Position numbers and translations under genes: made by a program. A stretch of 64,000 nucleotides of DNA from Octopus bimaculoides (lineage: Eukaryota), in contig NC_068984.1 in NCBI RefSeq assembly GCF_001194135.2, forward strand, positions 146,450,097 to 146,514,096, given 5' to 3'. This document shows, piece by piece, positions 1 to 64,000 of the stretch (the stretch's first letter is position 1; the number at the start of each line of letters is the position of its first letter). The notes below the pieces were generated by a model. The model saw nothing but the letters and a program-made list of their open reading frames with translations, ran no database searches and was not told the DNA's origin.

Positions 1-1001
1 CTACAACCAGCAGTTAAATCTTCTAGGCATCACACTTTAGCATCATTAAAAAAAAAAACAAAGAAAAAAAAAACACAACACATTGAATATTATTATTATT
101 CAGGTCACTGCCTGGAATCGAACTCGGAATCTTGGGGTTAGTAGCCCGCACTCTTAACCCCAAGATTCCGAGTTCGATTCCAGGCAGTGACCTGAATAAT
201 AATAATAATAATAATAATAACAACAACAACACTGAATATAATTTAGAATTGCTCGATCAGAGCTGACCTGTTACTAAACAATAATTGTGTCTTTGAGTTT
301 ATTTGTGTATTCTAGGAAATGACATGCAATAATTCTATGAAGACCTTCCATTAGTAGATGGTCGCACAAATAATTTTTTAAAATTCTGCCAGAGTATGAC
401 AAAGACATTGTAAGGGAAAGATATCTGTCATTGAAATACTCCAAACCAAACTAAACTTAGCCATACAAAAAATAAGCACATCAGAATTGATAAGCGTCAG
501 TTTAAAATGTCAGAGCATAAAGCTTATTTAGTTTGACAAAGATACCCTTTTTTACATGTCTCAAGTTGTTGAAATATAAAATAATTAAATGATTAAATAA
601 AGTAACTAACATGCAGTCAGAATTAACTCTTATACTTCTAATTTATAAGCTACCAATCAAACAATAGCGGTGAGCATCACTTCTGTCTCAGACATTACTC
701 CATCATTCACTGGAAGAATTACTGTTAAATGCTTTATAGGCAATGGAAGGATATGTCAGGCCCTGGATACAATTTTAACTGAAGATATTTTCTCTTTCTT
801 TCTTTCTTTCTCTCTCTCTCTCTCTCCACACACACACACACACACAAATATAAAAGCAACTGAAACAAAGAACAGCAACAGGCAAGAAGAGTTTTAATGC
901 TTCTGTAGTGCTTACAGCTGTTTCATAACCTACTCAGAATTACACCATAACCTTCAATGCGTATATATAAACCATTCTTTCTACAACAGAGAATCTCTTA
1001 C

Positions 1002-1211
1002 CTGGACTTCAGTTTCAAGCTTCAGTTTCACTTTTTGGTACTCTTCAGCATCTTGGATCCGAACTTGGTGGATTAATTCTTCATATTCTCCAATACGTTT
1101 CTGACTAATTTCCAGATATTCCAGTTCTTTGTCTCGACGTTTTTTCATCTTCTTGTCCCATTTCTGGCGGTGCATTTTCATAATCTCCTCCCGTTCTCTT
1201 AAGTAGACTCT
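1002..1211 (-). CDS. DRC1: DRC1 coding exon 7 (gene continues beyond the window start)
   Basis: 210 nt; RVYLREREEIMKMHRQKWD...KELEYL...DAEEYQKVKLKLETEVQ matches DRC1 KELEYL...DCEEYNMIKIKLEQDVQ; donor CAG|GTAAGA; no further exon recognised in 1-1000. Confidence 0.93.
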
Positions 1212-2067
1212 CTAAATCCAAATAAATAAAATATTGTTACCTTTTTTTTTTCGGTGTAAGGTCCTTGTCTCCCCATTTCTAATCCCCTGTCCCTTTGCAC
1301 TTGCACCCTTATCCACCTACATTTTCTGATTCCTATGCATCATCATTTAGCACCCTTGTTCAATACTTATTTCTTTATTGCGCACAAGGAGCTAAACATA
1401 GAGGGGACAAACAAGCACAGACAAAGGGATGAAGTCGATTAGATTGACCCCAGTGCATAACTGGTACTTAATTTATCGACCCCAAAAGGCAAAGTCGACC
1501 TTGGCGGAATTTGAACTCAGAACGTAGCAGTAGATGAAATACTGCTAAGCCTTTTTGCCTGGCGTGTTAACCATTCTGCCAGCTGGCTGTCTTGTTCCAC
1601 ACTGGCAGGAGTTGGATGTTTTGATGGATCCAATGTATCTATGGACTGTATTGATCTCCAAAGTCTACCTTGGCATGGTTTCTATGGCTGGATGCCTTAC
1701 CTGATGCCAACCCTTGATAGCATGAACTGAATGCTTCTATGTGGCACTACGTCACCATGCAGTTCACATCTCCTCCTGTACTTTGAGGCTGTGCCATAAC
1801 CCCTTTTCCCCTTTTTCCAGGTGGGATACTCATATACATCCTCCACAGTAAGACCCCTGTTCCTGTTTCCCTATAATAGTTTATTTTATCCTCACCTGGT
1901 ACAAAGCCGTTGCTATCTCTACTACACCCTCCACTCAGTCAAGAGGGTTTGTCTTCCGAGTTATTTGGTGACCTCACCAGTGTTGGTGTCAGAACTAAAC
2001 CATCCATTTACACTCTGTAGAGTGGTTGGTTCCAGGAAAGGCATTTGCAGCCATAGAAACCATGTCA

Positions 2068-2505
<438 letters not shown>

Positions 2506-2641
2506 TTATAAAGATTCCTATCTTCAATTGTGAATACGAAATTTCACCCCATGTAGAAAGAATTTTGAAATGGTGTTACTCCCAAACAAATCCTTAGAAA
2601 TGGAACAGGATTTGTTTCTCAAAGAAAAACTTGTTTCTTAC

Positions 2642-2716
2642 CACCTGGAAGTCACTGATCAGTTTATTTTTTTCTTCCAATAAAACATCACATGCCTTCT
2701 TCTGTTCTTCTAGAGC
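2642..2716 (-). CDS. DRC1: DRC1 coding exon 5
   Basis: 75 nt; ALEEQKKACDVLLEEKNKLISDFQV vs [25 protein letters not shown]; CCAG| acceptor and GTG|GTAAGA donor. Confidence 0.9.
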
Positions 2717-3492
2717 CTGGATGAAAAGGAGAAACAAAAGAAGATGTAGATATAGTTACATGCTTGTATCACCACAGCTGCAATCATCATCATCATCACC
2801 ACAACCACAATCATCATCATCATCATCACCACTTTTCATCTTTGTCCTCCTTGTCATTCCTATTTCCTTCCCCCTCTTTATAATCATCATCATCACCATC
2901 TTTAACATGACAATAGTGTGTACATGATGGTCTTGGTGGGGGGGGGGGCAATTCACAGTTGTCCAACCAAACAAAATCATACGAGTGAGGTTGAAAAGCT
3001 GCAGATGTTAAACACAAAGCCCATGGTTGGCGTATGAGTAATAGGATAATCACCATGATGATGGTAATGTTGATGATGATGATGACAATGATCAGTTGGG
3101 TTGACCTGTGCCTAAAAAAGCCAGTCTGGGCAAGGTTCTTTTTTTAGTAAAAATTACCATTTATTAAGTGAAGCTGTATGACCTAATGGTTAGGATACTG
3201 TACTTCCAGCCATAAGAACGTGGTTCTGATTTCCAAACCAGGCTGTGCATTGCATCCTTGAGCAAAACACTTCATTTGAATCTGGCTCCAGGCCATTCAG
3301 TAACTCTGTGATGTCCCAGACTCATGTCCCACTTAGGGGAGTGCTGTGGTCTCAGTCACTTAAACACCATGGAAAGCAGCCTATAAAGCTCAATGTTTGA
3401 AGGCAGAATTAACATTTAATTAATAGTTTGATAAAGCACATTAATTAATGAGAAAGAAAGAAAAAAAAAGAAGAAGAAGAGAAGAAGATTAC

Positions 3493-3549
3493 CTCAAAGA
3501 GCGAATGAGGGACGTCCTTTTGCATTGCTATCTCCCATTTTTTGTTGAT
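3493..3549 (-). CDS. DRC1: DRC1 coding exon 4
   Basis: 57 nt; INKKWEIAMQKDVPHSLFE vs ITSKWEEGKQKRIPQELWE; AG| acceptor and GAG|GTAATC donor. Confidence 0.85.
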
Positions 3550-4041
3550 CTTATTCAATTCAGAAACATTATTTCATATGGAAATGAAATTAAAATTAAA
3601 ATATTAGCATCAAAGAAAAATAACAATTCTTTTAAACAAGAAAGAAATCCAAAGAATTTAAACTTTTTTCTGGCAGAAGACTTAGAAGAAGACCAAGAAT
3701 GAGATGGTTGGATAATATCCATAATTTCAGTTGGTTGGTCATGGTTGGGAATCCAGCAGGAAAGTGTAATGACGGTTGCTTCTGACAGGAGACTATGGTG
3801 GAGGTGCATAATGACTCTAACCCCACAACTTTCCAAGCAATAGGGGTCAAAGAAAAGCTTAGATGGATGGACAAACATCGTGTGACAGTTATAAGCAAGT
3901 GTTACAGTCATAAAAGGGGATGTCCTTCATTTCCTATCTTCCAAGGAAGCATGTCCAGGCTTGGGGAATATTACTTTGCTTGGAAATAGGTGAAGGTTGG
4001 CAACAGAAAAGGCAGACAGCCATGGAATAAAATGATGATGA

Positions 4042-4076
<35 letters not shown>

Positions 4077-4455
4077 CACATATTATATTTATAGATAAAT
4101 TCATATATATCATCATCATTATCGTTTAACGTCCACTTTCCATGCTAGCATGGATTGGACGATTTGACTGAGGACTGGTGAAACCAGATGGCTACACCAG
4201 GCTCCAATCTGATTTGATAGAGTTTCTNNNNNNNNNNGATGGCTACACCAGGCTCCAATCTGATTTGATAGAGTTTCTACAGCTGGATGCCCTTCCTAAC
4301 GCCAACCACTCTGAGAGTGTAGTGGGTGCTTTTACGTGTCACTGACACAAGGGCCAGTCAGGCGATACTGGCAACGGCCACGCTCAAATGGTGCTTTTTA
4401 CGTGCCACCTGCACAGGAGCCAGTCCAGCGGCACTGGCAACNNNNNNNNNNTATA

Positions 4456-4495
<40 letters not shown>

Positions 4496-4850
4496 CACAC
4501 ATACATACATACACACGCATACACATACATACAATAGGCTTCTGCACAGTTTCTGTCTACTCACAAGGCACCAGTTGGCCCATGGTTATAGTACAAGTCA
4601 CTTGGCCAAGGTGCTGTGTAATGGGACTGAACCTGAAACTACATAGTTGCAAAGCAAGTTTCTTAACCACACAGCCATCTCTGCGCAGAAAGATTAGTAC
4701 CAAAAGTTAAATTGTTCTAAATATGGCATAAGTTTAGGGTTTCTTACTGATCCAAGGAATTTTGAACACTTCTAACAATGTTTTTTTTTTCTTTTATCCA
4801 TTTTAAAGCCTGGATTAGTTTCTTACAACAAGAATATCACAATCTCTCAC

Positions 4851-4902
4851 CTCTTCAAATCTTTCAGCTGAAGTTTTAGCTTCATGTTCCATTCTTTCTT
4901 TT
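4851..4902 (-). CDS. DRC1: DRC1 coding exon 3
   Basis: TTGCAG| acceptor and GAG|GTGAGA donor; KERMEHEAKTSAERFEE vs DRC1 IEKLENEVKTSQDKFDE; phase 2-0. Confidence 0.88.
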
Positions 4903-5324
4903 CTGCAACAAGAATTAAAGAAAAAATAATAATTAAATGACAATTAAGACTAATAACAATGTTTAATGAATGTTTCAAGTCAAGTTAAATTATTCCTATA
5001 GCATCTTTGTTGTTGGGGCACAGGAAATTTTTTATCAATTTTTTTTTCTACCTCTTTCAGTCTTGAGCTTTCTCTTCAAGCTGGCCAGATCTGATCTCTC
5101 ACACCTATCCTACAATGTCATTCTAAAAATAAAGAATCACATCATAGAAATCTTGAAACTAAGAGATAATGCATGATTAATTTAAATTAACGAGACTAAA
5201 TAAGCATTAAATCTGAGTAACCATTCTCATCATTTAACCTCCATTTGTCTATGTTTGTCTGGGTTGGAGAGTATTTTTGGTGCAGATTTTTTATAGCCAG
5301 ATGCCTTCTTGTCACCAACCTTAC

Positions 5325-5528
5325 CTTAATCGTGAAGATTCCTCATACTGTATTCTTCGTTGACTCTCCCGAGAATCTCCTGCCGTGTGGATGTTAGTCA
5401 CCAACTGTGAGCCATCACATTCCAATTTCTTTAATCGTTGACGACTCATTTCAATCTGCTGTACAGCTTTACTCATTTCCTCTTTGACATCTGTTGGAGG
5501 GGGTTCAACCTCATCTCCTTTTTTTGTA
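5325..5528 (-). CDS. DRC1: DRC1 coding exon 2
   Basis: TTACCAG| acceptor and AG|GTAAGG donor; 204 nt, phase 2-2; SRQRLKKLECDGSQLVTNIHTAGDSRESQRR resembles DRC1 [31 protein letters not shown]. Confidence 0.92.
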
Positions 5529-6322
5529 CTGGTAACGAAAAATAAAAAAAACAGAGGGAAATTAAATATTGTAATGCATACCCTTCTCCCCCCACATACA
5601 TATATGTACACAAATATTAACCCTTTTATTTTTCATTGCATATTTGCCCCTCGCACATGTCAATCTTTACAAAATCTTTCATAATCTTTTTCTCATTTTT
5701 CATTGAAAGTTGCCATATATATTTTCATTTAATTTAGTTCAAGCATAAAGTGGCAAAATCTGGCAGAACCATTCCCACTCCAGGCAGTATGCTTCGTGAC
5801 ATTTCGCCCCATCTTTTTGTTCTGAGGTCAACTTTACCTTTCAGGGGGTGGGGGAGATAAAATAATTACCAGTTGAGCATGGGGGGTGGGGTCGATGTAA
5901 TCGACTTGTCCCTTCCCCAAAATTACTGTCCTTGTGCCCTAATTTGAAACCAGTTTAGTCCTAGTATATATGCCCCTGGAGTGAGGTACAATATACATAT
6001 GAAAAGGGGTGTTTTCCAGTAAATACTGGTTGTGTAATCCAGTTCACTGTCATTGAAAGGCACGGAATCTTCTGATATGTCTGCAATAAACTGAAGACTT
6101 TTATGAGGCTTGTTTAAGTTGTCATAATACTGGGTTTCTTCATAAATTCTAACTCTGTCATCGAGTGCTTGATATCATTCTAAATTTATTTACAGAGCGA
6201 ATGAGTGTTATTAAACGAATAAAGGATATAAAGGAAAATTAGGCGTAACATAGGAGAAAAATTAAACAAATTGGCCATCAAATGTGTAAATATTATTTAG
6301 TGAACAGCAAAAAAACATTCGA

Positions 6323-6366
<44 letters not shown>

Positions 6367-6388
6367 CTAGCAGTAAGACCATACATCG

Positions 6389-6466
<78 letters not shown>

Positions 6467-6472
<6 letters not shown>

Positions 6473-6680
6473 GCTGCATAGCCTCGTGGTTAGAGTGTTT
6501 CACTCCCAATTGCGAGATTGAGGGTTCGATTCCAGGACCAGGTGGTGCATTGTGTTCTTGAGAAAAACACTTCATTTCACGTTGCTCAAGTCCACTGGAA
6601 ATGGGTAACCCTACGACGGTTAGCCAAGACGAGGCAAAAAGCATTGTGATCGGCGATGTATAACAACATCCGATGGCCGA
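6467..6680 (+). mobile_element. tRNA-headed SINE (second family)
   Basis: GCCTCGTGGTTAGAG...GGGTTCGATTCC head and AAAACACTTCATTT body; copies at 3170-3380, 26395-26530 and 44000-44185 (-). Confidence 0.7.
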
Positions 6681-6846
6681 TTACATGATATACGTCTGTG
6701 TGTGTGTGAGTGCATTTTGTGTGTTCCGTTTAAAACGCAGCCTTTAATAATGTTCAATAACTTCACATAAATATTCGCGCACTAAGTCGATAGAAAGAGC
6801 TACGTTGCCGTAGTGTCTGTGATCACACACGCATTTCTGTTCATAC

Positions 6847-6995
6847 CGTTCTATTGTTCGTTCAATTCTTAATCTTCTGGCAAGTATCCTTTCTTCAGGG
6901 TCATCTGAATTGACATCGGGTTCGTACACAGGAAGTATTTCGCTATTATGCTTTTCCATCCCATACAGGGTGGATCCACCTGCTGTGGAATCCAT
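6847..6995 (-). CDS. DRC1: DRC1/CCDC164 dynein regulatory complex subunit 1, coding exon 1
   Basis: ATG at 6995; MDSTAGG...PDVNSDDPEERILARRLRIERTIER resembles the DRC1 N-terminus (SVHSDNSQERIQARRLRI); donor CG|GTATGA, phase 2, fits the next exon. Confidence 0.9.
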
Positions 6996-7019
6996 TTTGC
7001 CTCGGTTTATGCTTTCTCA

Positions 7020-7033
7020 GTTGGCATGGCAAC
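7020..7033. promoter_or_regulatory. RFX X-box upstream of DRC1
   Basis: GTTGGCATGGCAAC, one mismatch to the palindromic GTTGCCATGGCAAC, 25-38 bp upstream of the DRC1 ATG; ciliary genes are canonical RFX targets. Confidence 0.75.
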
Positions 7034-7216
7034 AGCTGAAGTTCGAAAATGACAAAACAATTAGGTCAAAATATATCAAACCAAATTATTTTTTAGAAAT
7101 AGCTACTAATTAATTAAAATAATTATAAAATACTTACCACACGTTGATGAACAAAAATAACTTTTTAAATACGAAAGCTAGTTAGAAATATATATTACCC
7201 ACAATTCACATCACAT

Positions 7217-7224
7217 TCCTTTCC
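7217..7224 (+). promoter_or_regulatory. TCT / 5'-TOP initiator of RPL11
   Basis: TCCTTTCC fits YYC(+1)TTTYY and lies 13-20 nt before the RPL11 ATG, as is typical of ribosomal protein genes. Confidence 0.7.
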
Positions 7225-7236
7225 GGTTTAAACAAA

Positions 7237-7242
7237 ATGACG
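7237..7242 (+). CDS. RPL11: RPL11 (uL5) coding exon 1 (ATG ACG)
   Basis: AAAATGACG|GTGAGT after a TCT motif; a 2-codon, phase-0 first exon as in vertebrate RPL11. Confidence 0.8.
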
Positions 7243-9550
7243 GTGAGTTGCTTTTAACATTTTTCTGTGTCAAATCTTTTTAATCCTTCCATTAAAACGT
7301 ATTCCTTCTCGATTTTATTTATTCTAAAATAAAATTACAGAAATATGTTTTACTTTCATGTAGATTTTAAAACATTATTTTAACTCTTTCTTTATAAATA
7401 AACAATTTTTCTGGCTCGTCTCTCCTCATGACTTGCGAAATACGTGTTTATCACGTTCTCCCAGGTTTTTCCTCTTTAAACCTTTTATAATTTAAAGGAA
7501 TTGGATTTTCTTTTTCTTTACATCAATGATATTTAATATGGGGCGATTTATTTTAGGTTATGAAATTACTTTACTCAACGCACTCCCAACAACTTTTCCT
7601 AAATTACAACATTCAAAGGAAATTTAATGATTTTCTTGAGGTCGTCGTCATAGTCATGACCACCACCACAGATTTTTCCTTTTTCTTCAATTTCACTGAA
7701 ATGTACAACAGTTTAATTATAATAATGCTTAATATAATCATAATTACACAATTAAGATTTGCTTCAAGCCTCCTCTCTTGTGACATAATTTGAGAAATCG
7801 CGGTAAAAGAACAATTCGTGGAATTAACCAAAATGATTGGAATCAATAATTTTTCTAAATTGTTTTAATTAAATCCCAGCAAAATAATTTGGCGGATCGT
7901 TAATAAGTTAGTCTTAGTTTTTTTATTCCTCAAACATTTCCATTTTTCATTTCTCCAACACGTGTTGTTCATAATTTTTATTTTATTTTATTTCTCGATT
8001 TTGTTTCCACCGCGTGTGGAATTCTGTATTTCCCATCCTTTTGTTAATTGGTATCAGGACTGTCTACCAATATTAATTATTTAGATTTCATTTACCCTAC
8101 CAAAAATGTTTGGTAGGGTGGTAAATTAGAGAAATGTGCTCCACCCCGACCAGCTTTGTTTCCTCATAACTTTCTGAAAAAGCAATATTTTTAAATGAAA
8201 TTTCTTAGAAAAAGTATACATTACGATTATATGAGAATATGTTTTGAAAAATGTTAATTCGGAGTTGTTGGAAGTGTGGCTGGGTCCCACTTGTGTAGTT
8301 ATGCCAATAGATTTATGGTCGAACCAGTTGAAGCCAAGGTGTTAAACATTTAAAATAATTTTATTAAAATCAGTTTAAAGTCCTCTGCTGTTTGCAATTT
8401 CAAGTGCACCTTTCAAGATTAAAAATATATAAATGCTTGACGGCATTTCTTCCGACTACACCTCAACATTGCTGACCCCTTTTCCAAAGTTTGAAGACTT
8501 ATCTTAACAAGTAATTAGTTAATATCTCTACGTCATTAGATTTACATTTCAAACGAATATGAGGTTTTTCATGCTGGCTCGGGTTGGACGGTTTGACTGG
8601 GCACTGGCAAGACAGTAAGCTGCGCCAAGTTCCAATCTGGTCTAGTAAGGTTTCTACAGCTGGATGCCCTTCCTAACGCCAACCACTCCGAGAGTGTAGT
8701 GGGTGCGTGCCACCGGCACAAGAACCAGTCAGGTGGCACTGGCATCGTTTTTTACATGCCACCAGCACAGGGGCCAGTCGGCGGGGCTGGCATCGACCGA
8801 AACGAACATTGAAATGTCTGTGTTGTCGATATTTTCTGTTTTTTATTTTATTGGTATTTGTTTTGTATTTTAAATATTTATGGTTTAGTGTTAAATGTCC
8901 ATTCNNNNNNNNNNNNNNNNNNNNNNNNNNNNNNNNNNNNNNNNNNNNNNNNNNNNNNNNNNNNNNNNNNNNNNNNNNNNNNNNNNNNNNNNNNNNNNNN
9001 NNNNNNNNNNNNNNNNNNNNNGTTCACTCAAATTTATAAATAGATTTAATCGGATTATTGTAAATTTTAAAATTTCTTTTTCGCGTGACCTCTTCATTGT
9101 GCATTTCAAAGGAGACGGCAAGACAAGTGTTGTTAATTTTATACCAGACCAGTTTTGTAGAGCAAGACCTAAATGATAAAAGTTATTCCAACGAACCATT
9201 TTTTATCATTATCTTCTTTTTAATCGAAATCGTAGTATTGAATTTATTATTTGAACAGATCTTTATTTTGGACTAAGTCACACGCCAGAATTTTCAGTTA
9301 AAATCGAGTTTAAAATAGTGCAACATTTACAGAATTATTTCGTGTTTGATTTTTATTTTGATGAAAATTCAAGTAGTCGATCTTGCACTTAGAAGCTTCC
9401 TACTCACTTTGTGGAACAAATACGTATCCGAAATTATAGCCGATATACGCCTGCCCCCACCCTTCAGTGTCGCCAATATAAAATGTTGCTAAAGATGGAA
9501 ACTATGAGTGATGTAAATGGTCCTTTCTTTTCTATAATTCACCCAATTAG

Positions 9551-9707
9551 GTCGACAAGGATGACAAACGAGCTAACAATCAAATGCGACAGCTCCGCAT
9601 CCAGAAATTATGCTTGAATATTTGTGTTGGAGAATCTGGTGATAGGCTCACTCGTGCTGCCAAGGTATTGGAGCAGCTCACAGGCCAGCAACCTGTATTT
9701 TCAAAAG
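9551..9707 (+). CDS. RPL11: RPL11 exon 2
   Basis: [52 protein letters not shown]; TAG| acceptor and G|GTAAGT donor. Confidence 0.97.
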
Positions 9708-10427
9708 GTAAGTAAAATTGTATCAACGTGACACTTGAAAAACGTTGAGGGATGATGTCACTAGTGGTGTTGGCTCTCACCATCATTGCTGCTTGCATGT
9801 GTTGGATGAAACAGGTTTTCTCTGGCTGGTTGCCAACCTTCAAAGTGAGGTAATCTTTCCCCATGACCAGACATGTCTTTGTAGAATATTGGAAGCGAAT
9901 GACATCCATTTACAAAAAGCACATGATATCAAGATAAGGCAGCACAAACATTCATAAATATATATATCATCATCTACTGTCCGTTCATGCTGGCAAACAG
10001 GAGCTGCACCAGACTCCAGTCTAATTGAGCATGGTTTCTACAGTTGGCTGCCCTTTCTAATGTCAATTGCTCCGAGAGTGTAATGGGTGTCTGCCACAAC
10101 TACGATTTCACTTGTCTTGATGGGTCTTCTACTCAAGCACTGCATATTGCCAAAAATCTTGGCCACCTGTCATTGGCTCAGGGCTATAGTTGACACTTAC
10201 CCAAAAGTGTCACAGTGAGACTGAACCTGCAGCCATAGGGTTGGCAGGCAAGCCTCTTAACCATGTAGCCACAACAGTGTCTATTTAGTCATGGTCTAAC
10301 TAGATAAATGAAATTATTCGATAACAGGTCCCCCCTCCCTTGTATTTTTTCCTCTCGACATGACTATCTTTTTTTTTTTTTTTTGTATTTGTATGCTTGT
10401 GCTAAAATGGCTACAATTTTTCTTTGA

Positions 10428-10565
<138 letters not shown>

Positions 10566-12106
10566 TAGCAGCACCATTTCAGGGTTTTGAGGAAGGTTAT
10601 AATTGCACAAGGGGCAGTAAATGGTCAGTCGTAGTTGCATGTCCTTATTTTCAATTGACTTGTTAATTAGTTTATGACTAAATGCAATTAGGTAAAGTTT
10701 TGCTCATATTAAAAGAAGCATCCATCTAAACTCTTCCAGGTAACTATTGGATCTAAACGGTTATATCTAAATGTGAGGTGAAAGTGCTAATGCTTTTACT
10801 TAAGTATTTTACCTCATCTCACAGGTGTTTTTCTGTGTTGGATTGACTGAGACAAACCTTCAGTTCTTTGAATTACAGTTATTTCTACAATGTTTGAGAC
10901 TCTTTGTAAATTGGTTGCATTAACATCAAAGTATAAATGGCACATGTTATTAGTAAGCCAGAATGGGATTCATGAGTTATTTCATTTCTTTCATAATTCA
11001 TATAGAAATTTAACTAGGATGCACATCGAAAAAGGGGCTAGTCTAGCTGGATGGGATATTATCGCAAAACCTGTGGAGAAGGTCATATATAATAGACAAT
11101 TCAGTGAAAGGGGTCACTGGGTTATGAAAGGTTGTCAACGATTTAGCATTCAGACAACTCTATCAAATGTATTTATTAACATTTTGAATTTTTATGTTAG
11201 GTGATCCTTTGAGAATGTCCTATGGGCGACAGTTTGCTTAGTCTGGTTGAGGGCAACAAGGCTATCATTCACTTGTTATTGGTATTATGTTCTGTTTAAT
11301 CACGACACAGAATCCTTTGTAGTTTTTATACCTTGAAGTTGGGAGATGGGGTGGGGTTTGTGCAAATATTTTATTATAGAAGATGCTAAAGTCGTTGGCA
11401 AAGTGGATCTTGGTTGGTCAACATGTCAGTTATATTTTGTTGGTTTCAAAGTTTTGTACTTGTAACCTTTGACCTTGGCATTAAACTCTGACTGAACAGA
11501 GCTACAATAAAAATCATTCTGACCATTAAATTGTCTTCATTCATAGAGTACGGAGAAGTACATTGTCTAATGTCCTTACTTTTCAGCATGTAATTGGATG
11601 GACATTTGGTTGGTATTTGATTGACCACGTAGATACTCTCTTGATTTTTTTTGGCATAAGTGATAGATTGTTTGTCCATGTGGGGACCTCTCTTGCGGGC
11701 TTGGTGGCATACAAGGGCTTTCATGTAGTGAACAGATTTATTGTTCAATTGTGTTGTAAGAATGGAATTCACCTTAGGTGCATGGGAACTGAGTACCCTC
11801 ACTTCTTTGTAGGTGCACGAGACACAAGAACCAAGTTAAGTCGTTTTTGATCAGGGTCCAGGTGGGGTGTTATTTTAGAGAATTCTTTTCATATTTTATA
11901 TGATGTATACTCCACACCATTTTTATGGGCCAGTAGAAAGTGGTTGCAAGAGTGGCTGTACATGTTAGATGCAGATTCGTATAGAAAACTTGAATCCGTG
12001 CAAGGGGCGTGAATATTGTCGTGGGCGAGGAAGCTTTCCATTTTGTCTGCTGCTGATTGTCTTGTATTGCAGGATTAATGTTGTTATTGGTTCTCTTCTT
12101 TTCCAG

Positions 12107-12254
12107 GTTAGAGAATATGAATTGAGAAAGTCCAATTTCTCTGAGACTGGCAATTTTGGGTTTGGTATTCAAGAACACATTGATTTAGGAATTAAGTATG
12201 ATCCCAACATTGGTATCTATGGCATGGATTTCTACATTGTTCTTGGCCGACCTG
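12107..12254 (+). CDS. RPL11: RPL11 exon 4
   Basis: [49 protein letters not shown]. Confidence 0.97.
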
Positions 12255-12579
12255 GTAAGTAGTTCTTTATAAAGTCATTGGAAAACCAATCCCAACATTG
12301 TTAAATTTTTCATCATTCTTCTTTGGATAAGTCACGCCATTTTATACTTGATCCTAACTTAAAAATTGGGGTACGACTTCTACAAGTTGTACTTTGTATT
12401 TTCAAAGGGCCAACCTTGTCACATTCGGTGTCATGCTGAATCTCCCTGAGAACTACGTTTAAGGTACACTTTGTCTGTGGAGTTCTCAGCCGCTTCTATG
12501 TTAATTTCACGAGCAAGCTGTTCTGTTGCTCGGATCAACTGGAGCACTTTGTCATCACAGAGTGCCAGTTTTTTTATTC

Positions 12580-12770
12580 TCGGTACGTAAAAGCACCCAC
12601 TACACTCTCTGAGTGGTTGGCGTTAGGAAGGGCATCCAGCTGTAGAAACTCTGCCAAATCAGACTGGAGCCTGGTGTTGCCATCCGGTTTCACCAGTCCT
12701 CAGTCAAATCGTCCAACCCATGCTAGCATGGAAAGCGGACGTTAAACGATGATGATGATGATGATGATGA
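12580..12770 (+). mobile_element. SINE-like repeat with (GAT)n tail in RPL11 intron 4
   Basis: Reverse complement of the 19478 and 8565 copies; ends GGACGTTAAAC(GAT)n. Confidence 0.8.
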
Positions 12771-14068
12771 TTCCTAACCAAATAATAGCTTGTCATCTGA
12801 TTCAGCAGACTTGTAGAATTATGTACATCGACACGACTAAATACAAGTGGAAAATTTTCTCTTTTGGCTTTGTATGCAGTCACTTAGCAAATTTCCTTTC
12901 CGCTCCACCTCTTTTAAAACATTTGTTTCTTATCCGTTAGCATCTCTTTTGTATTGTCATCACCCTAGCAGTTGTGTATGCTGCCACAACTAAGTCCAGT
13001 CAAGTTTGATCAAACTGAAAAGAAACCAAATAGATCAGAAAACATTATATAGCCTTAGTGTATGATATAGAAGTGGTCATTTTCTAACCACATTGTACTC
13101 TGGGCCCTGCTGACGTGTGCCATTGTCTTCCCATATAAAAATGATAGCCACAACAGTTCTGAGGACTCTCCATTTTGTGGGTTTACCTGGCATGTTGTAG
13201 GAAGTGTAATCTGAATTAAGGAGGGTATATTTTGGCCGATATGGTGAGAAAAGAGCTGAATTAGTATAGCACACACTAAAGTGGTTGGTGTTGGGAAGAG
13301 TATCCAGCTGGAGAAACCATGCCAAAGCTGACCATGAAGCACAATGGCCCTGTGGCTCACCAGACCCTGTTAAACCATCCAACAGGGAGAATGGATGTTA
13401 AATGACGATGGCTTTTTCTCATGTATTTCCAGTTACTTAGTCACAGTTTCAAAAAGTGTTCTCTGCTCATTTATACAGGTTCATTTCTACCTTAGTCCTG
13501 TGTAATTCTGGGCTGCTTACTTAATAATGGTTTTAGTCAAAAATGCTGAATTTCCTTTCTCTGATTTTTGAGATCAGAAATTCTTGTGCATATTTTTTTG
13601 TCTGTGACGATTTCTGAAGTTATGTTGTGGAACCAAAGCAATTACTGGAAGACTGCTTGGATCCGGTCTCTAAAGAAATACTTAAAATGAATTTTTACTC
13701 CATTGTCTTTCTGATATACAAAGTTGTTAACACTTTCGTTTTCCTTATTGTAGTTGCTGTTGTCAGTCATATATATTGTATATTAACACCAAGGTTATAC
13801 ATGTTACATTTGTTTCCACTGCTTTAAAAGAAAAAATCCTTCCAATTCAAAGGCGTGACTGGGGCTTCCTATTGTTAAACCAGCATATTTCCTGGTGTAT
13901 TATTCATCCACTGTTATTGTTTTTTTCTTTCAACCAAATGTTCTGTCTGATAGTGCTCCAAGCTTTTTTCCTCTCTTGTCAGGCTTTCTTTTGTTATATC
14001 TTGTGTGTGTGTGTTGTGAAAGTATACATAACTCCCTAATATAATATTGATATTTCCAGTAAATCAAA

Positions 14069-14200
14069 GCAATGTAACACTGAGTATATATAAATGTTAA
14101 ACCATTTATACTCTGACTTGCCATTGCTAAATCAACTCCATATTCAGCAACACTGCTCCAACTTCATGTTGGCTTCAGTTACTTCAATTATGGAACATTT
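14069..14200 (+). ncRNA. Box H/ACA snoRNA, copy A (predicted guide for 18S psi609 and psi1174, human numbering)
   Basis: Hairpin 1 GCAATG/CATTGC with upper stem GAGTA/TACTC; H box AAATCA 14129-14134; hairpin 2 CCATA/TATGG, ACTG/CAGT, CCAAC/GTTGG; ACA 14195-14197 plus 3 nt; 132 nt; pockets 14 and 15 nt from the boxes. Confidence 0.85.
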
Positions 14201-15732
14201 ACCCTGACGACTTTGTCACCATTAACCAACCCTGTCTATTTCTATTATAATAGTGCTATCATAATTGGATAGGATTATTCTAAAATAGTCGTGAATTTAG
14301 ATTGATTTTCATAAAATAACTCGATCAACATATGTGATCTTTTGGAACATAATTTAACAAAAGGTTTTCAATCAAACTTATGTCATAATTTTTGCTTCAA
14401 AGTGAATCTAATTACAGGTAAATATAGGTAGATTCAGCAAAATTGTGCAAATTACTAGGTTATCTATCAGTTGAACTTAATGCACATAAGACAGGTTTGC
14501 CATAAGGGCAACAAGAAAATACTGGAATTTGTCTTAGAAGAAAACTAGGAATTGAAGAATATGCCAACAGCTAAATGAAATAAACTCACATGCATACATA
14601 AATATACAGAAACAAGGATTTCACAATATAAATTAATCAAAATTTCTCACAACTTTTACTGGCAAATAAAAAAAAGTAAATTTGAAAAAAAAAAAAACCA
14701 AATAAAAGTTAAAAACCTCATTAAGGGATAATAAAATCCAATGAATAAACTGGTTAATTACTGATTACAAGAAGTATTGAATAATTACAATTAATATTCA
14801 ACAGCAAGGTGACTGGATAAACCAGGGTTTATTATATATTTTTAAGAAAATAGAGATAATTAAATTAATAATTATCTCTGACAGCTGTTTTGATTAAAGA
14901 CTTTTAGAAATTGATATAATTAAAAACATTTTAAGGCTGAACCTCATTGGAGTGGCTAACGATATATCATTAGATTCTCATGTCCCAGTGTGTTGAGTGT
15001 ACGGCTCCAAACTGCTATTTTATATATATATATATATTTACTGTGATGATGGTATAGCTTCAAAGGGAAAGTGAAGAAAATGATGAAACCATTTTGTTTC
15101 CTTGGAAAGACTGCGGCTAGGTCTAATGTCTTTCTAAAAATAACTTTTTAAATTCTTACAGGATTCAGTACAAATTCACATTTTATTTTTTTTATCACTA
15201 TCGGAATTATTGTCCGAATAGCTTCACTTTTGGCAATAGAAATGTCTGATTCATAGTCGTGCACCTGATTTTTATGCTTGCTGTATATTTACTTTGTGGT
15301 TCTTGTGGTTTTCAACATCTTTCTATACCCATTGATCCTTTTGTTTCATATTTCACATCCTCTTAGCCATTCTGTGTTTAAAATATTATAAATTTATTAT
15401 CAAATATTCTTAGGAATTGTATGAAAATATTTATTAAAGTATTGTGTGTACTGGAGAAGAACTGTAACCAGTTTATTTCTCTTTCACAACAAAATCTTAT
15501 GTGGATCCCAATTGAAAATCACTGAAAATTGAGCTTAAACAAAAAAAAAAAAGTGTATTTATTGAACTGTGTACACTTGTATACGTAGAAGGTAACTATT
15601 AGTTCTTCAAAATGGACGAGTGAAGACAATGTAGACTATTAAATCCAAATATAAAATTGTGATAAATTATTTTTGAATTTTGAAATATTTGTTTTGTGAG
15701 AGCAGCAATCCAGTGTTTGCTGCTGTTAAAAT

Positions 15733-15861
15733 GCAATGTTAGACGGAGTATTGGACTGTCTGTGACTTCTACTTTGACACAACATTGCTATAATAAATTC
15801 CTTAATAGCAACCTGCCCCAACTCAATGTTGGCTTCAGTTACTCAATTTAAAGGGACATTG
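15733..15861 (+). ncRNA. Box H/ACA snoRNA, copy C (diverged paralogue; same 3' pocket, different 5' pocket)
   Basis: GCAATGTT/AACATTGC stem; H box ATAATA 15790-15795; 3' pocket GCAAC + TACTC; ACA 15856-15858. Confidence 0.78.
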
Positions 15862-16743
15862 CCCTATAAAAGGATTTTCTTTTATATCTTGTTTGTTACT
15901 TTGAGATTGTCTGGCATCTCATCACCACACCATGTGTCTTCTTTCCAGCTACCCCCCCCCCTCTCCTATACAATGTGGGATGGCCAGGTATCTCCTCTAG
16001 AGCAAAGCCCCTGGGTTTGTCCCTCTATCATGCTTTGAAGACCACCATTTAGTCAAGGGGACTTTTTTTGTTTCTTTGTCTTGCAAATTATTTGGCAACC
16101 TCACTGGTTCCAGTAGCACAGAGAAGGAAAAAAAAATGAAGCACTCAGTAAAGTGTTTGGCATTAGAAAGAGCATCCAGCCTTAGAAAGCATGCCAAAGG
16201 TGGCATTGGAAGTCGACACTGCCCCGTAGCTTGTTGGCTTCAGTTGAGTATGGAAAACAAGTGTTAAGTGATGATGATTTCAATTGTATGAATTAGTAGT
16301 AAATACAAGTGAATGCTGTAAAGCCTTGAAAAATTAAAACAGAGATTGAACTGGGTTGGATTGTGAAAGCTAGTCCTTCCTTGATAGAAGTGAAATAGAA
16401 TCTAAAGGAAAGACATGAACAGGAAGACTGATAGAAAGGAAGGATTGGGTATAGGGGTTAATGTGGGGTTGGGGATTTGGATATAACGAGTGATGAGAGG
16501 AAGAGAGACAGAAGGGATGGAGGTAGCATGAGCTGTGAGGAGCAGGGGCCATTATAGTAGAAGAGGTGGGAGGAGACAGTGTCGTCTATTGAAGCATGCT
16601 TATGGGTGGTCATATTCTTGGGCTCTTTTCTGTATCTGGTCTAGGATTTCTCTGTCCAGTAGTGTTCACATAAATTGATAAAACTCAAATACAAATATTG
16701 TTAGTATTTCAAAAACCTCATTTGATATTTCCAGTAGATCAAA

Positions 16744-16875
16744 GCAATGTAACACTGAGTATATATAAATGTTAAACCGTTTATACTCTGACTTGCCATT
16801 GCTAAATCAACTCCATATTCAGCAACACTGCTCCAACTTCATGTTGGCTTCAGTTACTTCAATTATGGGACAATT
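16744..16875 (+). ncRNA. Box H/ACA snoRNA, copy B (near-identical to copy A)
   Basis: Differs from copy A at two positions before the ACA box (one turns an A-U into a G-U pair); ACA 16870-16872. Confidence 0.85.
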
Positions 16876-17773
16876 TTCTGAAAAATTTTGACCAATTGGT
16901 TGCTGTTGTTTGTCAGGTGTTTTGGTCAGCCAGGCTAATAACATTTGGCTGCTGTCTGACCTCGTCAATCTACTTCTATACTTAATTGTTAGCTGACATC
17001 GAAATTTACTTTCCTTCTTTCTATGCTTTTAATGTTTTTTATTGCAACTTTTTCTATACTTCTTCTGTAGAGGAAGTTAGATCTAGTCTTTAAGAGAAAA
17101 AAATCTAGTTGAAAGCGGTTTTAATTTGAGATTTCATGATTGGTCTGCTGTATTCCACCTACACAGTAATACCTCGTCTATCATGGGCGTTAGGTTTCAA
17201 AGCCTCCCGTGATAGGTGAAAATCCACGAAGTAGAAGCAGTACCGTATATTTTGTTTTATTATCTTTATCATTTGTATATATTTATTTTATTATAAATGC
17301 AAAACAACACTGCAGAGGAATGGATGGAAGCTTAAATTGTAAACTGCAATGGGTGAACGGTGATATGGCGAGGGGATTACTGTAAATCCAACAATATTCT
17401 CTCTGCAGAACTTGACAGGAATAAGCAGTGTGGTTAAGGAATCTAGGCTTGCTAAATGCCATGGTTCTGTATTAGCAGCACAGCAGCAACCGTAGCGCAT
17501 TAAACTCATCCAGTTACTATTGGTTACACTACTCTAAATTTTATACTGGTTGATATTTTCACTGAGGATATTGCAAGATTTTGCAGTTGCTGAGGGTATG
17601 GATAATGTGCTAGACAAGTCACCACAAAGTCACTTGTTGATATAATTTGGAGGAAATAGGTCCCCATAATTAAATGGTAGTTCTTTTTTTCCCTATCACC
17701 CAGTGTTTACCATGCTGCATACTTTACAAATTATCTTTCTACTAAACTAATTCTGATTGTCTGAATATTTCAG

Positions 17774-17868
17774 GTTACAATGTGAGTCTCCGCCGACGAA
17801 AGAAGAACAAGATAGGAGTCAAACATAAAGTCACAAAAGAGGAAGCTTTGAAGTGGTTCCAACAAAAG
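17774..17868 (+). CDS. RPL11: RPL11 exon 5
   Basis: GYNVSLRRRKKNKIGVKHKVTKEEALKWFQQK; TTCAG| acceptor and AAG|GTGAAT donor. Confidence 0.96.
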
Positions 17869-18421
17869 GTGAATTATTGGTTTCTGTTGGTTTCAGTAAG
17901 AAACTGAGGAATAATCTTTTTGTTTTTGAATTGTAGGAAAGACCTTCTAATTTAATACAAGTCTCCAACTGTGGGGAAAAAAACCTTTTAAGCAAATGTT
18001 CCGATTGCTGAAACCTGCTTGGGAAACAAAACTGTTGAAAGTTTTTATTAAAGATAAAAAGATTGGATGAATTTTTACTGTTTCCGAATTTAAATAAGAT
18101 TGGCAAAAATTAATTGCCACTGGGAAAATGAGAGGGAGAAAGATTTTAAACAATTTCTAATATTTCAGAAAGTGTGTGAGCATGGGTAATCAGCATTTAA
18201 TAAGATATTTCATTTATATAGTTTTGGGTAATTTTGTAGTTGGTCTGCTTGATTGCTAATGAATTCTAACCATAGTAAAAGATTATAATGTTTGGTAGTT
18301 AATTAAATATGCTTAACATCATAAACTCATTGTTGCTAATTAATATTCCCTCTTAAATGTTCTATTCAGAGTATTTTAAATATGGCTTTAAATTCAATAT
18401 AATTTTCTTTCTTTCTTCCAG

Positions 18422-18451
18422 TTTGATGGTATCCTCCTCCCTGGCAAATAA
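18422..18451 (+). CDS. RPL11: RPL11 exon 6 (last; 180 aa total)
   Basis: FDGILLPGK-TAA after a long pyrimidine tract; the six exons sum to 543 nt. Confidence 0.95.
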   Translation, partial: FDGILLPGK

Positions 18452-18459
18452 TTACATGA

Positions 18460-18474
18460 AATAAACAAAATAAA
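18460..18474 (+). terminator. RPL11 polyadenylation signals
   Basis: AATAAA at 18460-18465 and 18469-18474, followed by a T-rich downstream tract. Confidence 0.75.
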
Positions 18475-18589
18475 TATTCAAATTATTTGTTTTAGTTATT
18501 TTTTTCTTGTTTTTATTTTTAATTTTCTGTTTTGAACAAGGTCTGAGAAAGTGATTCTATGGTCCACCTCCTGCCAGCCTGGAACTTTG

Positions 18590-19480
18590 ACCCTTCATTT
18601 GTTCAAGCCGGCCGTAATCGACCAAAATGAATTCGCCTTTATTTGTTCCAAGCCGGTCGTGTCCGAAAGCTCTACGAAATCGCTAAAAAAAAAATAAACA
18701 AATCACGTTATTGTATTCGCATGGCTTGGGACATGATGCAGTGTGGTCTCTTAGGGAACCATTTCACCATCAGCACTGACACCTCTATTTTGACTTTTTT
18801 CTTCAGTGGTTTTGGCAGAAAATCTTGCCTGTGTAAGTACTTGAATGTGCAGTACTGTTATGGGAAACCGTAAAGGTTTACCCCATGAAATGAAAACAAA
18901 ATTAAAAAATAGAGGGGACATTTTACAAATGCAAAAAGAAAATATATAGATTACTGCTTTTAAAGACAGATTTTATTTGTGTTTTCTAATGAACAACCTG
19001 GTGTTGGTGCTGAGGGGAAACCCCTCGTGAATATTTCTTATAACAAATATATGGGTGGGGTTGATAAATCCGACCAATATCGGGCATATTACCCAGTTGG
19101 TCAACCTGGGAAGAAATGGTGGAGGTACATTTTTGTGGTTTTTAGTTAGTTTAACTATAGTTAATTCATATATTGTATATGTAAAAAGCCACCAAAGGAC
19201 TACGACCATTTGAAATTCCGGGTTGACATCGCATCTTAGTTACGTGAGGGATTTTCTTCTAGAAAGCACAGAACTGGGAGAAAAGCAAAATTAACTGAGG
19301 TGGATGTCAACAGAAAATATTGACTTCCATAAAGTGGAAAAAATAAATGGATGAAAAAGAAGTTTGCAGAATTCGCTGCAAAAGGGTATCAGATTGAGAC
19401 TTCATATATGTGTTCCTTTTGCAAAGGGTGCTTTGGGCAGTCTCATGATAGAAATATGTCACTATATTATTTTGTAAGTA
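18590..19480 (+). pseudogene. Degraded piggyBac (PGBD-type) transposase
   Basis: Frameshifted motifs GLGHDAVWSLREPF / HLYFDFFFS, TVMGNRKGLP, YNKYMGGVDKSDQYRAYYPVGQPGKKWWRYIF, then a Cys-rich tail remnant. Confidence 0.8.
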
Positions 19481-19810
19481 TCATCATCATCGTTTAACGT
19501 CCGCTTTCCATGCTAGCATGGGTTGGACGATTTGACTGAGGACTGGTGAAACCGGATGGCAACACCAGCCTCCAGTCTGATTTGGCAGAGTTTCTACAGC
19601 TGGATGCCCTTCCTAACGCCAACCACTCAGAGAGTGTAGTGGGTGCTTTTACGTGTCACCCGCACGAAGGCCAGCCAGGCGGTACTGGCAATGGCCACGC
19701 TCGAAATGGTGTATTTTATGTGACACCCGCACAGGAGCCAGTCCAGGGGCACTGGCAACGATCTCGCTCGAAAATCCTACGGAGGCCAGTCAGGCGGTAC
19801 TGGCAACGGC
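19478..19810 (-). mobile_element. SINE-like repeat with (GAT)n tail
   Basis: CATCATCATCGTTTAACGTCCGCTTTCCATGCTAGCATGGGTTGGACG...; copies at 4108-4441 and 8565-8800, and in the opposite orientation at 12580-12770. Confidence 0.8.
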
Positions 19811-20963
19811 ATTAATTTTCAGTATGTTACACACCTGTATTCGCCTTTGTCTCACCTGTTAATGAGATTTTTTTAATTAGATGCATTCTGTTACGTAAAT
19901 GAATTCGTTAAATTGTATAAAAGTGCATAGCCAATGGTATATTGACTAGTAAAAGTTTTGTACTTTATTTTCAATGATGACATTTGAATGAAATATCGAA
20001 AAAGAGTAAAATCTACTGATTACACCTGTATTTAAATTAATGTACTTCATCTTGAAAACTGTAAAATTGTGGGCGGTTAACATCTGGGATAATTTTAGCA
20101 GCAAACCAAACAGCTAAGATGTATTAAGAATATGAATTTGAGTGTTTATTCATAATGTTATTGTTTTTACACATGTTAATTAAGTTTACCTGCCCATAAA
20201 AGTCAAATTTAGTCAGGAAGATCAGCTAAAATTACGTAATTATAAACCACTGGCATATAAGCACCCATTTACAGTTTCAAATCTGTATGTAGAAAATTAA
20301 CAAAGGATGTGGATATATATATATATATATTTATAATTCATAGCTCTTTAAAGCTATTATAACTGCGTTCCACCCATGCCACTACTGGTGATATCAATTT
20401 TTGAATTTATCTACAGATGATAGGAACAGTAGTGACATCTAACTTCAAATCTCAGTGTTTGAATATTTCATTTATATATTTTTCGCACCATGTGCTCTGA
20501 TTTTGGCGCAAAACAAAACCAGTTACACGGTCAGAGACTAACGTGAACAGTCACGGATTTAAACTGGTGGTCCACACTGACGAGGCTCAAGGTTAAATAC
20601 ACAAAAGCCGAAACCTGGTTTGTGGATATCCCTAATTGCATAATATTTTTATTTGTGCTGTTAAATGTTTTAATCCTTTCTGTTTTCCTCGCATATTGTT
20701 TTTCTCTGTTATATTGGTGCGCTACGGTGGATTATTTAAGACTTAGCTCTTATTTCTAGCAGGTAGATGCTCATTAAGCATCATTACGCTTCGTGCAAAT
20801 TTATAATTCATAGCTCTTTAAAGCTATTATAACTGCGTTCCACCCATGCCACTACTGGTGATATCATCAATTTTTGAATTTATCCACAGATGATATGAAC
20901 AGTAGTGACATCTAACTTTAAATCTCAGTGCTTGAATATTTCATTTATATATATATATATATA

Positions 20964-21068
20964 CGAAGGGTGTATGAAAAGTCTTGAGCCTCAAAAAACA
21001 AAACATGGCACAAGACTTCTGAGGAAGGTACAAGACTCCAAGGCTCAAAACTTTTCATACACCCCTCG
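20964..21068. mobile_element. Mariner-derived MITE (~105 bp)
   Basis: Terminal inverted repeats CGAAGGGTGTATGAAAAGTCTTGAGCCT / AGGCTCAAAACTTTTCATACACCCCTCG, inserted in a (TA)n tract. Confidence 0.75.
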
Positions 21069-21477
21069 TGTGTGTGTATATATATATATATATATAAAGC
21101 GTTCCCGAAGGTGCTGCGCAATGGGACTGAACTAGAAACGCCTTGGTTGCGACCCGAACTTAACCACGTTGCCTTGTCTGACAATTATTTTCCTTTCCAC
21201 TTTCACCATTTTAAAAGTGTCTCATCCAGATCGCTTCTTACGGTTCGTCTCTTCGACCTACCTTATTAGGAACACACGTTACATCATGTCTATTCTAATA
21301 ATAGTCATGATGCAACAGCCTCACAATAAAACCTGAAAGCAACCGGCTTTTCTTTTCTTTTTTCTTTTTTAAGTTATATAATGGAAAGTTGCCTCCAACC
21401 AGACGCTCGTCTGTTTATTGTGAAATGGTGTTATACCAGTTTGATAAGCAATAGTTTTGTTTACAACAGACATCCAG

Positions 21478-21692
21478 GGTACTACTAAAGCAACACGGTC
21501 CCGAACGCGCAGTCGCGCGTCCGCGCCAGCCAGTCGTGAGTGGTCGATCCCAACCCTAACCCTAACCCTAAACACATTCATTTTCACACGCGGGATAGGG
21601 TTAGGGTAAGGGACAGGGTCAGGGCTAGGATCAACTACTCACGACTAGCTAGCGCGACCGCGCGCTCGGGACCGTGCTGCTTTAGTAGTACC
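21478..21692. mobile_element. Mutator (MULE)-like foldback MITE with internal telomeric repeats
   Basis: Long TIRs starting GGTACTACTAAAGCA (26/27 identical over the outer 27 nt); 9-bp TSD GACATCCAG at 21469-21477 and 21693-21701. Confidence 0.85.
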
Positions 21693-21993
21693 GACATCCA
21701 GTGACTGGGAATAACATCATTACTTGTTGAATGCCAGACATCTTCATACGTGTCTTCCTGCGTCAAATGAGTTTGAAAATAAAACCAACTCGACCCAAAG
21801 GAGAAAGGTGTCTTCTGCGTGGTCACTCGATATCCTGGAAATAACAGCCGCATCACCCTTACTATCTTTACACACACACACACACACACACATCTATGTA
21901 TGCTGATGAAGATTCATACATTCATACATATACACACGTATGTGTGTGTATATATATATATATATAAAGGGCATATATATATATATATATATA

Positions 21994-22930
21994 TTGGGTC
22001 ATCCCATAAGTAATGCGGTTTATTAATACTTCTTTTATTTTTGAAAATTAAGATATAGAAAGTTCTTTTTTAATCCAAAATGTACTCTCTTTCATTTTCT
22101 ACAACACTCTACTATTTCTCTGGTAGACTTGCAAGGCCCCTCTTCCAAAACTCACTTGTCCGTGACGAAAGATACTCCTCTAGTTCTGTTCTGACCTTGT
22201 CTACAGCATTTATATTTTTTCCGTCGAAATGTTTTTGAAGACTGCGGTATTAATGATAATCAGATGGGGCAATGTCTGGCAAATATGGTGGATGGGGTAT
22301 CGTTTCCCATTCAAACTGCTCCAGCCCTTGGAATGCCATCCTCGCTGTATGTGGCCGAGCATTATCCTCATGGAAGAACACTTTGAAACCAAAGATGGTC
22401 GTTTTTCTTCTAGCGCTGACCTAAATCACTCAAGCTGCTCGCAGTAGATCTTTGTTATCGTTTGGTTTGGGTTTAAAAGTTCAAAGTAGACTAAACCTTT
22501 TTCATATCCCACCAAACAGATAACAACACCATACGTGGGTGAAGACCTTCTTTAGCCTGGGGTGCTGGTATTTCTCCTTTCCCTACCCACTGTCTTCGGC
22601 GTTTGACATTTTTATAGAGAACCTATTTCTCGTTACCAGTCACTATTTGGTCCACAAAAAGTTCATTCGCGAGACGTGACAGCAAAGAAGAGCACACATT
22701 CACTCTCTGCGCGCGATTAGACTCGGAATGTTGACCCAATTTGCTGACTTTTCCAATGGCATGCAGGTGTCAATGAATGGTTGAATGACCAAATCCATGC
22801 TTCTCTGCTTTTCAGCAAATACGCCAGACCGTCTGGCGTATTTGGTGAAATTTTTTTCTTCAGAACATACTCTTCGTGGTTAGGTGATTTGGCATCTGTT
22901 TCTAGCATATAGGAGTCCACTTTATGTATA
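21994..22930 (-). pseudogene. Mariner transposase remnant
   Basis: IVTGNEK*VLYKNVKRRRQW, LHPRMVLLSVWWDMK, HEDNARPHTA, HPPYLPDIAPSDYH; contains stops and frameshifts; TIR-like TTGGGTCATCCCATAAG next to (TA)n. Confidence 0.88.
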
Positions 22931-25900
22931 TGTATAAAAATTTGTTTTCAGATGATAAAAATTTTCAGTTGTCAGTACTTTACATCCGAATACGAAATCG
23001 TGCTTACAGTGATTTATAAGACTTGGATGGGAAACATGTTTATATTAGAAATTCAAATATATGAAAAAATATAATAAAGATAATAAGATGTAAAATGTTA
23101 ATGAAGTAAGATATAAGAACATGAAAACCGTGTGTAGATACATTCGAGGGAGAATAAATGGAGTTTAGTAATACGAGATATGAAGATAAAAGTCAGTTAA
23201 AAACCTACGGCCGTTTCAGGAAATATTAAGAGGTTGTAGGAACAGTCCATATTCAGCTCCATCGAATAATATTTCCTTCTTCAGGATTCGTTTTATCCAT
23301 TCTATATGATGAATCTCTATTGGTGGGTGGACGTCGAATGATTATATATATATATATATACTTTTGTTATTTACACCACCTGTCCTCGTCTGTTGTTATT
23401 ATTTGTATATTCTCCCATATATATATATATATATAGACACGGTGATAGATTGATAGANNNNNNNNNNNNNNNNNNNATATATATAAACAATTATGGGTAC
23501 AGGACATCACCAACTGTAAACAACATGAAGTGCGAAAACAAACGAGTTGTGTGATGTATTAAAGACACATTCTCGTTACGGTCGTTACATAGTGTCCTCG
23601 TCTCACTACTATACAAGACTCGGATCTGCTACATCCTTTTCATGAATTGTGACAGCGACCGACCTTTAAGCATTTGATGCTTCTGGAACACCACTGGAGC
23701 ACTGTACCTACCTTATCTGCGTTGGAGTAAACTTGGGCTGTACTCTTTCCTTTAAGGTACACGTCAAAAGAACCAAATTGAAAGTTTGTTCCCGAAAGCA
23801 CATCCCACGGAAAATGGGCAACTCCAGATGGGAAACCACAGCACATACATTAAGATCCATTGCTTTGGTCTTGTGCCGTTTCTCTGAGGAATATAGACGT
23901 CCCGTCTGAGAGAAGTCACTCCGTTTCAAGAAGAAGCTCGACCCAACATTGAACAACAACACCAGATGCCACCTAATCATTGTTTTCAGGAAACCTACCA
24001 ACACAACCTGTTCCTCCTGACCCTCCTGATATTCGATAGGAAGTGGTTAACGAAGCCGAAATGATAAGAGGTGCATCGTTGCCATGGACGACAAACCCCC
24101 ATCCAAACGACCGAAATTATGAAGCTTTCTTAACCATTTCTAGCCTAATTTTGTTCTAAGTTTTTTTATGGTCAAATTCAAGCATGTGTATTTTACAAAT
24201 TCGTAACACAGAAATCCTTATGAGTGTCCTCTGGGTTTGCTAGAAATCACAGTGAAGTCTTTCTCGGATCACACACTGTATGGTTACGGGGGAAAAAAAC
24301 AAGCAAACATATTATATAATGTAATCAAATATACATTGTTATATGTTCATGTCTATGTGTATGCGTAGGTATACGTATATATGAATACATCCCCATTATT
24401 AGTAATATTTTGTCAAGCGCATCTAGTGGACATGAACTGTGAATAAAGCGAATACGCACAGTGTCTCACTCCGTTATACATCATACAGTTGTAAGCATAC
24501 CACTTAAATAAACACGTAGAATCATAATAACGCCTTCAATGGGTTGTTTTATTGTCCAACACAAACCAAAGAATGCATAACACACATTATATCTAAAAGA
24601 GACTGGATGCTATTATTACTGGAGCGCTTTTGATAAAAACCCTGTTTGGTCTCGGAATAAAGAATAATTTTTTTTCATTTCGTATCAAAACCAGAGAAGT
24701 TACTTCCCTTTGACCAGTCATTTTTCTCGATTCATTTCTTCTCAAAGCTTTCTCTTGTCAATATTTGATGATTTGAATCGATCGATTTGCCTCGTTGTCA
24801 TCGCATTCCCTCCTCAATATTCTATTAGAGATAAAGCAAACATTGAACTTCGTATCAAATTGCTGAAAACTTTATTTTCTATAAGACGAAAGTAATACAT
24901 CAATAGTAGAACGTCTGTAAGCGTTACAGAAGATATGGCTTCGAGTCCCCCAGGAAGCCTTTGGTGTTTTCCGTCTAAAGGGATTTCTAATCTAGTATTC
25001 ACATGCTATTATTTATTGCTTTTTCTGCTTCGAGTTCCACTGCTAAAAACAAATAAGACTGTGAACAGTCGTAGCAAAGATTAAAAAAGTATTAAAATTA
25101 TTAATGCCATTACAGCGTAGAAGACTCGTTTTATCCATTGAAAACCACACAGAAACTGTAAATCATTTATTATTTGGTATCAAAATATTTGTCGCAGTGT
25201 CTGTGACCTGGTCATTGACGCAGTTCCACTAAAAATGGTTAAGTGAGGTCAACAGTCTTTGTGCGTCTTTGAATGGCCAAAGTGAGTCTTTCAAGCTGTA
25301 ATTGTTTTAGTCTCAACACACAAGACTCATATCAAATGTCACATAAGTACGATTCCAAGTATTATAAATGATGGTAAAAAATTTGAAATATTGGTTTCTA
25401 TTTTGGCTGGGAATAAAGGCTTGAAGAGAAATAAAAAGATTGTGATCTTCGATTTGCTTTTTTAAAGGGATCCAAACCAATGATTGAAACCGTGTCTCTT
25501 GTTTTACACTGCTGGCTAAAGTTGAGATATTCACTTAAAGCTACAGATTAAGGGACGGGTGGTGTGTGGGTGGTGGTCCTGTTATATAGTTACTTGAGCA
25601 GACGCAGTAAATTACTGGTATATATTTTCGATTAGCCCAGAATAACGAAAGGTACAACCACACTAGTTGGAATTGAACTCAATAGTTTGTAGCTAAATAT
25701 TACAAACCATTTAAGTCATCATTCTGCTGTTTCTATCTCCTTCACACTTCTGTATGATTAGATGGAGTCTGATAATTTACAGTTTAAGAATTTATGGAGA
25801 ATCAAATAGTTTATTCCATTTCCCATTTTGTACTTTCTCTTTGTATTTTATTGAACTGTTGCGCCTAATTAAACTGTAATCAACATAACTTTGAATATTT

Positions 25901-25946
25901 TAGCTGAACTTTCATTACAGTTCTATATTTAAGACATGAGGAATTA

Positions 25947-26091
25947 TTTACATTTGACAGATATTTGTCCTCATCTTGTTTGTTGTTAACACAACGTTTC
26001 GGCTGATATACCCGCCAGCCTTCATCAGGTGTCTTGGGGAAATTTCGAACCTGGGTTCTCATTCCTAAGGTATTTTTCAATGTTGTTGTTG

Positions 26092-26146
<55 letters not shown>

Positions 26147-26322
26147 AGTCACTGCCTGGAATCGAACTCAGAATCTTGGGGCTAGTAGCCCGCGCTCTTA
26201 ATCACTACGCCATATGCCCACGGGCATATGGCGTAGTGATGAAGGCTGGAGGGTATATCAGCCGAAACGTTGTGTTAACAACAAACAAGATGAGGACAAA
26301 TATCCGTCAAATGTAAATAATA
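25947..26322. mobile_element. Penelope-like element terminal fragment with an inverted duplication
   Basis: An ~80-bp inverted repeat (about 25947-26027 vs 26237-26321) carrying a hammerhead core; related segments at 88-207 and 60435-60600. Confidence 0.6.
25988..26033 (-). ncRNA. Minimal type I hammerhead ribozyme
   Basis: GACAC-CUGAUGA-A-GGCUG(10-nt loop)CAGCC-GAAA-C-GUU^GUGUU; stem I GACAC/GUGUU; palindromic stem III AACGUU. Confidence 0.7.
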
Positions 26323-27389
26323 CACTTTCATTAGTTTAGAATGTGTGTTAAGTTATGGACATTTTAGGGTGGTCTTGTAGAATGTGTGAAGACGCGTGAT
26401 CCAGTGGTTGGGGTGTTGCACTCACGATCGCATGTTTGTTGTTTCGATTCCCGGACCGGGCGGCGTGTTGTGTTCTTAAACGAAACACTTCATTTAACAT
26501 AGCTCCAGTCCACTCAGCTGTCAATGGGTGCACCCCGAAACGGGTTGGCTTCTCGTTCAGGAGCAAAATGGCATTCGTCTCATCCATTTATACACCATGG
26601 AAACCAGCCAACCAACCTAATTATGAGTCCTAGGAGTTGAGGAGGAGGAATGTCCAGGGACCATTTATATAATGTGAGTTTGCGTATTATGATCGAGGAT
26701 CCATGTTCGATCTTGCTGTATGGCATCTGGGGGCAACGATCATTTTCTATCGCCTCGGGTCGACCCATACTTTCCAAGTGGAATCAGGTTAACAAAAACT
26801 GTGCAGAAGCTCGCCGGATGTATTGTAATTGAAAAGGTGGTTCTGCATGAGAATTGCATTAAGAGTACACAGATCTGAGGAATACACAGCCACATTTACA
26901 CTAATGGTTGTAGTAATTTGATTTGTCTAATAAATGAAAATTGTTGGTCAAAAATTCTAACCGAGATCCATTTTCTGCAATATGGTTTGGTTTGGTGTAA
27001 AATATGAAAGTGTTCAGATCCCTGCGCTGAGAGTCTTTAAAAGCAAATGTGGATAGAATAGAATGGTGGGATAAGATTAACGTTAATCCAGGATACATGC
27101 GAAATAGAGAGAGGGGGACGACAACCTATTCTTTACACAACGGTGCACATGCATATCACATTTGCATTCCTTTCAAGTAGAATTTAACTTGTTAATTGGT
27201 CTAAAGATATTCAGAAATAAACATAGATATTTGTTCAACTGTGATAGAACGGAATATATTGCGAATGGTGTTTAATACGGTCCAAATGAATACTTTTTTC
27301 TTAGTTTATGTTACAAGAAAATATTTCTTTTCAGATTTATTATTTCGAATTAATTTTTCTTTAATCGTACAAACATTAGAAGCAGAAAT

Positions 27390-27806
27390 TCATTTTACTC
27401 TGGAAGAGAGAGAAAGTTTGTTGATGTAGTCGGTGATAGCCTTGCGAGACCCAACAGTGTTCTGGAGATAGGCATTATACGAAGCTAAGAGATTAGCTCT
27501 GTTGGATGGATGCACTTCCTTTAAACGTTTCACTTCCTGTCTATAGAAGTCCTTTTCTCTCTGTTTCCAGTCATCGCCGACTTTCTTCTGTGAATTCGTT
27601 TTCTGTTTGCGGATGAGTTCTTTCCTGTAAATAATCAATAACTTATTTAAGACACACAACAAACAATGCTTTTTTTTTTGTTGTTCAACGCCATCGAAGG
27701 GCCATTCTAGCCATTGTAAGGGCATTGTTTTTCATAAAGCTATTTTTTTTAGTAGATTAAATTGACAAGAAGCTTCTTTTTCTAAAGCCAGTTACCTAGT
27801 TTCCAT
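27390..27806 (-). CDS. Candidate 81-aa uncharacterised protein (exons 27806-27796 and 27624-27390)
   Basis: ATG GAA ACT AG|GTAACT, a 171-nt intron, then TTTACAG|G; METRKELIRKQK...EKDFYRQEVKRLKE...NLLASYNAYLQNTVGSRKAITDYINKLSLSSRVK; phases match; in-frame stop upstream of the ATG. Confidence 0.6.
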
Positions 27807-27812
27807 GGCAAC
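27799..27812. promoter_or_regulatory. Perfect RFX X-box overlapping a start codon
   Basis: GTTTCCATGGCAAC = GTTNCCATGGNAAC consensus. Confidence 0.7.
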
Positions 27813-28773
27813 AAGTAACCGACATCACAATATTCCACCTGGTCAGTAGCCAGCCGGCTTCAAGGCCAGTAATTTTGAGGGGCGGGGGTCTTAGTCGATT
27901 ACATCGACTCCAGTACTTGACTCGTCCTTTATTTTATAGACTCTGAAGGGATGAAAAGGATTTCCCCCCCATCTCTTTATGTTCTGAGTTCAAATCCATT
28001 CCAAGCGATTTGAACACAAAACCTAAAGAGATGCCGCTGATGATTCCGCCAGTTGGTTGCTTTATGGTTTAATATTAATAACATTTTTACTCGAGGGTTA
28101 CATACATATATGGATTATTATTAATGGTAGTAACGAGTCACATAAATCATTTAGTCACGAAAAAACAGCCGACGGAAGTCACATTGGTGGAGGTCATCCT
28201 ATCGCCAAGTTTTCGTTGCTCAAATCCAAGTCAGCCTCGAACGACATGTTTGATAAATTATTAGTTTTAATTTAATTCAAAACGTTCTAATCCTGCCGTG
28301 GTCAATTTTACTTTTCATCTTTCCGGCACCAATAAAACAAAATACCAGTTAAGTAATAGTGGGTTTTTTGCCATTTACTGTACCCCACACCACACTACAC
28401 AAAAAAAAGAAAGTTTGGCCTTCTGTCTGTTTAAGAAATCTGACTAAATTTAATGTTCCATTTTTAACGAAGTGGATGAGTTTGGCACTTTTTACCAAGT
28501 AAATCAATTCCAGACTCAATTTTAGAGACACAGACCCACATATCATTCTGAATTTGCAGTCTCGCATGAAATAAAGTTTTTCTTTCTCTGGTCTTAAATA
28601 ATGGCTGTGTCTAAGTATCTACTCTCTCTCTCTCTCCCTCTCTCTCTCACTTTCTCTCTTTCTCTTTCACTTCCTTTGTGTCCCTCTCCTCTTCCGCTTT
28701 TGATTTAACAATGTATCTATGTATCTATCTACTTCTTTTGCGATGAACGCCGTCACCACTCACTGTCTCTTTC

Positions 28774-28816
<43 letters not shown>

Positions 28817-29370
28817 TTCAATCTCTCTCTCTCTCTCACTGTTTCTCTCTCTCACTCTCTTTCACTCTCTTTCTCTCTCTCTTAGGTCCACTGAAACATT
28901 TAGACAAAACGAACGCCGTCACCACTCACTGTCTCTTTCTCTCTCTTTCACTCACTCTCTTTCTCTCTCTTTCACTCACTCTCTTTCTCTCTCACCCCCT
29001 TTTCTCTCTTTCTCTCTTTCTCTCTTACTTCCTCTCTGTCCTCCTCTCTCTCGAAGTCTGACACACAACACATCTACGTACAAAAACAAAATGTTAGCGT
29101 ATTAATATTATTGATAATCCAGTCGAGGAATTTTCCGTGAATTCCTGCAAATAAAAGACGCCATGGTCATCTTGTGACTAGTTTTGGTCAAAGACCTTTT
29201 GATCAGAGGCAACCAGATTCAAATAACAACTGTATAGAATTCTGATTTGAAATCAATAAATTTAACTTGGGACGAAAAAAAAAAAAAAAAAAAGCATGCG
29301 AATTTCGTACATCTTTTTTCTCTAATTTGAAATTCTAATTTATGACCCCGCCAAAAAAANNNNNNNNNNC

Positions 29371-29770
29371 AGGCGTGGCTGTGTGGGAAGTAGCTTGCTT
29401 ACCAATCACATGGTTCCGGGTTCAGTCCCACTGCGTGGTAACTTGGGCAAGTGTCTTCTTCTATTGCCTCGGGCCGACCAAAGCCTTGTGAGTGGATTTG
29501 ATAGACGGAGACTGGAAGAAGCCCGTCGTATATATGTATATATATATATGTGTGTATGTGTGTGTGTGTATATATGTTTGTGTTTGTCCCCCCAACATCG
29601 CTTGACAACCGATGCTGGTGTGTTTACGTCCCCGTAACTTAGCGGTTCGGCAAAGAGACCGATAGAATAAGTACTAGGCTTACAAAGAATAAGTCCTGGG
29701 GTTGATTTGCTCGACTAAAGGCGGTGCTCCAGCATGGCCACAGTCAAATGACTGAAGCAAAATATAAAGA
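29371..29770 (+). mobile_element. tRNA-derived SINE with an internal microsatellite
   Basis: A/B-box head GGCGTGGCTGTGTGG...GGTTCAGTCCC; homologous copies at 54520-54895 (+) and 52790-53220 (-). Confidence 0.8.
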
Positions 29771-29853
29771 ATAAAAGACTAAAATGGTTGTCTCAAATAA
29801 CTGCAAACATCAGGGAAAAGACGCAAGTTTGAATTAAATTTAGTATGACTGAG

Positions 29854-30054
29854 TTATTTCCCTTCAATCATTCTGTCGTTTTTGTTTAAACTCTTAACAA
29901 AACTTAACTCATTTTCATATCGTTTTTCAATTCTCTTGATTGTCTTGGAAGGTATTTCCGGTAGAATTAAAGTGTCAAGCTTTAAGTCTTCTGTTGGGTC
30001 ACACAAACCAGTGGCTGTTTGGCGGCTCCGATAGCTCGGGAAAGGAGCTTGTGG
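29854..30054 (-). CDS. Giant-exon gene: candidate last coding exon
   Basis: TTTTCCAG| acceptor; only phase 0 stays open: PQAPFPSYRSRQTATGLCDPTEDLKLDTLILPEIPSK...GK*; the chained model totals 9621 nt = 3206 aa + stop. Confidence 0.6.
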   Translation of the reverse strand, partial: PQAPFPSYRSRQTATGLCDPTEDLKLDTLILPEIPSKTIKRIEKRYENELSFVKSLNKNDRMIEGK

Positions 30055-30392
30055 CTGGAAAAGAAAGAAAAGGAACAGATAAAACACGTTGTACGTAGAA
30101 GCACAGACATGGCTTCCGCGTGATTAAGAAACTCTCCTTGTAATCAACTGCTATAGTCCCGGGGCCGACCAATGCCCTGTGAGTCAATTTGCTAGACGGA
30201 AACTGTGTGGAAGCCTGCCGTATATATACATACTTACATACATGCATGCCTACATACATATATGTATGTTATGTGTGTGATTGTGTTTGCCCCCACCCCA
30301 CCGCTCAACTCCGGTTGGAACTTTGTATTCCAAACTGGTTTCATTTATTATATATTTTTGTTTTTCTCATTTCTGTCTCCATCAAACATTAC

Positions 30393-30456
30393 TGTTTCTT
30401 CGCAAACTGTAGGGGAGGGTGAAGGAGACGCGTATTGTTGGGACGAGTCGATGGCG
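30393..30456 (-). CDS. Giant-exon gene: candidate penultimate exon
   Basis: TTCACCAG| acceptor (phase 2; alternative acceptor at 30484); AIDSSQQYASPSPSPTVCEET; ACA|GTAATG donor. Confidence 0.5.
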
Positions 30457-31069
30457 CTGGTGAACTCGGCACCAGCCCAGTTACCTATCCACATATAAAC
30501 TTAAGCTTAAACGAATGAATAACTTTTTCTGCATATTGTTGACTTAAGGGATTACAGGGTTAAAATGACGACCACATACTTTAAGGGCTAAAGCTTAGGG
30601 AAATATATTCCATAATAACAACAGAGATGGCCCTGTAAGAATTGTTCATTGAAGAAGGTCTTGTTTGATCAGTTGCCTCTATGCTATGGGTTTACCAGTG
30701 TTGGATTCAACTGGGTTAGAAAAACAATCAACAGACGAATAATACACAAACATCGTATTTGCCGATTTTCTTCTATTTTTTAAACTATATTTTGTGAGAA
30801 AAACAAACTTACTATATTTCGTCGTACACTTACTGAAAGATGTTTTAAAGTGGTTTTGTGAGGAAAAGTGTACGATTCTGTTCATGTAAATACAATATTG
30901 GGACAGAAGAGTGGAATAAATTATGAAACCCAAAATTTATCACAAATAAACTACATTATACGAATCTCTGTGTTTTCTTCCAGATCAATTGTATACTTGA
31001 TTTTAGTCAAGAGGATTGCCATACAGCAAATAAAATTCGTATTTCTGGTTGTGATGTTAACAGTTTTTG

Positions 31070-31500
31070 GCTACGAGGGTGCATGAAAGTTTGGTAGCAT
31101 TTCGTTCTCTCAGAGAGCTAGAAGAATTTTTCATTTAAAAATAATTAAAAATTGTTTCTTAAATGTAATACAATCATTAAATAATGTAAGACGTACATCA
31201 GATGTTGGTTACGTATGTTGAAGTAAGAGGTATAACGAGAATGAGGTGACCTCTCTACACAACCGCCGACGTTTTCTATACAATTATTTTGCAAGTTTTG
31301 TACTAACAGATTAGGACAATTTGACTGGTTTTCATATATCTTATTATTAATAACAATTATTGTGCCTACAGTACTTATGTTCTTCCGTCTCTCTTGCCTA
31401 CGAAACTCGGTCTCCCATCCATAAATACGGCTGCATAAGACGCAGGGCAATATTTTTTTAAAATACATTTTAAGAAGCATGAAAAAGCGTGTTTTATACA
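31070..31500. mobile_element. Mariner-like fragment
   Basis: TACGAGGG-type TIR start and a transposase C-terminal remnant (CIENVGGCVE) on the minus strand. Confidence 0.5.
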
Positions 31501-32628
31501 CCGACGAATACAGTAATTAGAAAAGAAGATCTCAGCTTAACCACAATACTCTGCGGACAAATACAATGAAAAGCAGAAGAGTTTGTCTTACTTGTCTCAT
31601 CATATACCGCACCAAGCTTGTATCGTAGTAGGGCTTCAAAGAAGAGAACACATACGGTTGGTACTGGACTCTAGCGAAGCGATGAGAAAACGGAAAAAGA
31701 AAATAGAAGTTTGTAAATTAAATTAACATTTCAAACACGCAGCGTAATTCAGAAGTGACTTTCGTACTTAAATGAGATATAAAACTATTTTACTGTTTCA
31801 GTTTTTTTTTTCATATTATCTTTGTTATTTTGTTATGAATACATACATACATACATACATACATACATACATACACGTACATGCACACGCACATCCATGC
31901 ATGCATGCATGCATGCATGCATGCATGCATACATACATACATACATACATACATACATACATACATGCATACATATAAAACCCCTTTGAATGACCAGCAC
32001 ATGGAATCTATGACTCTATACTATCCATTTGTAATCACAAAATATGAACTCCTATCAGAATCTACATACCATGGACAGGAAGCCTTCCTACCCATTCTAC
32101 CGACACACCGCTTTCCTTGGATAATGGAACTCCAACTGTAACATCCCACATATATCTTTATTTCTATTCTCTTATTTCCCTTTATCCTTCCTATCTCCAT
32201 TCTTTTCCAAAACAACTCCTTATAGAGAACTCTATTAATTCCCTCTACTATTTCTACTATATATAAATATATCTGTCACATACCTGCGATAAATATAAGA
32301 TATAGGATATAGATAAGATAAATAAATCTCTATAAAGAGCATGGATACATACAACATACGAAGTGAACCCATCCACACACACACAAACACAAACACAAGA
32401 AATTTCATGGACGGCCACATGAATGTGAAGAACACGTTTAACACCGACAGCAGCTGCGGCGGTGACGACGATGGCAACAGCAACAACAACAACAACTACC
32501 ACGATGGCAACAACGTGGGCGAACACACAGACACAGAGGAATACAGGGACAGCAGCAACAGAATGGGGCTGAGGGGAAGGCCACACTTCTGTTAAAAGCT
32601 ATGACACACACACAAACATACACACACA

Positions 32629-32665
<37 letters not shown>

Positions 32666-32998
32666 GGACACAAACGCCTGCGCGCATAAGGATACGCATC
32701 TAAGAAGAACAGAATGGAATAAGTGGAGCAAGAATACACATGAAAACGAAAAGTGTCGCTAAAGAGGTCACAGATGTGTGACAAAAGATTTGCAGGCAAT
32801 GGACATGAGTTAAGAATAATGAAATAAGAACAGGAATAAACGAGTGAAGAACAAGTGTATAGTGCGTGTGTTTAGTTGGCAAAAAAAAAAAAAANNNNNN
32901 NNNNNNNNNNNNNNNNNNNNNNNNNNNNNNNNNNNNNNNNNNNNNNNNNNNNNNNNNNNNNNNNNNNNNNNNNNNNNNNNNNNNNNNNNNNNNNNNNN

Positions 32999-33033
<35 letters not shown>

Positions 33034-33358
33034 ACTATACACACACATACACACATATCAGTAGTACAAGAGAAAATAGCCATCATAATGTAAATACATC
33101 TTTGAAAAGCAAATTTACTGCTGTATTCGTCCAAAGATAACAACAATAAGGACTGCAAAATTAACAGATATTTGATTGTATCAGTTGCAGCGTGTTGAAA
33201 AGATATGAGTTAACTTCGATGGGATTTGAAAAGAAATCCAAAAGGGACGTAGCTAAGCACCAAAAGACATTTATTCAGTTCGGTGCTCAACCATTTCCGA
33301 TCCGCTAAAACAAAGCAATGCAAACGAAAACGAAACGATAAAACGATTTATGACTTAC

Positions 33359-33440
33359 TGTGGCGGTTTGGAAATCTTCGACGCTGTTTCTTGAAGGATT
33401 TTTTCCAGTTCTTTGAACTCTTGGAAATATCTTGGGTTGA
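33359..33440 (-). CDS. Giant-exon gene: downstream 82-nt exon
   Basis: TTCTTTTAACAG| acceptor and CA|GTAAGT donor; the phase-1 reading gives VNPRYFQEFKELEKILQETASKISKPP. Confidence 0.65.
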
Positions 33441-33863
33441 CTGTTAAAAGAAGTTCGATAAAAACAGGCGTGTTCTTCATAACACAAAGAAATCGATGTT
33501 AATATATATATATATAAAATTAGAATTAAGTGTTAACCTTTGACGAACTTTCCAGACGACTTATGTCGTCTCAAAACCAAGTTTCTAAAGATGTTTCTGT
33601 TGATGTGTTTTAACCAAAATTAATTATTAAACAAATAAATCTTTTGTCTTCGTTACGAGTGCAAATTATAATTGACGGCAATTGTTTGGCTCATGGCGTT
33701 AAATGAATATATACACATTAACTCATGTTACATCACAGTCTACCAGAGACTAACTACTACACCATATCATGCTCTACTGCAAATGATTGTAAATCCGTTG
33801 TAAATCTACCAAATAACTTTGTGCTTAATCATGCTCTATGAAACACTACGGTATCGTGCTCTA

Positions 33864-36800
33864 TCAGACACTACTGTGCTTTTTTTTTTTTTTTTCTCTA
33901 GTGTGCTCTACCATCCAATCTTGCAATGTGCTGGCGCAGTGTGGCATGCTATAAATGACAGTTTTACCTTTACCAAAAGACTTTGATTTTGATTTAGACG
34001 AAGGATTCTTGGGTTGTTTACGAAGCTTTAAGATAAACATTTCAGATTTTGTTTCTTTCGTCAAACAGGTTTTTTTAATTTTCACTTTTTTCCTCAGAAA
34101 ACATTTTCTATGGTATTCTCCAATATTATCTTCATTATCCGACGTAGACCCCGCCGAATCGTTGGACCTGACCAAAGTTTTCAGCAGTTTCTCTTTCAAC
34201 AAATTATCATTTTCCGAGTCAGTCTGTTGCTTTTTTATGCTTCTTTGTGAAATTGTTTTCATATTATTAACGAAAACATGTTCTTTTCCTTTACGAAAAA
34301 GCAGATGGTTGCTCGAATCGACTGCGTTTGTTTTCTTTTTTTTAGCAGACGACATTCCAGTAGAGGTTCTTTTCTTATTGACGACCAAATCTTTATTCAG
34401 TGAAGTTAGATATCGGTTGCGTATACAATTGCACTTGTTGTTCCTGCAATTATTTTGATTAAAAGTGTTTAGTTTGGAACCATTAAAATGTTTCGCTTTA
34501 CTGCTTTTATGCGGATGCATATGTGCCGGAGTGAAGGTATTTGTTGGCGACAGGCTGTTTAACTGAGTTGATAAAGGTCCCTTCGAAGAATCTGTACCAT
34601 GTGAATCAGTAAAGTCTTTCGAAGATGATTTGCTATCAGTAGCATTCTTGGAGTTATTTTTCGGTGATAATGGTGAGCTGGGAGTGAGTTCTTGGAATGA
34701 AGAACCTACGAGGTTTGGTAATTTATCGCTCTTGTATAACGACGGTAAACCATGATAATACACTTCAGCGTCTTTCATAGCCGTACATGAAAGGGAATTT
34801 GTTTCGTCATCAACCTTCAAACAAGTGTTTCTGTTAATACATGTTTCAATTTCTGTTGCCAATCCTTCATCGATAGGATCAACAACCGACATATTTCTTT
34901 GTCTGGCCATTTCGATTTGAGTCTCAACGTTTTGGTTCGCTGTCATAGTTTTATCATTTGGATTCGTTTTACAGCTGGGAACAACATACTTTTGGTTTAT
35001 TGATGATTTCGTCGACACTGTAGCTATTGACGGCATATTCTTCGATTTGAATTTCGCTTTACCATTTCGTGTGTGACTTTCAGGCATTTTAGAGTCGTTA
35101 TCGGAAATATTCCTTCGTTTTTTCATTTCTGATTCTGATACACTTGAACCGATTTTTGGTAAAAAGGATGAATTACTTTTCACACAATTCCTACATTTCG
35201 CATTTTTAATATGACAATCTTTGGTACTTAATTGTTTATTGCTGATCGATGTCTGAATTGTATCGATTGGCTTAGAAAAGGCGATGCTACACTTGTTTTT
35301 ATCTGATATCGCATATGTGTTTGCGATGTTATTCGACGTGTTTGAAATGGCGAGTTTCTCCATCTCCCCGTCGGTTGCCGTCTTACGGTTTGGAATATTG
35401 CTTCTCGGTTTATCCAGTTTCGTAGCGTTTTCTACATCGCTCGGATTCTTTCTAACTTGTAAATTATTTTTACCATATTTTGAATGACTAGCATCACTAC
35501 TTTGAAATACTTTGCTACGAACTTTGGTCGTCTGCCCTAGTGTTTGAGAGTTTTCATTGTTATTTGTTGTAGATCTGGGAGATTTCAGAGGTAATGTGGC
35601 CCTGTCATTCGATATATTCTTACAGGGTGCTGCAACCATTATAGGTTTTCTGTCAGTTTGTTCATAAGGTTTAGCAAAGTAATTCCTTGTTTCATTCTTA
35701 ATGTGATCTGTTGCTGCAGTCTTTTTATTTTCAGGGTTATTTTCTTGAAACGGACTACAAGACGTATATTTTGTAGATTGACTGAAACTTTTTTTACGTT
35801 CAAAAATGTTTGGTAATTTCCCACCAGAGACAGTTTTTGATTGTTGTTGATTTGGTTGTTGCCGTTGTTGTCCATTTGTTTTAGTTACACTGGTCATATA
35901 TTCCGACTGCTTTTCGTTTGTTTGCTCATCTGGTATTTCCTTTGCTTCTTCACATTTTGTTGGAACAGCTGTGTCTTTATTTAACTCCGGACTACTATTC
36001 CCTGATGTAGAATTCGAAGAGTTTATAACTATAGTTCCCAAAGGGTTTAGAATAGAACTGAAACTATAGGCGAAGCTGTTCTCTGACAGCATGGGGAATG
36101 TGTTCGTTTCAATAATTTGATCCAAAATTTCTTTATCGAAATTAAATTTAGAGCTATTCGCCTCGTTATGGGATATTTGTAATATTTCCTTCTTTTCCAC
36201 GACTTCTTTCATTGAAGTGTTTTCATGACCGGAAGTAGAAACATTTCTGTGAACTGATATAATAGTTGATTTTTTAGTATCGCAAATATTTGAGATTCCA
36301 TTACTGCTATCAGCGCCATCTGCTCGGTTTTGTACTGTATTCACCCAAATGTGCTCCACAATATCCGGTTTTTCTGTTACACATTCATCCAACGGAACAG
36401 AATCATCGGCCTGAGTGGATGTTTTTCTTGTAATTGTCTTTAAGATATTTCCAAAATCATTTTGGACATTTCCTGATGTAATTTCGCTGTTTTGTTTCTC
36501 TGGGTTCGAAACGTTAATACGAAGAGTGTTACAAGAAGCAGAATCTCCTTCGATGTTTCTGCCTGTTGCTGTTTCGTTTGTGTTATGTTTTACCTCATCT
36601 TTAGCGACAGCAAACGGCTCCCCTTTTGTATTTTCATCAACGGTAAACTGTCTTGTAATATTTGGCGGATTTACATCTGCGTTCTCTGTAGACTGGATGG
36701 TAACTATGTTTGATGGTATACCATTAACTGCATCATGCAACGCTTGCGATTTGGTGTTCGAATCACACACGTTTCGGTTTCCATTTGGAAGAGATCGATT

Positions 36801-39800
36801 GGTGTCAATCAATACAGATTCGATTGTAATTTTGGTCTTTGAATCAGAAATAACTTTTGCTTGCTTTGTTTCTGAAACTTTTTCATTTTGATTAGTATCG
36901 AACTGGCAATTCAACCCCTGTATTGAAGGATTATTGATTTCTTCAGTTTCTTCTTCATTCCCATTAGAAGTCTGCATAACAGTTGAGTTCTGAGTATTGT
37001 TGCCAGGAGATTCAGTTGGACAATTCCTTTCTGATACAACTCCAGAATTCGATGCTTCTTGCACTTTTTCTTCGCTAGAAATTTTCAGCATTTCTTCAAT
37101 GCCATTTGAATGATTCTTCTTATAAACTTTAAGTTTACCATTTACATTTTGTCCTAGTTCGATCGTATTTTGTTCTGATATTTCATAAATTTTTTCAGCC
37201 TTTTTCGCTGTCACGACGGCAACTAATCTTTCTTTTTGTTCAAAAATCTTCTCTGAAATAGTCTCAGGGAATTCTTGTAATGGTTTCCCCTCCGAAACTG
37301 TCTTAAAACAGAGGCTGTTTTGATCTTGGTCGTTGATAGACGCATTACGAGTGTCATTGTCATCGTTTTGTTCTTTAATAAAGTCAGAGATGTTCACCAA
37401 CAGCTTCTCAGTCGTATTGTTTGCCATTTTCAGTTGCGCTTGTTGTATTGTATTTTTCTGAATATAACATGTGTTATCACCGACGTTTATTGCAAGACAT
37501 GTTACATAGTCTTTTACACCAATTCTTGTTTTAGAGACATTTGTAATGTCCATTTTAACCAAATCCAAGCAATTTTCTACGGTTTTGTGGAATGGCGTAA
37601 CTTTGGAAGAGTTCCTGGCACTATCTAACATTTCGGGCGACGTACTCGTTGCTTTCGTATTTTTATACATTTCTGTACAATGGCTTCTAAACGCTTTTTC
37701 TATTGGATCGTTGTTAGTGTTAACGAAATTATAACCAATCCCTATCAAATCACTAGGTTTCGGATAGCTGATGTTTGCAACATTTTCCATGATATATCTT
37801 GCTAAATTTTCTTGTATGTACGCAATATCTTCGTTTCCTTCACGATCACGACAGTGGTGTGTGGTTGCAACATCATCCAGTGAAATGGTAATGGAATTTT
37901 GTCTAGACTTCGCTGTTTTGGTGTTTGATAATGAAAAATTAATATCTTTTGTCCTACATGCAACTTCTGTAGAAATATTCCTCGTATCACCGACTGGAAA
38001 TGTGGTGACGTCATTGTCTGCGATGGCTGAACACTTTGTGTTATTTGCAGAACCTTCCTCATATTTCATCACATACTTGTTCGATGCGATATTACTTGAT
38101 AAGGCGGCTGCATTTGTTAACGGAACTGTTGGCACATCAATGTCTGAGGCGACACATTTTCCTGCATTACCGTTCGATACGGCATTAATTGAAGAGCAAA
38201 CACGTGAAATGTTATTATTCGTCCTAATATCGTTCGATACGACGCTGCTAGAGGCGACACTTGAGTTACTATCGTCTGATTGGACGTTATTTACGAAGGT
38301 ATCACGTGATGCGACATCTCCGCTCGAGATGGTGCCGTTTGATACAGTAATACTATTTAATGAATCGCTATTTGATACAGTATTGTCAGATATATCAAAA
38401 ACTATATTTTTGTCTACATTTGATGACTCGACCGAGTTATACAGAGCAACGTCTGTCGGGTTAATCTTTAATTTTGTTGGCAGACTGTTTGGTAACTCCA
38501 CAACGCTAGTCTTTTCTTTTCCGCCATCATTACTTTCAGGTTCAAAATAACTAAACTCCTTCTCTTTTGAACTTTCATTTTGCCCTGTGTTCAAAGTAAG
38601 TTGAGATTCTTCACGATCTTTTCTCGCTGCTTCTTCTTCCAAAAGGTTGCTGGTATCTTTAACTATTATCTTACTGGTTACAGTTTGCATTGTGTTTTTC
38701 TCGGGAAATGTTTTGATTGGTTCCTCACCAATTGATTCCATGTCCCCCTTTATTTTGCTTTCTTTACAAAAAATCTCTTCTTCTCCAATACAACCATCGA
38801 CTAAAGAATACGGCATACTTTCAATAATGTACGCTAGGGGATCATAGAAAAAATTGTCGACACCAAAATTGTTCTGGTTACAAGTTATTTTGTCAACGAC
38901 CGAAGCAGCAATTAAATCATTATCTATAACAACAGCGTCTTTCAACTGTTCTGCTGATAGGTTTTGCGAACTATTTAACGAAATGACGCCGCTAGCTGAA
39001 TCGGTTTCCGTGGTACAAAAGGAAGCTTTAATCTTCTCTGGCAAATCTGAAGAGGTTAAGTTTTCAGTTAAAACCACATCATTCATTTGATTTGGTCGTA
39101 TATAACTTGTAATGCCGTCTGCTCGTTCGCTGTATATATTCACCTCTTCTTCGTCAAACTGGACTCTGATATCTCTTCTACGATGGCCACCGTCTCCATT
39201 TCCGTTCATACCGTATTTACCGCTAATAAAACCGCAAACTCTCTTCGTGATCGAACAGCGTTCCTGACCGGTTAATTTACCTTCGATTCGCAGGGAAGTA
39301 TTCGAATTCTCCTCTCGGAATCCACTTTCACCAATAGGACCAGAGGAAGGGGATAACAGTTCCTTTTGAAGGGAAATTCTATAATTTGTCATCTTCGGTA
39401 AAGACTTACTTTTGTCTGTTTCTATTAGCTTGTTGTCCATTTCTTCAATTGAGAAATATGCAAATCGTGGTATCTCGAAAGTAAATTCCTCTGAGCGTTT
39501 ATTCCTCGCAAGTCGCTCGTTCGACTCATTATTCTTGACGTTTGAACTTCGATCGTCAATAAAACCGAAAGAATTGGTGCTATTTTGTCGTTTTACCGAA
39601 GTAGCAACATTGGTTTCTTCATTTTCTTCTACACTAATTTTTGTCTGGGTTTTCTGTGCATATTTCGCAGATAAATCGCCACAGTTTTTATCTCCGTTGC
39701 CGTCGTTAGATATAGATTTATAATTTTTATCCAAATTCGAACCAGACGTACTTATGTGACCGTTGTCTCTGCTTATTGCATCATTTGAAACATCCGAGGA

Positions 39801-42800
39801 ACTTGTACGACTTGTCTCAGCATCCACTACGTCAGAGAATGCTAAACGATTAGTTCCACTTCCAATCATATCGGTTAATGCAAACAAAACCCCCGCTTTC
39901 TTCAACGTGTAACTTTCATCAAAGACTTTTGTAGCTGAGGTATCTTTTTTCGATACGGTTTCTTTTGTCATTGGTTTTAAAGCATCGTCTGCATTTTCTA
40001 GTTGAAGTACCTTACTGCCGTCTTTTGCTGTTGCATCACTGGTTTCGAAATTTGAAGACACAGTTCCATCTTTGAAAACTTCCTCTTTCTCTGTTTGTAC
40101 TAACGACCCGTTATTATCGGTCAAATTCTTCAACTTGTCTTCTGGCGAAATACTAACGATGTATCCTGGTTTGCATTCTGCTCGATTTTCTAGTTTACAA
40201 GCATATGGGTTAATCGTTCCTTCTTTTATTTCATTATTATTTTCCAGGCTGGCCTTCGAATTATTCGAAAATTGGCATTTTGAAGAATTTGATGTTTCTA
40301 TCAGCTTACAACCCAAGAGAGAAATAATATCCCTCAGTTTGGTCTTTTCAAATGCGAAAATGGGAACATTGATTTTTTTAGTCTTGCATGGATCTCCGCT
40401 AGAATCCGTTTCGTTTCTCGCGTCTTTGTCAGCGAAGCATGCAGTTTCGTCAGATTCTGGCAAGTCAGAACGAATGCTTTTGTCATTAGTTGTAAGACCA
40501 TCATTGAGAATATCCTGGGACGTTGTAATCATTTCATATTTACTACTCAAATTTTCAGGTAGTCTTTTGGTTAGATTTTGTTCAGAATTTCTGTTAATGA
40601 GAATGTTAATTGTCCCAGGGGTAGAACTACTGGGTAACGAACCTGTATCGTTTTCTTTTGTAATGTCGAGAATATTTTCCTTTTTGCTTATCAATGGACA
40701 TTTTAAAGAACTATTTGTTTGAATTATTTCTGATCCTAACGGAAGCATTTCTTGATCGAATCCAGCAAAGGATTCTTTTCTTATAGCAAAGCTATCGATT
40801 TTCGAAACTGGCCCTGTAGCACATCCAGTTGTCTTTTGGTTAATATTCGTGTTGGAATTATTACCGTTCAAAAGCTCAATGTTAACACCACAATCATATT
40901 TAGGTTCGCCGTTTTCTAACGAAAGTTTGTTACTGTTTGAGATGATATCGCACGATTTAGAAAAACATTTTGGAAGCAACAACAAATTGTTTCCTTCCAC
41001 GTTAAGAGAAATCTTTTCTTTAATCTCAAGAGTGTTATCGGCATCACTTGCCTGTAACGTCACAGCTGGAACCTTTGAACTCTTTTGGATGCTGTTTGTT
41101 TGATAGGGATTTCGAACTAAGTCTACACTCGGACTACAAGGCAACATTTTTGGTATAAATAACTCATCACCGATTGGGAACTTAACTGAAATAGCCGTTT
41201 TATCAAACGATTCAGGCGTTTGTTGCTGGTGTTGTTCTTGTGATACTTGTTCAACACAAGGAAAACTATCCTTTATTTTCGCAGTATCTTTGCTTGACAT
41301 TATTTCCATGGAAGACTCACTGTTTCCATTCGAGTATTTTATAAAATTTGGATGTTCTGAACTGACCACGTGATATTTCGGATGTGAATTTTTCTGGCAT
41401 ATTACAGGAACTCTATTTTGCTCAGACAGACACTTGGTTCTGTCATCGAGCTGCAAGTCGGGATTGGCTTTTATAAAAACATAAGTAACACATTTCTTTG
41501 TATTTTCACCGGATAATTTACCCCCTTCGGTGTTTGTAAGCTCTTCTTCGTCCATGCATGTTTTACTGTCATTTTCAGGATCGTTAATGCAATTAATTTC
41601 TTTTGGGAGCTTTTCTATGTATTTTGTTTCGTTTCGTTTTGTTTTTGATGTGCTCTTCATTGTAATTGGAGAGGACATTGCTAAACAGTCATTAGAATTG
41701 TTTTGTGATGGATTCCCCACAATAACTGGCTTACCATCACCATTTAGTATTGTAGCTTCATTGAAAAGGATATCGCTTTCTCTTTGTTGTACATTTTCGC
41801 TGTTTTTATGTGAATTTTCATCATTATTCATTATCTCCGCTGACGCGTCATCTTCATTTTTCTCTTTTGAAACATCTGCGATATTAGTTTGAACTTGTTC
41901 GCTGTTTTCTTTTAATGTTTCGCTAGTTACAACATCGCTGTTATATTTTGGTGAATTTTGGTTTGTGTTTTTTCCTTGATCATCGATCGATCCACGAGGA
42001 ATTCCAGCTACTATATCGTTTTGTTTTCTAACAAAACTTTTCCCAGAACGTTTGTTTGCACCAGAAGCATTATTTTCCAGTTTTAAAATAACTTTGTTGC
42101 TCCACCGAGACAACAACATTTTTAATCCTACACCTAATTTGTTAATCGACCTCGACTTATCCAAATTGCTTTCCGAACAACCGTTCGTTAGTTCTGGAAT
42201 CACTTCTTTCCTCACAACCTCGGAATCTTTATCGATTTTTTTCGCAGGCACCTCTTTATTAGCAACGCTATTTTCCTCACTCAAATTCTCAGCATCTTCG
42301 TTTATGCTTTCGCTTGATTTCGTGTCGTTTTTCACTGATAACGTCTCTTTATAAAGTGTTTGTTCCAGTTTCACAGATCGAACTTTGTAGATATCGAACT
42401 TGCCTTGTGGATACCCACCTATCTCACACAATTTCTCCGATTCTGCACTGAAATGATTGAGGATCGAAGTCGGATTCGGACCAATAACATTTAGTCTTTC
42501 TTGTGATGTACTCGGCATTATAACACCACAGTACTGCAGTCTGTCACTGGATTCGCTAATATTTGAATCAATATTCACATCGAAGTTCATCTGCATCAGA
42601 TGTGACTGAAGTTGTTGGTTCTGTAATAAGCCATTAGTGCCAGCATCGATCTCTTTCGTATCCTCGATTTCCAAGTAGGAATTGATGTTCTTCAGAGTTA
42701 TCATCGAATTGGCATCGGCTTTGAAGACACTTGGACTAGCAATCACTCTTGCTCCTGATTTCAAATCGCCGTTAGCAAAAGAACTGTTTCTTTTTCTGCA

Positions 42801-43165
42801 TGCCGCTTCCAGGTGTGATTGCAGCAACTGCAATCTTGTCACTTGATATGAAGGTGTAAGGACCGGGTTCTTTAGCAATTCAGCCAGGTCAGTATGTTTG
42901 AAATTGGCCATTGATAAAGCTGTGGACTTGGATTCCTTCAACTCATCGTTGGCATTATTTTCCACCTTGAGACTGTAATCGACATTAGTCTTTGGAGTTG
43001 CTTCGTTTCGTTCAGGTGTTACAACAACAAGAGGAGTCGCAACAGGTACTGCTGCAGCAGAAGCATTATGAGTGTTATCAACAACCGTTGCAGTGTTGCC
43101 GTTGATTGCCTTCTGGTCTGACCCCTGACCGCTGCCGGACGTGTTGCTAACGACTTCTTTGTTTG
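33864..43165 (-). CDS. Giant ~9.2-9.3-kb coding exon; S/N/K/E/T-rich, probably largely disordered uncharacterised protein
   Basis: Stop-free frame of ~3100 codons in AT-rich DNA. The frame extends upstream of the ORF-track GTG to an acceptor AAAAG|CA at 43165, with an in-frame TGA just 5' of it. Phase-1 donors G|GTAAAG (33974) and AAG|GTAAAA (33968) lie near the end; otherwise the stop is at 33864. Confidence 0.88.
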
Positions 43166-45289
43166 CTTTTATTGGTAAGGGTCATTAAAAAGAAAGGAAA
43201 AAGTAATTTAAACGAGAAATTAAGAACAACATCAAAACTAAATTTTCACAACATTTTACAATTGCATCAACAACAATAACAACAACTCTAATTCTTTCTA
43301 ATTTTGGCACAAGGCCATCAAATTTGAGGGGAGGGACGGTCGATTGCAACGACCCAATGCTCGACAGATACTTATTTCATCGAACCCGAAAGGATGAAAG
43401 GCAAAGTCGACCTCGGTAGAAATTGAACTGAGAACGTAAAGAGCTGGAAGAAATGCCGCTAAGAATTATGTCTGGTGCTCTACCGATTCTGCCAGCTCAT
43501 CGCCTTAACAACTCTACAAAGAACGCGCTCATTTTTATATCATTTCCCTGTTTACGCCGGGGGAGGGGGGGGGAGAAACTGACAACTTTAAATGGTCAAT
43601 GCTTCTAAATGACCAACTACTTTACTTTAGGGAAAATTCACAATGCCATGGATAGAAATCTGAGGCAAAATCAACGTGATATACAGTAGAATCCTTCTGA
43701 CAGGCTTCATTACAGTTTCCGTCTACCCAATTTTACTCACAAGATATGGGCCGATTCAAGGTTATAGAAAAATGCATTTACTCAAGATATTACGCAGTGG
43801 GATCGAACCGTCGACCTCGGGTTTGCGAAGTGGACTTCTTAACCATTCGACCATACTGCACCTGCAAAGTTTAACTGGCGCTCGCAAGTGAGTCTGTCCC
43901 AATAGCTTGTACCTCGTTTTCGTTGATTATTTTGTATGCTTGTGTTGTATCTCGGTTCTCTCAGTCTTGATCCAGCGGAACATAGGAACGGCATAACAAA
44001 GAAAGGGAGAGTAAAGCTACACCATCCCTCATCACTAAGGTGGTACTTCTTTACAGCTGAGCAGAGTAAAGCAATGTGAAATGAAGTGTTTTGCCCAAGA
44101 ACACAACACATCACCCCATCCAGGTATCGAAACCACACTCTTACGATCACGAGCAAAACCCTAGCCACTAAGCCACACGGCGCTACATGAAGCATATTAT
44201 TAGTCCGTTATATGCAGAACTGGATTAGAATGGCCAAAGTCGACTTTGATAGCATTTGAACTGAGAACTGCGTTATTCGTCGGGAGGTAATATCTCTTAC
44301 GGATGAGCTGCGTTTAAAACACACAATATACGTAGGAAACATCATGTATTTTACATTAAATGTTAAACATAGATGATCATTTTAATCTATTATTGCTTCT
44401 GTTGCATATAACGAATTTTTATTCAGCTAGGCGGTTCTTTGCAACATCAGTGATTGTTCATTAACTGTTTTCTTATATCGGTGGCGAGAGATTTCGTTTT
44501 ACTATGCGATTGGCTGTGGGTACACACCACTAACAATGTCCAACTGGGTACAAATGCTGCATTCAGTATTCCCATCAGCCACTGCTTGGACGATTTTGGT
44601 CTTCTGATATATATATTGTATTTTTGAACATTGTACGTCCATAAGAGGTATCACCTCAGGACGAATACTAAAATAAATTTGCTTTTCGCTGTGTTCACAT
44701 TGTGTATGACACACAGATGGCCATATTATTAGTTTATAAAACCAGTCTTTCTCAATGGAGGGAGAGCCAAAAAAATATGGATCCGACTGGAGAGAAGTAG
44801 AAAAGGCAGCCCAGAATTGAGAAAAGTCGTCGATGGCCTCTGCTTCAAAGGGTACGAAATTCTTACAGAAAAAAAGCCACTAAATTGCCAGGATCGCAAC
44901 CTTCAAATGTTAGCGGCCACAGGCCTGAGTAAGAAAAGAATTTGATAAACTATAAAATTTCGGTGAGCTGAGGCCATTTTGAAAAATCGATTCTGTGTTG
45001 AAGTTATTTCACGCCATTGACCATGTTTATAGTGTTGAGGAAAGTTTTGGAAAGAAAGCAAAAGAAAGTCCCTTGGACATTATTGTCTCGAGTCTTCGGA
45101 CTCATAAGACCAGTTACCCGGTTTCCATGGAATCTCTTGGAAAAATAGCACAGAGCAAACACCGAGGGATTTGGGAAATGGATAGTTTTGTGTTTTTCTT
45201 TCCTTTACTGTTGGTGATGTAAGTCATCGTCTGCAAATTGACAGAATGCTTAGTACATCGTATAGAATGCTTTGCAAGGTTTGTCAAAC

Positions 45290-45735
45290 AAGGCCAGCTT
45301 GAACAGAAGGTCCTGTTCTGTGTTTGACGGAATTTCGAGGGGGGTGTTGCACTTTGAGTTTGTCCCAGATGGTCATGCTAAGAACGCTAATCTTTATGCC
45401 CAACGACTGTAGCGAGTACACGGCAGTTTGAATGCCTACATGACAATGCCTCAGCACACACTGACAATGTGACCAAGCACAAACTCGGGGAACATGAGAG
45501 GTTGGAAGTTCTGCCTCACTCTGCCTACAGTCCGGACCTTGGACCACCAGATTAACACCCTTTCCGAACCATAGCTTATTTCCTGCCCGGGCGGAAGTTC
45601 AGCAATGTGGATGAGGTTGAAAACGGGTCCAGGGAATTTTTTTCCACTAAACCAACCAAATGGCATAAGCGTGGATTTGAGCTCCTGACAAAACAATGGC
45701 AACAGACAATAGAATATGAAGGGATGCATTTTCAT
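45290..45735 (+). pseudogene. Mariner transposase C-terminal remnant
   Basis: HDNASAHT, LPHSAYSPDLGPPD*H, W..TIEYEGMHF; contains stops and frameshifts. Confidence 0.85.
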
Positions 45736-46055
45736 ATATCATTTGTTTGATCTTTTAAGGCTTGAAATAGGAAAAAGCGTTTGACTCAACCTGCTGCTTC
45801 TGTTCATTCAATTCTTGCAAACTCGTACAAACGTTTCTTCTGCTTCGTCTCACGAAACCCATCGCATTTGAGGTCGTTATAAGACTCAGTTTATTTTTTC
45901 CGAAAAAAACGTCTCAGAAATTACCCCGAGTTCTATATGCAAAGGTAGAGCAACATTAAAAGCTTTGATGCATAAAACTTCTTTTACCTAGATATGCGTT
46001 TCTTGAGCTCGGAGTGCATTTAATATGCCAGTACATCTTTTATGTCATCAAGTAC

Positions 46056-46056
46056 G

Positions 46057-46147
<91 letters not shown>
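46056..46147. repeat. (CA)n microsatellite, representative of many (CA/TA/AAT/CAT/CT/TCAA) tracts in the window
   Basis: Direct reading; these tracts explain most of the short ORFs in the track. Confidence 0.95.
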
Positions 46148-46148
<1 letters not shown>

Positions 46149-48181
46149 TCAACGCTGAAAAGAAAAATCAAACAGCGTTTCAACTCTGTGAGTATATGTG
46201 TGTTTAATTGCATATGTTCCCAATAAACGAATTTTATTTACATGTTGTTGATTGGCCATAGATCAACCTTACATGAGCAAACGTGATCAAAGGTATGTAA
46301 ACCGTGACCATTTGGCCCTTTTAAGTGTATCTAGGAATTCGTTATCTAATGCGTCGTTTGCTTATATAAGACGGTGTGATTTGAGGGACTACTACTTAAT
46401 TTGCTCAGTGCACACAATGGGAATAACGCTAAGTAAAGCTTTAACAACCCCAATAGCACAAAACCTCTTTATGGCTGGGTCATTAGATCCAGCAAATCGA
46501 GAGTTAAATGTCTGATGAATTACCACTGCGTGTATCTGGTTCGATCTCCTATCGAGGTATGAACATATGAATTTCATTTCCGCTGCCAGCGACATGCAAT
46601 AAATATATAAATAAGGAAAAGAAAAGAAAAAGACAAATAAAAACAAAGAAATGAAAATTGCGCCGCCATCTTTTGCTCATTTGTTCTCTTTTTTTTTCAA
46701 ATAAGATGAAAAGAAAACAATATGGCCGAGGATTAACATGAATAAAAGGTTTAGGAAAAAATATCCGATGAATTAGATTGCTTCAAGGAAAACGTTAAGC
46801 AGATTAACTGTTGAGTTGTCCGAGAATGGACTTGTTGCAACAGATAAAGGAGAATTTTAGCAAAACAATGAAGTTTTGCTAAAATTATCCCTCTGTACAA
46901 AAGAAAAAGCATTAAAAAATAATTTTAAAAAATAATATATATGTTTTTTTGTGTTAATATTTAATGCCGAAGACGAAAGCGAAACCGGGAAGAGTATCAG
47001 ATCCAATTTTAGTTTACGTTCTGTCGAAGCAAGAATAGTAGAGATCGAAAACTTAATGTTTCTGTAACTAACTGATAATGATGCATTTTGTAATCCATTG
47101 GGACGTTGGAATATTGCAGAATACAATGGGTTACTCTTATACAAACAAATTTCTTTAAACGAATAAATTGAAAACAGTTTTTTGGGAAGAAAAACTCGCG
47201 TAACGAGCTGAAATTTGATCAACGAACCACGAGAAAACTCCGTGCGCGTAAAAGTAACTAGGAGCTCATTCACTTAGGGAGCTGAATAATAAACCAGGAG
47301 CAGACTGCGCAGACGTATGACTCACTGGGAACCTTTTCACTTAGAGAGCTGAAATTTGATCAACGAACCACCATTAAACTACGCACGCGTACAAGAGAGA
47401 ATATACGAATGGTACGTTAAATGAACAAATTCTATAACAAACAGTTTTTCTGAAGAAAATTATATTCGACAAACAAACTGACATTTGAGCAACTCTGCAC
47501 GTATATATGTGGCTGAGAGAATATGTACAAATGGTTTGTTAATGTCTGAGTATACAGATCATGTAACTTGCAAATTTTTATATTTTATGTAGAAAATATT
47601 TCTCATTATTTATTCTAAGAACATAACCATGGATCGTTAGTACCACAGGCATTCATAAACGCTTATATATTTATAAAAAAATGTCTTCATTATCACAACT
47701 GAGTATCAGAGTTTCACGTAACCGTTCAGGTTACGTGAAACTCTCAGCAACAGTTTGTGAAGATTTTTCCAGCCTTAATAAAATAGTATACATCTGTATA
47801 CTAATAAAAGTGAAGTTCAATCTTGCTTGCTTGCAATGTTACACAGCCAAACTGGCACATCATGGGAAAAGATATCGACAGTTTGTATCTGACACTTCAT
47901 TCTATTGTATTCATAGTATCATGTACGTCTTCCTTATAAAGTGTGACGTAAAATTAGTAGTTACTGACATCAAAGGCCTGATGAAAAACCACCTTAGTTG
48001 ATTCTCATTAATTTCTCTCCTGCCAACTTTTCCCTGAAGAAAGACTATGTCCGAAACGTTGTATTTTCCACCCTCACATCAGCAAGTTTACCGTATTCTT
48101 TTTTTGAAATCAATTTTACTAAATAATACAAGACTCGCCGCTGACGAATGCCAACACCAGTCTTTTTGGAGTCTGTTTGAT

Positions 48182-48226
<45 letters not shown>

Positions 48227-48500
48227 NNNNNNNNNNNNNNNNNNNNNNNNNNNNNNNNNNNNNNNNNNNNNNNNNNNNNNNNNNNNNNNNNNNNNNNNNN
48301 NNNNNNNNNNNNNNNNNNNNNNNNNNNNNNNNNNNNNNNNNNNNNNNNNNNNNNNNNNNNNNNNNNNNNNNNNNNNNNNNNNNNNNNNNNNNNNNNNNNN
48401 NNNNNNNNNNNNNNNNNCACACACACAGTGTCCCCAGTATGGCTGCAGCCCAATAACTGGAACGAATAAAAGAAGGCAAAAGGTAATGGAATGATCTTAC

Positions 48501-48576
48501 CAAAACTGGAACTGGACACGAGTTTAGACTGATGTTTTCCATCTTCATTGGAAACTGGTTTGGAAGAAGATTCCAT
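48501..48576 (-). CDS. Giant-exon gene: upstream coding exon (MESSSKPVSNEDGKHQSKLVSSSSF)
   Basis: Strong TTTACAG| acceptor and TTG|GTAAGA donor; its phase-1 end matches the giant exon acceptor; may contain the start ATG. Confidence 0.6.
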
Positions 48577-49142
48577 CTGTAAACATTGATGAGGGGGCAG
48601 CGAAGAACACAAATGAACAGTTTTAATAATGAGAATTAAAAAAACCAAAAAAACTTCAGAGTATATAATTCACTCATTCATTAAGTTTATTTGCTCACTT
48701 ATTCTCTCGCTTATTCATTCAGGCAGCCATTTACTCCTCAATCTCTTATTCACTTGATCACTCATTCTTTGTTTTATTCGTTAATTAATTTGCTTAACTC
48801 ATTCGATACCCAATCATTCACTCGTTCACTCACTCACTCATTCAGTCAATCGATCAATGAATGAACGAATGAATCAGTCAACCAATGACTCAATCAACCA
48901 ATCGTTCACTCAAACAATCACTCAATCACTCACTCAAATGTCCAACCAATCAACCGACCGATCGATCAATCAATCAATCAATCAATCAATCAGTCAATCA
49001 ATCAATCAATCAATCAATTGCCTAATGAATTAATGAAATTATTTCTGGAGACGATTACTGTAGAGCAGGGTTTTTTTTTATCTATAAACCCCTTTGATGA
49101 CTATTTTATTTTTGTGGGCCCCCATAGCCATTCGAAGTTTAA

Positions 49143-49278
49143 CCCTTTGAGCTCTGACCTCCAGGACCTTATTTTACCATGTACCTGGCACTCCACCGGT
49201 GCTACGGTATAGAGCGATGCTACAAAATAGAGAAAATTGAGCCATCTACCGGTAAACCGGTGTTACGGGTTCAAAGGG
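49143..49278. mobile_element. piggyBac-type MITE (136 bp)
   Basis: TTAA|CCCTTTGAGCTC ... GGGTTCAAAGGG|TTAA; TIRs 10/12 identical; TTAA target duplication. Confidence 0.8.
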
Positions 49279-49862
49279 TTAAAAAGTAGTTTTAGAGAAA
49301 CTTCTTTCGAAATTCTTATTCTGTTTCTCACGCGTTCTCTTTCGATTGCGTTTGCAATAGAAATCATTGAGAGAACGCTTTCAGTGGCTGGAAACGTTAA
49401 GCTTTGGAAAACATTAGAGAAAGAAACCTATTCAAAACGTGAACCCTTGAGTTACTACTGTGGGCCCCAATTTACTATTTTGCTTGCGTAGACCCCCACA
49501 AAATGTTATATGGACCCCGGCTGCGGACGGCTATTGTAGAGTAAGAAGCGAGCTATTGGCCAGTTCGGACAGCGTTCCGTTTCGATTCTCTGTTGACGTC
49601 AATGTCAATGTATTTTGAAGAATAAATGGCGATAAACTCGTTCCTCCTCTCTCTTGTCTACAGTTAAAATCAAACCAGTATTCATTCTGAACTATTTTCT
49701 TTATGGGAAATATCATTGATTGGGAGATTAGTTTTATTAAATTCAATGAACAGAAGCATGGCATTTGTCACATGTTTTTTTCTAAGACTTCACTATCGTT
49801 CCTAAAATGTTACTGCATTCTTGAGAATCGAAATCAACTTTCCAATTTATTTTTCTTCAACT

Positions 49863-50617
49863 TACCGTACATGCTTGTGTAAAAGTCGAATTTTTTAGAC
49901 CATTTTTTAAGGTCAAATTTATGGGGTCGACTATTTCATGGATACTACTTTTGAGGGGCTGAAATTCAAGCTAGAATCCAAAGTACCGTATCAACAGCAG
50001 AAGCCCAACTGATCTCTAAGCGAATAAAGACAAAAAACACAATGAATTACAGTAATGTTACCAATTCTATGCATCAAAACACACGTCTTTGTAAAATATA
50101 AAGGTTTAGCGATTAATTGAATGTTTTTAGGTTTACCAAAGTCATGTCTTTATACGAATTCAGACAATGGTGGTTGTCAGTGTTCGCCAATAGTGGTGTC
50201 TGTGAAACACATTTCTCACCATGTAAACAACGAGTGTATGATGCTTGTGTTTGTTGTACTTCAAGATGTATGTAGGCTTGCAGCATACATTTTAGTAATG
50301 GTGACGTAGCACCCATCAACAGATGTGTAGTGCTGGCTATTAAATGGTGTTTTACCATAAGCACCGAGCATTCCATTATAAGCACCAAGCATTCCACCTA
50401 TAGAGCAGGCTACAGGAAGGTAGCCACACAATTTTGTAACAGTGTTATTTCTACGCACAGCATAATATGGTACCTTAACCCACAAATGCTGTCCTGTTGT
50501 TCGTGAAATACTAGGATCGACTTTTATACGGGGTCTATGGAAAATCTCCAATTTTTTGGCCAAAAATAAGGGGTCGACTTTTACATGAGATCGACTATTA
50601 CTCCAGAATATATGGTA
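49863..50617. mobile_element. Pogo/Tigger-like non-autonomous element
   Basis: Degenerate inverted termini TACCGTACATGCTTGTGTAAAAGTCGA and (reverse) TACCATATATTCTGGAGTAATAGTCGA, with repeated GTCGAC subterminal motifs. Confidence 0.55.
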
Positions 50618-50898
50618 ATCAAGGTGGAATGGGTTGTGACCCCTATCGTTCGCAGTCCCAGCTTCACCAGCAAGATCGGAATGTTTATCGTTTCGTCTGA
50701 ATAGTCGCGAGCAGCTGTAGGGCAAAAATGGGTTGGGATGAAATTGCAGGGGTCCGACGTTTGAGCGAGAAGTTGATGTGAGGGCTTGAACTGGATTTCA
50801 TTTAGTGAGCGGTGGTCGCGGCACAAAGCCAACGAGCTCCGAGGCGCAGAGACAACTGTTGTAATAGTAGTTGTAGTAGTGATAGTAGTAGTAGTAGT

Positions 50899-50960
<62 letters not shown>

Positions 50961-51365
50961 TATTTATGTAAAACATCGCCTTCGAAAACACACCTTTAAT
51001 TGAATCGTGTAAGTCTCAGCTCGGAAGTTCAGGTGAGGTTAAATACTTCGTCTAGATTGAAGCGTAAGATGACCCTTACATAATTGTTTGTATTTATAAG
51101 AAACTATTTGAGTGGGGGAGACGCAATTTAACACCAAAAGGCACAAATACAAGCGTCACTAAAAGTGATGATTGCATGTATGTATATANNNNNNNNNNNN
51201 NNNNNNNNNNNNNNNNNNNNNNNNNNNNNNNNNNNNNNNNNNNNNNNNNNNNNNNNNNNNNNNNNNNNNNNNNNNNNNNNNNNNNNNNNNNNNNNNNNNN
51301 NNNNNNNNNNNNNNNNNNNNNNNNNNNNNNNNNNNNNNNNNNNNNNNNNNNNNNNNNNNNNNNNN

Positions 51366-51404
<39 letters not shown>

Positions 51405-51492
51405 GAGAATATACAAATAATAACAACAGACGAGGACAGGTGGTGTAAACAACAAAAGGATGTATTAGTATGACGCTCGGGAATACGGAAAG

Positions 51493-51529
51493 TCTTTGAC
51501 GTTTCGAGCTACGCTCTTCAACAGAAAGA
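51493..51529 (-). ncRNA. Minimal hammerhead-like motif with a core substitution
   Basis: UCUUU-CUGUUGA-A-GAGC(GUA)GCUC-GAAA-C-GUC^AAAGA; stems I and II intact; CUGANGA changed to CUGUUGA. Confidence 0.55.
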
Positions 51530-52292
51530 ATACGGAGACAAGGAGAAAAACACGGAGAAAAAAAATTGAATAGTGTTCAGTCAACGGTCAATATATATAC
51601 ACATCTATCTATCTATCTATCTATCTATCTAATGGCTGTCTGTCTTTCTGTCTGTCTGTCTGTATGCCCGGATTATATAATTCCTTGTTGAAACATTATA
51701 TAATTTTGTTGAATTACCTCTTCCGTGTTCAGCAAAAAACGCATTGAATGGTGTTAAATGCTCAATATATATATATTCCTATTATGCAAATTATGAACCT
51801 CTTCAGTGGCACAATGCAGTAGAAGATGAACAAACAAATCACAGAAGTTCGAGACTGCGTCTTTCCACATCTAAATGGATACGACCATGACAATGACATT
51901 GATAACAACAATAATAACATCAATAATAATACCAGTAGCAGGGATGCTGGCCACAGCACCAGCATTCATGCCATAAATGAAGGTCAGATGGGGTGTGGTG
52001 AGTTTATTGTCAAGTTTATGGTAACAACTCCAAACAATCTGCTTCACTGGCCAAAAGCCAGCGAAGCTTTTATTCATTTCGACACATTACTTGCCTGCTG
52101 ATTTCTTTTTTCATCAAACCCCGACGTCAGGGATGAAAAGACAAGTTAACTTTAGACGAGCATAGACGTCAGGACTAAACACTAAACTAATACACAGCAC
52201 ATACCCAAGGCGCACAGAGCTGCGCTCGGTAGTGAAGTGAAAGCACGTTATAAAAATAAAACTACTGAATAATAATAATAATAGTAATAATG

Positions 52293-52341
<49 letters not shown>

Positions 52342-53016
52342 TAATAACCCTTTCTACTATAGGCGCAAAACCTATTCAACTATCTTCACAGATTCCGCAC
52401 GATCCCTTTCGATCAGCTTTTATTTTCCTTAAAATGTCAACCCTCTGGAATTCCATCGTTGTACAGGTCTTTCCAGCAGACGTTGACTGAAGACAGGCCA
52501 CAGTTTATGAGGAAAATTAAACGACATTGGTCTCATCAATCGCAGGATTTTCGAAGTCTGTGCATCTTTCACCGGACCCCCCCCCCACAAAACAACAACA
52601 AAAAACAAACACGGTAATTAAAAAAACAAACCCGTTATCACGCCCTATCCCACATACATACTCTATTACACCACAGCTCTAAGAACACTTTTCTTTTCAC
52701 CTCATCAGACAAACAGAGAAACAACAATAACAATAAACTAATTAGAGCCAAATATTACAACATAAAATATCTTTCTTTTTTTACTTGTTTCAATCATTGG
52801 ATTGCGGCCATGCTTGGGCACGGCCTTGAAGGGTTTTTTTAGTCAAATAAATCAACCGCAGCACTTATTTTTAAAATGTGATACTTATTCTATCAGACAC
52901 TTTTGTTGGAGCGCTAAGTTACGAGACATAAACAAACGAACACCGGTTGTCAAGTGGTGTAGGGACACATATACAAACATACACACACACACAGGTGTGC
53001 AAGCACACACACACAT

Positions 53017-53048
<32 letters not shown>

Positions 53049-53960
53049 GTACGCACACATGTGACAGGCTTCCACAGAGTTTCCATCAATCAAATCCACT
53101 AACAAGACATTTGATCCGGTACTATGGTAGATGGTACCTGTTCAAAGGCACCATGCAGTAGAACTGAATCGGAAACCACGTGACTGCAACGCGAGCTTTT
53201 AACCAGACAGCTATGCGAGCAGACTGAACAATAAAAGGATATGCAACGCGCCCAGGCTGTCACATTACCTCCCTTCTATTGGTGCGTACAGTTTGGTCCG
53301 AAACTAGGCGAATTATAGAGTATCTGGGACTTGCGCCTAGGCCGTTCGACTGATTTCCACCAATATCCTTAAATACGTATTACACTGGCCAAAAATTGAA
53401 TCCAAATAAAAGATAATCCGACAATATCAATGTATGGTAGTAATATACACAACGAACCCACCATAAACCAATAAACCAAGAACAAGTTGAACACAACGAG
53501 AATGAAGGACAACATAGAACAACGAGACCACAAAGTATAAAAGATTCACAGACAATTAGCTCATCAAACACATTCCCATCATCAGCTGCCTAACGGATAT
53601 CATTATGGTTTCGATACATGAGCAGTACCATTTAATCGGTCGGTGTCAACAGCGTTAAAAATATAAATGTTGGCTGAGAATTAATAAGATGAATAGCAGA
53701 TGCGAAACAGCGAAATATATCCATTACGTCTCCACCAGCTTATTATTACAATTACAAGTATTAAATCACAAACAAACATCGTATCAGACCTGCAGCTACG
53801 AAAAATTGAAATTTTAAAAAATATTCCCTATAAAACAGAAATATCTCCAGAAAAGACATTGCTGCTTGAAACAAATTTTACCGAACTTAGTTGAAAACAC
53901 GCCACCAATACATAATACATGCATATTTTATACAAGATATGAAGCGCTTTCACGCACGCA

Positions 53961-54011
<51 letters not shown>

Positions 54012-54021
54012 NNNNNNNNNN

Positions 54022-54070
<49 letters not shown>

Positions 54071-54439
54071 ACACGCACACGCACACACACATAATCTGAC
54101 ATTGAAATGAAACGTGTTAGAACGTACCTTCTTAGGTTCGTCAGCCATTGCTAATTTATAAAACGAAAGTCGTCGTCGGAGTCGTCGTAGTCATTGAATG
54201 TTAATGTCGACCCTTGTTTAACTGTGGTCTTGACAGAAGTGTTTGGTGACTGTCTCTACTCAAACGACACAAACAATTGACTCTTTGTGTCTCTATGGTG
54301 ACACTAAACTAATCTCAAAATTCAAAATGTGTTTTAACAAGTATGAAATACAAATCGGACACAGCTTAGCTTCCTCCTCTCGCTCTCCCCACCACTCCAG
54401 ATTTTCGATTTTCACTATTTTCTTTTCTCTTTCAAGCTA

Positions 54440-54499
<60 letters not shown>

Positions 54500-54519
54500 A
54501 GCATTTATTTTTGGCGTAC

Positions 54520-54651
54520 GGTTCAAACGGTAATGAGCTGTGGACCAACTGTTTTAAGTTCAAATCCCACGACGCGGCACTTTGGACAAGTGTACTCCAC
54601 TATAGCCCAGGGTCGAGCAACGTCTTGTGACTGAAATTGGTTGACAGAAAC

Positions 54652-54703
<52 letters not shown>

Positions 54704-54895
54704 CGTGTTTGTCCCCCCCACAATCGTTTGACAACCGATGCTGGTGTGTTTACGTCCCCGTAACTTAGCAGTTCGGTAAAAAGAGACCGATAGAATAAGT
54801 ACTTGGCTTACAAAGAATAAGTCCTGGGGTCGATTTGCTCGACTAAAGGTGGTGCTCCAGCATGGCCGCAGTCAAATGACTGAAACAAGTAAATG
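54520..54895 (+). mobile_element. tRNA-derived SINE (same family as 29371-29770)
   Basis: Shares the body GACAACCGATGCTGGTGTGTTTACGTCCCCGTAACTTAGC...GACTAAAGG. Confidence 0.8.
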
Positions 54896-55649
54896 AATAA
54901 ATCTCATCTCACGCAAAGAATATATGTATTACAAAGTTATGTCCCTTGAATTGCTACACTAGTTATCTCCCATGAACTATTATTTCCCTTACCCTGACAG
55001 TCGTACAACGGATTCCGATCTTAATTTCTTACATATATAATCTACTGTGTATAATCTACTACAGCTATTTCAATATATTGTAGCAGATACATACAGGATG
55101 CTAACGTAACACTATATCAAAATATATTAATGATAATTATTATACACGCTTTATTGATTAATATTTATTAGCAACAGAGGCAGTGTTAATACCAAGAGGT
55201 AATATTTATCACCAATTAAACATGGATGTTCTGCTCGAACTAATTACCGCAGTATGGTTCGTTCTAACAGAACATCCTCGTCAAGTGGGGGACAAATATT
55301 ATCTGGCTTTATTAATTATATATTGTATTAATTACATTACACTTTGGTAGTGTATTTCCTACGCAGGAACAAAGTCGGAGGCTGTAAGATTTATGTTACA
55401 GCCAAGAAAGACAAGAAGTGAATCTGTTTCTGCCTAGAAATTGAATCTATGTCTCGTACTCAACGTATAAAAATCATTAATGTAAAAATACATGGGCTTG
55501 GAGTTGAAGACAGTCTCGAGCCGCCAAGCTCATTAGGGTGGCCTCTACCTTGGTTCCCAGGTCTATTGAAAATATAAAACTCCACACTGATCAGATGCCA
55601 GTCCATCACAGGTTTAGCGTATTGGATGGCTAACAAGACACAAGGGCAT

Positions 55650-56130
55650 ATTAGGCGCATCCCTATTTAGGGAAAACTAGTTTCAGGAAAAATAGTTTTA
55701 GAGCAACTCCGTATATAGAAACTTGAATAAGATTTTTGGTCAAATTGGCGACGTGGGGGCGAGCGTCGTCGTACTGAAAAAGCCCGCCGAGTCGCCGTTT
55801 GGGTCATTTCATCTGAATTGCTAATCGATTGTAGGTAACAGACGATGATATTATGAGATTATCTCATCTGCTGGGTTAATTCCTTAGTGGATTGACGCGG
55901 ATCCTCGGGGATGAGCTCGGTCAACCGATCCTCATTCAACTGAATAGGTCGGCTGGAACACGGGAAGTCTGTGAAAACGAACTATTTCTGTACAGTTCTT
56001 TGAGTAATGGCCTCTTCTCCATACACAGCAGAAATCTCTCGAGCGGCTTCGGCAGCTTTGAAACCTTGATTGAAGACGAAGAGAAGTCAGTGTCGAAGAT
56101 GGTCATTTCTTTCTCTTTTTTTTCATTTGA
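55650..56130 (-). pseudogene. Mariner transposase N-terminal (HTH) remnant
   Basis: HLRH*LLFVFNQGFKAAEAAREISAVYGEEAITQRTVQK ... EDPRQSTKEL. Confidence 0.82.
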
Positions 56131-56276
56131 TGCTTCACCGTCAGGTCATGCCTGAAAAAGGTGAAATTTATTCAAATTTCAAAAACGATAAACAAAAATT
56201 GTAGAGAAAGAATAGAACAACAAAAAATAAAGCAAAATAAATAAAACCCACGCAGTAAATAGAAAAACAGACAAAC

Positions 56277-56334
<58 letters not shown>

Positions 56335-57643
56335 ACACGTCAGACAGATCGCTAGATAGATACATCGACAGACATACAACAAACAGAAACACAAAAGATG
56401 GATAGAAGGATAGATAGATAAACAGACACTGGCGCGGACGGCCAAGTTTGTCCTTCGGATATTCTACACGAAAACGTCCGACAGTATCATGGAGTTTCAC
56501 AAACGTCATTGAATGCTGGAGGTCATTTTAGTGACATATGTAACATCCCAACACACACACACANNNNNNNNNNNNNNNNNNNNNNNNNNNNNNNNNNNNN
56601 NNNNNNNNNNNNNNNNNNNNNNNNNNNNNNNNNNNNNNNNNNNNNNNNNNNNNNNNNNNNNNNNNNNNNNNNNNNNNNNNNNNNNNNNNNNNNNNNNNNN
56701 NNNNNNNNNNNNNNNNNNNNNNNNNNNNNNNNNNNNNNNNNNNNNNNNNNNNNNNNNNNNNNNNNNNNNNNNNNNNNNNNNNNNNNNNNNNNNNNNNNNN
56801 NNNNNNNNNNNNNNNNNNNNNNNNNNNNNNNNNNNNNNNNNNNNNNNNNNNNNNNNNNNNNNNNNNNNNNNNNNNNNNNNNNNNNNNNNNNNNNNNNNNN
56901 NNNNNNNNNNNNNNNNNNNNNNNNNNNNNNNNNNNNNNNNNNNNNNNNNNNNNNNNNNNNNNNNNNNNNNNNNNNNNNNNNNNNNNNNNNNNNNNNNNNN
57001 NNNNNNNNNNNNNNNNNNNNNNNNNNNNNNNNNNNNNNNNNNNNNNNNNNNNNNNNNNNNNNNNNNNNNNNNNNNNNNNNNNNNNNNNNNNNNNNNNNNN
57101 NNNNNNNNNNNNNNNNNNNNNNNNNNNNNNNNNNNNNNNNNNNNNNNNNNNNNNNNNNNNNNNNNNNNNNNNNNNNNNNNNNNNNNNNNNNNNNNNNNAT
57201 ATATATATGTATATGTATATACATACATATGTATATACATTTATATGTATTCATATACGGAGAGAAAGAGAGAGAGGGGTAGAGAGAGAGGTGGGTGGGA
57301 GGAAGAGAGAGATTAGAGTGAAAGAGAGAAGCAAGACAGCTCGGCTGACGTAAGAGAGTGTGGATGAGTCAATCGAGTGAGACGGAATGAAATGTGAAGC
57401 CCGAAGGAAATCTGGTCGTAAGAACAGAAGAACACCAAATGGGAGTGGAGCATTCCAGAGCGAGGGCTCATAGCCACGTGCTGTGGAGACAGCACACGCC
57501 CCATCACACCACACCTCACACACACTTACAACGTCGTCGTCGTCGTTTTTGGCATCATCATCAACCATCATCACCACCACCACCGTCATCATCATCATCA
57601 TCATCATCCCAAACCACCGCCTCCACCACCACCACCATCACAG

Positions 57644-57692
<49 letters not shown>

Positions 57693-59613
57693 NNNNNNNN
57701 NNNNNNNNNNNNNNNNNNNNNNNNNNNNNNNNNNNNNNNNNNNNNNNNNNNNNNNNNNNNNNNNNNNNNNNNNNNNNNNNNNNNNNNNNNNNNNNNNNNN
57801 NNNNNNNNNNNNNNNNNNNNNNNNNNNNNNNNNNNNNNNNNNNNNNNNNNNNNNNNNCCACCACCACCACCACCACCACAACAACAACAACAACAGCAGC
57901 CGACTTGGAGGAAGAATTCTTTTGGAAAACAACGTGTGGGCAAACATGTTAAGGAGGCCCCATTTTTGACATATTCCTAAAACAGTCGATACTAAAATAT
58001 TCAGAAACGTAGGTGTTTAAAAAAGGGTTCATTTTGAATATCACTTAATCTGCGTCCCGCACCCCCCCCCGTCTACTTCCTTTCTCTCTAAAAACCTTCT
58101 TTCCTTCTCTCTTTTCCTCATCCTCGTTTCGTCTGTCATTTGGAGTCTTTGCTGTTCTGTTTTGTTGTAGAAAGAGGATCGGAGGGTTTGTATACGAGCA
58201 TATCTGTACAAAGGTTCCTACCGACGCACCCATGGCCGAATGATCTTAGGCAAGCGGATGCATATTTATGCATCTCTGTCTGTCTGTCTGTCTGTCTTTC
58301 TCTCTCTTCCCCTTGGGGGCGGTGGAAAGCTCCAGGGGGCGTTGAAGAAAAGCGAGGCGATAATGCGGTGGCCAAAAAGGGGCGATGGATGGAGAAACAA
58401 CAAAATGGCCACACACTGTGTTGCTTCTCTTTGTTCATTTTTCTCCTTATTAATCTGGTGTTCAAAACAGAAACTAGCAGGAAATGTTGATAGAATTTTA
58501 GACATCTTTAAATTAGAAAGTCTGTAACATAGAACCAAAAATGGTTTCAGGCGAGTTGGACGAAAACGAGTTAAAGCAATGTTTGCTAATGTTGAAGTCC
58601 TGTTGTTACATTGCTTAGAGGGACCAGTGGTTCATAAGCCGCAACACCTATTTTTTTAAGCAATATGAACTGGTCCAACATCAACAGAAACGATAAAGCG
58701 CGGTTAATGCTTATTATTAAAATTTGCGGGTGTGGTGAATTCTGCTGGAGATTGTAAAGACATTCAGTAGAGTTCCTGCTTTTGACCTTCTCACGAGACA
58801 TTTGATACTGAGTCTTTGAGAAGCGTTCTAAAAGATTGAAGATTCACTATGGCGACGGATGATGGACCACACCAACATACGCCAGTCTCTTCTTCAAAAT
58901 ATAATTCCAGCTTGCTCTGTTTTTTTTTTTAATCGTCTTTCGATTATTTCAGTCATTGCATTGCGGCCATGCTGGGGCACCGCCTTGAAGGGTTTTAGTC
59001 GAACAAATCGACCCTAGTACATATTTTTCTTTTGTGCCTGGTATTTATTCTATCGATCTTTCTTGTCGAACCTCTAAGTAAAGGGGACGTAAACAAACCA
59101 ATACTAGGTGGTAGTAGTAGAAAGAAAGACCCCCCTACGTGCGCACGCATGCACATAATACATACATTCCCCAAATTTTCCATTTGAGATTCTTATGTGA
59201 ATAGATGCACACACTTGGGTGTATGTATCAATGGTTCAATCTCTACACCAACTCAGCCACATATTTACAAACAGCGAGAATTTTCTTAACTCAAAAACTC
59301 TTGTTGTTCTGGTAGCAACCGGTTTGAACTCCCCCAAGAAGAACTTAAATTAAACTCAAAGAAAAATCATTCATTCATATATATNNNNNNNNNNNNNNNN
59401 NNNNNNNNNNNNNNNNNNNNNNNNNNNNNNNNNNNNNNNNNNNNNNNNNNNNNNNNNNNNNNNNNNNNNNNNNNNNNNNNNNNNNNNNNNNNNNNNNNNN
59501 NNNNNNNNNNNNNNNNNNNNNNNNNNNNNNNNNNNNNNNNNNNNNNNNNNNNNNNNNNNNNNNNNNNNNNNNNNNNNNNNNNNNNNNNNNNNNNNNNNNN
59601 NNNNNNNNNNNNN

Positions 59614-59644
<31 letters not shown>

Positions 59645-62491
59645 CTTATAGACATATGTCTATATAAATAGGACGGCCTTCGAAACAGTTTCTGTCTACC
59701 AAGCTTACGTTGGTCGGCTCGGGGCTCCATTCGGAGACACTTGTACTTAATTAAATTCATATTTGTACCTTCGAAAGAGAAAACATATCTTATTAGGCAC
59801 CTGTTGCCCTCTAGCGGACAATTAGTACAAGGGAGATAATAATTTCTTCATAATATTTGATGGGATTAGATTTTGAATTTGAATTTAAGGAAGAAGGGAG
59901 AAGCAAGGTAGAAGATGTACAGAATTTACATATTTAATTGTTTTATGCTTTCTTATTACAAACGTTTTTAACATTTCTAGTCTTTGGTAATCATGAATAG
60001 CACCATTGGTGACAAAATTAAACACTTGTCATTCAAATATATCAGATTTAATCCTGCCACCGAATTACACAGGAATGTTATGATTTGAAATATAATTCGG
60101 ATTTTTAAATATTTCTCTGTAGACTTGGCTATTTTAGTAGGATAACGGAATTTAGTTGTGAAAGGAAGCTTCGGGCTACCAATGATATTCTTGATCGCTT
60201 GTGGTCCGCCCTGTTTATAAGAAATCAATGGATGGCGAAAATATCTTTTCTTATGTCAATTTACATAAAACAATTTTCTGTATCTACCGTTCACTCAAGA
60301 TCACTCACTTAGAGTTTCGATCTGAGCCTTTGGTAGAAAATCTATGCCATAAAGTGCCATAAAGTTGGTCCATACCAACCCAAAGCGACATGATTGTGAA
60401 GCAAAGCTTTGTGATTCTTCATCCGTTCAAAGCTATTCAGGTCACTGCTTGGAATCGAACTCGGAACCTTGGGTTAGTAGCCCGCGCTCTTAACCACTAC
60501 GTCATATGCCCGTGGGCATATCTGTCAAATGTAAATAATGTAAATAATGTACATAATTCCTCATCTCTTAAATATAGAACTGCATTACAGATCCAATCTA
60601 TCACTGGGACGGTAAAAATCTGTAAAAGTTTATCATTTAAGAATATATAAGCATGTTTAGGTATGCAAATATATGCATGAGAATACATACATACATACAT
60701 ACATACATACATACATACATACATACATACATACAAAAATACCCTGTTGTTGATGNNNNNNNNNNATACATACATACATACAAAAATACCCTGTTGTTGA
60801 TGTTGAAATTCCAATGACGGAGCCTTGGATCTGGGTTAGAAACCGGTTCTTTCTCTGTTGGCAAGAAATCTTGAAATAAAACTGAACAATGACATATATT
60901 CATACGTTAGCCCTTGATTCATACGTTCCGAATAATATAAAGCTTTCCTACACGCTACACGCCAGATTGGTTCCGCTTGTAACTGTGGAATCATGTAATT
61001 CGAGGCATATACGCTTTTCAAGATAAGACCCAATTTACTATGGTGGTTGAAACAAAATAGAAATATGTATGTTATGCATGAACAGCCAGAAAATATGTCC
61101 GGAGTTTCACATTCGTTACACAGGACAGGCAAAAGATTAACAACTCTGTCACGTGCTCTCTGACCCGAATCTCATCGCAAATGACCAAGGAGATGTTTCG
61201 ATTTACTGTGAGGTCAATTTTGTCTTTCTTGTAGATTAAAAAAAAAGAATCACTTTAGGTACCAGTAATTACATAGGGTGGTTAACGTGGAAACAAAAAC
61301 TCATCGATAATTTGACCTTCAATAACCACGTTCAACAGATAACGTGTTGCTTCTCTCTCCTCCTCTCTCTCTCCTCCTCTCTCTCTCCTCCTCTCTCTCT
61401 CCTCNNNNNNNNNNNNNNNNNNNNNNNNNNNNNNNNNNNNNNNNNNNNNNNNNNNNNNNNNNNNNNNNNNNNNNNNNNNNNNNNNNNNNNNNNNNNNNNN
61501 NNNNNNNNNNNNNNNNNNNNNNNNNNNNNNNNNNNNNNNNNNNNNNNNNNNNNNNNNNNNNNNNNNNNNNNNNNNNNNNNNNNNNNNNNNNNNNNNNNNN
61601 NNNNNNNNNNNNNNNNNNNNCTCCTCCTCTCTCTCCTCCTCCCCCCCTCTCAATTTCAATGTTTTTACAACTGTTCGTCATTGAATCTCTTAAACGATTT
61701 TCTTTGTTTCCTTAGTCTCTCTCTTTCTCTCTTTCCCTCTCTTTCTCTCTTTCCCTCTCTTTCTCTCTTTCCCTCTCTTTCTCTCTTTCCCTCTCTTTAT
61801 CTCTTATGTAAATATATTTGACGCGTGCACATGTACTAACACAAACAAACAAACAATCACATACAATTATACAAACATACACACACAAAAACACGCGCAC
61901 ACACACACGTATATGTTTGTATGTGTATGTATCTACATACATACATACATATATAAACACATATATATATATAAGTACACACACACACATACACACACTC
62001 TCTCTCTTCTTTACCTGCACACAGTGTATATCTGCGTATAAATCTAGTCAAACCCACGCTCTCTCCCACACAATGGTATTGATATATGTACATACATACA
62101 CTTGAGTGTGTGAATGTATATATGTGTGTGTGTTCACGTGTATGTGTGTCTCTGGGCGCACGCGCGCTATTTATACGATAAGATGTGGTAAATTATTTCG
62201 AGGCAGCATCAAGATTTCAATGGTGTTGCTCTACATTTGACATTATGACCCCAACATGCTTCCGTATCTGCCGCTTCTGCTATTTTTCTAACCTTTTCTT
62301 CGACACAAATAAATAAAAAAGCCGGAAAGGCGACATCTGTCGGCTGGAATTGACATTCTGCAGATTGTCTGTCTTATTTTCTTTCTTTACTTTCAATTTC
62401 AAATACCCCCTCCCCACCAATTATTCCTACTTTCATTCTCTCGATTTCCTTTCAGTTTTTTTACTTTTCTTTCTTTCTTTCTTTCCTTCCT

Positions 62492-62523
<32 letters not shown>

Positions 62524-63059
62524 TTTCATTTTCTTTCTTTTCCTTTTTCCTTTCTTTTTCCTATTTCAGAGAGTTTCCTTTCCTTTACTTTTTCATTTCT
62601 TTTCCCACTCCTGTCTAAAAATGCACACACGCGCGCATACGCACACACAAACATACATACATTCATTCATACATACACATACATAGATATACACACACAT
62701 ACATAGATATACACACACATACACACATATACATGCATGCATACATACATATATATCCCCGCGCTTGCTTGCTTGCAATATATCCACCCTTCCACAGGTT
62801 CAATTTGGGTATAATCCTTGTGGTTTATACTAAAGCTGGCTGAAGAAAGTATTAAAGAAAGGCACTGAGCAAATGGTTTTGGTGGAATAGCAACACTTCC
62901 TGACCAGCAGGGTTATTTATCTAAATGTAGAATGTGTGTGGGTTCACATGAGACTGTTGCTGAGTGTTGTATGGGAATGTCCGTAGCCCTCCAAATCCGT
63001 TCAGCCATTCAAAGAGTGGAGGTGTAATATGATTCCTGCGATAATTCACAAGAGTTCGC

Positions 63060-63400
63060 ATGTACAGCAGAGAGCCATAACAATTTTGTTGGAATAGGAA
63101 TGGTAGTCCTCGAAAACAAGGGGGTGAAGTTGCCGTCGGACTTCCCAATATAAACCAAAACAAGAATACAACATAACAGACACGACGTTGTAGTTTTTGA
63201 TAGGAAGAAGAAACTGCGTATGGCAGTCGGTGTGACATGTCCGTTTGATAGGAGGGGAAAAAGAAAAGGGGATAAAAAGTAGATTACTACACCGACTTGA
63301 AGTATGAATGGAGAAATTAAAAAGGTCGTGACCTTGTCTATTAGTTTGGGGCCTTGGGATCAGTTATGAAAAATTCAAGAGCAGAACTTTAAAATCTTGA
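63060..63400 (+). mobile_element. Non-LTR retrotransposon remnant (restriction-like endonuclease C-terminus, R4/CRE type)
   Basis: VLENKGVKLPSDFPI*TKTRIQHNRHDVVVFDRKKK..VTCPFD ... YTDLKYE, then a degenerate GALG-like motif. Confidence 0.7.
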
Positions 63401-63698
63401 TCTTAATCTGGGATTAGGTGTAAATCTGTAAACCTATTTATTTGGTTCGCCAAAAAGTCTTCAAAAGTTCTCAATACAAAATAAAAACAGATACGAAGAG
63501 TAGAAAATAAAACCTTTTCTACAGAAGCTACAAAATGATCTTTATCCTACATTTCACGGGTTGTGGTTTGATGGGAAGCATTGTTTAAATGGGAACAACG
63601 GCAATACTGTGTAACAACAAGAACAACAACAGCGCAAAGAACAAATCGCATGGTGCCGCAGGCTGCAGGTAGGAAGCCCGCTAAGAGAAAATAATAAC

Positions 63699-63746
<48 letters not shown>

Positions 63747-64000
63747 CGAGCCAGGCTAATCGACCAGACAGAGTTATTAAAGACAGGGAAGACCTAATGA
63801 TCTATAAATAGCTTATTATTCAAGCGGAAAATTTTTTCAAGAAATCCAGTTCTATTCATTTCTAATTATTTGGAAAAGCGAAAACAATGAATATTATACG
63901 AAGTTAGATAAATCATTGGTTTCTATTCTTCGGGAAATCTCCGGAGCTTTGGTGGTATGAGATGACTTTTCTGGCCTTCATAGAATGACATACGGTTCTT

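What the first reader, a model, noticed from the sequence alone, without database searches (positions are those of the whole stretch)
14069..16875. Three paralogous H/ACA snoRNAs in one RPL11 intron, combining two rRNA guides that are separate genes in human
Seen: three 129-132-nt hairpin-H-hairpin-ACA units in the 5.5-kb intron 4. In copies A and B the 5' pocket (CAC + GACUUGCC, 14 nt from box H) fits GGCAAGUC-U-G-GUG. In all three copies the 3' pocket (GCAAC + UACUU/UACUC, 15-16 nt from ACA) fits GAGUA-U-G-GUUGC. Recalled knowledge: these are conserved 18S sequences around human psi609 (guided by SNORA24) and psi1174 (guided by SNORA40). Inference: a dual-guide snoRNA family formed by hairpin shuffling and amplified within one intron, departing from the one-snoRNA-per-intron pattern of vertebrates. 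The 5' arm of the psi609 duplex has only 3 contiguous pairs, and the host 18S sequence is not in this window.
Basis: partly seen in the sequence, partly recalled or inferred. Interest (0 to 1): 0.85.

Follow-up and report, generated by a model that had tools for sequence, protein, structure and literature searches.

The report
SNORA40-like H/ACA snoRNAs in RPL11 intron
Three copies of an ordinary pseudouridylation guide RNA sit in one intron of the ribosomal protein L11 gene; they belong to an old family, related to human SNORA40, that I found in the same gene in snails, a clam, a brachiopod, worms and a spider.

Summary
Three 129-132 nt hairpin-H-hairpin-ACA units lie in sense orientation in the 5.5 kb RPL11 intron (A 14069-14200, C 15733-15861, B 16744-16875).

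They are very likely real box H/ACA snoRNA genes. A covariance model built only from the RPL11 intron units of a periwinkle finds all three (E 1.6e-7, 5e-7, 1.4e-3) and nothing else in the window. Related units sit in RPL11 introns of Haliotis, Littorina, Mya, Lingula, Owenia, Lineus and a spider. Across taxa the guide arms are kept while the stems change by compensatory substitutions.

The annelid, abalone and brachiopod units hit Rfam SNORA40 over its full length, below threshold. The family is therefore best read as SNORA40-like.
- The 3' pocket carries the conserved SNORA40 job, the 18S site equal to human psi1174.
- The 5' pocket of copies A and B targets the site equal to human psi609, which SNORA24 serves in human.

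This dual-guide arrangement also occurs in two gastropods and a brachiopod, so it is not a cephalopod invention by hairpin shuffling. Several copies per intron are usual in molluscs and the spider.

Verdict: a new member of a known kind. Expression and the host 18S sequence remain untested.

The parts
12255..17773 (+). Host intron of RPL11/uL5, between the exon ending at G12254 (first base of the Gly138 codon) and the exon starting at 17774. Phase 1, GTAAGT...CAG.
   Evidence: tblastn and translations; splice sites read. The same intron position, after aa 138, holds the arrays in Mya and Littorina.
12107..12254 (+). RPL11 exon upstream of the host intron (aa 89-138).
17774..17868 (+). RPL11 exon downstream of the host intron (aa 138-169).
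14069..14200 (+). Unit A, a dual-guide H/ACA snoRNA candidate. 5' hairpin 14069-14127, H box 14129-14134, 3' hairpin 14137-14194, ACA 14195-14197.
   Evidence: Fold z -4.3. Littorina-only model 36.6 bits, E 1.6e-7 and 6.8e-8.
14078..14080 (+). Unit A, 5' pocket, 5' arm CAC. Pairs with 18S GUG, 3' of the target U-G.
14115..14122 (+). Unit A, 5' pocket, 3' arm GACUUGCC. Pairs with 18S GGCAAGUC. It lies 14 nt before the H box.
14129..14134 (+). Unit A H box AAAUCA (ANANNA).
14147..14151 (+). Unit A, 3' pocket, 5' arm GCAAC. Pairs with 18S GUUGC.
14180..14185 (+). Unit A, 3' pocket, 3' arm UACUUC. Pairs with 18S GAAGUA (or GGAGUA with one G-U). It lies 15 nt before ACA.
14195..14197 (+). Unit A ACA box.
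15733..15861 (+). Unit C, a diverged paralogue (78% identical to A and B over about 95 nt). The 3' pocket is kept (GCAAC 15808-15812, UACUC 15840-15844, ACA 15856-15858). H box AUAAUA 15790-15795. The 5' pocket (AGAC / GACAC) has no consistent rRNA match.
   Evidence: (21.9 bits, E 1.4e-3)
16744..16875 (+). Unit B, a near-identical copy of A. CAC 16753-16755, GACUUGCC 16790-16797, H box 16804-16809, GCAAC 16822-16826, UACUUC 16855-16860, ACA 16870-16872.
   Evidence: (34.7 bits, E 5e-7)
14047..14068 (+). 22 nt upstream of unit A that is duplicated together with it (16722-16743 before unit B). Contains the inverted repeat TTGAT...ATCAA. Role unknown.

Best explanation
The three units are paralogous box H/ACA snoRNA genes of an old, SNORA40-like family that lives in RPL11 introns.

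How it most likely works (inferred from established H/ACA biology):
- The units are transcribed as part of the RPL11 pre-mRNA.
- Each is bound co-transcriptionally by the H/ACA core proteins (dyskerin, NHP2, NOP10, GAR1). The rest of the intron is degraded around these protected particles.
- With three units up to 3.6 kb from the splice sites, release of the inner ends needs an endonuclease cut or degradation of the spacers. Trimming from the intron ends alone would not do it.

What each pocket does (shown by complementarity and conservation, not by experiment):
[quoted passage not shown] This is the conserved SNORA40 function.
- The 5' pocket of A and B places the U of GGCAAGUC-U-G-GUG, equal to human psi609, which SNORA24 guides in human.
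- Copy C has lost the 5' guide and has a weaker 3' hairpin. It is either a one-pocket guide or a decaying copy.

History (inferred): the copies arose by local duplication, as in other molluscs. A and B have either diverged little or are kept alike by gene conversion.
For: (1) Anatomy. Hairpin-hinge-hairpin-tail, ANANNA and ACA boxes, open 9+9 nt pockets, and arm-to-box distances of 14, 15 and 16 nt.

(2) Homology from an independent species. A covariance model built only from 7 Littorina units finds A, B and C at 36.6, 34.7 and 21.9 bits. With filters off it finds nothing else in the 64 kb window.

(3) Conserved location. Related units lie in the sense strand of RPL11 introns in seven other species:
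- Haliotis: 8 units
- Littorina: 8 units, 7 of them in the same intron as here
- Mya: 9-10 tandem units in the same intron
- Lingula: 2 units
- Owenia: 3 units
- Lineus: 1 unit
- the spider Trichonephila: about 20 tandem units

(4) Covariation. On the 31-sequence structural alignment, 90.8% of cells are paired and 23 of 27 pairs have changes on both sides. The covariation score is 0.554, against 0.208 in shuffles (0 of 500 reach it) and 0.07-0.09 when partners are slid. An independent RNAalifold run on a MAFFT alignment gave 11 of 19 pairs with double changes.

(5) The guide arms stay constant while the stems change. GCAAC and UAC are invariant across all taxa. GGCAC and GACUU are kept in Haliotis, Littorina and Lingula.

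(6) Link to SNORA40. Units of Owenia (39.2, 36.2, 23.5 bits), Haliotis (30.1, 29.7) and Lingula (29.1, 28.0) all match Rfam RF00561 SNORA40 over positions 1-128 of 128, and match no other H/ACA family. The SNORA40 consensus 3' hairpin carries the same uuugCAAC...AUAC arms.

(7) Target specificity. On six metazoan-type environmental rDNA contigs, the predicted sites are the best matches: 3+8 bp and 5+6 bp, with no G-U pairs. The invertebrate-type context GGGAAGUAUGGUUGCAAAG makes UACUUC a perfect 6-bp arm.

(8) Pairing is sufficient. At least 8 bp spread over both sides is enough for guided pseudouridylation in yeast, and the split may be uneven (PMC6049503).

(9) The A/B differences that fall in stems keep pairing, as A-U to G-U changes.
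Against: - No expression, RNA 3'-end, protein-binding or pseudouridine data exist here.
The rDNA used is from unidentified environmental eukaryotes.
- The window units themselves do not hit SNORA40, or any other H/ACA family, even at E<10. The link to SNORA40 is therefore transitive.
- The 5' arm of the psi609 duplex is only 3 bp in A and B. The eighth pair of the other arm competes with the lower stem.
- A loose single-hairpin guide scan is not specific on its own: 20 hits against 18.9 expected.
- The covariation alignment was fitted to the model's structure, which favours that structure.
- Copy C folds less well: whole unit z = -1.85, 3' hairpin z = -0.11.
- No other cephalopod could be examined.
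Confidence: 0.85

Rival explanations
1. A cephalopod-specific chimera made by joining a SNORA24-type hairpin to a SNORA40-type hairpin, then amplified in one intron as a departure from normal snoRNA organisation.
For: In human the two sites are served by two different snoRNAs in different host genes (PMC6466398). The octopus-like 5' hairpin has a lower stem (GCAAUG/CAUUGC) and arm lengths (3+8) that differ from the other taxa.
Against: The same pair of guides in the same order occurs in Littorina, Haliotis and Lingula RPL11 introns. The 5' hairpin aligns with the SNORA40 5' hairpin, with shared lower stem UGCAC/GUGCA, in Lingula, Haliotis, Owenia and the spider. No unit hits SNORA24 at E<10. 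Multi-copy introns occur in Haliotis, Littorina, Mya and the spider.
Confidence: 0.07
2. The units are relics: duplicated snoRNA pseudogenes that no longer yield stable, active snoRNPs. The functional guides for these sites would lie elsewhere in the genome.
For: Copy C has lost one guide and has a weak 3' hairpin. The 5' arm of A and B is only 3 bp. No expression data are available.
Against: A and B keep both boxes, both pockets, correct box distances and stable stems. Their few differences preserve pairing. They score as well against the Littorina model as the Haliotis units do. The guide arms are intact after divergence that has removed all detectable similarity in the flanks.
Confidence: 0.07
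3. Chance hairpins, or fragments of an interspersed repeat that happen to look like H/ACA snoRNAs.
For: The intron holds SINE-like repeats. One of them (16140-16278) shares a 30-nt stretch with the apical stem of the 3' hairpin, including the exact 12-mer GTTGGCTTCAGT.
Against: That SINE copy lacks the guide arms, the lower stem and the boxes, and it aligns with the other SINE copies along its length. The units occur only in this intron within the window. They are found at the orthologous gene in eight animals, with covarying stems.
Confidence: 0.01

Closest known systems
SNORA40 (ACA40; Rfam RF00561), vertebrate box H/ACA snoRNA
   Same: Same class and size (128 nt consensus). The 3' hairpin carries the same guide arms (uuugCAAC ... 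AUAC) for the highly conserved 18S site, human psi1174. The 5' lower stem UGCAC/GUGCA is shared with most invertebrate units. Units from Owenia, Haliotis and Lingula match the model end to end. PMC6984369 describes the 18S site as the conserved function of this pocket.
   Different: The window units do not reach any reportable score against RF00561, and their relatives stay below the gathering score of 51 bits. The host gene is RPL11 rather than TAF1D (PMC6466398). Here the 5' pocket has a clear rRNA target, the psi609 site. There are several copies per intron. According to PMC6984369, the human-specific second target (28S-4546) belongs to the same pocket and is not expected here.
SNORA24 (ACA24), the human guide for 18S psi609 and psi863
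   Same: The 5' pocket of A and B is complementary to the same 18S site, GGCAAGUC-U-G-GUG (PMC6466398).
   Different: No sequence or structure match to the SNORA24 model at E<10. The host is different (SNHG8 in human). There is no psi863 guide. It shares a function with SNORA24 but is not a family member.
[quoted passage not shown] 2004, J Mol Biol 341:669; Huang et al. 2005, RNA 11:1303)
   Same: Several H/ACA snoRNA paralogues hosted by one protein-coding gene, often a ribosomal protein gene. This breaks the vertebrate habit of one snoRNA per intron. I know these papers from their titles, as cited in PMC2246290 and PMC5932544, and from my own recollection of their content.
   Different: I could not read the papers, so the details of the Drosophila arrangement were not compared. 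Here the copies are 1.0-1.7 kb apart rather than tightly packed.
Yeast snR31 (guide for 18S psi999/1000, the equivalent of human psi1174)
   Same: Targets the equivalent conserved 18S uridine (my recollection, not tested here).
   Different: It is an independently transcribed yeast gene. No sequence comparison was made.

Membership tests
Box H/ACA snoRNA (class) | Hairpin-hinge-hairpin-tail secondary structure of about 120-140 nt | tested here: met
   MFE folds of A and B are exactly this (z -4.3 and -3.2). C can adopt it. The structure is supported by covariation across taxa.
Box H/ACA snoRNA (class) | H box ANANNA in the hinge, and ACA three nucleotides from the 3' end | tested here: inconclusive
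   AAAUCA (A, B), AUAAUA (C) and ACA are present at the right places. The mature 3' end cannot be read from DNA.
Box H/ACA snoRNA (class) | Bipartite pocket complementary to the target, with the target U 14-16 nt upstream of box H or ACA and at least 8 bp over both arms | tested here: met
   Distances are 14, 15 and 16 nt. Duplexes are 3+8, 5+6 and 5+4 bp on metazoan-type rDNA proxies, and are the best sites on those contigs. The 8-bp rule is from PMC6049503. The host 18S itself is not available.
Box H/ACA snoRNA (class) | Sense orientation in an intron of a housekeeping host gene (the usual arrangement in animals) | tested here: met
   + strand inside RPL11 intron 12255-17773.
Box H/ACA snoRNA (class) | Stable RNA bound by dyskerin, NHP2, NOP10 and GAR1, and pseudouridine present at the predicted site | not testable with these tools
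   Needs RNA sequencing, RIP and pseudouridine mapping.
SNORA40 (Rfam RF00561) | Score at or above the curated gathering threshold (51 bits) | tested here: not met
   The window units give no hit at gathering or at E<10. Relatives score 23.5-39.2 bits.
SNORA40 (Rfam RF00561) | 3' hairpin pocket guiding the conserved 18S uridine (human psi1174) | tested here: met
   GCAAC / UACUY arms sit in the 3' hairpin of all three units. The same arms are in the Rfam consensus.
SNORA40 (Rfam RF00561) | Homology traceable through intermediate sequences | tested here: met
   The window units match the Littorina model (E 1e-7), which also finds the Haliotis and Lingula units and, weakly, the Owenia units. The Haliotis, Lingula and Owenia units match SNORA40 end to end, with best E 6e-4.
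SNORA24 (Rfam RF00399) | Sequence and structure match to the family model | tested here: not met
   No SNORA24 hit at E<10 in the window region or in any related locus.
SNORA24 (Rfam RF00399) | Guide for 18S psi609 | tested here: met
   CAC / GACUUGCC in units A and B. Not in unit C.

The most novel reading that the evidence does not exclude
The link between RPL11 and a SNORA40-like snoRNA is ancestral to protostomes (molluscs, brachiopod, annelid, nemertean, spider). The 18S psi1174 pocket has stayed fixed for over 500 million years. The other pocket has been retargeted in place: to the psi609 site in molluscs and brachiopods, and to other or no targets elsewhere. The gene has repeatedly expanded into tandem intronic arrays of 3 to about 20 copies. 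Such arrays must be processed by an endonucleolytic pathway that has not been characterised for animal intronic snoRNAs.
Probability: 0.5. Interest if true: 0.5.

Novelty: new member of a known kind. Interest (0 to 1): 0.38.

Why it matters
- It gives two concrete, testable predictions of pseudouridines in this animal's 18S rRNA, and names the guides responsible.
- It shows that standard Rfam annotation misses a conserved snoRNA family in molluscs. There is no hit at the curated threshold in any of the eight RPL11 loci where I found the family.
- It offers a clean case for studying how one pocket of an H/ACA guide stays fixed while the other changes target.
- It also shows how snoRNA genes multiply within a single intron of a conserved host gene.

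None of this changes what is known about how H/ACA guides work.

Tried and rejected
- **Rfam on the window.** No hit at gathering threshold on the whole window, and nothing relevant at E<10 on 13500-17500 and E<2 on 7000-20000. Rfam alone would have called this unannotated.
- **Loose single-hairpin guide scan.** A scan of my own (at least 3 bp per arm, at least 8 Watson-Crick pairs) gave 20 hits against 18.9 expected from Markov simulations. Complementarity of one pocket alone is not evidence.
- **MAFFT alignment of 24 units from 7 taxa.** It put the stems out of register and RNAalifold returned no structure. I replaced it with a model-guided alignment.
- **A possible fourth copy at 16205-16260.** Rejected. 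It is part of a SINE-like repeat, lacks arms, boxes and lower stem, and aligns with the other SINE copies.
- **Flanking homology between A and B.** None beyond 154 nt. No poly(A) tail or target-site duplication is visible, so a retroposed origin is not indicated.
- **Orthologous cephalopod loci.** The protein search returned only unnamed transcripts at 96% identity and no cephalopod genome. Conservation within cephalopods could not be tested.
- **No unit found** in Crassostrea, Ptychodera or Stylophora RPL11.
- **A target for the 5' pocket of unit C.** No consistent site on six rDNA contigs.
- **Exon 1 of RPL11.** Not found; an assembly gap lies at 8905-9021.
- **Huang et al. 2005 (PMC1370813).** Not held.
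Full report
**What is there.** The window carries an RPL11/uL5 gene on the + strand. A tblastn search with a human RPL11 sequence that I recalled, plus frame translations, gave these exons:
- 9551-9707
- 10453-10559
- 12107-12254
- 17774-17868
- 18422-18451

The assembled protein is 96% identical to unnamed marine eukaryote transcripts and 85-86% identical to named mollusc proteins.

The intron between 12254 and 17774 is 5519 nt. On its sense strand lie three units: A at 14069-14200, C at 15733-15861 and B at 16744-16875.

**Checking the observation.** A and B fold on their own into hairpin-hinge-hairpin-tail with two open internal loops. Energies are -30.1 and -28.8 kcal/mol, with z-scores of -4.3 and -3.2 against shuffles.

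| Unit | 5' pocket arms | H box | Distance to H | 3' pocket arms | Distance to ACA |
|---|---|---|---|---|---|
| A, B | CAC + GACUUGCC | AAAUCA | 14 nt | GCAAC + UACUUC | 15 nt |
| C | AGAC + GACAC | AUAAUA | - | GCAAC + UACUC | 16 nt |

Unit C folds less cleanly as a whole. Its 3' hairpin can still take the canonical shape at -9.0 kcal/mol.

A and B are 97.4% identical over exactly 154 nt, which is the snoRNA plus 22 nt upstream. No similarity is detectable outside that stretch. C is 78-79% identical to both over about 95 nt. The A/B differences that fall in stems change A-U pairs to G-U pairs.

The composite pattern GCAAC-N18-45-GTTACTY-N8-12-ACA occurs three times, against 0.03 expected.

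**Evidence from other genomes.** Rfam gave nothing for the window, so I fetched RPL11 loci of other animals by exact-protein look-up. Simple guide patterns, and then a covariance model, showed the same kind of unit on the sense strand of RPL11 introns in seven of them:

| Species | Units | Position |
|---|---|---|
| Mya arenaria (clam) | 9-10, tandem, 165-nt period | same intron as here (after aa 138) |
| Littorina saxatilis (periwinkle) | 8 | 7 in that same intron, 1 in intron 2 |
| Haliotis cracherodii (abalone) | 8 | 1 in intron 3, 7 in intron 5 |
| Lingula anatina (brachiopod) | 2 | one each in introns 2 and 3 |
| Owenia fusiformis (annelid) | 3 | one per intron |
| Lineus longissimus (nemertean) | 1 | intron 2 |
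| Trichonephila (spider) | about 20, tandem, plus 2 more | last intron; the 2 extra in an earlier intron |

I found none in the RPL11 genes of Crassostrea, Ptychodera or Stylophora.

A covariance model built from seven Littorina units alone scored the window's units as follows:
- A: 36.6 bits (E 1.6e-7)
- B: 34.7 bits (5e-7)
- C: 21.9 bits (1.4e-3)

It also recovered the Haliotis, Mya and Lingula units. With filters off it found no further copy in the 64 kb window.

On the resulting 31-sequence alignment:
- 90.8% of cells form standard pairs
- 23 of 27 pairs show changes on both sides
- the covariation score is 0.554, against 0.208 for shuffles (0 of 500 reach it) and 0.07-0.09 when partners are slid by 1-3 columns

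That alignment is fitted to the structure, which favours it. An independent RNAalifold run on a plain MAFFT alignment of the octopus-like, Littorina and Mya units already gave 11 of 19 pairs with compensatory changes.

In contrast to the stems, GCAAC and UAC of the 3' pocket are invariant in all 24 aligned units. GGCAC and GACUU of the 5' pocket are kept in Haliotis, Littorina and Lingula. Conserved arms beside freely covarying stems are the signature of a working guide RNA.

**Which family.** At relaxed thresholds, several units matched Rfam RF00561 SNORA40 over model positions 1-128 of 128:
- Owenia: 39.2, 36.2 and 23.5 bits (best E 6e-4)
- Haliotis: 30.1 and 29.7 bits
- Lingula: 29.1 and 28.0 bits

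All lie below the gathering score of 51, and none matched any other H/ACA family. The printed consensus shows the same 3' pocket arms (uuugCAAC ... AUAC) and the same 5' lower stem (uGCaC/GuGCa) as the invertebrate units.

- SNORA24 guides 18S-609 and -863 (host SNHG8).
- SNORA40 guides 18S-1174 and 28S-4546 (host TAF1D).

Deryusheva, Talross and Gall (PMC6984369) add a further point. [quoted passage not shown]

So the conserved SNORA40 function is the one held by the 3' pocket of all three window units. The window units are best described as divergent, RPL11-hosted relatives of SNORA40. This link is transitive: window to Littorina model, to Haliotis, Lingula and Owenia, to SNORA40. The window units themselves fail the Rfam test.

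**The targets.** The host 18S is not in the window. As a proxy I pulled 120 environmental contigs that contain the first target context. Of these, 72 also carry the second target:
- 18 read GGGA-AGUAUGGUUGCAAAG
- 2 read GGGG-AGUAUGGUUGCAAAG
- the rest carry the GGUCGCAAGG variant, which I recognise as fungal or plant type

With the GGGAAGUA form, the A/B arm UACUUC pairs perfectly over 6 bp.

On six long rDNA contigs of that type:
- The predicted uridines are the best targets of the A/B pockets, at 3+8 and 5+6 bp with no G-U pairs. Other sites reach 9 bp, usually with several G-U pairs; one contig has a competing site of 10 Watson-Crick bp (6+4) for the 3' pocket.
- The 3' pocket of C gives 5+4 bp.
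- The 5' pocket of C has no consistent site.

Yeast experiments put the minimum at 8 bp. These may be unevenly split, but both sides are needed (PMC6049503). A 3+8 duplex is therefore acceptable in principle. One caveat is that its eighth pair competes with the lower stem.

**What the comparison says about origin.** The pairing of a psi609-type 5' pocket with a psi1174-type 3' pocket is shared by the window, two gastropods and a brachiopod. In Mya only the 5' arm (CUGGCAC) of that pocket survives. In Owenia, Lineus and the spider the 5' pocket differs, while the lower stem UGCAC/GUGCA is the same. This fits retargeting of a resident pocket by point changes, as PMC6984369 describes for vertebrate snoRNAs. 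It does not fit a cephalopod-specific fusion of two foreign hairpins.

Several copies in one intron are also not special to this genome. [quoted passage not shown] I know that paper only from its title as cited in PMC2246290; the related 2005 paper could not be read.

What is particular to the window:
- wide spacing of the copies (1.0-1.7 kb apart, 0.9-3.6 kb from the splice sites)
- a SINE-like insertion between C and B
- the shift of the psi609 duplex from about 5+5 bp to 3+8 bp

**Mechanism, and how sure.**
- Shown: structure, boxes, distances, complementarity, homology, covariation and a conserved host gene.
- Inferred: co-transcriptional assembly with the H/ACA proteins, release from the intron, and pseudouridylation of the two 18S sites. 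Because inner units cannot be freed by trimming from the intron ends alone, some internal cleavage or spacer decay is implied.

I put 0.85 on 'real H/ACA snoRNA genes guiding the psi1174-equivalent site', about 0.7 on the psi609-equivalent function of A and B, and about even odds that C is still useful.

**Novelty and score.** This is a new member of a known kind: a standard guide RNA of a known family, in a lineage where it has not been annotated. It has a different partner guide and a different host gene from its human relative. Exchange of guide functions between snoRNA families, and intronic snoRNA clusters in invertebrates, are both documented. A specialist would find the deep RPL11 linkage and the recurrent tandem amplification mildly interesting rather than surprising. 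Interest 0.38.

Noticed in passing
window 12585-12770, 13268-13412, 16140-16278; also 19480-19654, 4109-4337, 8566-8706, 10007-10089, 2009-2173, 1657-1712: A SINE-like interspersed repeat of about 170 nt ending in (GAT)n. Copies 12585-12759 (+) and 19654-19480 (-) are 99.4% identical and inverted relative to each other. One lies in the snoRNA-bearing intron and the other just downstream of RPL11.
   Followed up: partly
window 16215-16246: The SINE copy between units C and B contains ACACTGCCCCGTAGCTTGTTGGCTTCAGTT, which closely resembles the apical stem of the snoRNA 3' hairpin and includes the exact 12-mer GTTGGCTTCAGT. It has no arms or boxes. I cannot tell whether this is coincidence or local sequence exchange.
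   Followed up: partly
window 14047-14068 and 16722-16743: The A/B duplication includes 22 nt upstream of the snoRNA that contain an inverted repeat (TTGAT-N11-ATCAA). Unit C is instead preceded by a perfect 8-bp hairpin, AGCAGCAA...TTGCTGCT, at 15703-15727. A role as processing signals was not tested.
   Followed up: no
window about 980-7000, minus strand (e.g. ORF 2065-2505): Coiled-coil exons upstream of RPL11 on the opposite strand, with a weak NYD-SP28 (DRC1-like) Pfam match (E 4.6e-4, below cut-off). A gene with that domain sits head-to-head with RPL11 in Haliotis, Crassostrea, Littorina, Lingula, Lineus, Owenia and Ptychodera, which points to very old synteny.
   Followed up: partly
L004 (Mya arenaria RPL11) 2262-2392, 3680-3813, 5990-7185, 10571-10670: The clam RPL11 gene also carries sub-threshold matches to SNORA19 (two; 47.8 and 44.8 bits), SNORA23 (three, in the same intron as the SNORA40-like array) and SNORD15. 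No counterparts were found in the window.
   Followed up: no
L130 (Trichonephila RPL11) 10777-15456: About 20 tandem SNORA40-like units (period about 228 nt) in the last intron of a spider RPL11. They have the same 3' pocket (UGCAAC ... UACUU) but a different 5' pocket.
   Followed up: partly
L004 7784-9065: In Mya the 5' pocket keeps the psi609-type 5' arm (CUGGCAC) but has an unrelated 3' arm (GUUAUAAGUC). That arm resembles the SNORA40 consensus at the same place (CUuauagac). This may be an intermediate or a different target.
   Followed up: no
window 4228-4237, 4442-4451, 8905-9021, 23458-23476, 32895-32998, 48227-48417, 51189-51365, 56564-57198 and others: Fourteen runs of N (assembly gaps). 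The one at 8905-9021 lies where RPL11 exon 1 and the promoter would be expected.
   Followed up: no
L007 (Lineus) 4447-4541, minus strand: Sub-threshold match to the mir-2002 precursor family (38.4 bits, E 1.8e-4) just downstream of RPL11.
   Followed up: no

Follow-up and report, generated by a model that had tools for sequence, protein, structure and literature searches.

ALMS1 and CEP295 are centrosomal proteins that are encoded largely by a giant exon and end in a short conserved C-terminal motif. A second point of comparison is the X-box, the site bound by RFX factors. In C. elegans the RFX/DAF-19 X-box has the consensus GTHNYY AT RRNAAC, and promoter X-boxes are typically found no more than a few hundred bp ahead of the ATG (bioRxiv 10.1101/2020.08.21.260547).

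The locus described here lies on the minus strand of a window of 64,000 nucleotides from Octopus bimaculoides, the whole stretch of DNA that was analysed (contig NC_068984.1, positions 146,450,097 to 146,514,096). Its gene, LOC106884259, is like ALMS1 and CEP295 in its layout, with a huge low-complexity exon ahead of small exons that encode a conserved helical C-terminal motif. The last intron contains a 14-nt palindrome that is like promoter X-boxes in fitting the nematode consensus and in being equal in quality to the site at the neighbouring motile-cilia gene DRC1, but unlike them in lying in a last intron, far from the start of the host gene. The first-pass annotation had joined this palindrome to the exon at 27624-27390 and proposed an independent, RFX-driven ciliary microprotein of 81 aa. 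That proposal is not supported: the exon is the terminal exon of LOC106884259, and its motif is C-terminal in longer homologues. The 27624-27390 exon is very probably the ordinary, already annotated sixth and last coding exon of the gene, spliced from 29909|29908.

The gene structure was reconstructed from tblastn matches, with GT/AG boundaries sought in small ranges around each match. One solution gives the full RefSeq protein: six minus-strand exons of the window, joined at GT/AG, encode XP_014791026.2 (3,271 aa) exactly. RefSeq models are computational predictions. In the GCA_001194135.2 annotation the gene range is 21,187 nt, the length of 48576-27390, and no other gene is called inside this range, the last intron included. 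The features are as follows.

48576-48501, minus strand: coding exon 1, from the splice reconstruction, with the ATG at 48576-48574.
43165-33968, minus strand: giant coding exon 2, 9,198 nt, from the splice reconstruction, with a low-complexity product rich in Ser, Asn and Lys.
33440-33359, minus strand: coding exon 3, 82 nt, encoding VNPRYFQEFKELEKILQETASKISKPPQ, the start of the conserved C-terminal module, with a phase-2 donor.
31670-31592, minus strand: coding exon 4, 79 nt, from the splice reconstruction, encoding VQYQPYVFSSLKPYYDTSLVRYMMRQ.
30054-29909, minus strand: coding exon 5, encoding PQAPFPSYRSRQTATGLCDP...KRIEKRYEN followed by GA; it is this exon's donor that truly pairs with the acceptor at 27624.
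29908-27625, minus strand: last intron, 2,284 nt, phase 2, with donor GA|GTTAAG and acceptor tttacAG|G; it holds the palindrome and a repeat copy.
27624-27390, minus strand: coding exon 6, 235 nt including the TGA at 27392-27390, encoding residues 3194-3271, (E)KELIRKQ...NKLSLSSRVK and stop.
27341-27336, minus strand: AATAAA polyadenylation-type hexamer, read from the sequence, 49 nt past the stop codon, which fits a terminal exon.

The ATG at 48576-48574 directly follows an AG acceptor, which indicates that the gene has one or more non-coding 5' exons before it. At the other end of the gene, the donor that feeds the last exon reads AAATGA|gttaag at 29909|29908, in phase 2. The split codon GA|G yields Glu3194 and the last exon supplies the final 78 residues; in the tblastn alignment residues 3194-3271 of XP_014791026.2 (P0072) fall on 27626-27393. 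When the 77-aa exon peptide was used for an exhaustive HMMER search, its residues 1-77 matched positions 1720-1796, the C-terminus, of A0A0L8I421 (P0007) at 100%. This entry is the O. bimaculoides protein in its earlier RefSeq version, XP_014791026.1, and the current XP_014791026.2 shares its 90% cluster. The first-pass annotation had named as its own alternative an alternative last exon of the upstream giant-exon gene, with phase-2 donors at 33359 and within 29854-30054. Membership in that gene and a phase-2 donor within 29854-30054 are borne out, but the exon is not an alternative one; 33359 is indeed a phase-2 donor, that of exon 3, and the true partner is 29909. A search of the literature on LOC106884259 or its O. 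sinensis orthologue LOC115211134 found nothing, and Rfam gave no match over the whole window.

The orthologue in Octopus sinensis confirms this arrangement. The 9.1-kb open reading frame at 33864-42965 on the minus strand has 93% identity to LOC115211134 (XP_036358208.1/XP_036358209.1), which like LOC106884259 is named "uncharacterized protein" and has the same exon structure. Isoforms X1 and X2 end in ...TIKRIEKQYKKE-KELIRKQKANSQKK...AYLQNSVGSRKAITDYINKLSLSSRIK (KRIEKQYKKE|KELIRKQK...NKLSLSSRIK), the orthologous last exon. Thus the exon is joined to the upstream exons of the large gene in the O. bimaculoides RefSeq model and in the O. sinensis X1 and X2 models alike, and no new gene is gained, the exon being already part of the RefSeq models of two octopus species. 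Isoforms X3 and X4 skip the 79-nt exon 4, which shifts the frame and brings a stop in exon 5, so that the frame never reaches the last exon. Between the two species the last exon is under purifying selection, with a dN/dS of 0.21 overall and 0.09 in the half that holds the motif. On this comparison the reading frame of the last exon is real and constrained.

The last exon belongs to a conserved module. In the exhaustive HMMER search its peptide matched 65 proteins at E <= 1e-3 and 13 at E <= 1e-10, none of them a stand-alone small protein; a word-index search with the same peptide had given no match, a false negative. A profile search with the module gave 26 matches, with E from 1e-104 to 1e-47. 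Gastropods, bivalves and cephalopods supply named members, and Branchiostoma and the rotifer Adineta have members too; examples are Patella caerulea SNE40_006221, Biomphalaria LOC106079368, Pecten maximus LOC117316654, Haliotis XP_067667859.1, Branchiostoma Hypp7898 and Adineta A0A819GTD3, where the module follows a PLAT domain. The motif of the last exon is DFYRxE..L.EVHP.NR....Y.AYLQNT.GS.KA. In the complete homologue models examined (~230-2,025 aa) it is C-terminal, with a second conserved block before it, and the two parts shared among the members read FFKEEL..L...P..Y.PY.F.SLEPYY.T..RYL....SR.TA.GL.DP and then DFYRMELD.L.EVHP.NR....Y.AYLQNTPGS.KA. The module is about 185-240 residues long and mostly helical. 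In Octopus the preceding block comes from exons 3-5 and the last exon is the second half of the module. Pfam, run on the 81-aa product, the 213-aa C-terminus and 12 homologues, recognised no family for the module and only PLAT in the rotifer N-terminus. The module defines a bilaterian family that is uncharacterised and lacks a Pfam model.

Besides lacking a middle exon of the module, described further below, the Octopus proteins stand apart from the family in their motif and their length. The motif is divergent (NAYLQNTVGS, and W for Y in DDW), and one giant exon extends the N-terminus by about 3,000 disordered residues, whereas many members have only 250-400 aa.

The intron before the last exon occupies a conserved position. 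The penultimate exons end in ...DVPMLR in Patella, ...DVPTLR in Biomphalaria and ...GVPTFR in Pecten, and in each the Arg codon is split (CG| in Patella, AG| in Biomphalaria and Pecten), followed by GTAAG, or GTAAA in Pecten, with the last exon resuming after an AG. The phase-2 split Arg and the AG in these three molluscs indicate that a phase-2 intron before the last exon is ancient. The same position is seen in the short matches. Hits of 83-158 aa open with residues that resemble a translated polypyrimidine tract and then run into (R)KEL or QEL; since they pass from intron-like sequence into the motif at this point, the intron position is conserved there too. The short hits are ORF calls over the same terminal exon rather than small proteins. 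No stand-alone small homologue with a conserved start was found, and the matches below 130 aa have intron-like starts or are truncated fragments. In a squid-like transcript, a 944-nt contig (L002) that encodes the 255-aa protein P0008, the two halves of the module stand together in a single mRNA.

An AlphaFold2 model of the 185-aa module, built from the 26-sequence alignment, is helical and non-globular (pLDDT 71.6, pTM 0.32). Foldseek of this model against the PDB gave nothing at E < 2. The sole profile match of the module in the PDB was to the ankyrin repeats of RFXANK (E = 2.6e-4 over 66 positions). It was judged spurious, because Pfam gave no Ank match and Foldseek no ankyrin fold. The same profile search of the PDB, which includes axoneme structures, returned no axonemal protein. 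The ALMS motif of the ALMS1/CEP295 type was also considered, and the Pfam model ALMS_motif is absent from the 81-aa product and the 213-aa C-terminus, even at E <= 10. Given the elongated helical prediction and the position at the end of long disordered tails, we infer that the module may serve as a helical protein-protein docking module that ends a long, variable, disordered tail. Nothing in the analysis ties the module family to cilia.

The features from which the microprotein had been put together are all present on the minus strand: a palindrome, an ATG, a GT, a 171-nt gap, an AG and an open exon of 235 nt. The minus strand reads ...ggttacttGTTGCCATGGAAACTAG|GTAACTgg..., with the GT at 27795-27794. 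The 171-nt gap, 27795-27625, ends in ...tttacAG after a pyrimidine-rich stretch that closes with ...gattatttacAG at 27625. The features in this part of the last intron are as follows.

27863-27956, no strand assigned: short interspersed repeat copy, just upstream of the palindrome.
27828-27821, minus strand: GTGATGTC, identical to the codons for "S-D-V" at the end of the penultimate exon of the squid-like transcript, a weak relic candidate.
27799-27812, no strand assigned: X-box-like palindrome, which reads GTTGCCATGGAAAC along the minus strand and GTTTCCATGGCAAC along the plus strand, in the last intron, 175 nt upstream of the last exon.
27806-27796, minus strand: hypothetical 11-nt coding "exon 1", ATGGAAACTAG, read from sequence only, with the ATG at 27806-27804, then GAA ACT AG and, beyond it, GTAACT.

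Conceptual splicing of 27796 to 27624 is in the correct phase and gives the 81-aa product METRKELIRKQ...ITDYINKLSLSSRVK and stop, as the first-pass annotation had it. This agreement of phase was compared with chance. The real 2,284-nt intron contains 28 combinations of an ATG, an open frame and a phase-2 GT, and the one at 27806 is the only one with a 7/9 donor. Shuffled introns contain on average 1.75 combinations with a donor of at least 7/9, and 76% of the shuffles have at least one, so that the arrangement of ATG, frame and donor is not special. Use of the 11-nt exon has no support in the gene calls of either octopus assembly; the LOC106884259 annotation covers the same gene as the window exons and has this exon in none of its models. 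The unspliced 111-aa open reading frame at 27725-27390 was considered as a product as well; it lacks an in-frame ATG in O. sinensis, and a look-up gave no record of it. The supposed 171-nt intron is very probably just the 3' end of the real last intron, and the "first exon" ATGGAAACTAG|GT a coincidental reading of the X-box-like palindrome.

Compared with degenerate X-box consensi the palindrome gives a mixed picture, and the description of it as "perfect" needs qualifying. It fits the nematode consensus GTHNYYATRRNAAC, which has one site in the window, both strands counted, against 0.54 expected. It agrees with the ideal palindrome GTTGCCATGGCAAC at 13 of 14 positions and, whichever strand is read, falls one position short of the vertebrate-type consensus GTNRCCNNRGYAAC. 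It sits in the middle of a longer, imperfect palindrome, GGTTACTTGTTGCC AT GGAAACTAGGTAAC. Two sites within one mismatch of GTTGCCATGGCAAC are present in the window (27799-27812 and 7020-7033), against 0.0 per window in 200 shuffles; GTTNCCATGGNAAC occurred 0 times in 100 shuffles. On the scale of the window the motif is therefore rare and not noise. The palindrome lies 20.8 kb downstream of the LOC106884259 start codon, and no site within two mismatches of it was found near the first coding exon. Folded as RNA, the 226 nt that precede the last exon are unremarkable (z = -1.26).

The second site belongs to a neighbouring gene, and its position is as follows.

7033-7020, minus strand: near-ideal X-box GTTGCCATGCCAAC, 13 of 14 positions identical to the ideal palindrome, 25 nt upstream of the DRC1 ATG at 6995.

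The ATG at 6995 opens an exon reading MDSTAGG...DSDDPEERILARRLRIERTIE, and open reading frame pieces at 5321-5611 and 2065-2505 on the minus strand match dynein regulatory complex protein 1 chains in the PDB (E 2.5e-16 to 1e-9). The 7020-7033 site is the promoter-proximal X-box of the motile-cilia gene DRC1. RPL11, on the plus strand, lies between DRC1 and LOC106884259.

Comparison with O. sinensis shows that the palindrome is retained there (L001:32339-32352), with both the ATG and the GT kept, although two species this closely related make its retention uninformative. In the 49 nt around it 47 positions are identical (96%), against 82% in mid-intron and 91% in the exon. The excess of conservation in this block, estimated from identity counts, is not significant (p ~0.07). 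The orthologous alignment breaks at the 27863-27956 repeat, where O. sinensis has about 200 extra nt with no counterpart in the window. In the Patella, Biomphalaria and Pecten loci with 5-kb flanks no site matches the ideal palindrome with two mismatches or fewer, and the only degenerate consensus match in the three is GTTTTCATAATAAC in Pecten (L005:5389).

Taken together, the palindrome probably has no coding role, and the analysis leans, if mildly, towards its being a chance or relic sequence. The strongest competitor, a serious possibility that nonetheless falls somewhat short of even, is that the palindrome is a genuine but non-coding RFX-binding site, either an intronic enhancer of LOC106884259 or a distal element that acts on DRC1 from 20.8 kb upstream of its promoter, on the same strand. 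A site this close to the ideal is expected about zero times per window, the block around it is better conserved than the middle of the intron, and a bona fide motile-cilia gene with a promoter X-box of its own lies in the same window. Conserved X-box instances distant from promoters are common in vertebrate genomes. Against these points, the conservation excess falls short of significance, and about 250 such sites are expected by chance in a genome of ~2.7 Gb, by extrapolation from base composition. The palindrome was, moreover, picked by an earlier reader for its motif. The three other mollusc loci of the family have no strong X-box, and nothing connects the family of the host gene with cilia, as no axoneme protein in the PDB matches it.

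Less probable, and on present evidence unlikely, is that the palindrome and the GT are the decayed 3' end of an ancestral penultimate exon. The Octopus proteins lack a segment, ...EGSTRLPKFPVV...LFYSDVPxLR, that most other members have. Its exon product reads ...STRLPKFPVV...LFYSDVPxLR and ends in xG|GTAAG, phase 2. In other molluscs the segment is a separate exon with phase-2 introns on both sides, so that its loss keeps the frame. The squid-like transcript, Patella, Biomphalaria and Pecten all have this exon, which Octopus lacks, and in those four its last codon is an Arg split in phase 2, with GTAAG or GTAAA after it; the Octopus pseudo-donor has the same AG| in phase 2. In addition, the Octopus GTGATGTC, 25 nt before AG|GT, equals the squid AGT GAT GTC, and the Patella AGT GAT GTT shares its first seven bases. 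The likeness, however, amounts to an 8-mer plus CCA (empirical p ~0.03), and a 10-mer match from the same search fell in the repeat copy and is probably due to chance. The frame upstream is closed by a TGA, tblastn found no trace of the remaining exon, and tblastn and blastn searches for the missing exon in the octopus intron gave chance-level matches only.

The microprotein model is the weakest. It holds that an RFX-driven internal promoter in the last intron yields a short transcript whose ATG at 27806, inside the X-box, starts an 81-aa protein made up of nothing but the C-terminal motif; this is highly improbable, since the exon is wholly explained as the last exon of LOC106884259, and scarcely more can be said for the corollary that such a product is a microprotein isoform nested in the gene and regulated together with motile-cilia genes, neighbouring DRC1 among them. 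In its favour are the rarity by chance of so near-ideal a palindrome, the good Kozak context GCCATGG, the 7/9 donor in the correct phase, and the DRC1 site, which at 25 nt from its ATG shows that X-boxes can adjoin start codons closely in this genome. The ATG and GT are also both kept in O. sinensis, but this is uninformative, as the two species are about 90% identical in introns. On the other side, no stand-alone small homologue exists among the matches, the short ones being ORF calls with intron-derived starts; no gene is called within the last intron in either the O. bimaculoides or the O. sinensis assembly; an equally good ATG and donor arise in most shuffled introns, as given above; and the three mollusc loci have no strong X-box, the degenerate Pecten match apart. 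A start codon within an RFX-factor site would also require transcription to start upstream of the X-box. If the model were correct, a start codon sitting within a transcription-factor site would make it an unusual case.

As found, the last exon of LOC106884259 in itself matters little, being already annotated in two octopus species. The intronic X-box-like site and the DRC1 promoter X-box, 20.8 kb apart, may offer a pair for testing promoter against distal RFX sites in a cephalopod. Of modest value for the family is a conserved bilaterian C-terminal module without a Pfam model, attached to an N-terminal extension that ranges from none to ~3,000 residues, and from which one symmetric exon has been lost in frame in Octopus.

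LOC106884259 contains, on the minus strand, a single 9.2-kb exon (33968-43165) that encodes about 3,066 low-complexity residues. The gene with its giant-exon product differs in this respect from the homologues of many other molluscs, which are just 250-400 aa long; some members of the family have no N-terminal extension at all, and the longest extensions reach about 3,000 residues. Where the giant exon ends there are tandem donors, TTTG|GTAAAG|GTAAAA, with a spacing of 6 nt (33968-33975, minus strand). These probably account for the 2-aa isoform differences, KSF(GK/GN)VNP, that are present in both Octopus species. The 79-nt exon 4 (31592-31670, minus strand) is skipped in the O. sinensis isoforms X3 and X4 (P0002, P0003). 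Skipping causes a frameshift and a stop in exon 5, and the reading frame therefore no longer reaches the last exon. The X3 and X4 transcripts are likely substrates of nonsense-mediated decay.

The last intron (27625-29908) has additional features. A symmetric exon encoding ...STRLPKFPVV...YSDVPxLR is absent from both Octopus species but is found in a squid-like transcript (L002) and in the loci of Patella (L003:8922-9060), Biomphalaria (L004:26761-26892) and Pecten (L005:19285-19407). The reading frame is kept despite this loss, and the 8 nt at 27828-27821 are a possible relic of the exon. The X-box at 27799-27812 sits at the centre of an imperfect palindrome that extends beyond it on both sides, GGTTACTTGTTGCC AT GGAAACTAGGTAAC (27785-27830), in which GGTTAC on the opposite arm mirrors the donor-like GGTAAC. 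The left arm of the palindrome reads GCTTAC in O. sinensis.

X-box and X-box-like sequences were also seen elsewhere in the window. Features noted there include the following.

45121-45134, first coding intron of LOC106884259: weaker X-box-like sequence GTTTCCATGGAATC, two mismatches relative to the motif at 27799-27812
About 6995-6846, 5321-5611 and 2065-2505, minus strand: exons of DRC1 (dynein regulatory complex protein 1)
11969-12262, plus strand (L006:40126-41187): exon of ribosomal protein L11/uL5 (Pfam Ribosomal_L5_C, E = 2e-12)

A near-ideal X-box, GTTGCCATGCCAAC, is present on the minus strand at 7020-7033, 25 nt upstream of the DRC1 start codon (ATG, 6995-6993). The region upstream of this motile-cilia gene looks like a textbook RFX-target promoter. 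The L11/uL5 exon has DRC1 on one side and LOC106884259 on the other.

A word-index protein search with the peptide of the last exon of LOC106884259 returned no homologue, though long parts of this peptide are identical in the O. sinensis proteins. Exhaustive searching with HMMER gave 65 matches, and the index-search negative alone would therefore have been misleading. The last exon encodes the second half of a conserved two-part C-terminal module, for which there is no Pfam family model. The whole module is found also in amphioxus (P0066, Branchiostoma lanceolatum) and, as a fusion with a PLAT domain, in a bdelloid rotifer (P0071, Adineta steineri). Thus the range of the family is wider than the molluscs.

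What the first reader, a model, noticed from the sequence alone, without database searches (positions are those of the whole stretch)
33968..43165. A ~9.2-kb single exon with symmetric phase (potential giant cassette exon)
Seen: ~3100 codons without a stop, S/N/K/E/T-rich, with no domain I can recognise. Using acceptor 43165 and donor 33968 the exon is 9198 nt (3066 codons, phase 1-1). It chains in frame with small exons at 48576-48501, 33440-33359, 30456-30393 and 30054-29854. Skipping it would keep the frame and shrink the product from ~3206 aa to ~140 aa. Knowledge: giant alternative exons occur in ankyrins and spectraplakins. Inference: a large disordered scaffold with a size switch; reading through the donor gives an alternative stop at 33864.
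Basis: partly seen in the sequence, partly recalled or inferred. Interest (0 to 1): 0.7.

Follow-up and report, generated by a model that had tools for sequence, protein, structure and literature searches.

The report
Giant 9.2-kb octopus coding exon
The 9.2-kb exon is real: it is the already annotated main exon of an uncharacterised Octopus bimaculoides gene and adds about 3,066 residues of likely disordered protein in front of an ancient small animal domain, but nothing I could test shows that it is ever skipped.

Summary
Joined to exon 1 (48576-48501) and four downstream exons, it translates to 3,271 aa. That product is identical to RefSeq XP_014791026.2, uncharacterised LOC106884259 of Octopus bimaculoides.

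The real chain is 33440-33359, 31670-31592, 30054-29909 and 27624-27390.

The exon is under purifying selection against O. sinensis (dN/dS 0.27, only in-frame indels). It is non-repetitive and has no detectable domain or homologue outside Octopus.

The last about 180 aa belong to an ancient, unnamed metazoan family (sponges, cnidarians, sea urchins, molluscs) whose members are usually 230-320 aa. The exon sits in an ancestral phase-1 intron. In other molluscs the same intron holds 1-1 exons of 84 to 3,120 nt. The symmetric phase is therefore inherited and is not evidence of a switch.

Skipping would give an ancestral-size 205-aa protein. However, all seven RefSeq protein models retrieved from the two species contain the exon. 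In O. sinensis the exon-1 ATG is ATA and translation starts inside the giant exon.

Verdict: a real, ordinary-in-kind and already annotated giant exon. The cassette idea is plausible but unsupported.

The parts
48501..48576 (-). Exon 1 of the coding sequence: ATG directly after an acceptor (tttacag|ATG), 25 codons plus 1 nt, donor TTG|GTAAGA, phase 1 out.
   Evidence: Sequence. It is part of the model that equals XP_014791026.2. Both splice sites are conserved in O. sinensis, but the ATG is ATA there.
43166..48500 (-). Phase-1 intron upstream of the giant exon. It contains an assembly gap at 48227-48417.
33968..43165 (-). Giant exon: 9,198 nt, 3,066 codons, phase 1-1. Its acceptor is of a form I judge weak (aataaaAG|C). 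It encodes a polar, non-repetitive, probably disordered region.
33968..33973 (-). The 6 nt (Gly-Lys) between the tandem donors TTG|GTAAAG (exon end 33974) and AAG|GTAAAA (exon end 33968). Both forms appear in RefSeq models.
   Evidence: The older O. bimaculoides isoforms X1 and X2 differ by GK. O. sinensis X1 and X2 differ by GN at the same place.
33864..33967 (-). Read-through tail. If the donor is not used, the frame continues 34 codons to a TGA at 33866-33864, just after an A16 run at 33880-33895.
33359..33440 (-). Exon B, 82 nt, phase 1 to 2. This is the first exon of the conserved family domain (VNPRYFQEFKELEKIL...).
31592..31670 (-). Exon C, 79 nt, phase 2 to 0 (QPYVFSSLKPYYDTSLVRYMMRQ). 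It is the same length in all five other molluscs examined. It is skipped in O. sinensis isoforms X3 and X4, which shifts the frame.
29909..30054 (-). Exon D, 146 nt, phase 0 to 2 (TATGLCDP motif), donor GA|GTTAAG.
27390..27624 (-). Last coding exon E, 235 nt including the stop (DFYRQE...AYLQNTVGSRKA...).

Best explanation
The exon is the main, by-default-included coding exon of the Octopus bimaculoides gene LOC106884259. This gene is the octopus orthologue of an ancient, unnamed metazoan gene whose usual product is a protein of 230-320 aa.

Shown:
- The ancestral gene has a short first coding exon, a phase-1 intron, and then exons for a conserved domain of about 220 aa (about 180 aa in octopus).
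- In molluscs this phase-1 intron has repeatedly acquired or expanded phase 1-1 exons that encode unconserved polar sequence.
- The octopus exon, at 9.2 kb, is the largest of those examined.

Inferred:
- The exon gives the protein an N-terminal intrinsically disordered arm of about 3,066 residues (spacer, tether or motif-bearing scaffold).
- The conserved, largely helical C-terminal domain makes the ancestral contact with a still unknown partner.
- The arm is functional, because it is kept open and evolves under purifying selection.
- The symmetric phase is a consequence of where the exon sits.
- Annotated splicing variation is confined to a 6-nt tandem donor and, in O. sinensis, skipping of the 79-nt exon C. 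That skip uncouples the arm from the domain.
For: - Identity: the six-exon model translates exactly to XP_014791026.2, 3,271 aa.
- Orthologue: O. sinensis has a 92%-identical protein in a syntenic locus. All its splice sites are conserved.
- Selection on the giant exon: dN 0.033, dS 0.122, dN/dS 0.27, below 0.6 in every 300-codon block. There are nine in-frame indels and no frameshift over 9.2 kb.
- Chance: P is about 1e-75.
- Family: homology to complete short proteins of 255 and 322 aa, each with an in-frame stop in its 5' UTR, starts at the first residue of exon B. A profile search found 184 members. Those named include sponges, cnidarians, sea urchins and molluscs.
- Intron positions and phases are shared with Nematostella: phase 1, phase 2 in the same codon column, phase 0, phase 2.
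- Occupancy of the phase-1 intron:
  - empty in Nematostella and Solemya;
  - a 168-nt 1-1 exon in Bulinus;
  - an 84-nt 1-1 exon in Gigantopelta;
  - a 2,880-nt 1-1 exon in Haliotis;
  - 252 + 1,956 + 3,120-nt 1-1 exons in Batillaria.
- Synteny: RPL11 lies next to the gene in Nematostella, Bulinus and the window.
- Character of the exon: no repeats, polar composition, no Pfam or PDB match.
- Inclusion: all seven RefSeq protein models retrieved contain the exon.
Against: - No transcript data were available, so 'included by default' rests on automated RefSeq models.
- The acceptor is of a form I judge weak (AAG preceded by a purine-rich stretch, conserved in both species). This would fit regulated inclusion.
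- The function of the conserved domain is unknown. There is no Pfam family, no PDB relative by sequence or fold, and the AlphaFold model has mean pLDDT 62.
- Disorder is inferred from composition only.
- No similarity links the octopus exon to the large exons of Haliotis or Batillaria. Common origin versus independent growth is undecided.
Confidence: 0.75

Rival explanations
1. The exon is a regulated cassette. Depending on tissue or stage, it is either included (3,271 aa) or skipped. Skipping would join 48501 to 33440 and produce a 205-aa protein of the ancestral type.
For: - Phase 1-1 keeps the frame on skipping.
- The skip product aligns end to end with the normal short family members.
- The closest relative found (P0007, 49% identical in the domain against 38% or less for other molluscs) is a complete 255-aa transcript without any giant region.
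- A small 1-1 exon in the same intron is an annotated cassette in Gigantopelta, X1 656 aa versus X2 628 aa.
- The giant exon has what I judge a weak AAG acceptor, whereas exon B has a strong one.
Against: - None of the seven RefSeq protein models retrieved from two Octopus species skips it.
- In O. sinensis the exon-1 ATG is ATA and the annotated start codon lies inside the giant exon. The short open reading frame is therefore not conserved between the two species.
- The symmetric phase is fully explained by the ancestral intron phase.
Confidence: 0.17
2. The long reading frame is a separate, intronless gene nested in the first intron of the small ancestral gene. Under this reading, gene predictors fused the two because the frames happen to be compatible.
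For: - The exon has no homology to the rest of the family or to anything outside Octopus.
- O. sinensis is annotated with a start codon inside it.
- Reading through the donor gives a stop after 34 codons, next to an A-rich stretch.
Against: - The frame opens 16 nt upstream of a conserved acceptor and stays open and coding-like for 90 codons before the first Met shared by both species (pN/pS about 0.38).
- Both donors and the acceptor are conserved.
- The same architecture, large 1-1 exons in the same intron, is annotated independently in Haliotis and Batillaria.
- Two different in-frame donor usages are modelled in both species.
Confidence: 0.04
3. The frame is a non-functional or artefactual open reading frame, for example a recent insertion, a mobile-element remnant or an assembly artefact, with no protein product.
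For: No domain, no homologue outside Octopus, biased composition.
Against: - P of such a frame by chance is about 1e-75.
- It is present and collinear in a second species with dN/dS 0.27 and only in-frame indels.
- There are no repeats and no mobile-element domains.
- There is no assembly gap inside the exon.
Confidence: 0.01

Closest known systems
RefSeq LOC106884259 (XP_014791026.2, Octopus bimaculoides) and LOC115211134 (XP_036358208-211, Octopus sinensis)
   Same: The window's exon model is 100% identical to XP_014791026.2. The O. sinensis protein is 92% identical and has the same exon structure.
   Different: Nothing differs for O. bimaculoides: this is that gene. O. sinensis differs in its start codon (inside the giant exon; exon-1 ATG is ATA) and has annotated isoforms that skip the 79-nt exon C. 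Neither gene has a name, a function or a paper in the searched library.
Unnamed metazoan family of 230-320-aa proteins (e.g. Nematostella LOC116611607, Lytechinus LOC121424567, Corticium LOC134195799, Nucella KAL8599461.1, Solemya KAL5014239.1)
   Same: They share the C-terminal domain (motifs PY.F.SL.PYY.T, TA.GL.DP, DFYR..L, AYLQNTPGSR). They share intron positions and phases and the RPL11 neighbourhood.
   Different: The octopus protein carries an insertion of 3,066 aa in front of the domain. It lacks the exon that encodes GSTRLPKFP...DVP.LR (138 nt, phase 2-2 in Nematostella; 111-138 nt in the four molluscs that have it).
Large phase 1-1 exons of the same gene in gastropods (Haliotis asinina XP_067667859.1, 2,880 nt; Batillaria attramentaria KAK7502929.1, 1,956 and 3,120 nt)
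   Same: They occupy the same intron, have the same phase, and encode unconserved polar sequence in front of the same domain.
   Different: They are three to five times shorter. There is no detectable sequence similarity to the octopus exon. Several gastropod and bivalve members (Haliotis, Gigantopelta, Batillaria, Pinctada) have an RPRTT-like motif shortly before the domain, which octopus does not clearly share.
Giant neuron-specific exons of vertebrate ankyrin-B and ankyrin-G, and of Drosophila giant ankyrins
   Same: Each is a single multi-kilobase exon encoding mostly unstructured, extended polypeptide added to a conserved protein. Such exons arose independently in different lineages (PMC7401806).
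   Different: The ankyrin giant exons are described as neurospecific, giving distinct giant isoforms, with known partners such as microtubules. Here no skip isoform, tissue specificity or partner is known, and there is no sequence relationship. This is an analogy of architecture only.

Membership tests
Alternatively spliced giant cassette exon (ankyrin-type size switch) | Internal exon of several kilobases flanked by introns on both sides | tested here: met
   9,198 nt between the acceptor at 43165 and the donor at 33968, with exons on both sides. The model equals RefSeq.
Alternatively spliced giant cassette exon (ankyrin-type size switch) | Length divisible by three with the same phase at both ends, so that skipping keeps the frame | tested here: met
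   Phase 1-1. The skip product is an intact 205-aa frame. The phase is inherited from an ancestral phase-1 intron.
Alternatively spliced giant cassette exon (ankyrin-type size switch) | Both inclusion and skipping isoforms are observed | not testable with these tools
   No RNA data were available. All seven RefSeq protein models retrieved include the exon.
Alternatively spliced giant cassette exon (ankyrin-type size switch) | The short isoform's reading frame is conserved in related species | tested here: not met
   In O. sinensis the exon-1 start codon is ATA. The annotated start (MNGG) lies inside the giant exon, where the window has AING.
Unnamed metazoan family (Nematostella LOC116611607-like) | Significant sequence similarity over the whole C-terminal domain | tested here: met
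   P0007 E=7e-54 and P0008 E=3e-21 against the octopus C-terminus. Octopus proteins score E about 1e-95 against the domain profile, which was itself built partly from the octopus C-termini, so that score is partly circular. A profile search found 184 members.
Unnamed metazoan family (Nematostella LOC116611607-like) | Shared intron positions and phases | tested here: met
   The octopus B/C (phase 2, same column), C/D (phase 0) and D/E (phase 2) introns match Nematostella introns 2, 3 and 7. The 79-nt exon is identical in length in five other molluscs.
Unnamed metazoan family (Nematostella LOC116611607-like) | Central segment GSTRLPKFP...DVP.LR | tested here: not met
   It is absent from both octopus proteins. 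No remnant was found in the D-E intron by tblastn. The Batillaria model also lacks it. I read this as lineage-specific loss of one symmetric exon, not as non-membership.
Unnamed metazoan family (Nematostella LOC116611607-like) | Conserved neighbourhood with RPL11 | tested here: met
   A Ribosomal_L5 gene lies next to the gene in Nematostella and Bulinus. RPL11 exons lie at window 9563-18451.
Any Pfam or PDB-represented domain family | Match above the curated threshold | tested here: not met
   The giant exon has 0 Pfam families. Its best PDB hit is E=0.05. The domain gives only sub-threshold single hits: CEP15-like E=0.03 in 1 of 25 members, and an RFXANK ankyrin repeat at E=0.02. Foldseek found none.

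The most novel reading that the evidence does not exclude
The giant exon may be a regulated switch. Under this reading octopus tissues would choose between the ancestral 205-aa protein and a 3,271-aa form. The phase-1 intron of this ancient gene would then be a general molluscan site where disordered cassette exons are born, grow to kilobases and are used alternatively. That would make the family a natural series for studying how giant exons originate and become spliced.
Probability: 0.15. Interest if true: 0.6.

Novelty: new member of a known kind. Interest (0 to 1): 0.3.

Why it matters
A 9.2-kb internal coding exon is, to my knowledge, among the larger ones known in animals. This one can be placed in a graded comparative series: the same ancestral phase-1 intron is empty in a cnidarian and a protobranch bivalve, and holds 84-nt to 9.2-kb exons in other molluscs.

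This offers a concrete case of how long disordered regions are added to an old, small protein, and of why such exons end up with symmetric phase.

It also flags an ancient animal protein family that is found from sponges to molluscs, lies next to RPL11, and has no Pfam model, solved structure or known function.

For genome annotation the practical points are:
- the start-codon difference between the two Octopus species;
- the tandem donor;
- the lost 138-nt exon.

None of this overturns current understanding.

Tried and rejected
- Pfam on the giant exon, on the whole O. sinensis protein, on the C-terminal domain and on 35 family members gave nothing above threshold.
- CEP15-like (E=0.03) was hit by only 1 of 25 members. 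I rejected it as chance.
- The PDB sequence hit to the RFXANK ankyrin repeat (E=0.02) is a single-repeat-like stretch. I rejected it as chance.
- The PDB search with the giant exon gave only protocadherin at E=0.05. Rejected.
- The AlphaFold2 model of the short relative P0007 with 16 sequences was poor: pLDDT 62, pTM 0.31, with only the C-terminal helices confident. Foldseek against the PDB found nothing.
- Tandem-repeat and self-BLAST searches of the exon found no repeats.
- BLASTP of the exon against all N-terminal extensions of other family members found nothing.
- A tblastn search for the missing GSTRLP...DVPxLR exon in the window found nothing.
- A scan for hidden long frames in the phase-1 introns of Bulinus and Solemya found none. 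Their short proteins are therefore genuinely short.
- Rfam over the whole window gave no match.
- Literature searches for both LOC numbers and for the SRA runs gave no papers.
- The look-up of the Nucella locus was not on record.
- An RVxF-like motif (RDIRVQFDEEE) is present, but about one such match is expected by chance in 3,000 residues (my estimate). I did not pursue it.

Full report
**Observation**

On the minus strand the window has a stop-free frame of 3,105 codons (43181-33864). The next longest frame on either strand is 260 codons. With the stop frequency measured in the rest of the window (0.054 per codon), the chance of such a frame is about 1e-75.

The frame opens directly after two stops (TAATGA). 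A single AG follows 16 nt later and gives an exon start at 43165. At the other end there are two donors 6 nt apart:
- TTG|GTAAAG, exon end 33974;
- AAG|GTAAAA, exon end 33968.

The encoded sequence has these properties:
- It is rich in S, N, K, T and E.
- Hydrophobic plus aromatic residues make up 19-34% per 150-residue block.
- It has no internal repeat.
- It has no Pfam domain.
- It has no PDB relative.

**Identity**

The only database relative of the long frame is Octopus sinensis LOC115211134 (92% identity; isoforms X1-X4 of 3,232, 3,230, 3,103 and 3,101 aa). Mapping these proteins onto the window gave the true downstream exons:

| Exon | Coordinates | Length |
|---|---|---|
| B | 33440-33359 | 82 nt |
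| C | 31670-31592 | 79 nt |
| D | 30054-29909 | 146 nt |
| E | 27624-27390 | 235 nt, includes stop |

This is residue-for-residue identical to XP_014791026.2, 'uncharacterized protein LOC106884259 [Octopus bimaculoides]'.
- The window is therefore O. bimaculoides, and the giant exon is already in the RefSeq annotation.
- No paper in the searched library mentions either locus.

**Is it functional coding sequence?**

I fetched the O. sinensis locus (L001). It is collinear with the window.

| Region | dS | dN | dN/dS |
|---|---|---|---|
| Giant exon | 0.122 | 0.033 | 0.27 |
| Conserved C-terminal exons B-E | 0.245 | 0.041 | 0.17 |

- Every 300-codon block of the giant exon has dN/dS between 0.14 and 0.58.
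- The two species differ by nine indels inside the exon, all of whole codons.
- All acceptors and donors of the six exons are conserved, including the tandem donor.
- The 90 codons between the acceptor and the first methionine shared by both species also look coding, with pN/pS about 0.38.

The exon is therefore a real, constrained coding exon that is entered by splicing.

**What the gene is**

The last about 180 residues (exons B-E) are homologous to two complete short proteins assembled from RNA-seq runs:
- P0007, 255 aa, E=7e-54;
- P0008, 322 aa, E=3e-21.

Each has an in-frame stop in its 5' UTR. Homology begins exactly at the first residue of exon B.

A profile search of 1.84 billion representative proteins found 184 members. 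The named ones are all 'uncharacterized' or carry what look like spurious automatic names:
- sponges (Corticium, Oscarella);
- cnidarians (Nematostella, Oculina, Acropora, Exaiptasia, Actinia);
- sea urchins (Lytechinus);
- molluscs (Nucella 260 aa, Solemya 301, Bulinus 304, Pinctada 536, Gigantopelta 628/656, Haliotis 1,258, Batillaria 2,025).

The family has no Pfam model and no solved relative. An AlphaFold2 model of P0007 is confident only for C-terminal helices (residues about 179-254), and Foldseek found nothing.

The conserved domain always sits at the C-terminus. The N-terminal extension ranges from about 10 to about 3,050 residues.

RPL11 is the neighbouring gene in Nematostella, in Bulinus and in the window. 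This supports orthology.

**Why the phase is symmetric**

I derived exact exon maps for six other species.
- The octopus B/C, C/D and D/E introns coincide in position and phase with Nematostella introns 2, 3 and 7.
- The 79-nt exon C has the same length in all five other molluscs examined.
- Every species has a phase-1 intron just upstream of the first domain exon.

What that phase-1 intron contains differs by species:

| Species | Content of the phase-1 intron |
|---|---|
| Nematostella | nothing |
| Solemya | nothing |
| Bulinus | one 168-nt 1-1 exon |
| Gigantopelta | one 84-nt 1-1 exon, present in isoform X1 and absent from X2 |
| Haliotis | one 2,880-nt 1-1 exon |
| Batillaria | 252-, 1,956- and 3,120-nt 1-1 exons |
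| Octopus | the 9,198-nt 1-1 exon |

- No hidden long frame exists in the Bulinus or Solemya introns.
- The large exons show no sequence similarity to one another.
- The symmetric phase is therefore what any exon born or grown in a phase-1 intron must have. It permits skipping but is not evidence of it.

**The cassette hypothesis**

In favour:
- Skipping yields an intact 205-aa protein that aligns end to end with normal family members.
- The closest relative, P0007, is probably another cephalopod. This is inferred only from its domain identity: 49% against 38% or less for gastropods and bivalves. It is expressed as a short form.
- A small exon in the same intron is an annotated cassette in Gigantopelta.
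- The giant exon's acceptor is of a form I judge weak (AAG after a purine-rich stretch) in both species.

Against:
- All seven RefSeq protein models retrieved contain the exon.
- The annotated alternatives are the 6-nt tandem donor and skipping of exon C, which shifts the frame and removes the conserved domain (O. sinensis X3 and X4).
- In O. sinensis the exon-1 ATG is ATA, although the splice sites of that exon are kept. The annotated start (MNGG) is inside the giant exon, where O. bimaculoides has AING.
- In at least one of the two species, therefore, the short frame cannot start where it would need to.

Without RNA data the question stays open. I put the cassette model at about 0.17.

**Other rivals**

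- A separate nested gene is unlikely. The frame opens at a conserved acceptor and looks coding upstream of any shared ATG. The same exon architecture is also annotated independently in two gastropods.
- A non-functional frame is excluded by the comparative data.

**Mechanism**

Shown:
- The exon is real, constrained and annotated as spliced between exon 1 and the domain exons.
- It lies in an ancestral phase-1 intron that has gained 1-1 exons in several molluscan lineages.

Inferred:
- The exon encodes a long, disordered N-terminal arm attached to an old helical domain that carries the ancestral interaction.
- It is included by default.
- Its role is that of a spacer, tether or carrier of short motifs.

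The closest functional analogy is the giant ankyrin exons, which are independently evolved, largely unstructured and extend a conserved protein (PMC7401806). This is an analogy only.

**Verdict**

The flanking exon chain is half wrong. The size-switch interpretation is plausible but unsupported, and one comparative result speaks against it. The feature is an annotated, uncharacterised giant exon: a new example of a known kind, with a modestly interesting evolutionary context.

Noticed in passing
window 48574-48576 versus L001 4341-4343; window about 43100 versus L001 10001: The two Octopus species differ reciprocally in their start codons. O. bimaculoides has ATG in exon 1 and ATC (AING) in the giant exon. 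O. sinensis has ATA in exon 1 and ATG (MNGG) in the giant exon. An outgroup is needed to polarise the change.
   Followed up: partly
window 27625-29908 (intron D-E): Octopus lacks the family exon that encodes GSTRLPKFP...DVP.LR (138 nt, phase 2-2 in Nematostella; 111-138 nt in other molluscs). No remnant was found. The Batillaria model lacks it too. The closest relative, P0007, still has a degenerate version.
   Followed up: yes
window 9563-18451 (+ strand): Exons of a ribosomal protein L11 (Ribosomal_L5 domain) gene lie here, 84-87% identical at protein level to the Bulinus gene. RPL11 is also the neighbour of this family's gene in Nematostella and Bulinus, so this is old microsynteny.
   Followed up: partly
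window about 5336-5458 (- strand): An exon similar (56% over 41 aa) to the Bulinus gene carrying NYD-SP28 domains (DRC1-like axonemal protein). In Bulinus that gene lies on the other side of RPL11. The three-gene neighbourhood seems conserved.
   Followed up: no
window 33968-33974: Tandem donors 6 nt apart (GTAAAG|GTAAAA). Both are used in RefSeq models and they are conserved as GTAATG|GTAATC in O. sinensis, giving isoforms that differ by two residues.
   Followed up: yes
window 31592-31670; L001 24517-24595: The 79-nt exon C has exactly the same length in five other molluscs. It is skipped in O. sinensis isoforms X3 and X4. The resulting frameshift ends the protein 24 residues later, giving a giant protein without the conserved domain.
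   Followed up: partly
window 33880-33895: A run of 16 A (on the transcript strand) lies just before the read-through stop at 33864. It could cause internal oligo-dT priming and mimic a 3' end in cDNA data.
   Followed up: no
window 48227-48417, 32895-32998, 56564-57198 and 11 further runs: There are fourteen runs of N (assembly gaps) in the window. One lies in the intron 84 nt downstream of exon 1. None lies inside the giant exon.
   Followed up: yes
cluster of P0001: Two unrelated-looking 56-57-aa ENA proteins (P0005, P0006: MPEFEIKFEANRLHEIG...) are listed in the same 90% cluster as the octopus protein. This is probably a clustering artefact.
   Followed up: no
giant exon versus introns: Synonymous divergence in the giant exon (dS 0.12) is at the low end of the intron divergence seen for this locus (about 0.10-0.25). 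The intron alignments are noisy. Possible constraint on synonymous sites (splicing enhancers, RNA editing) was not tested.
   Followed up: no
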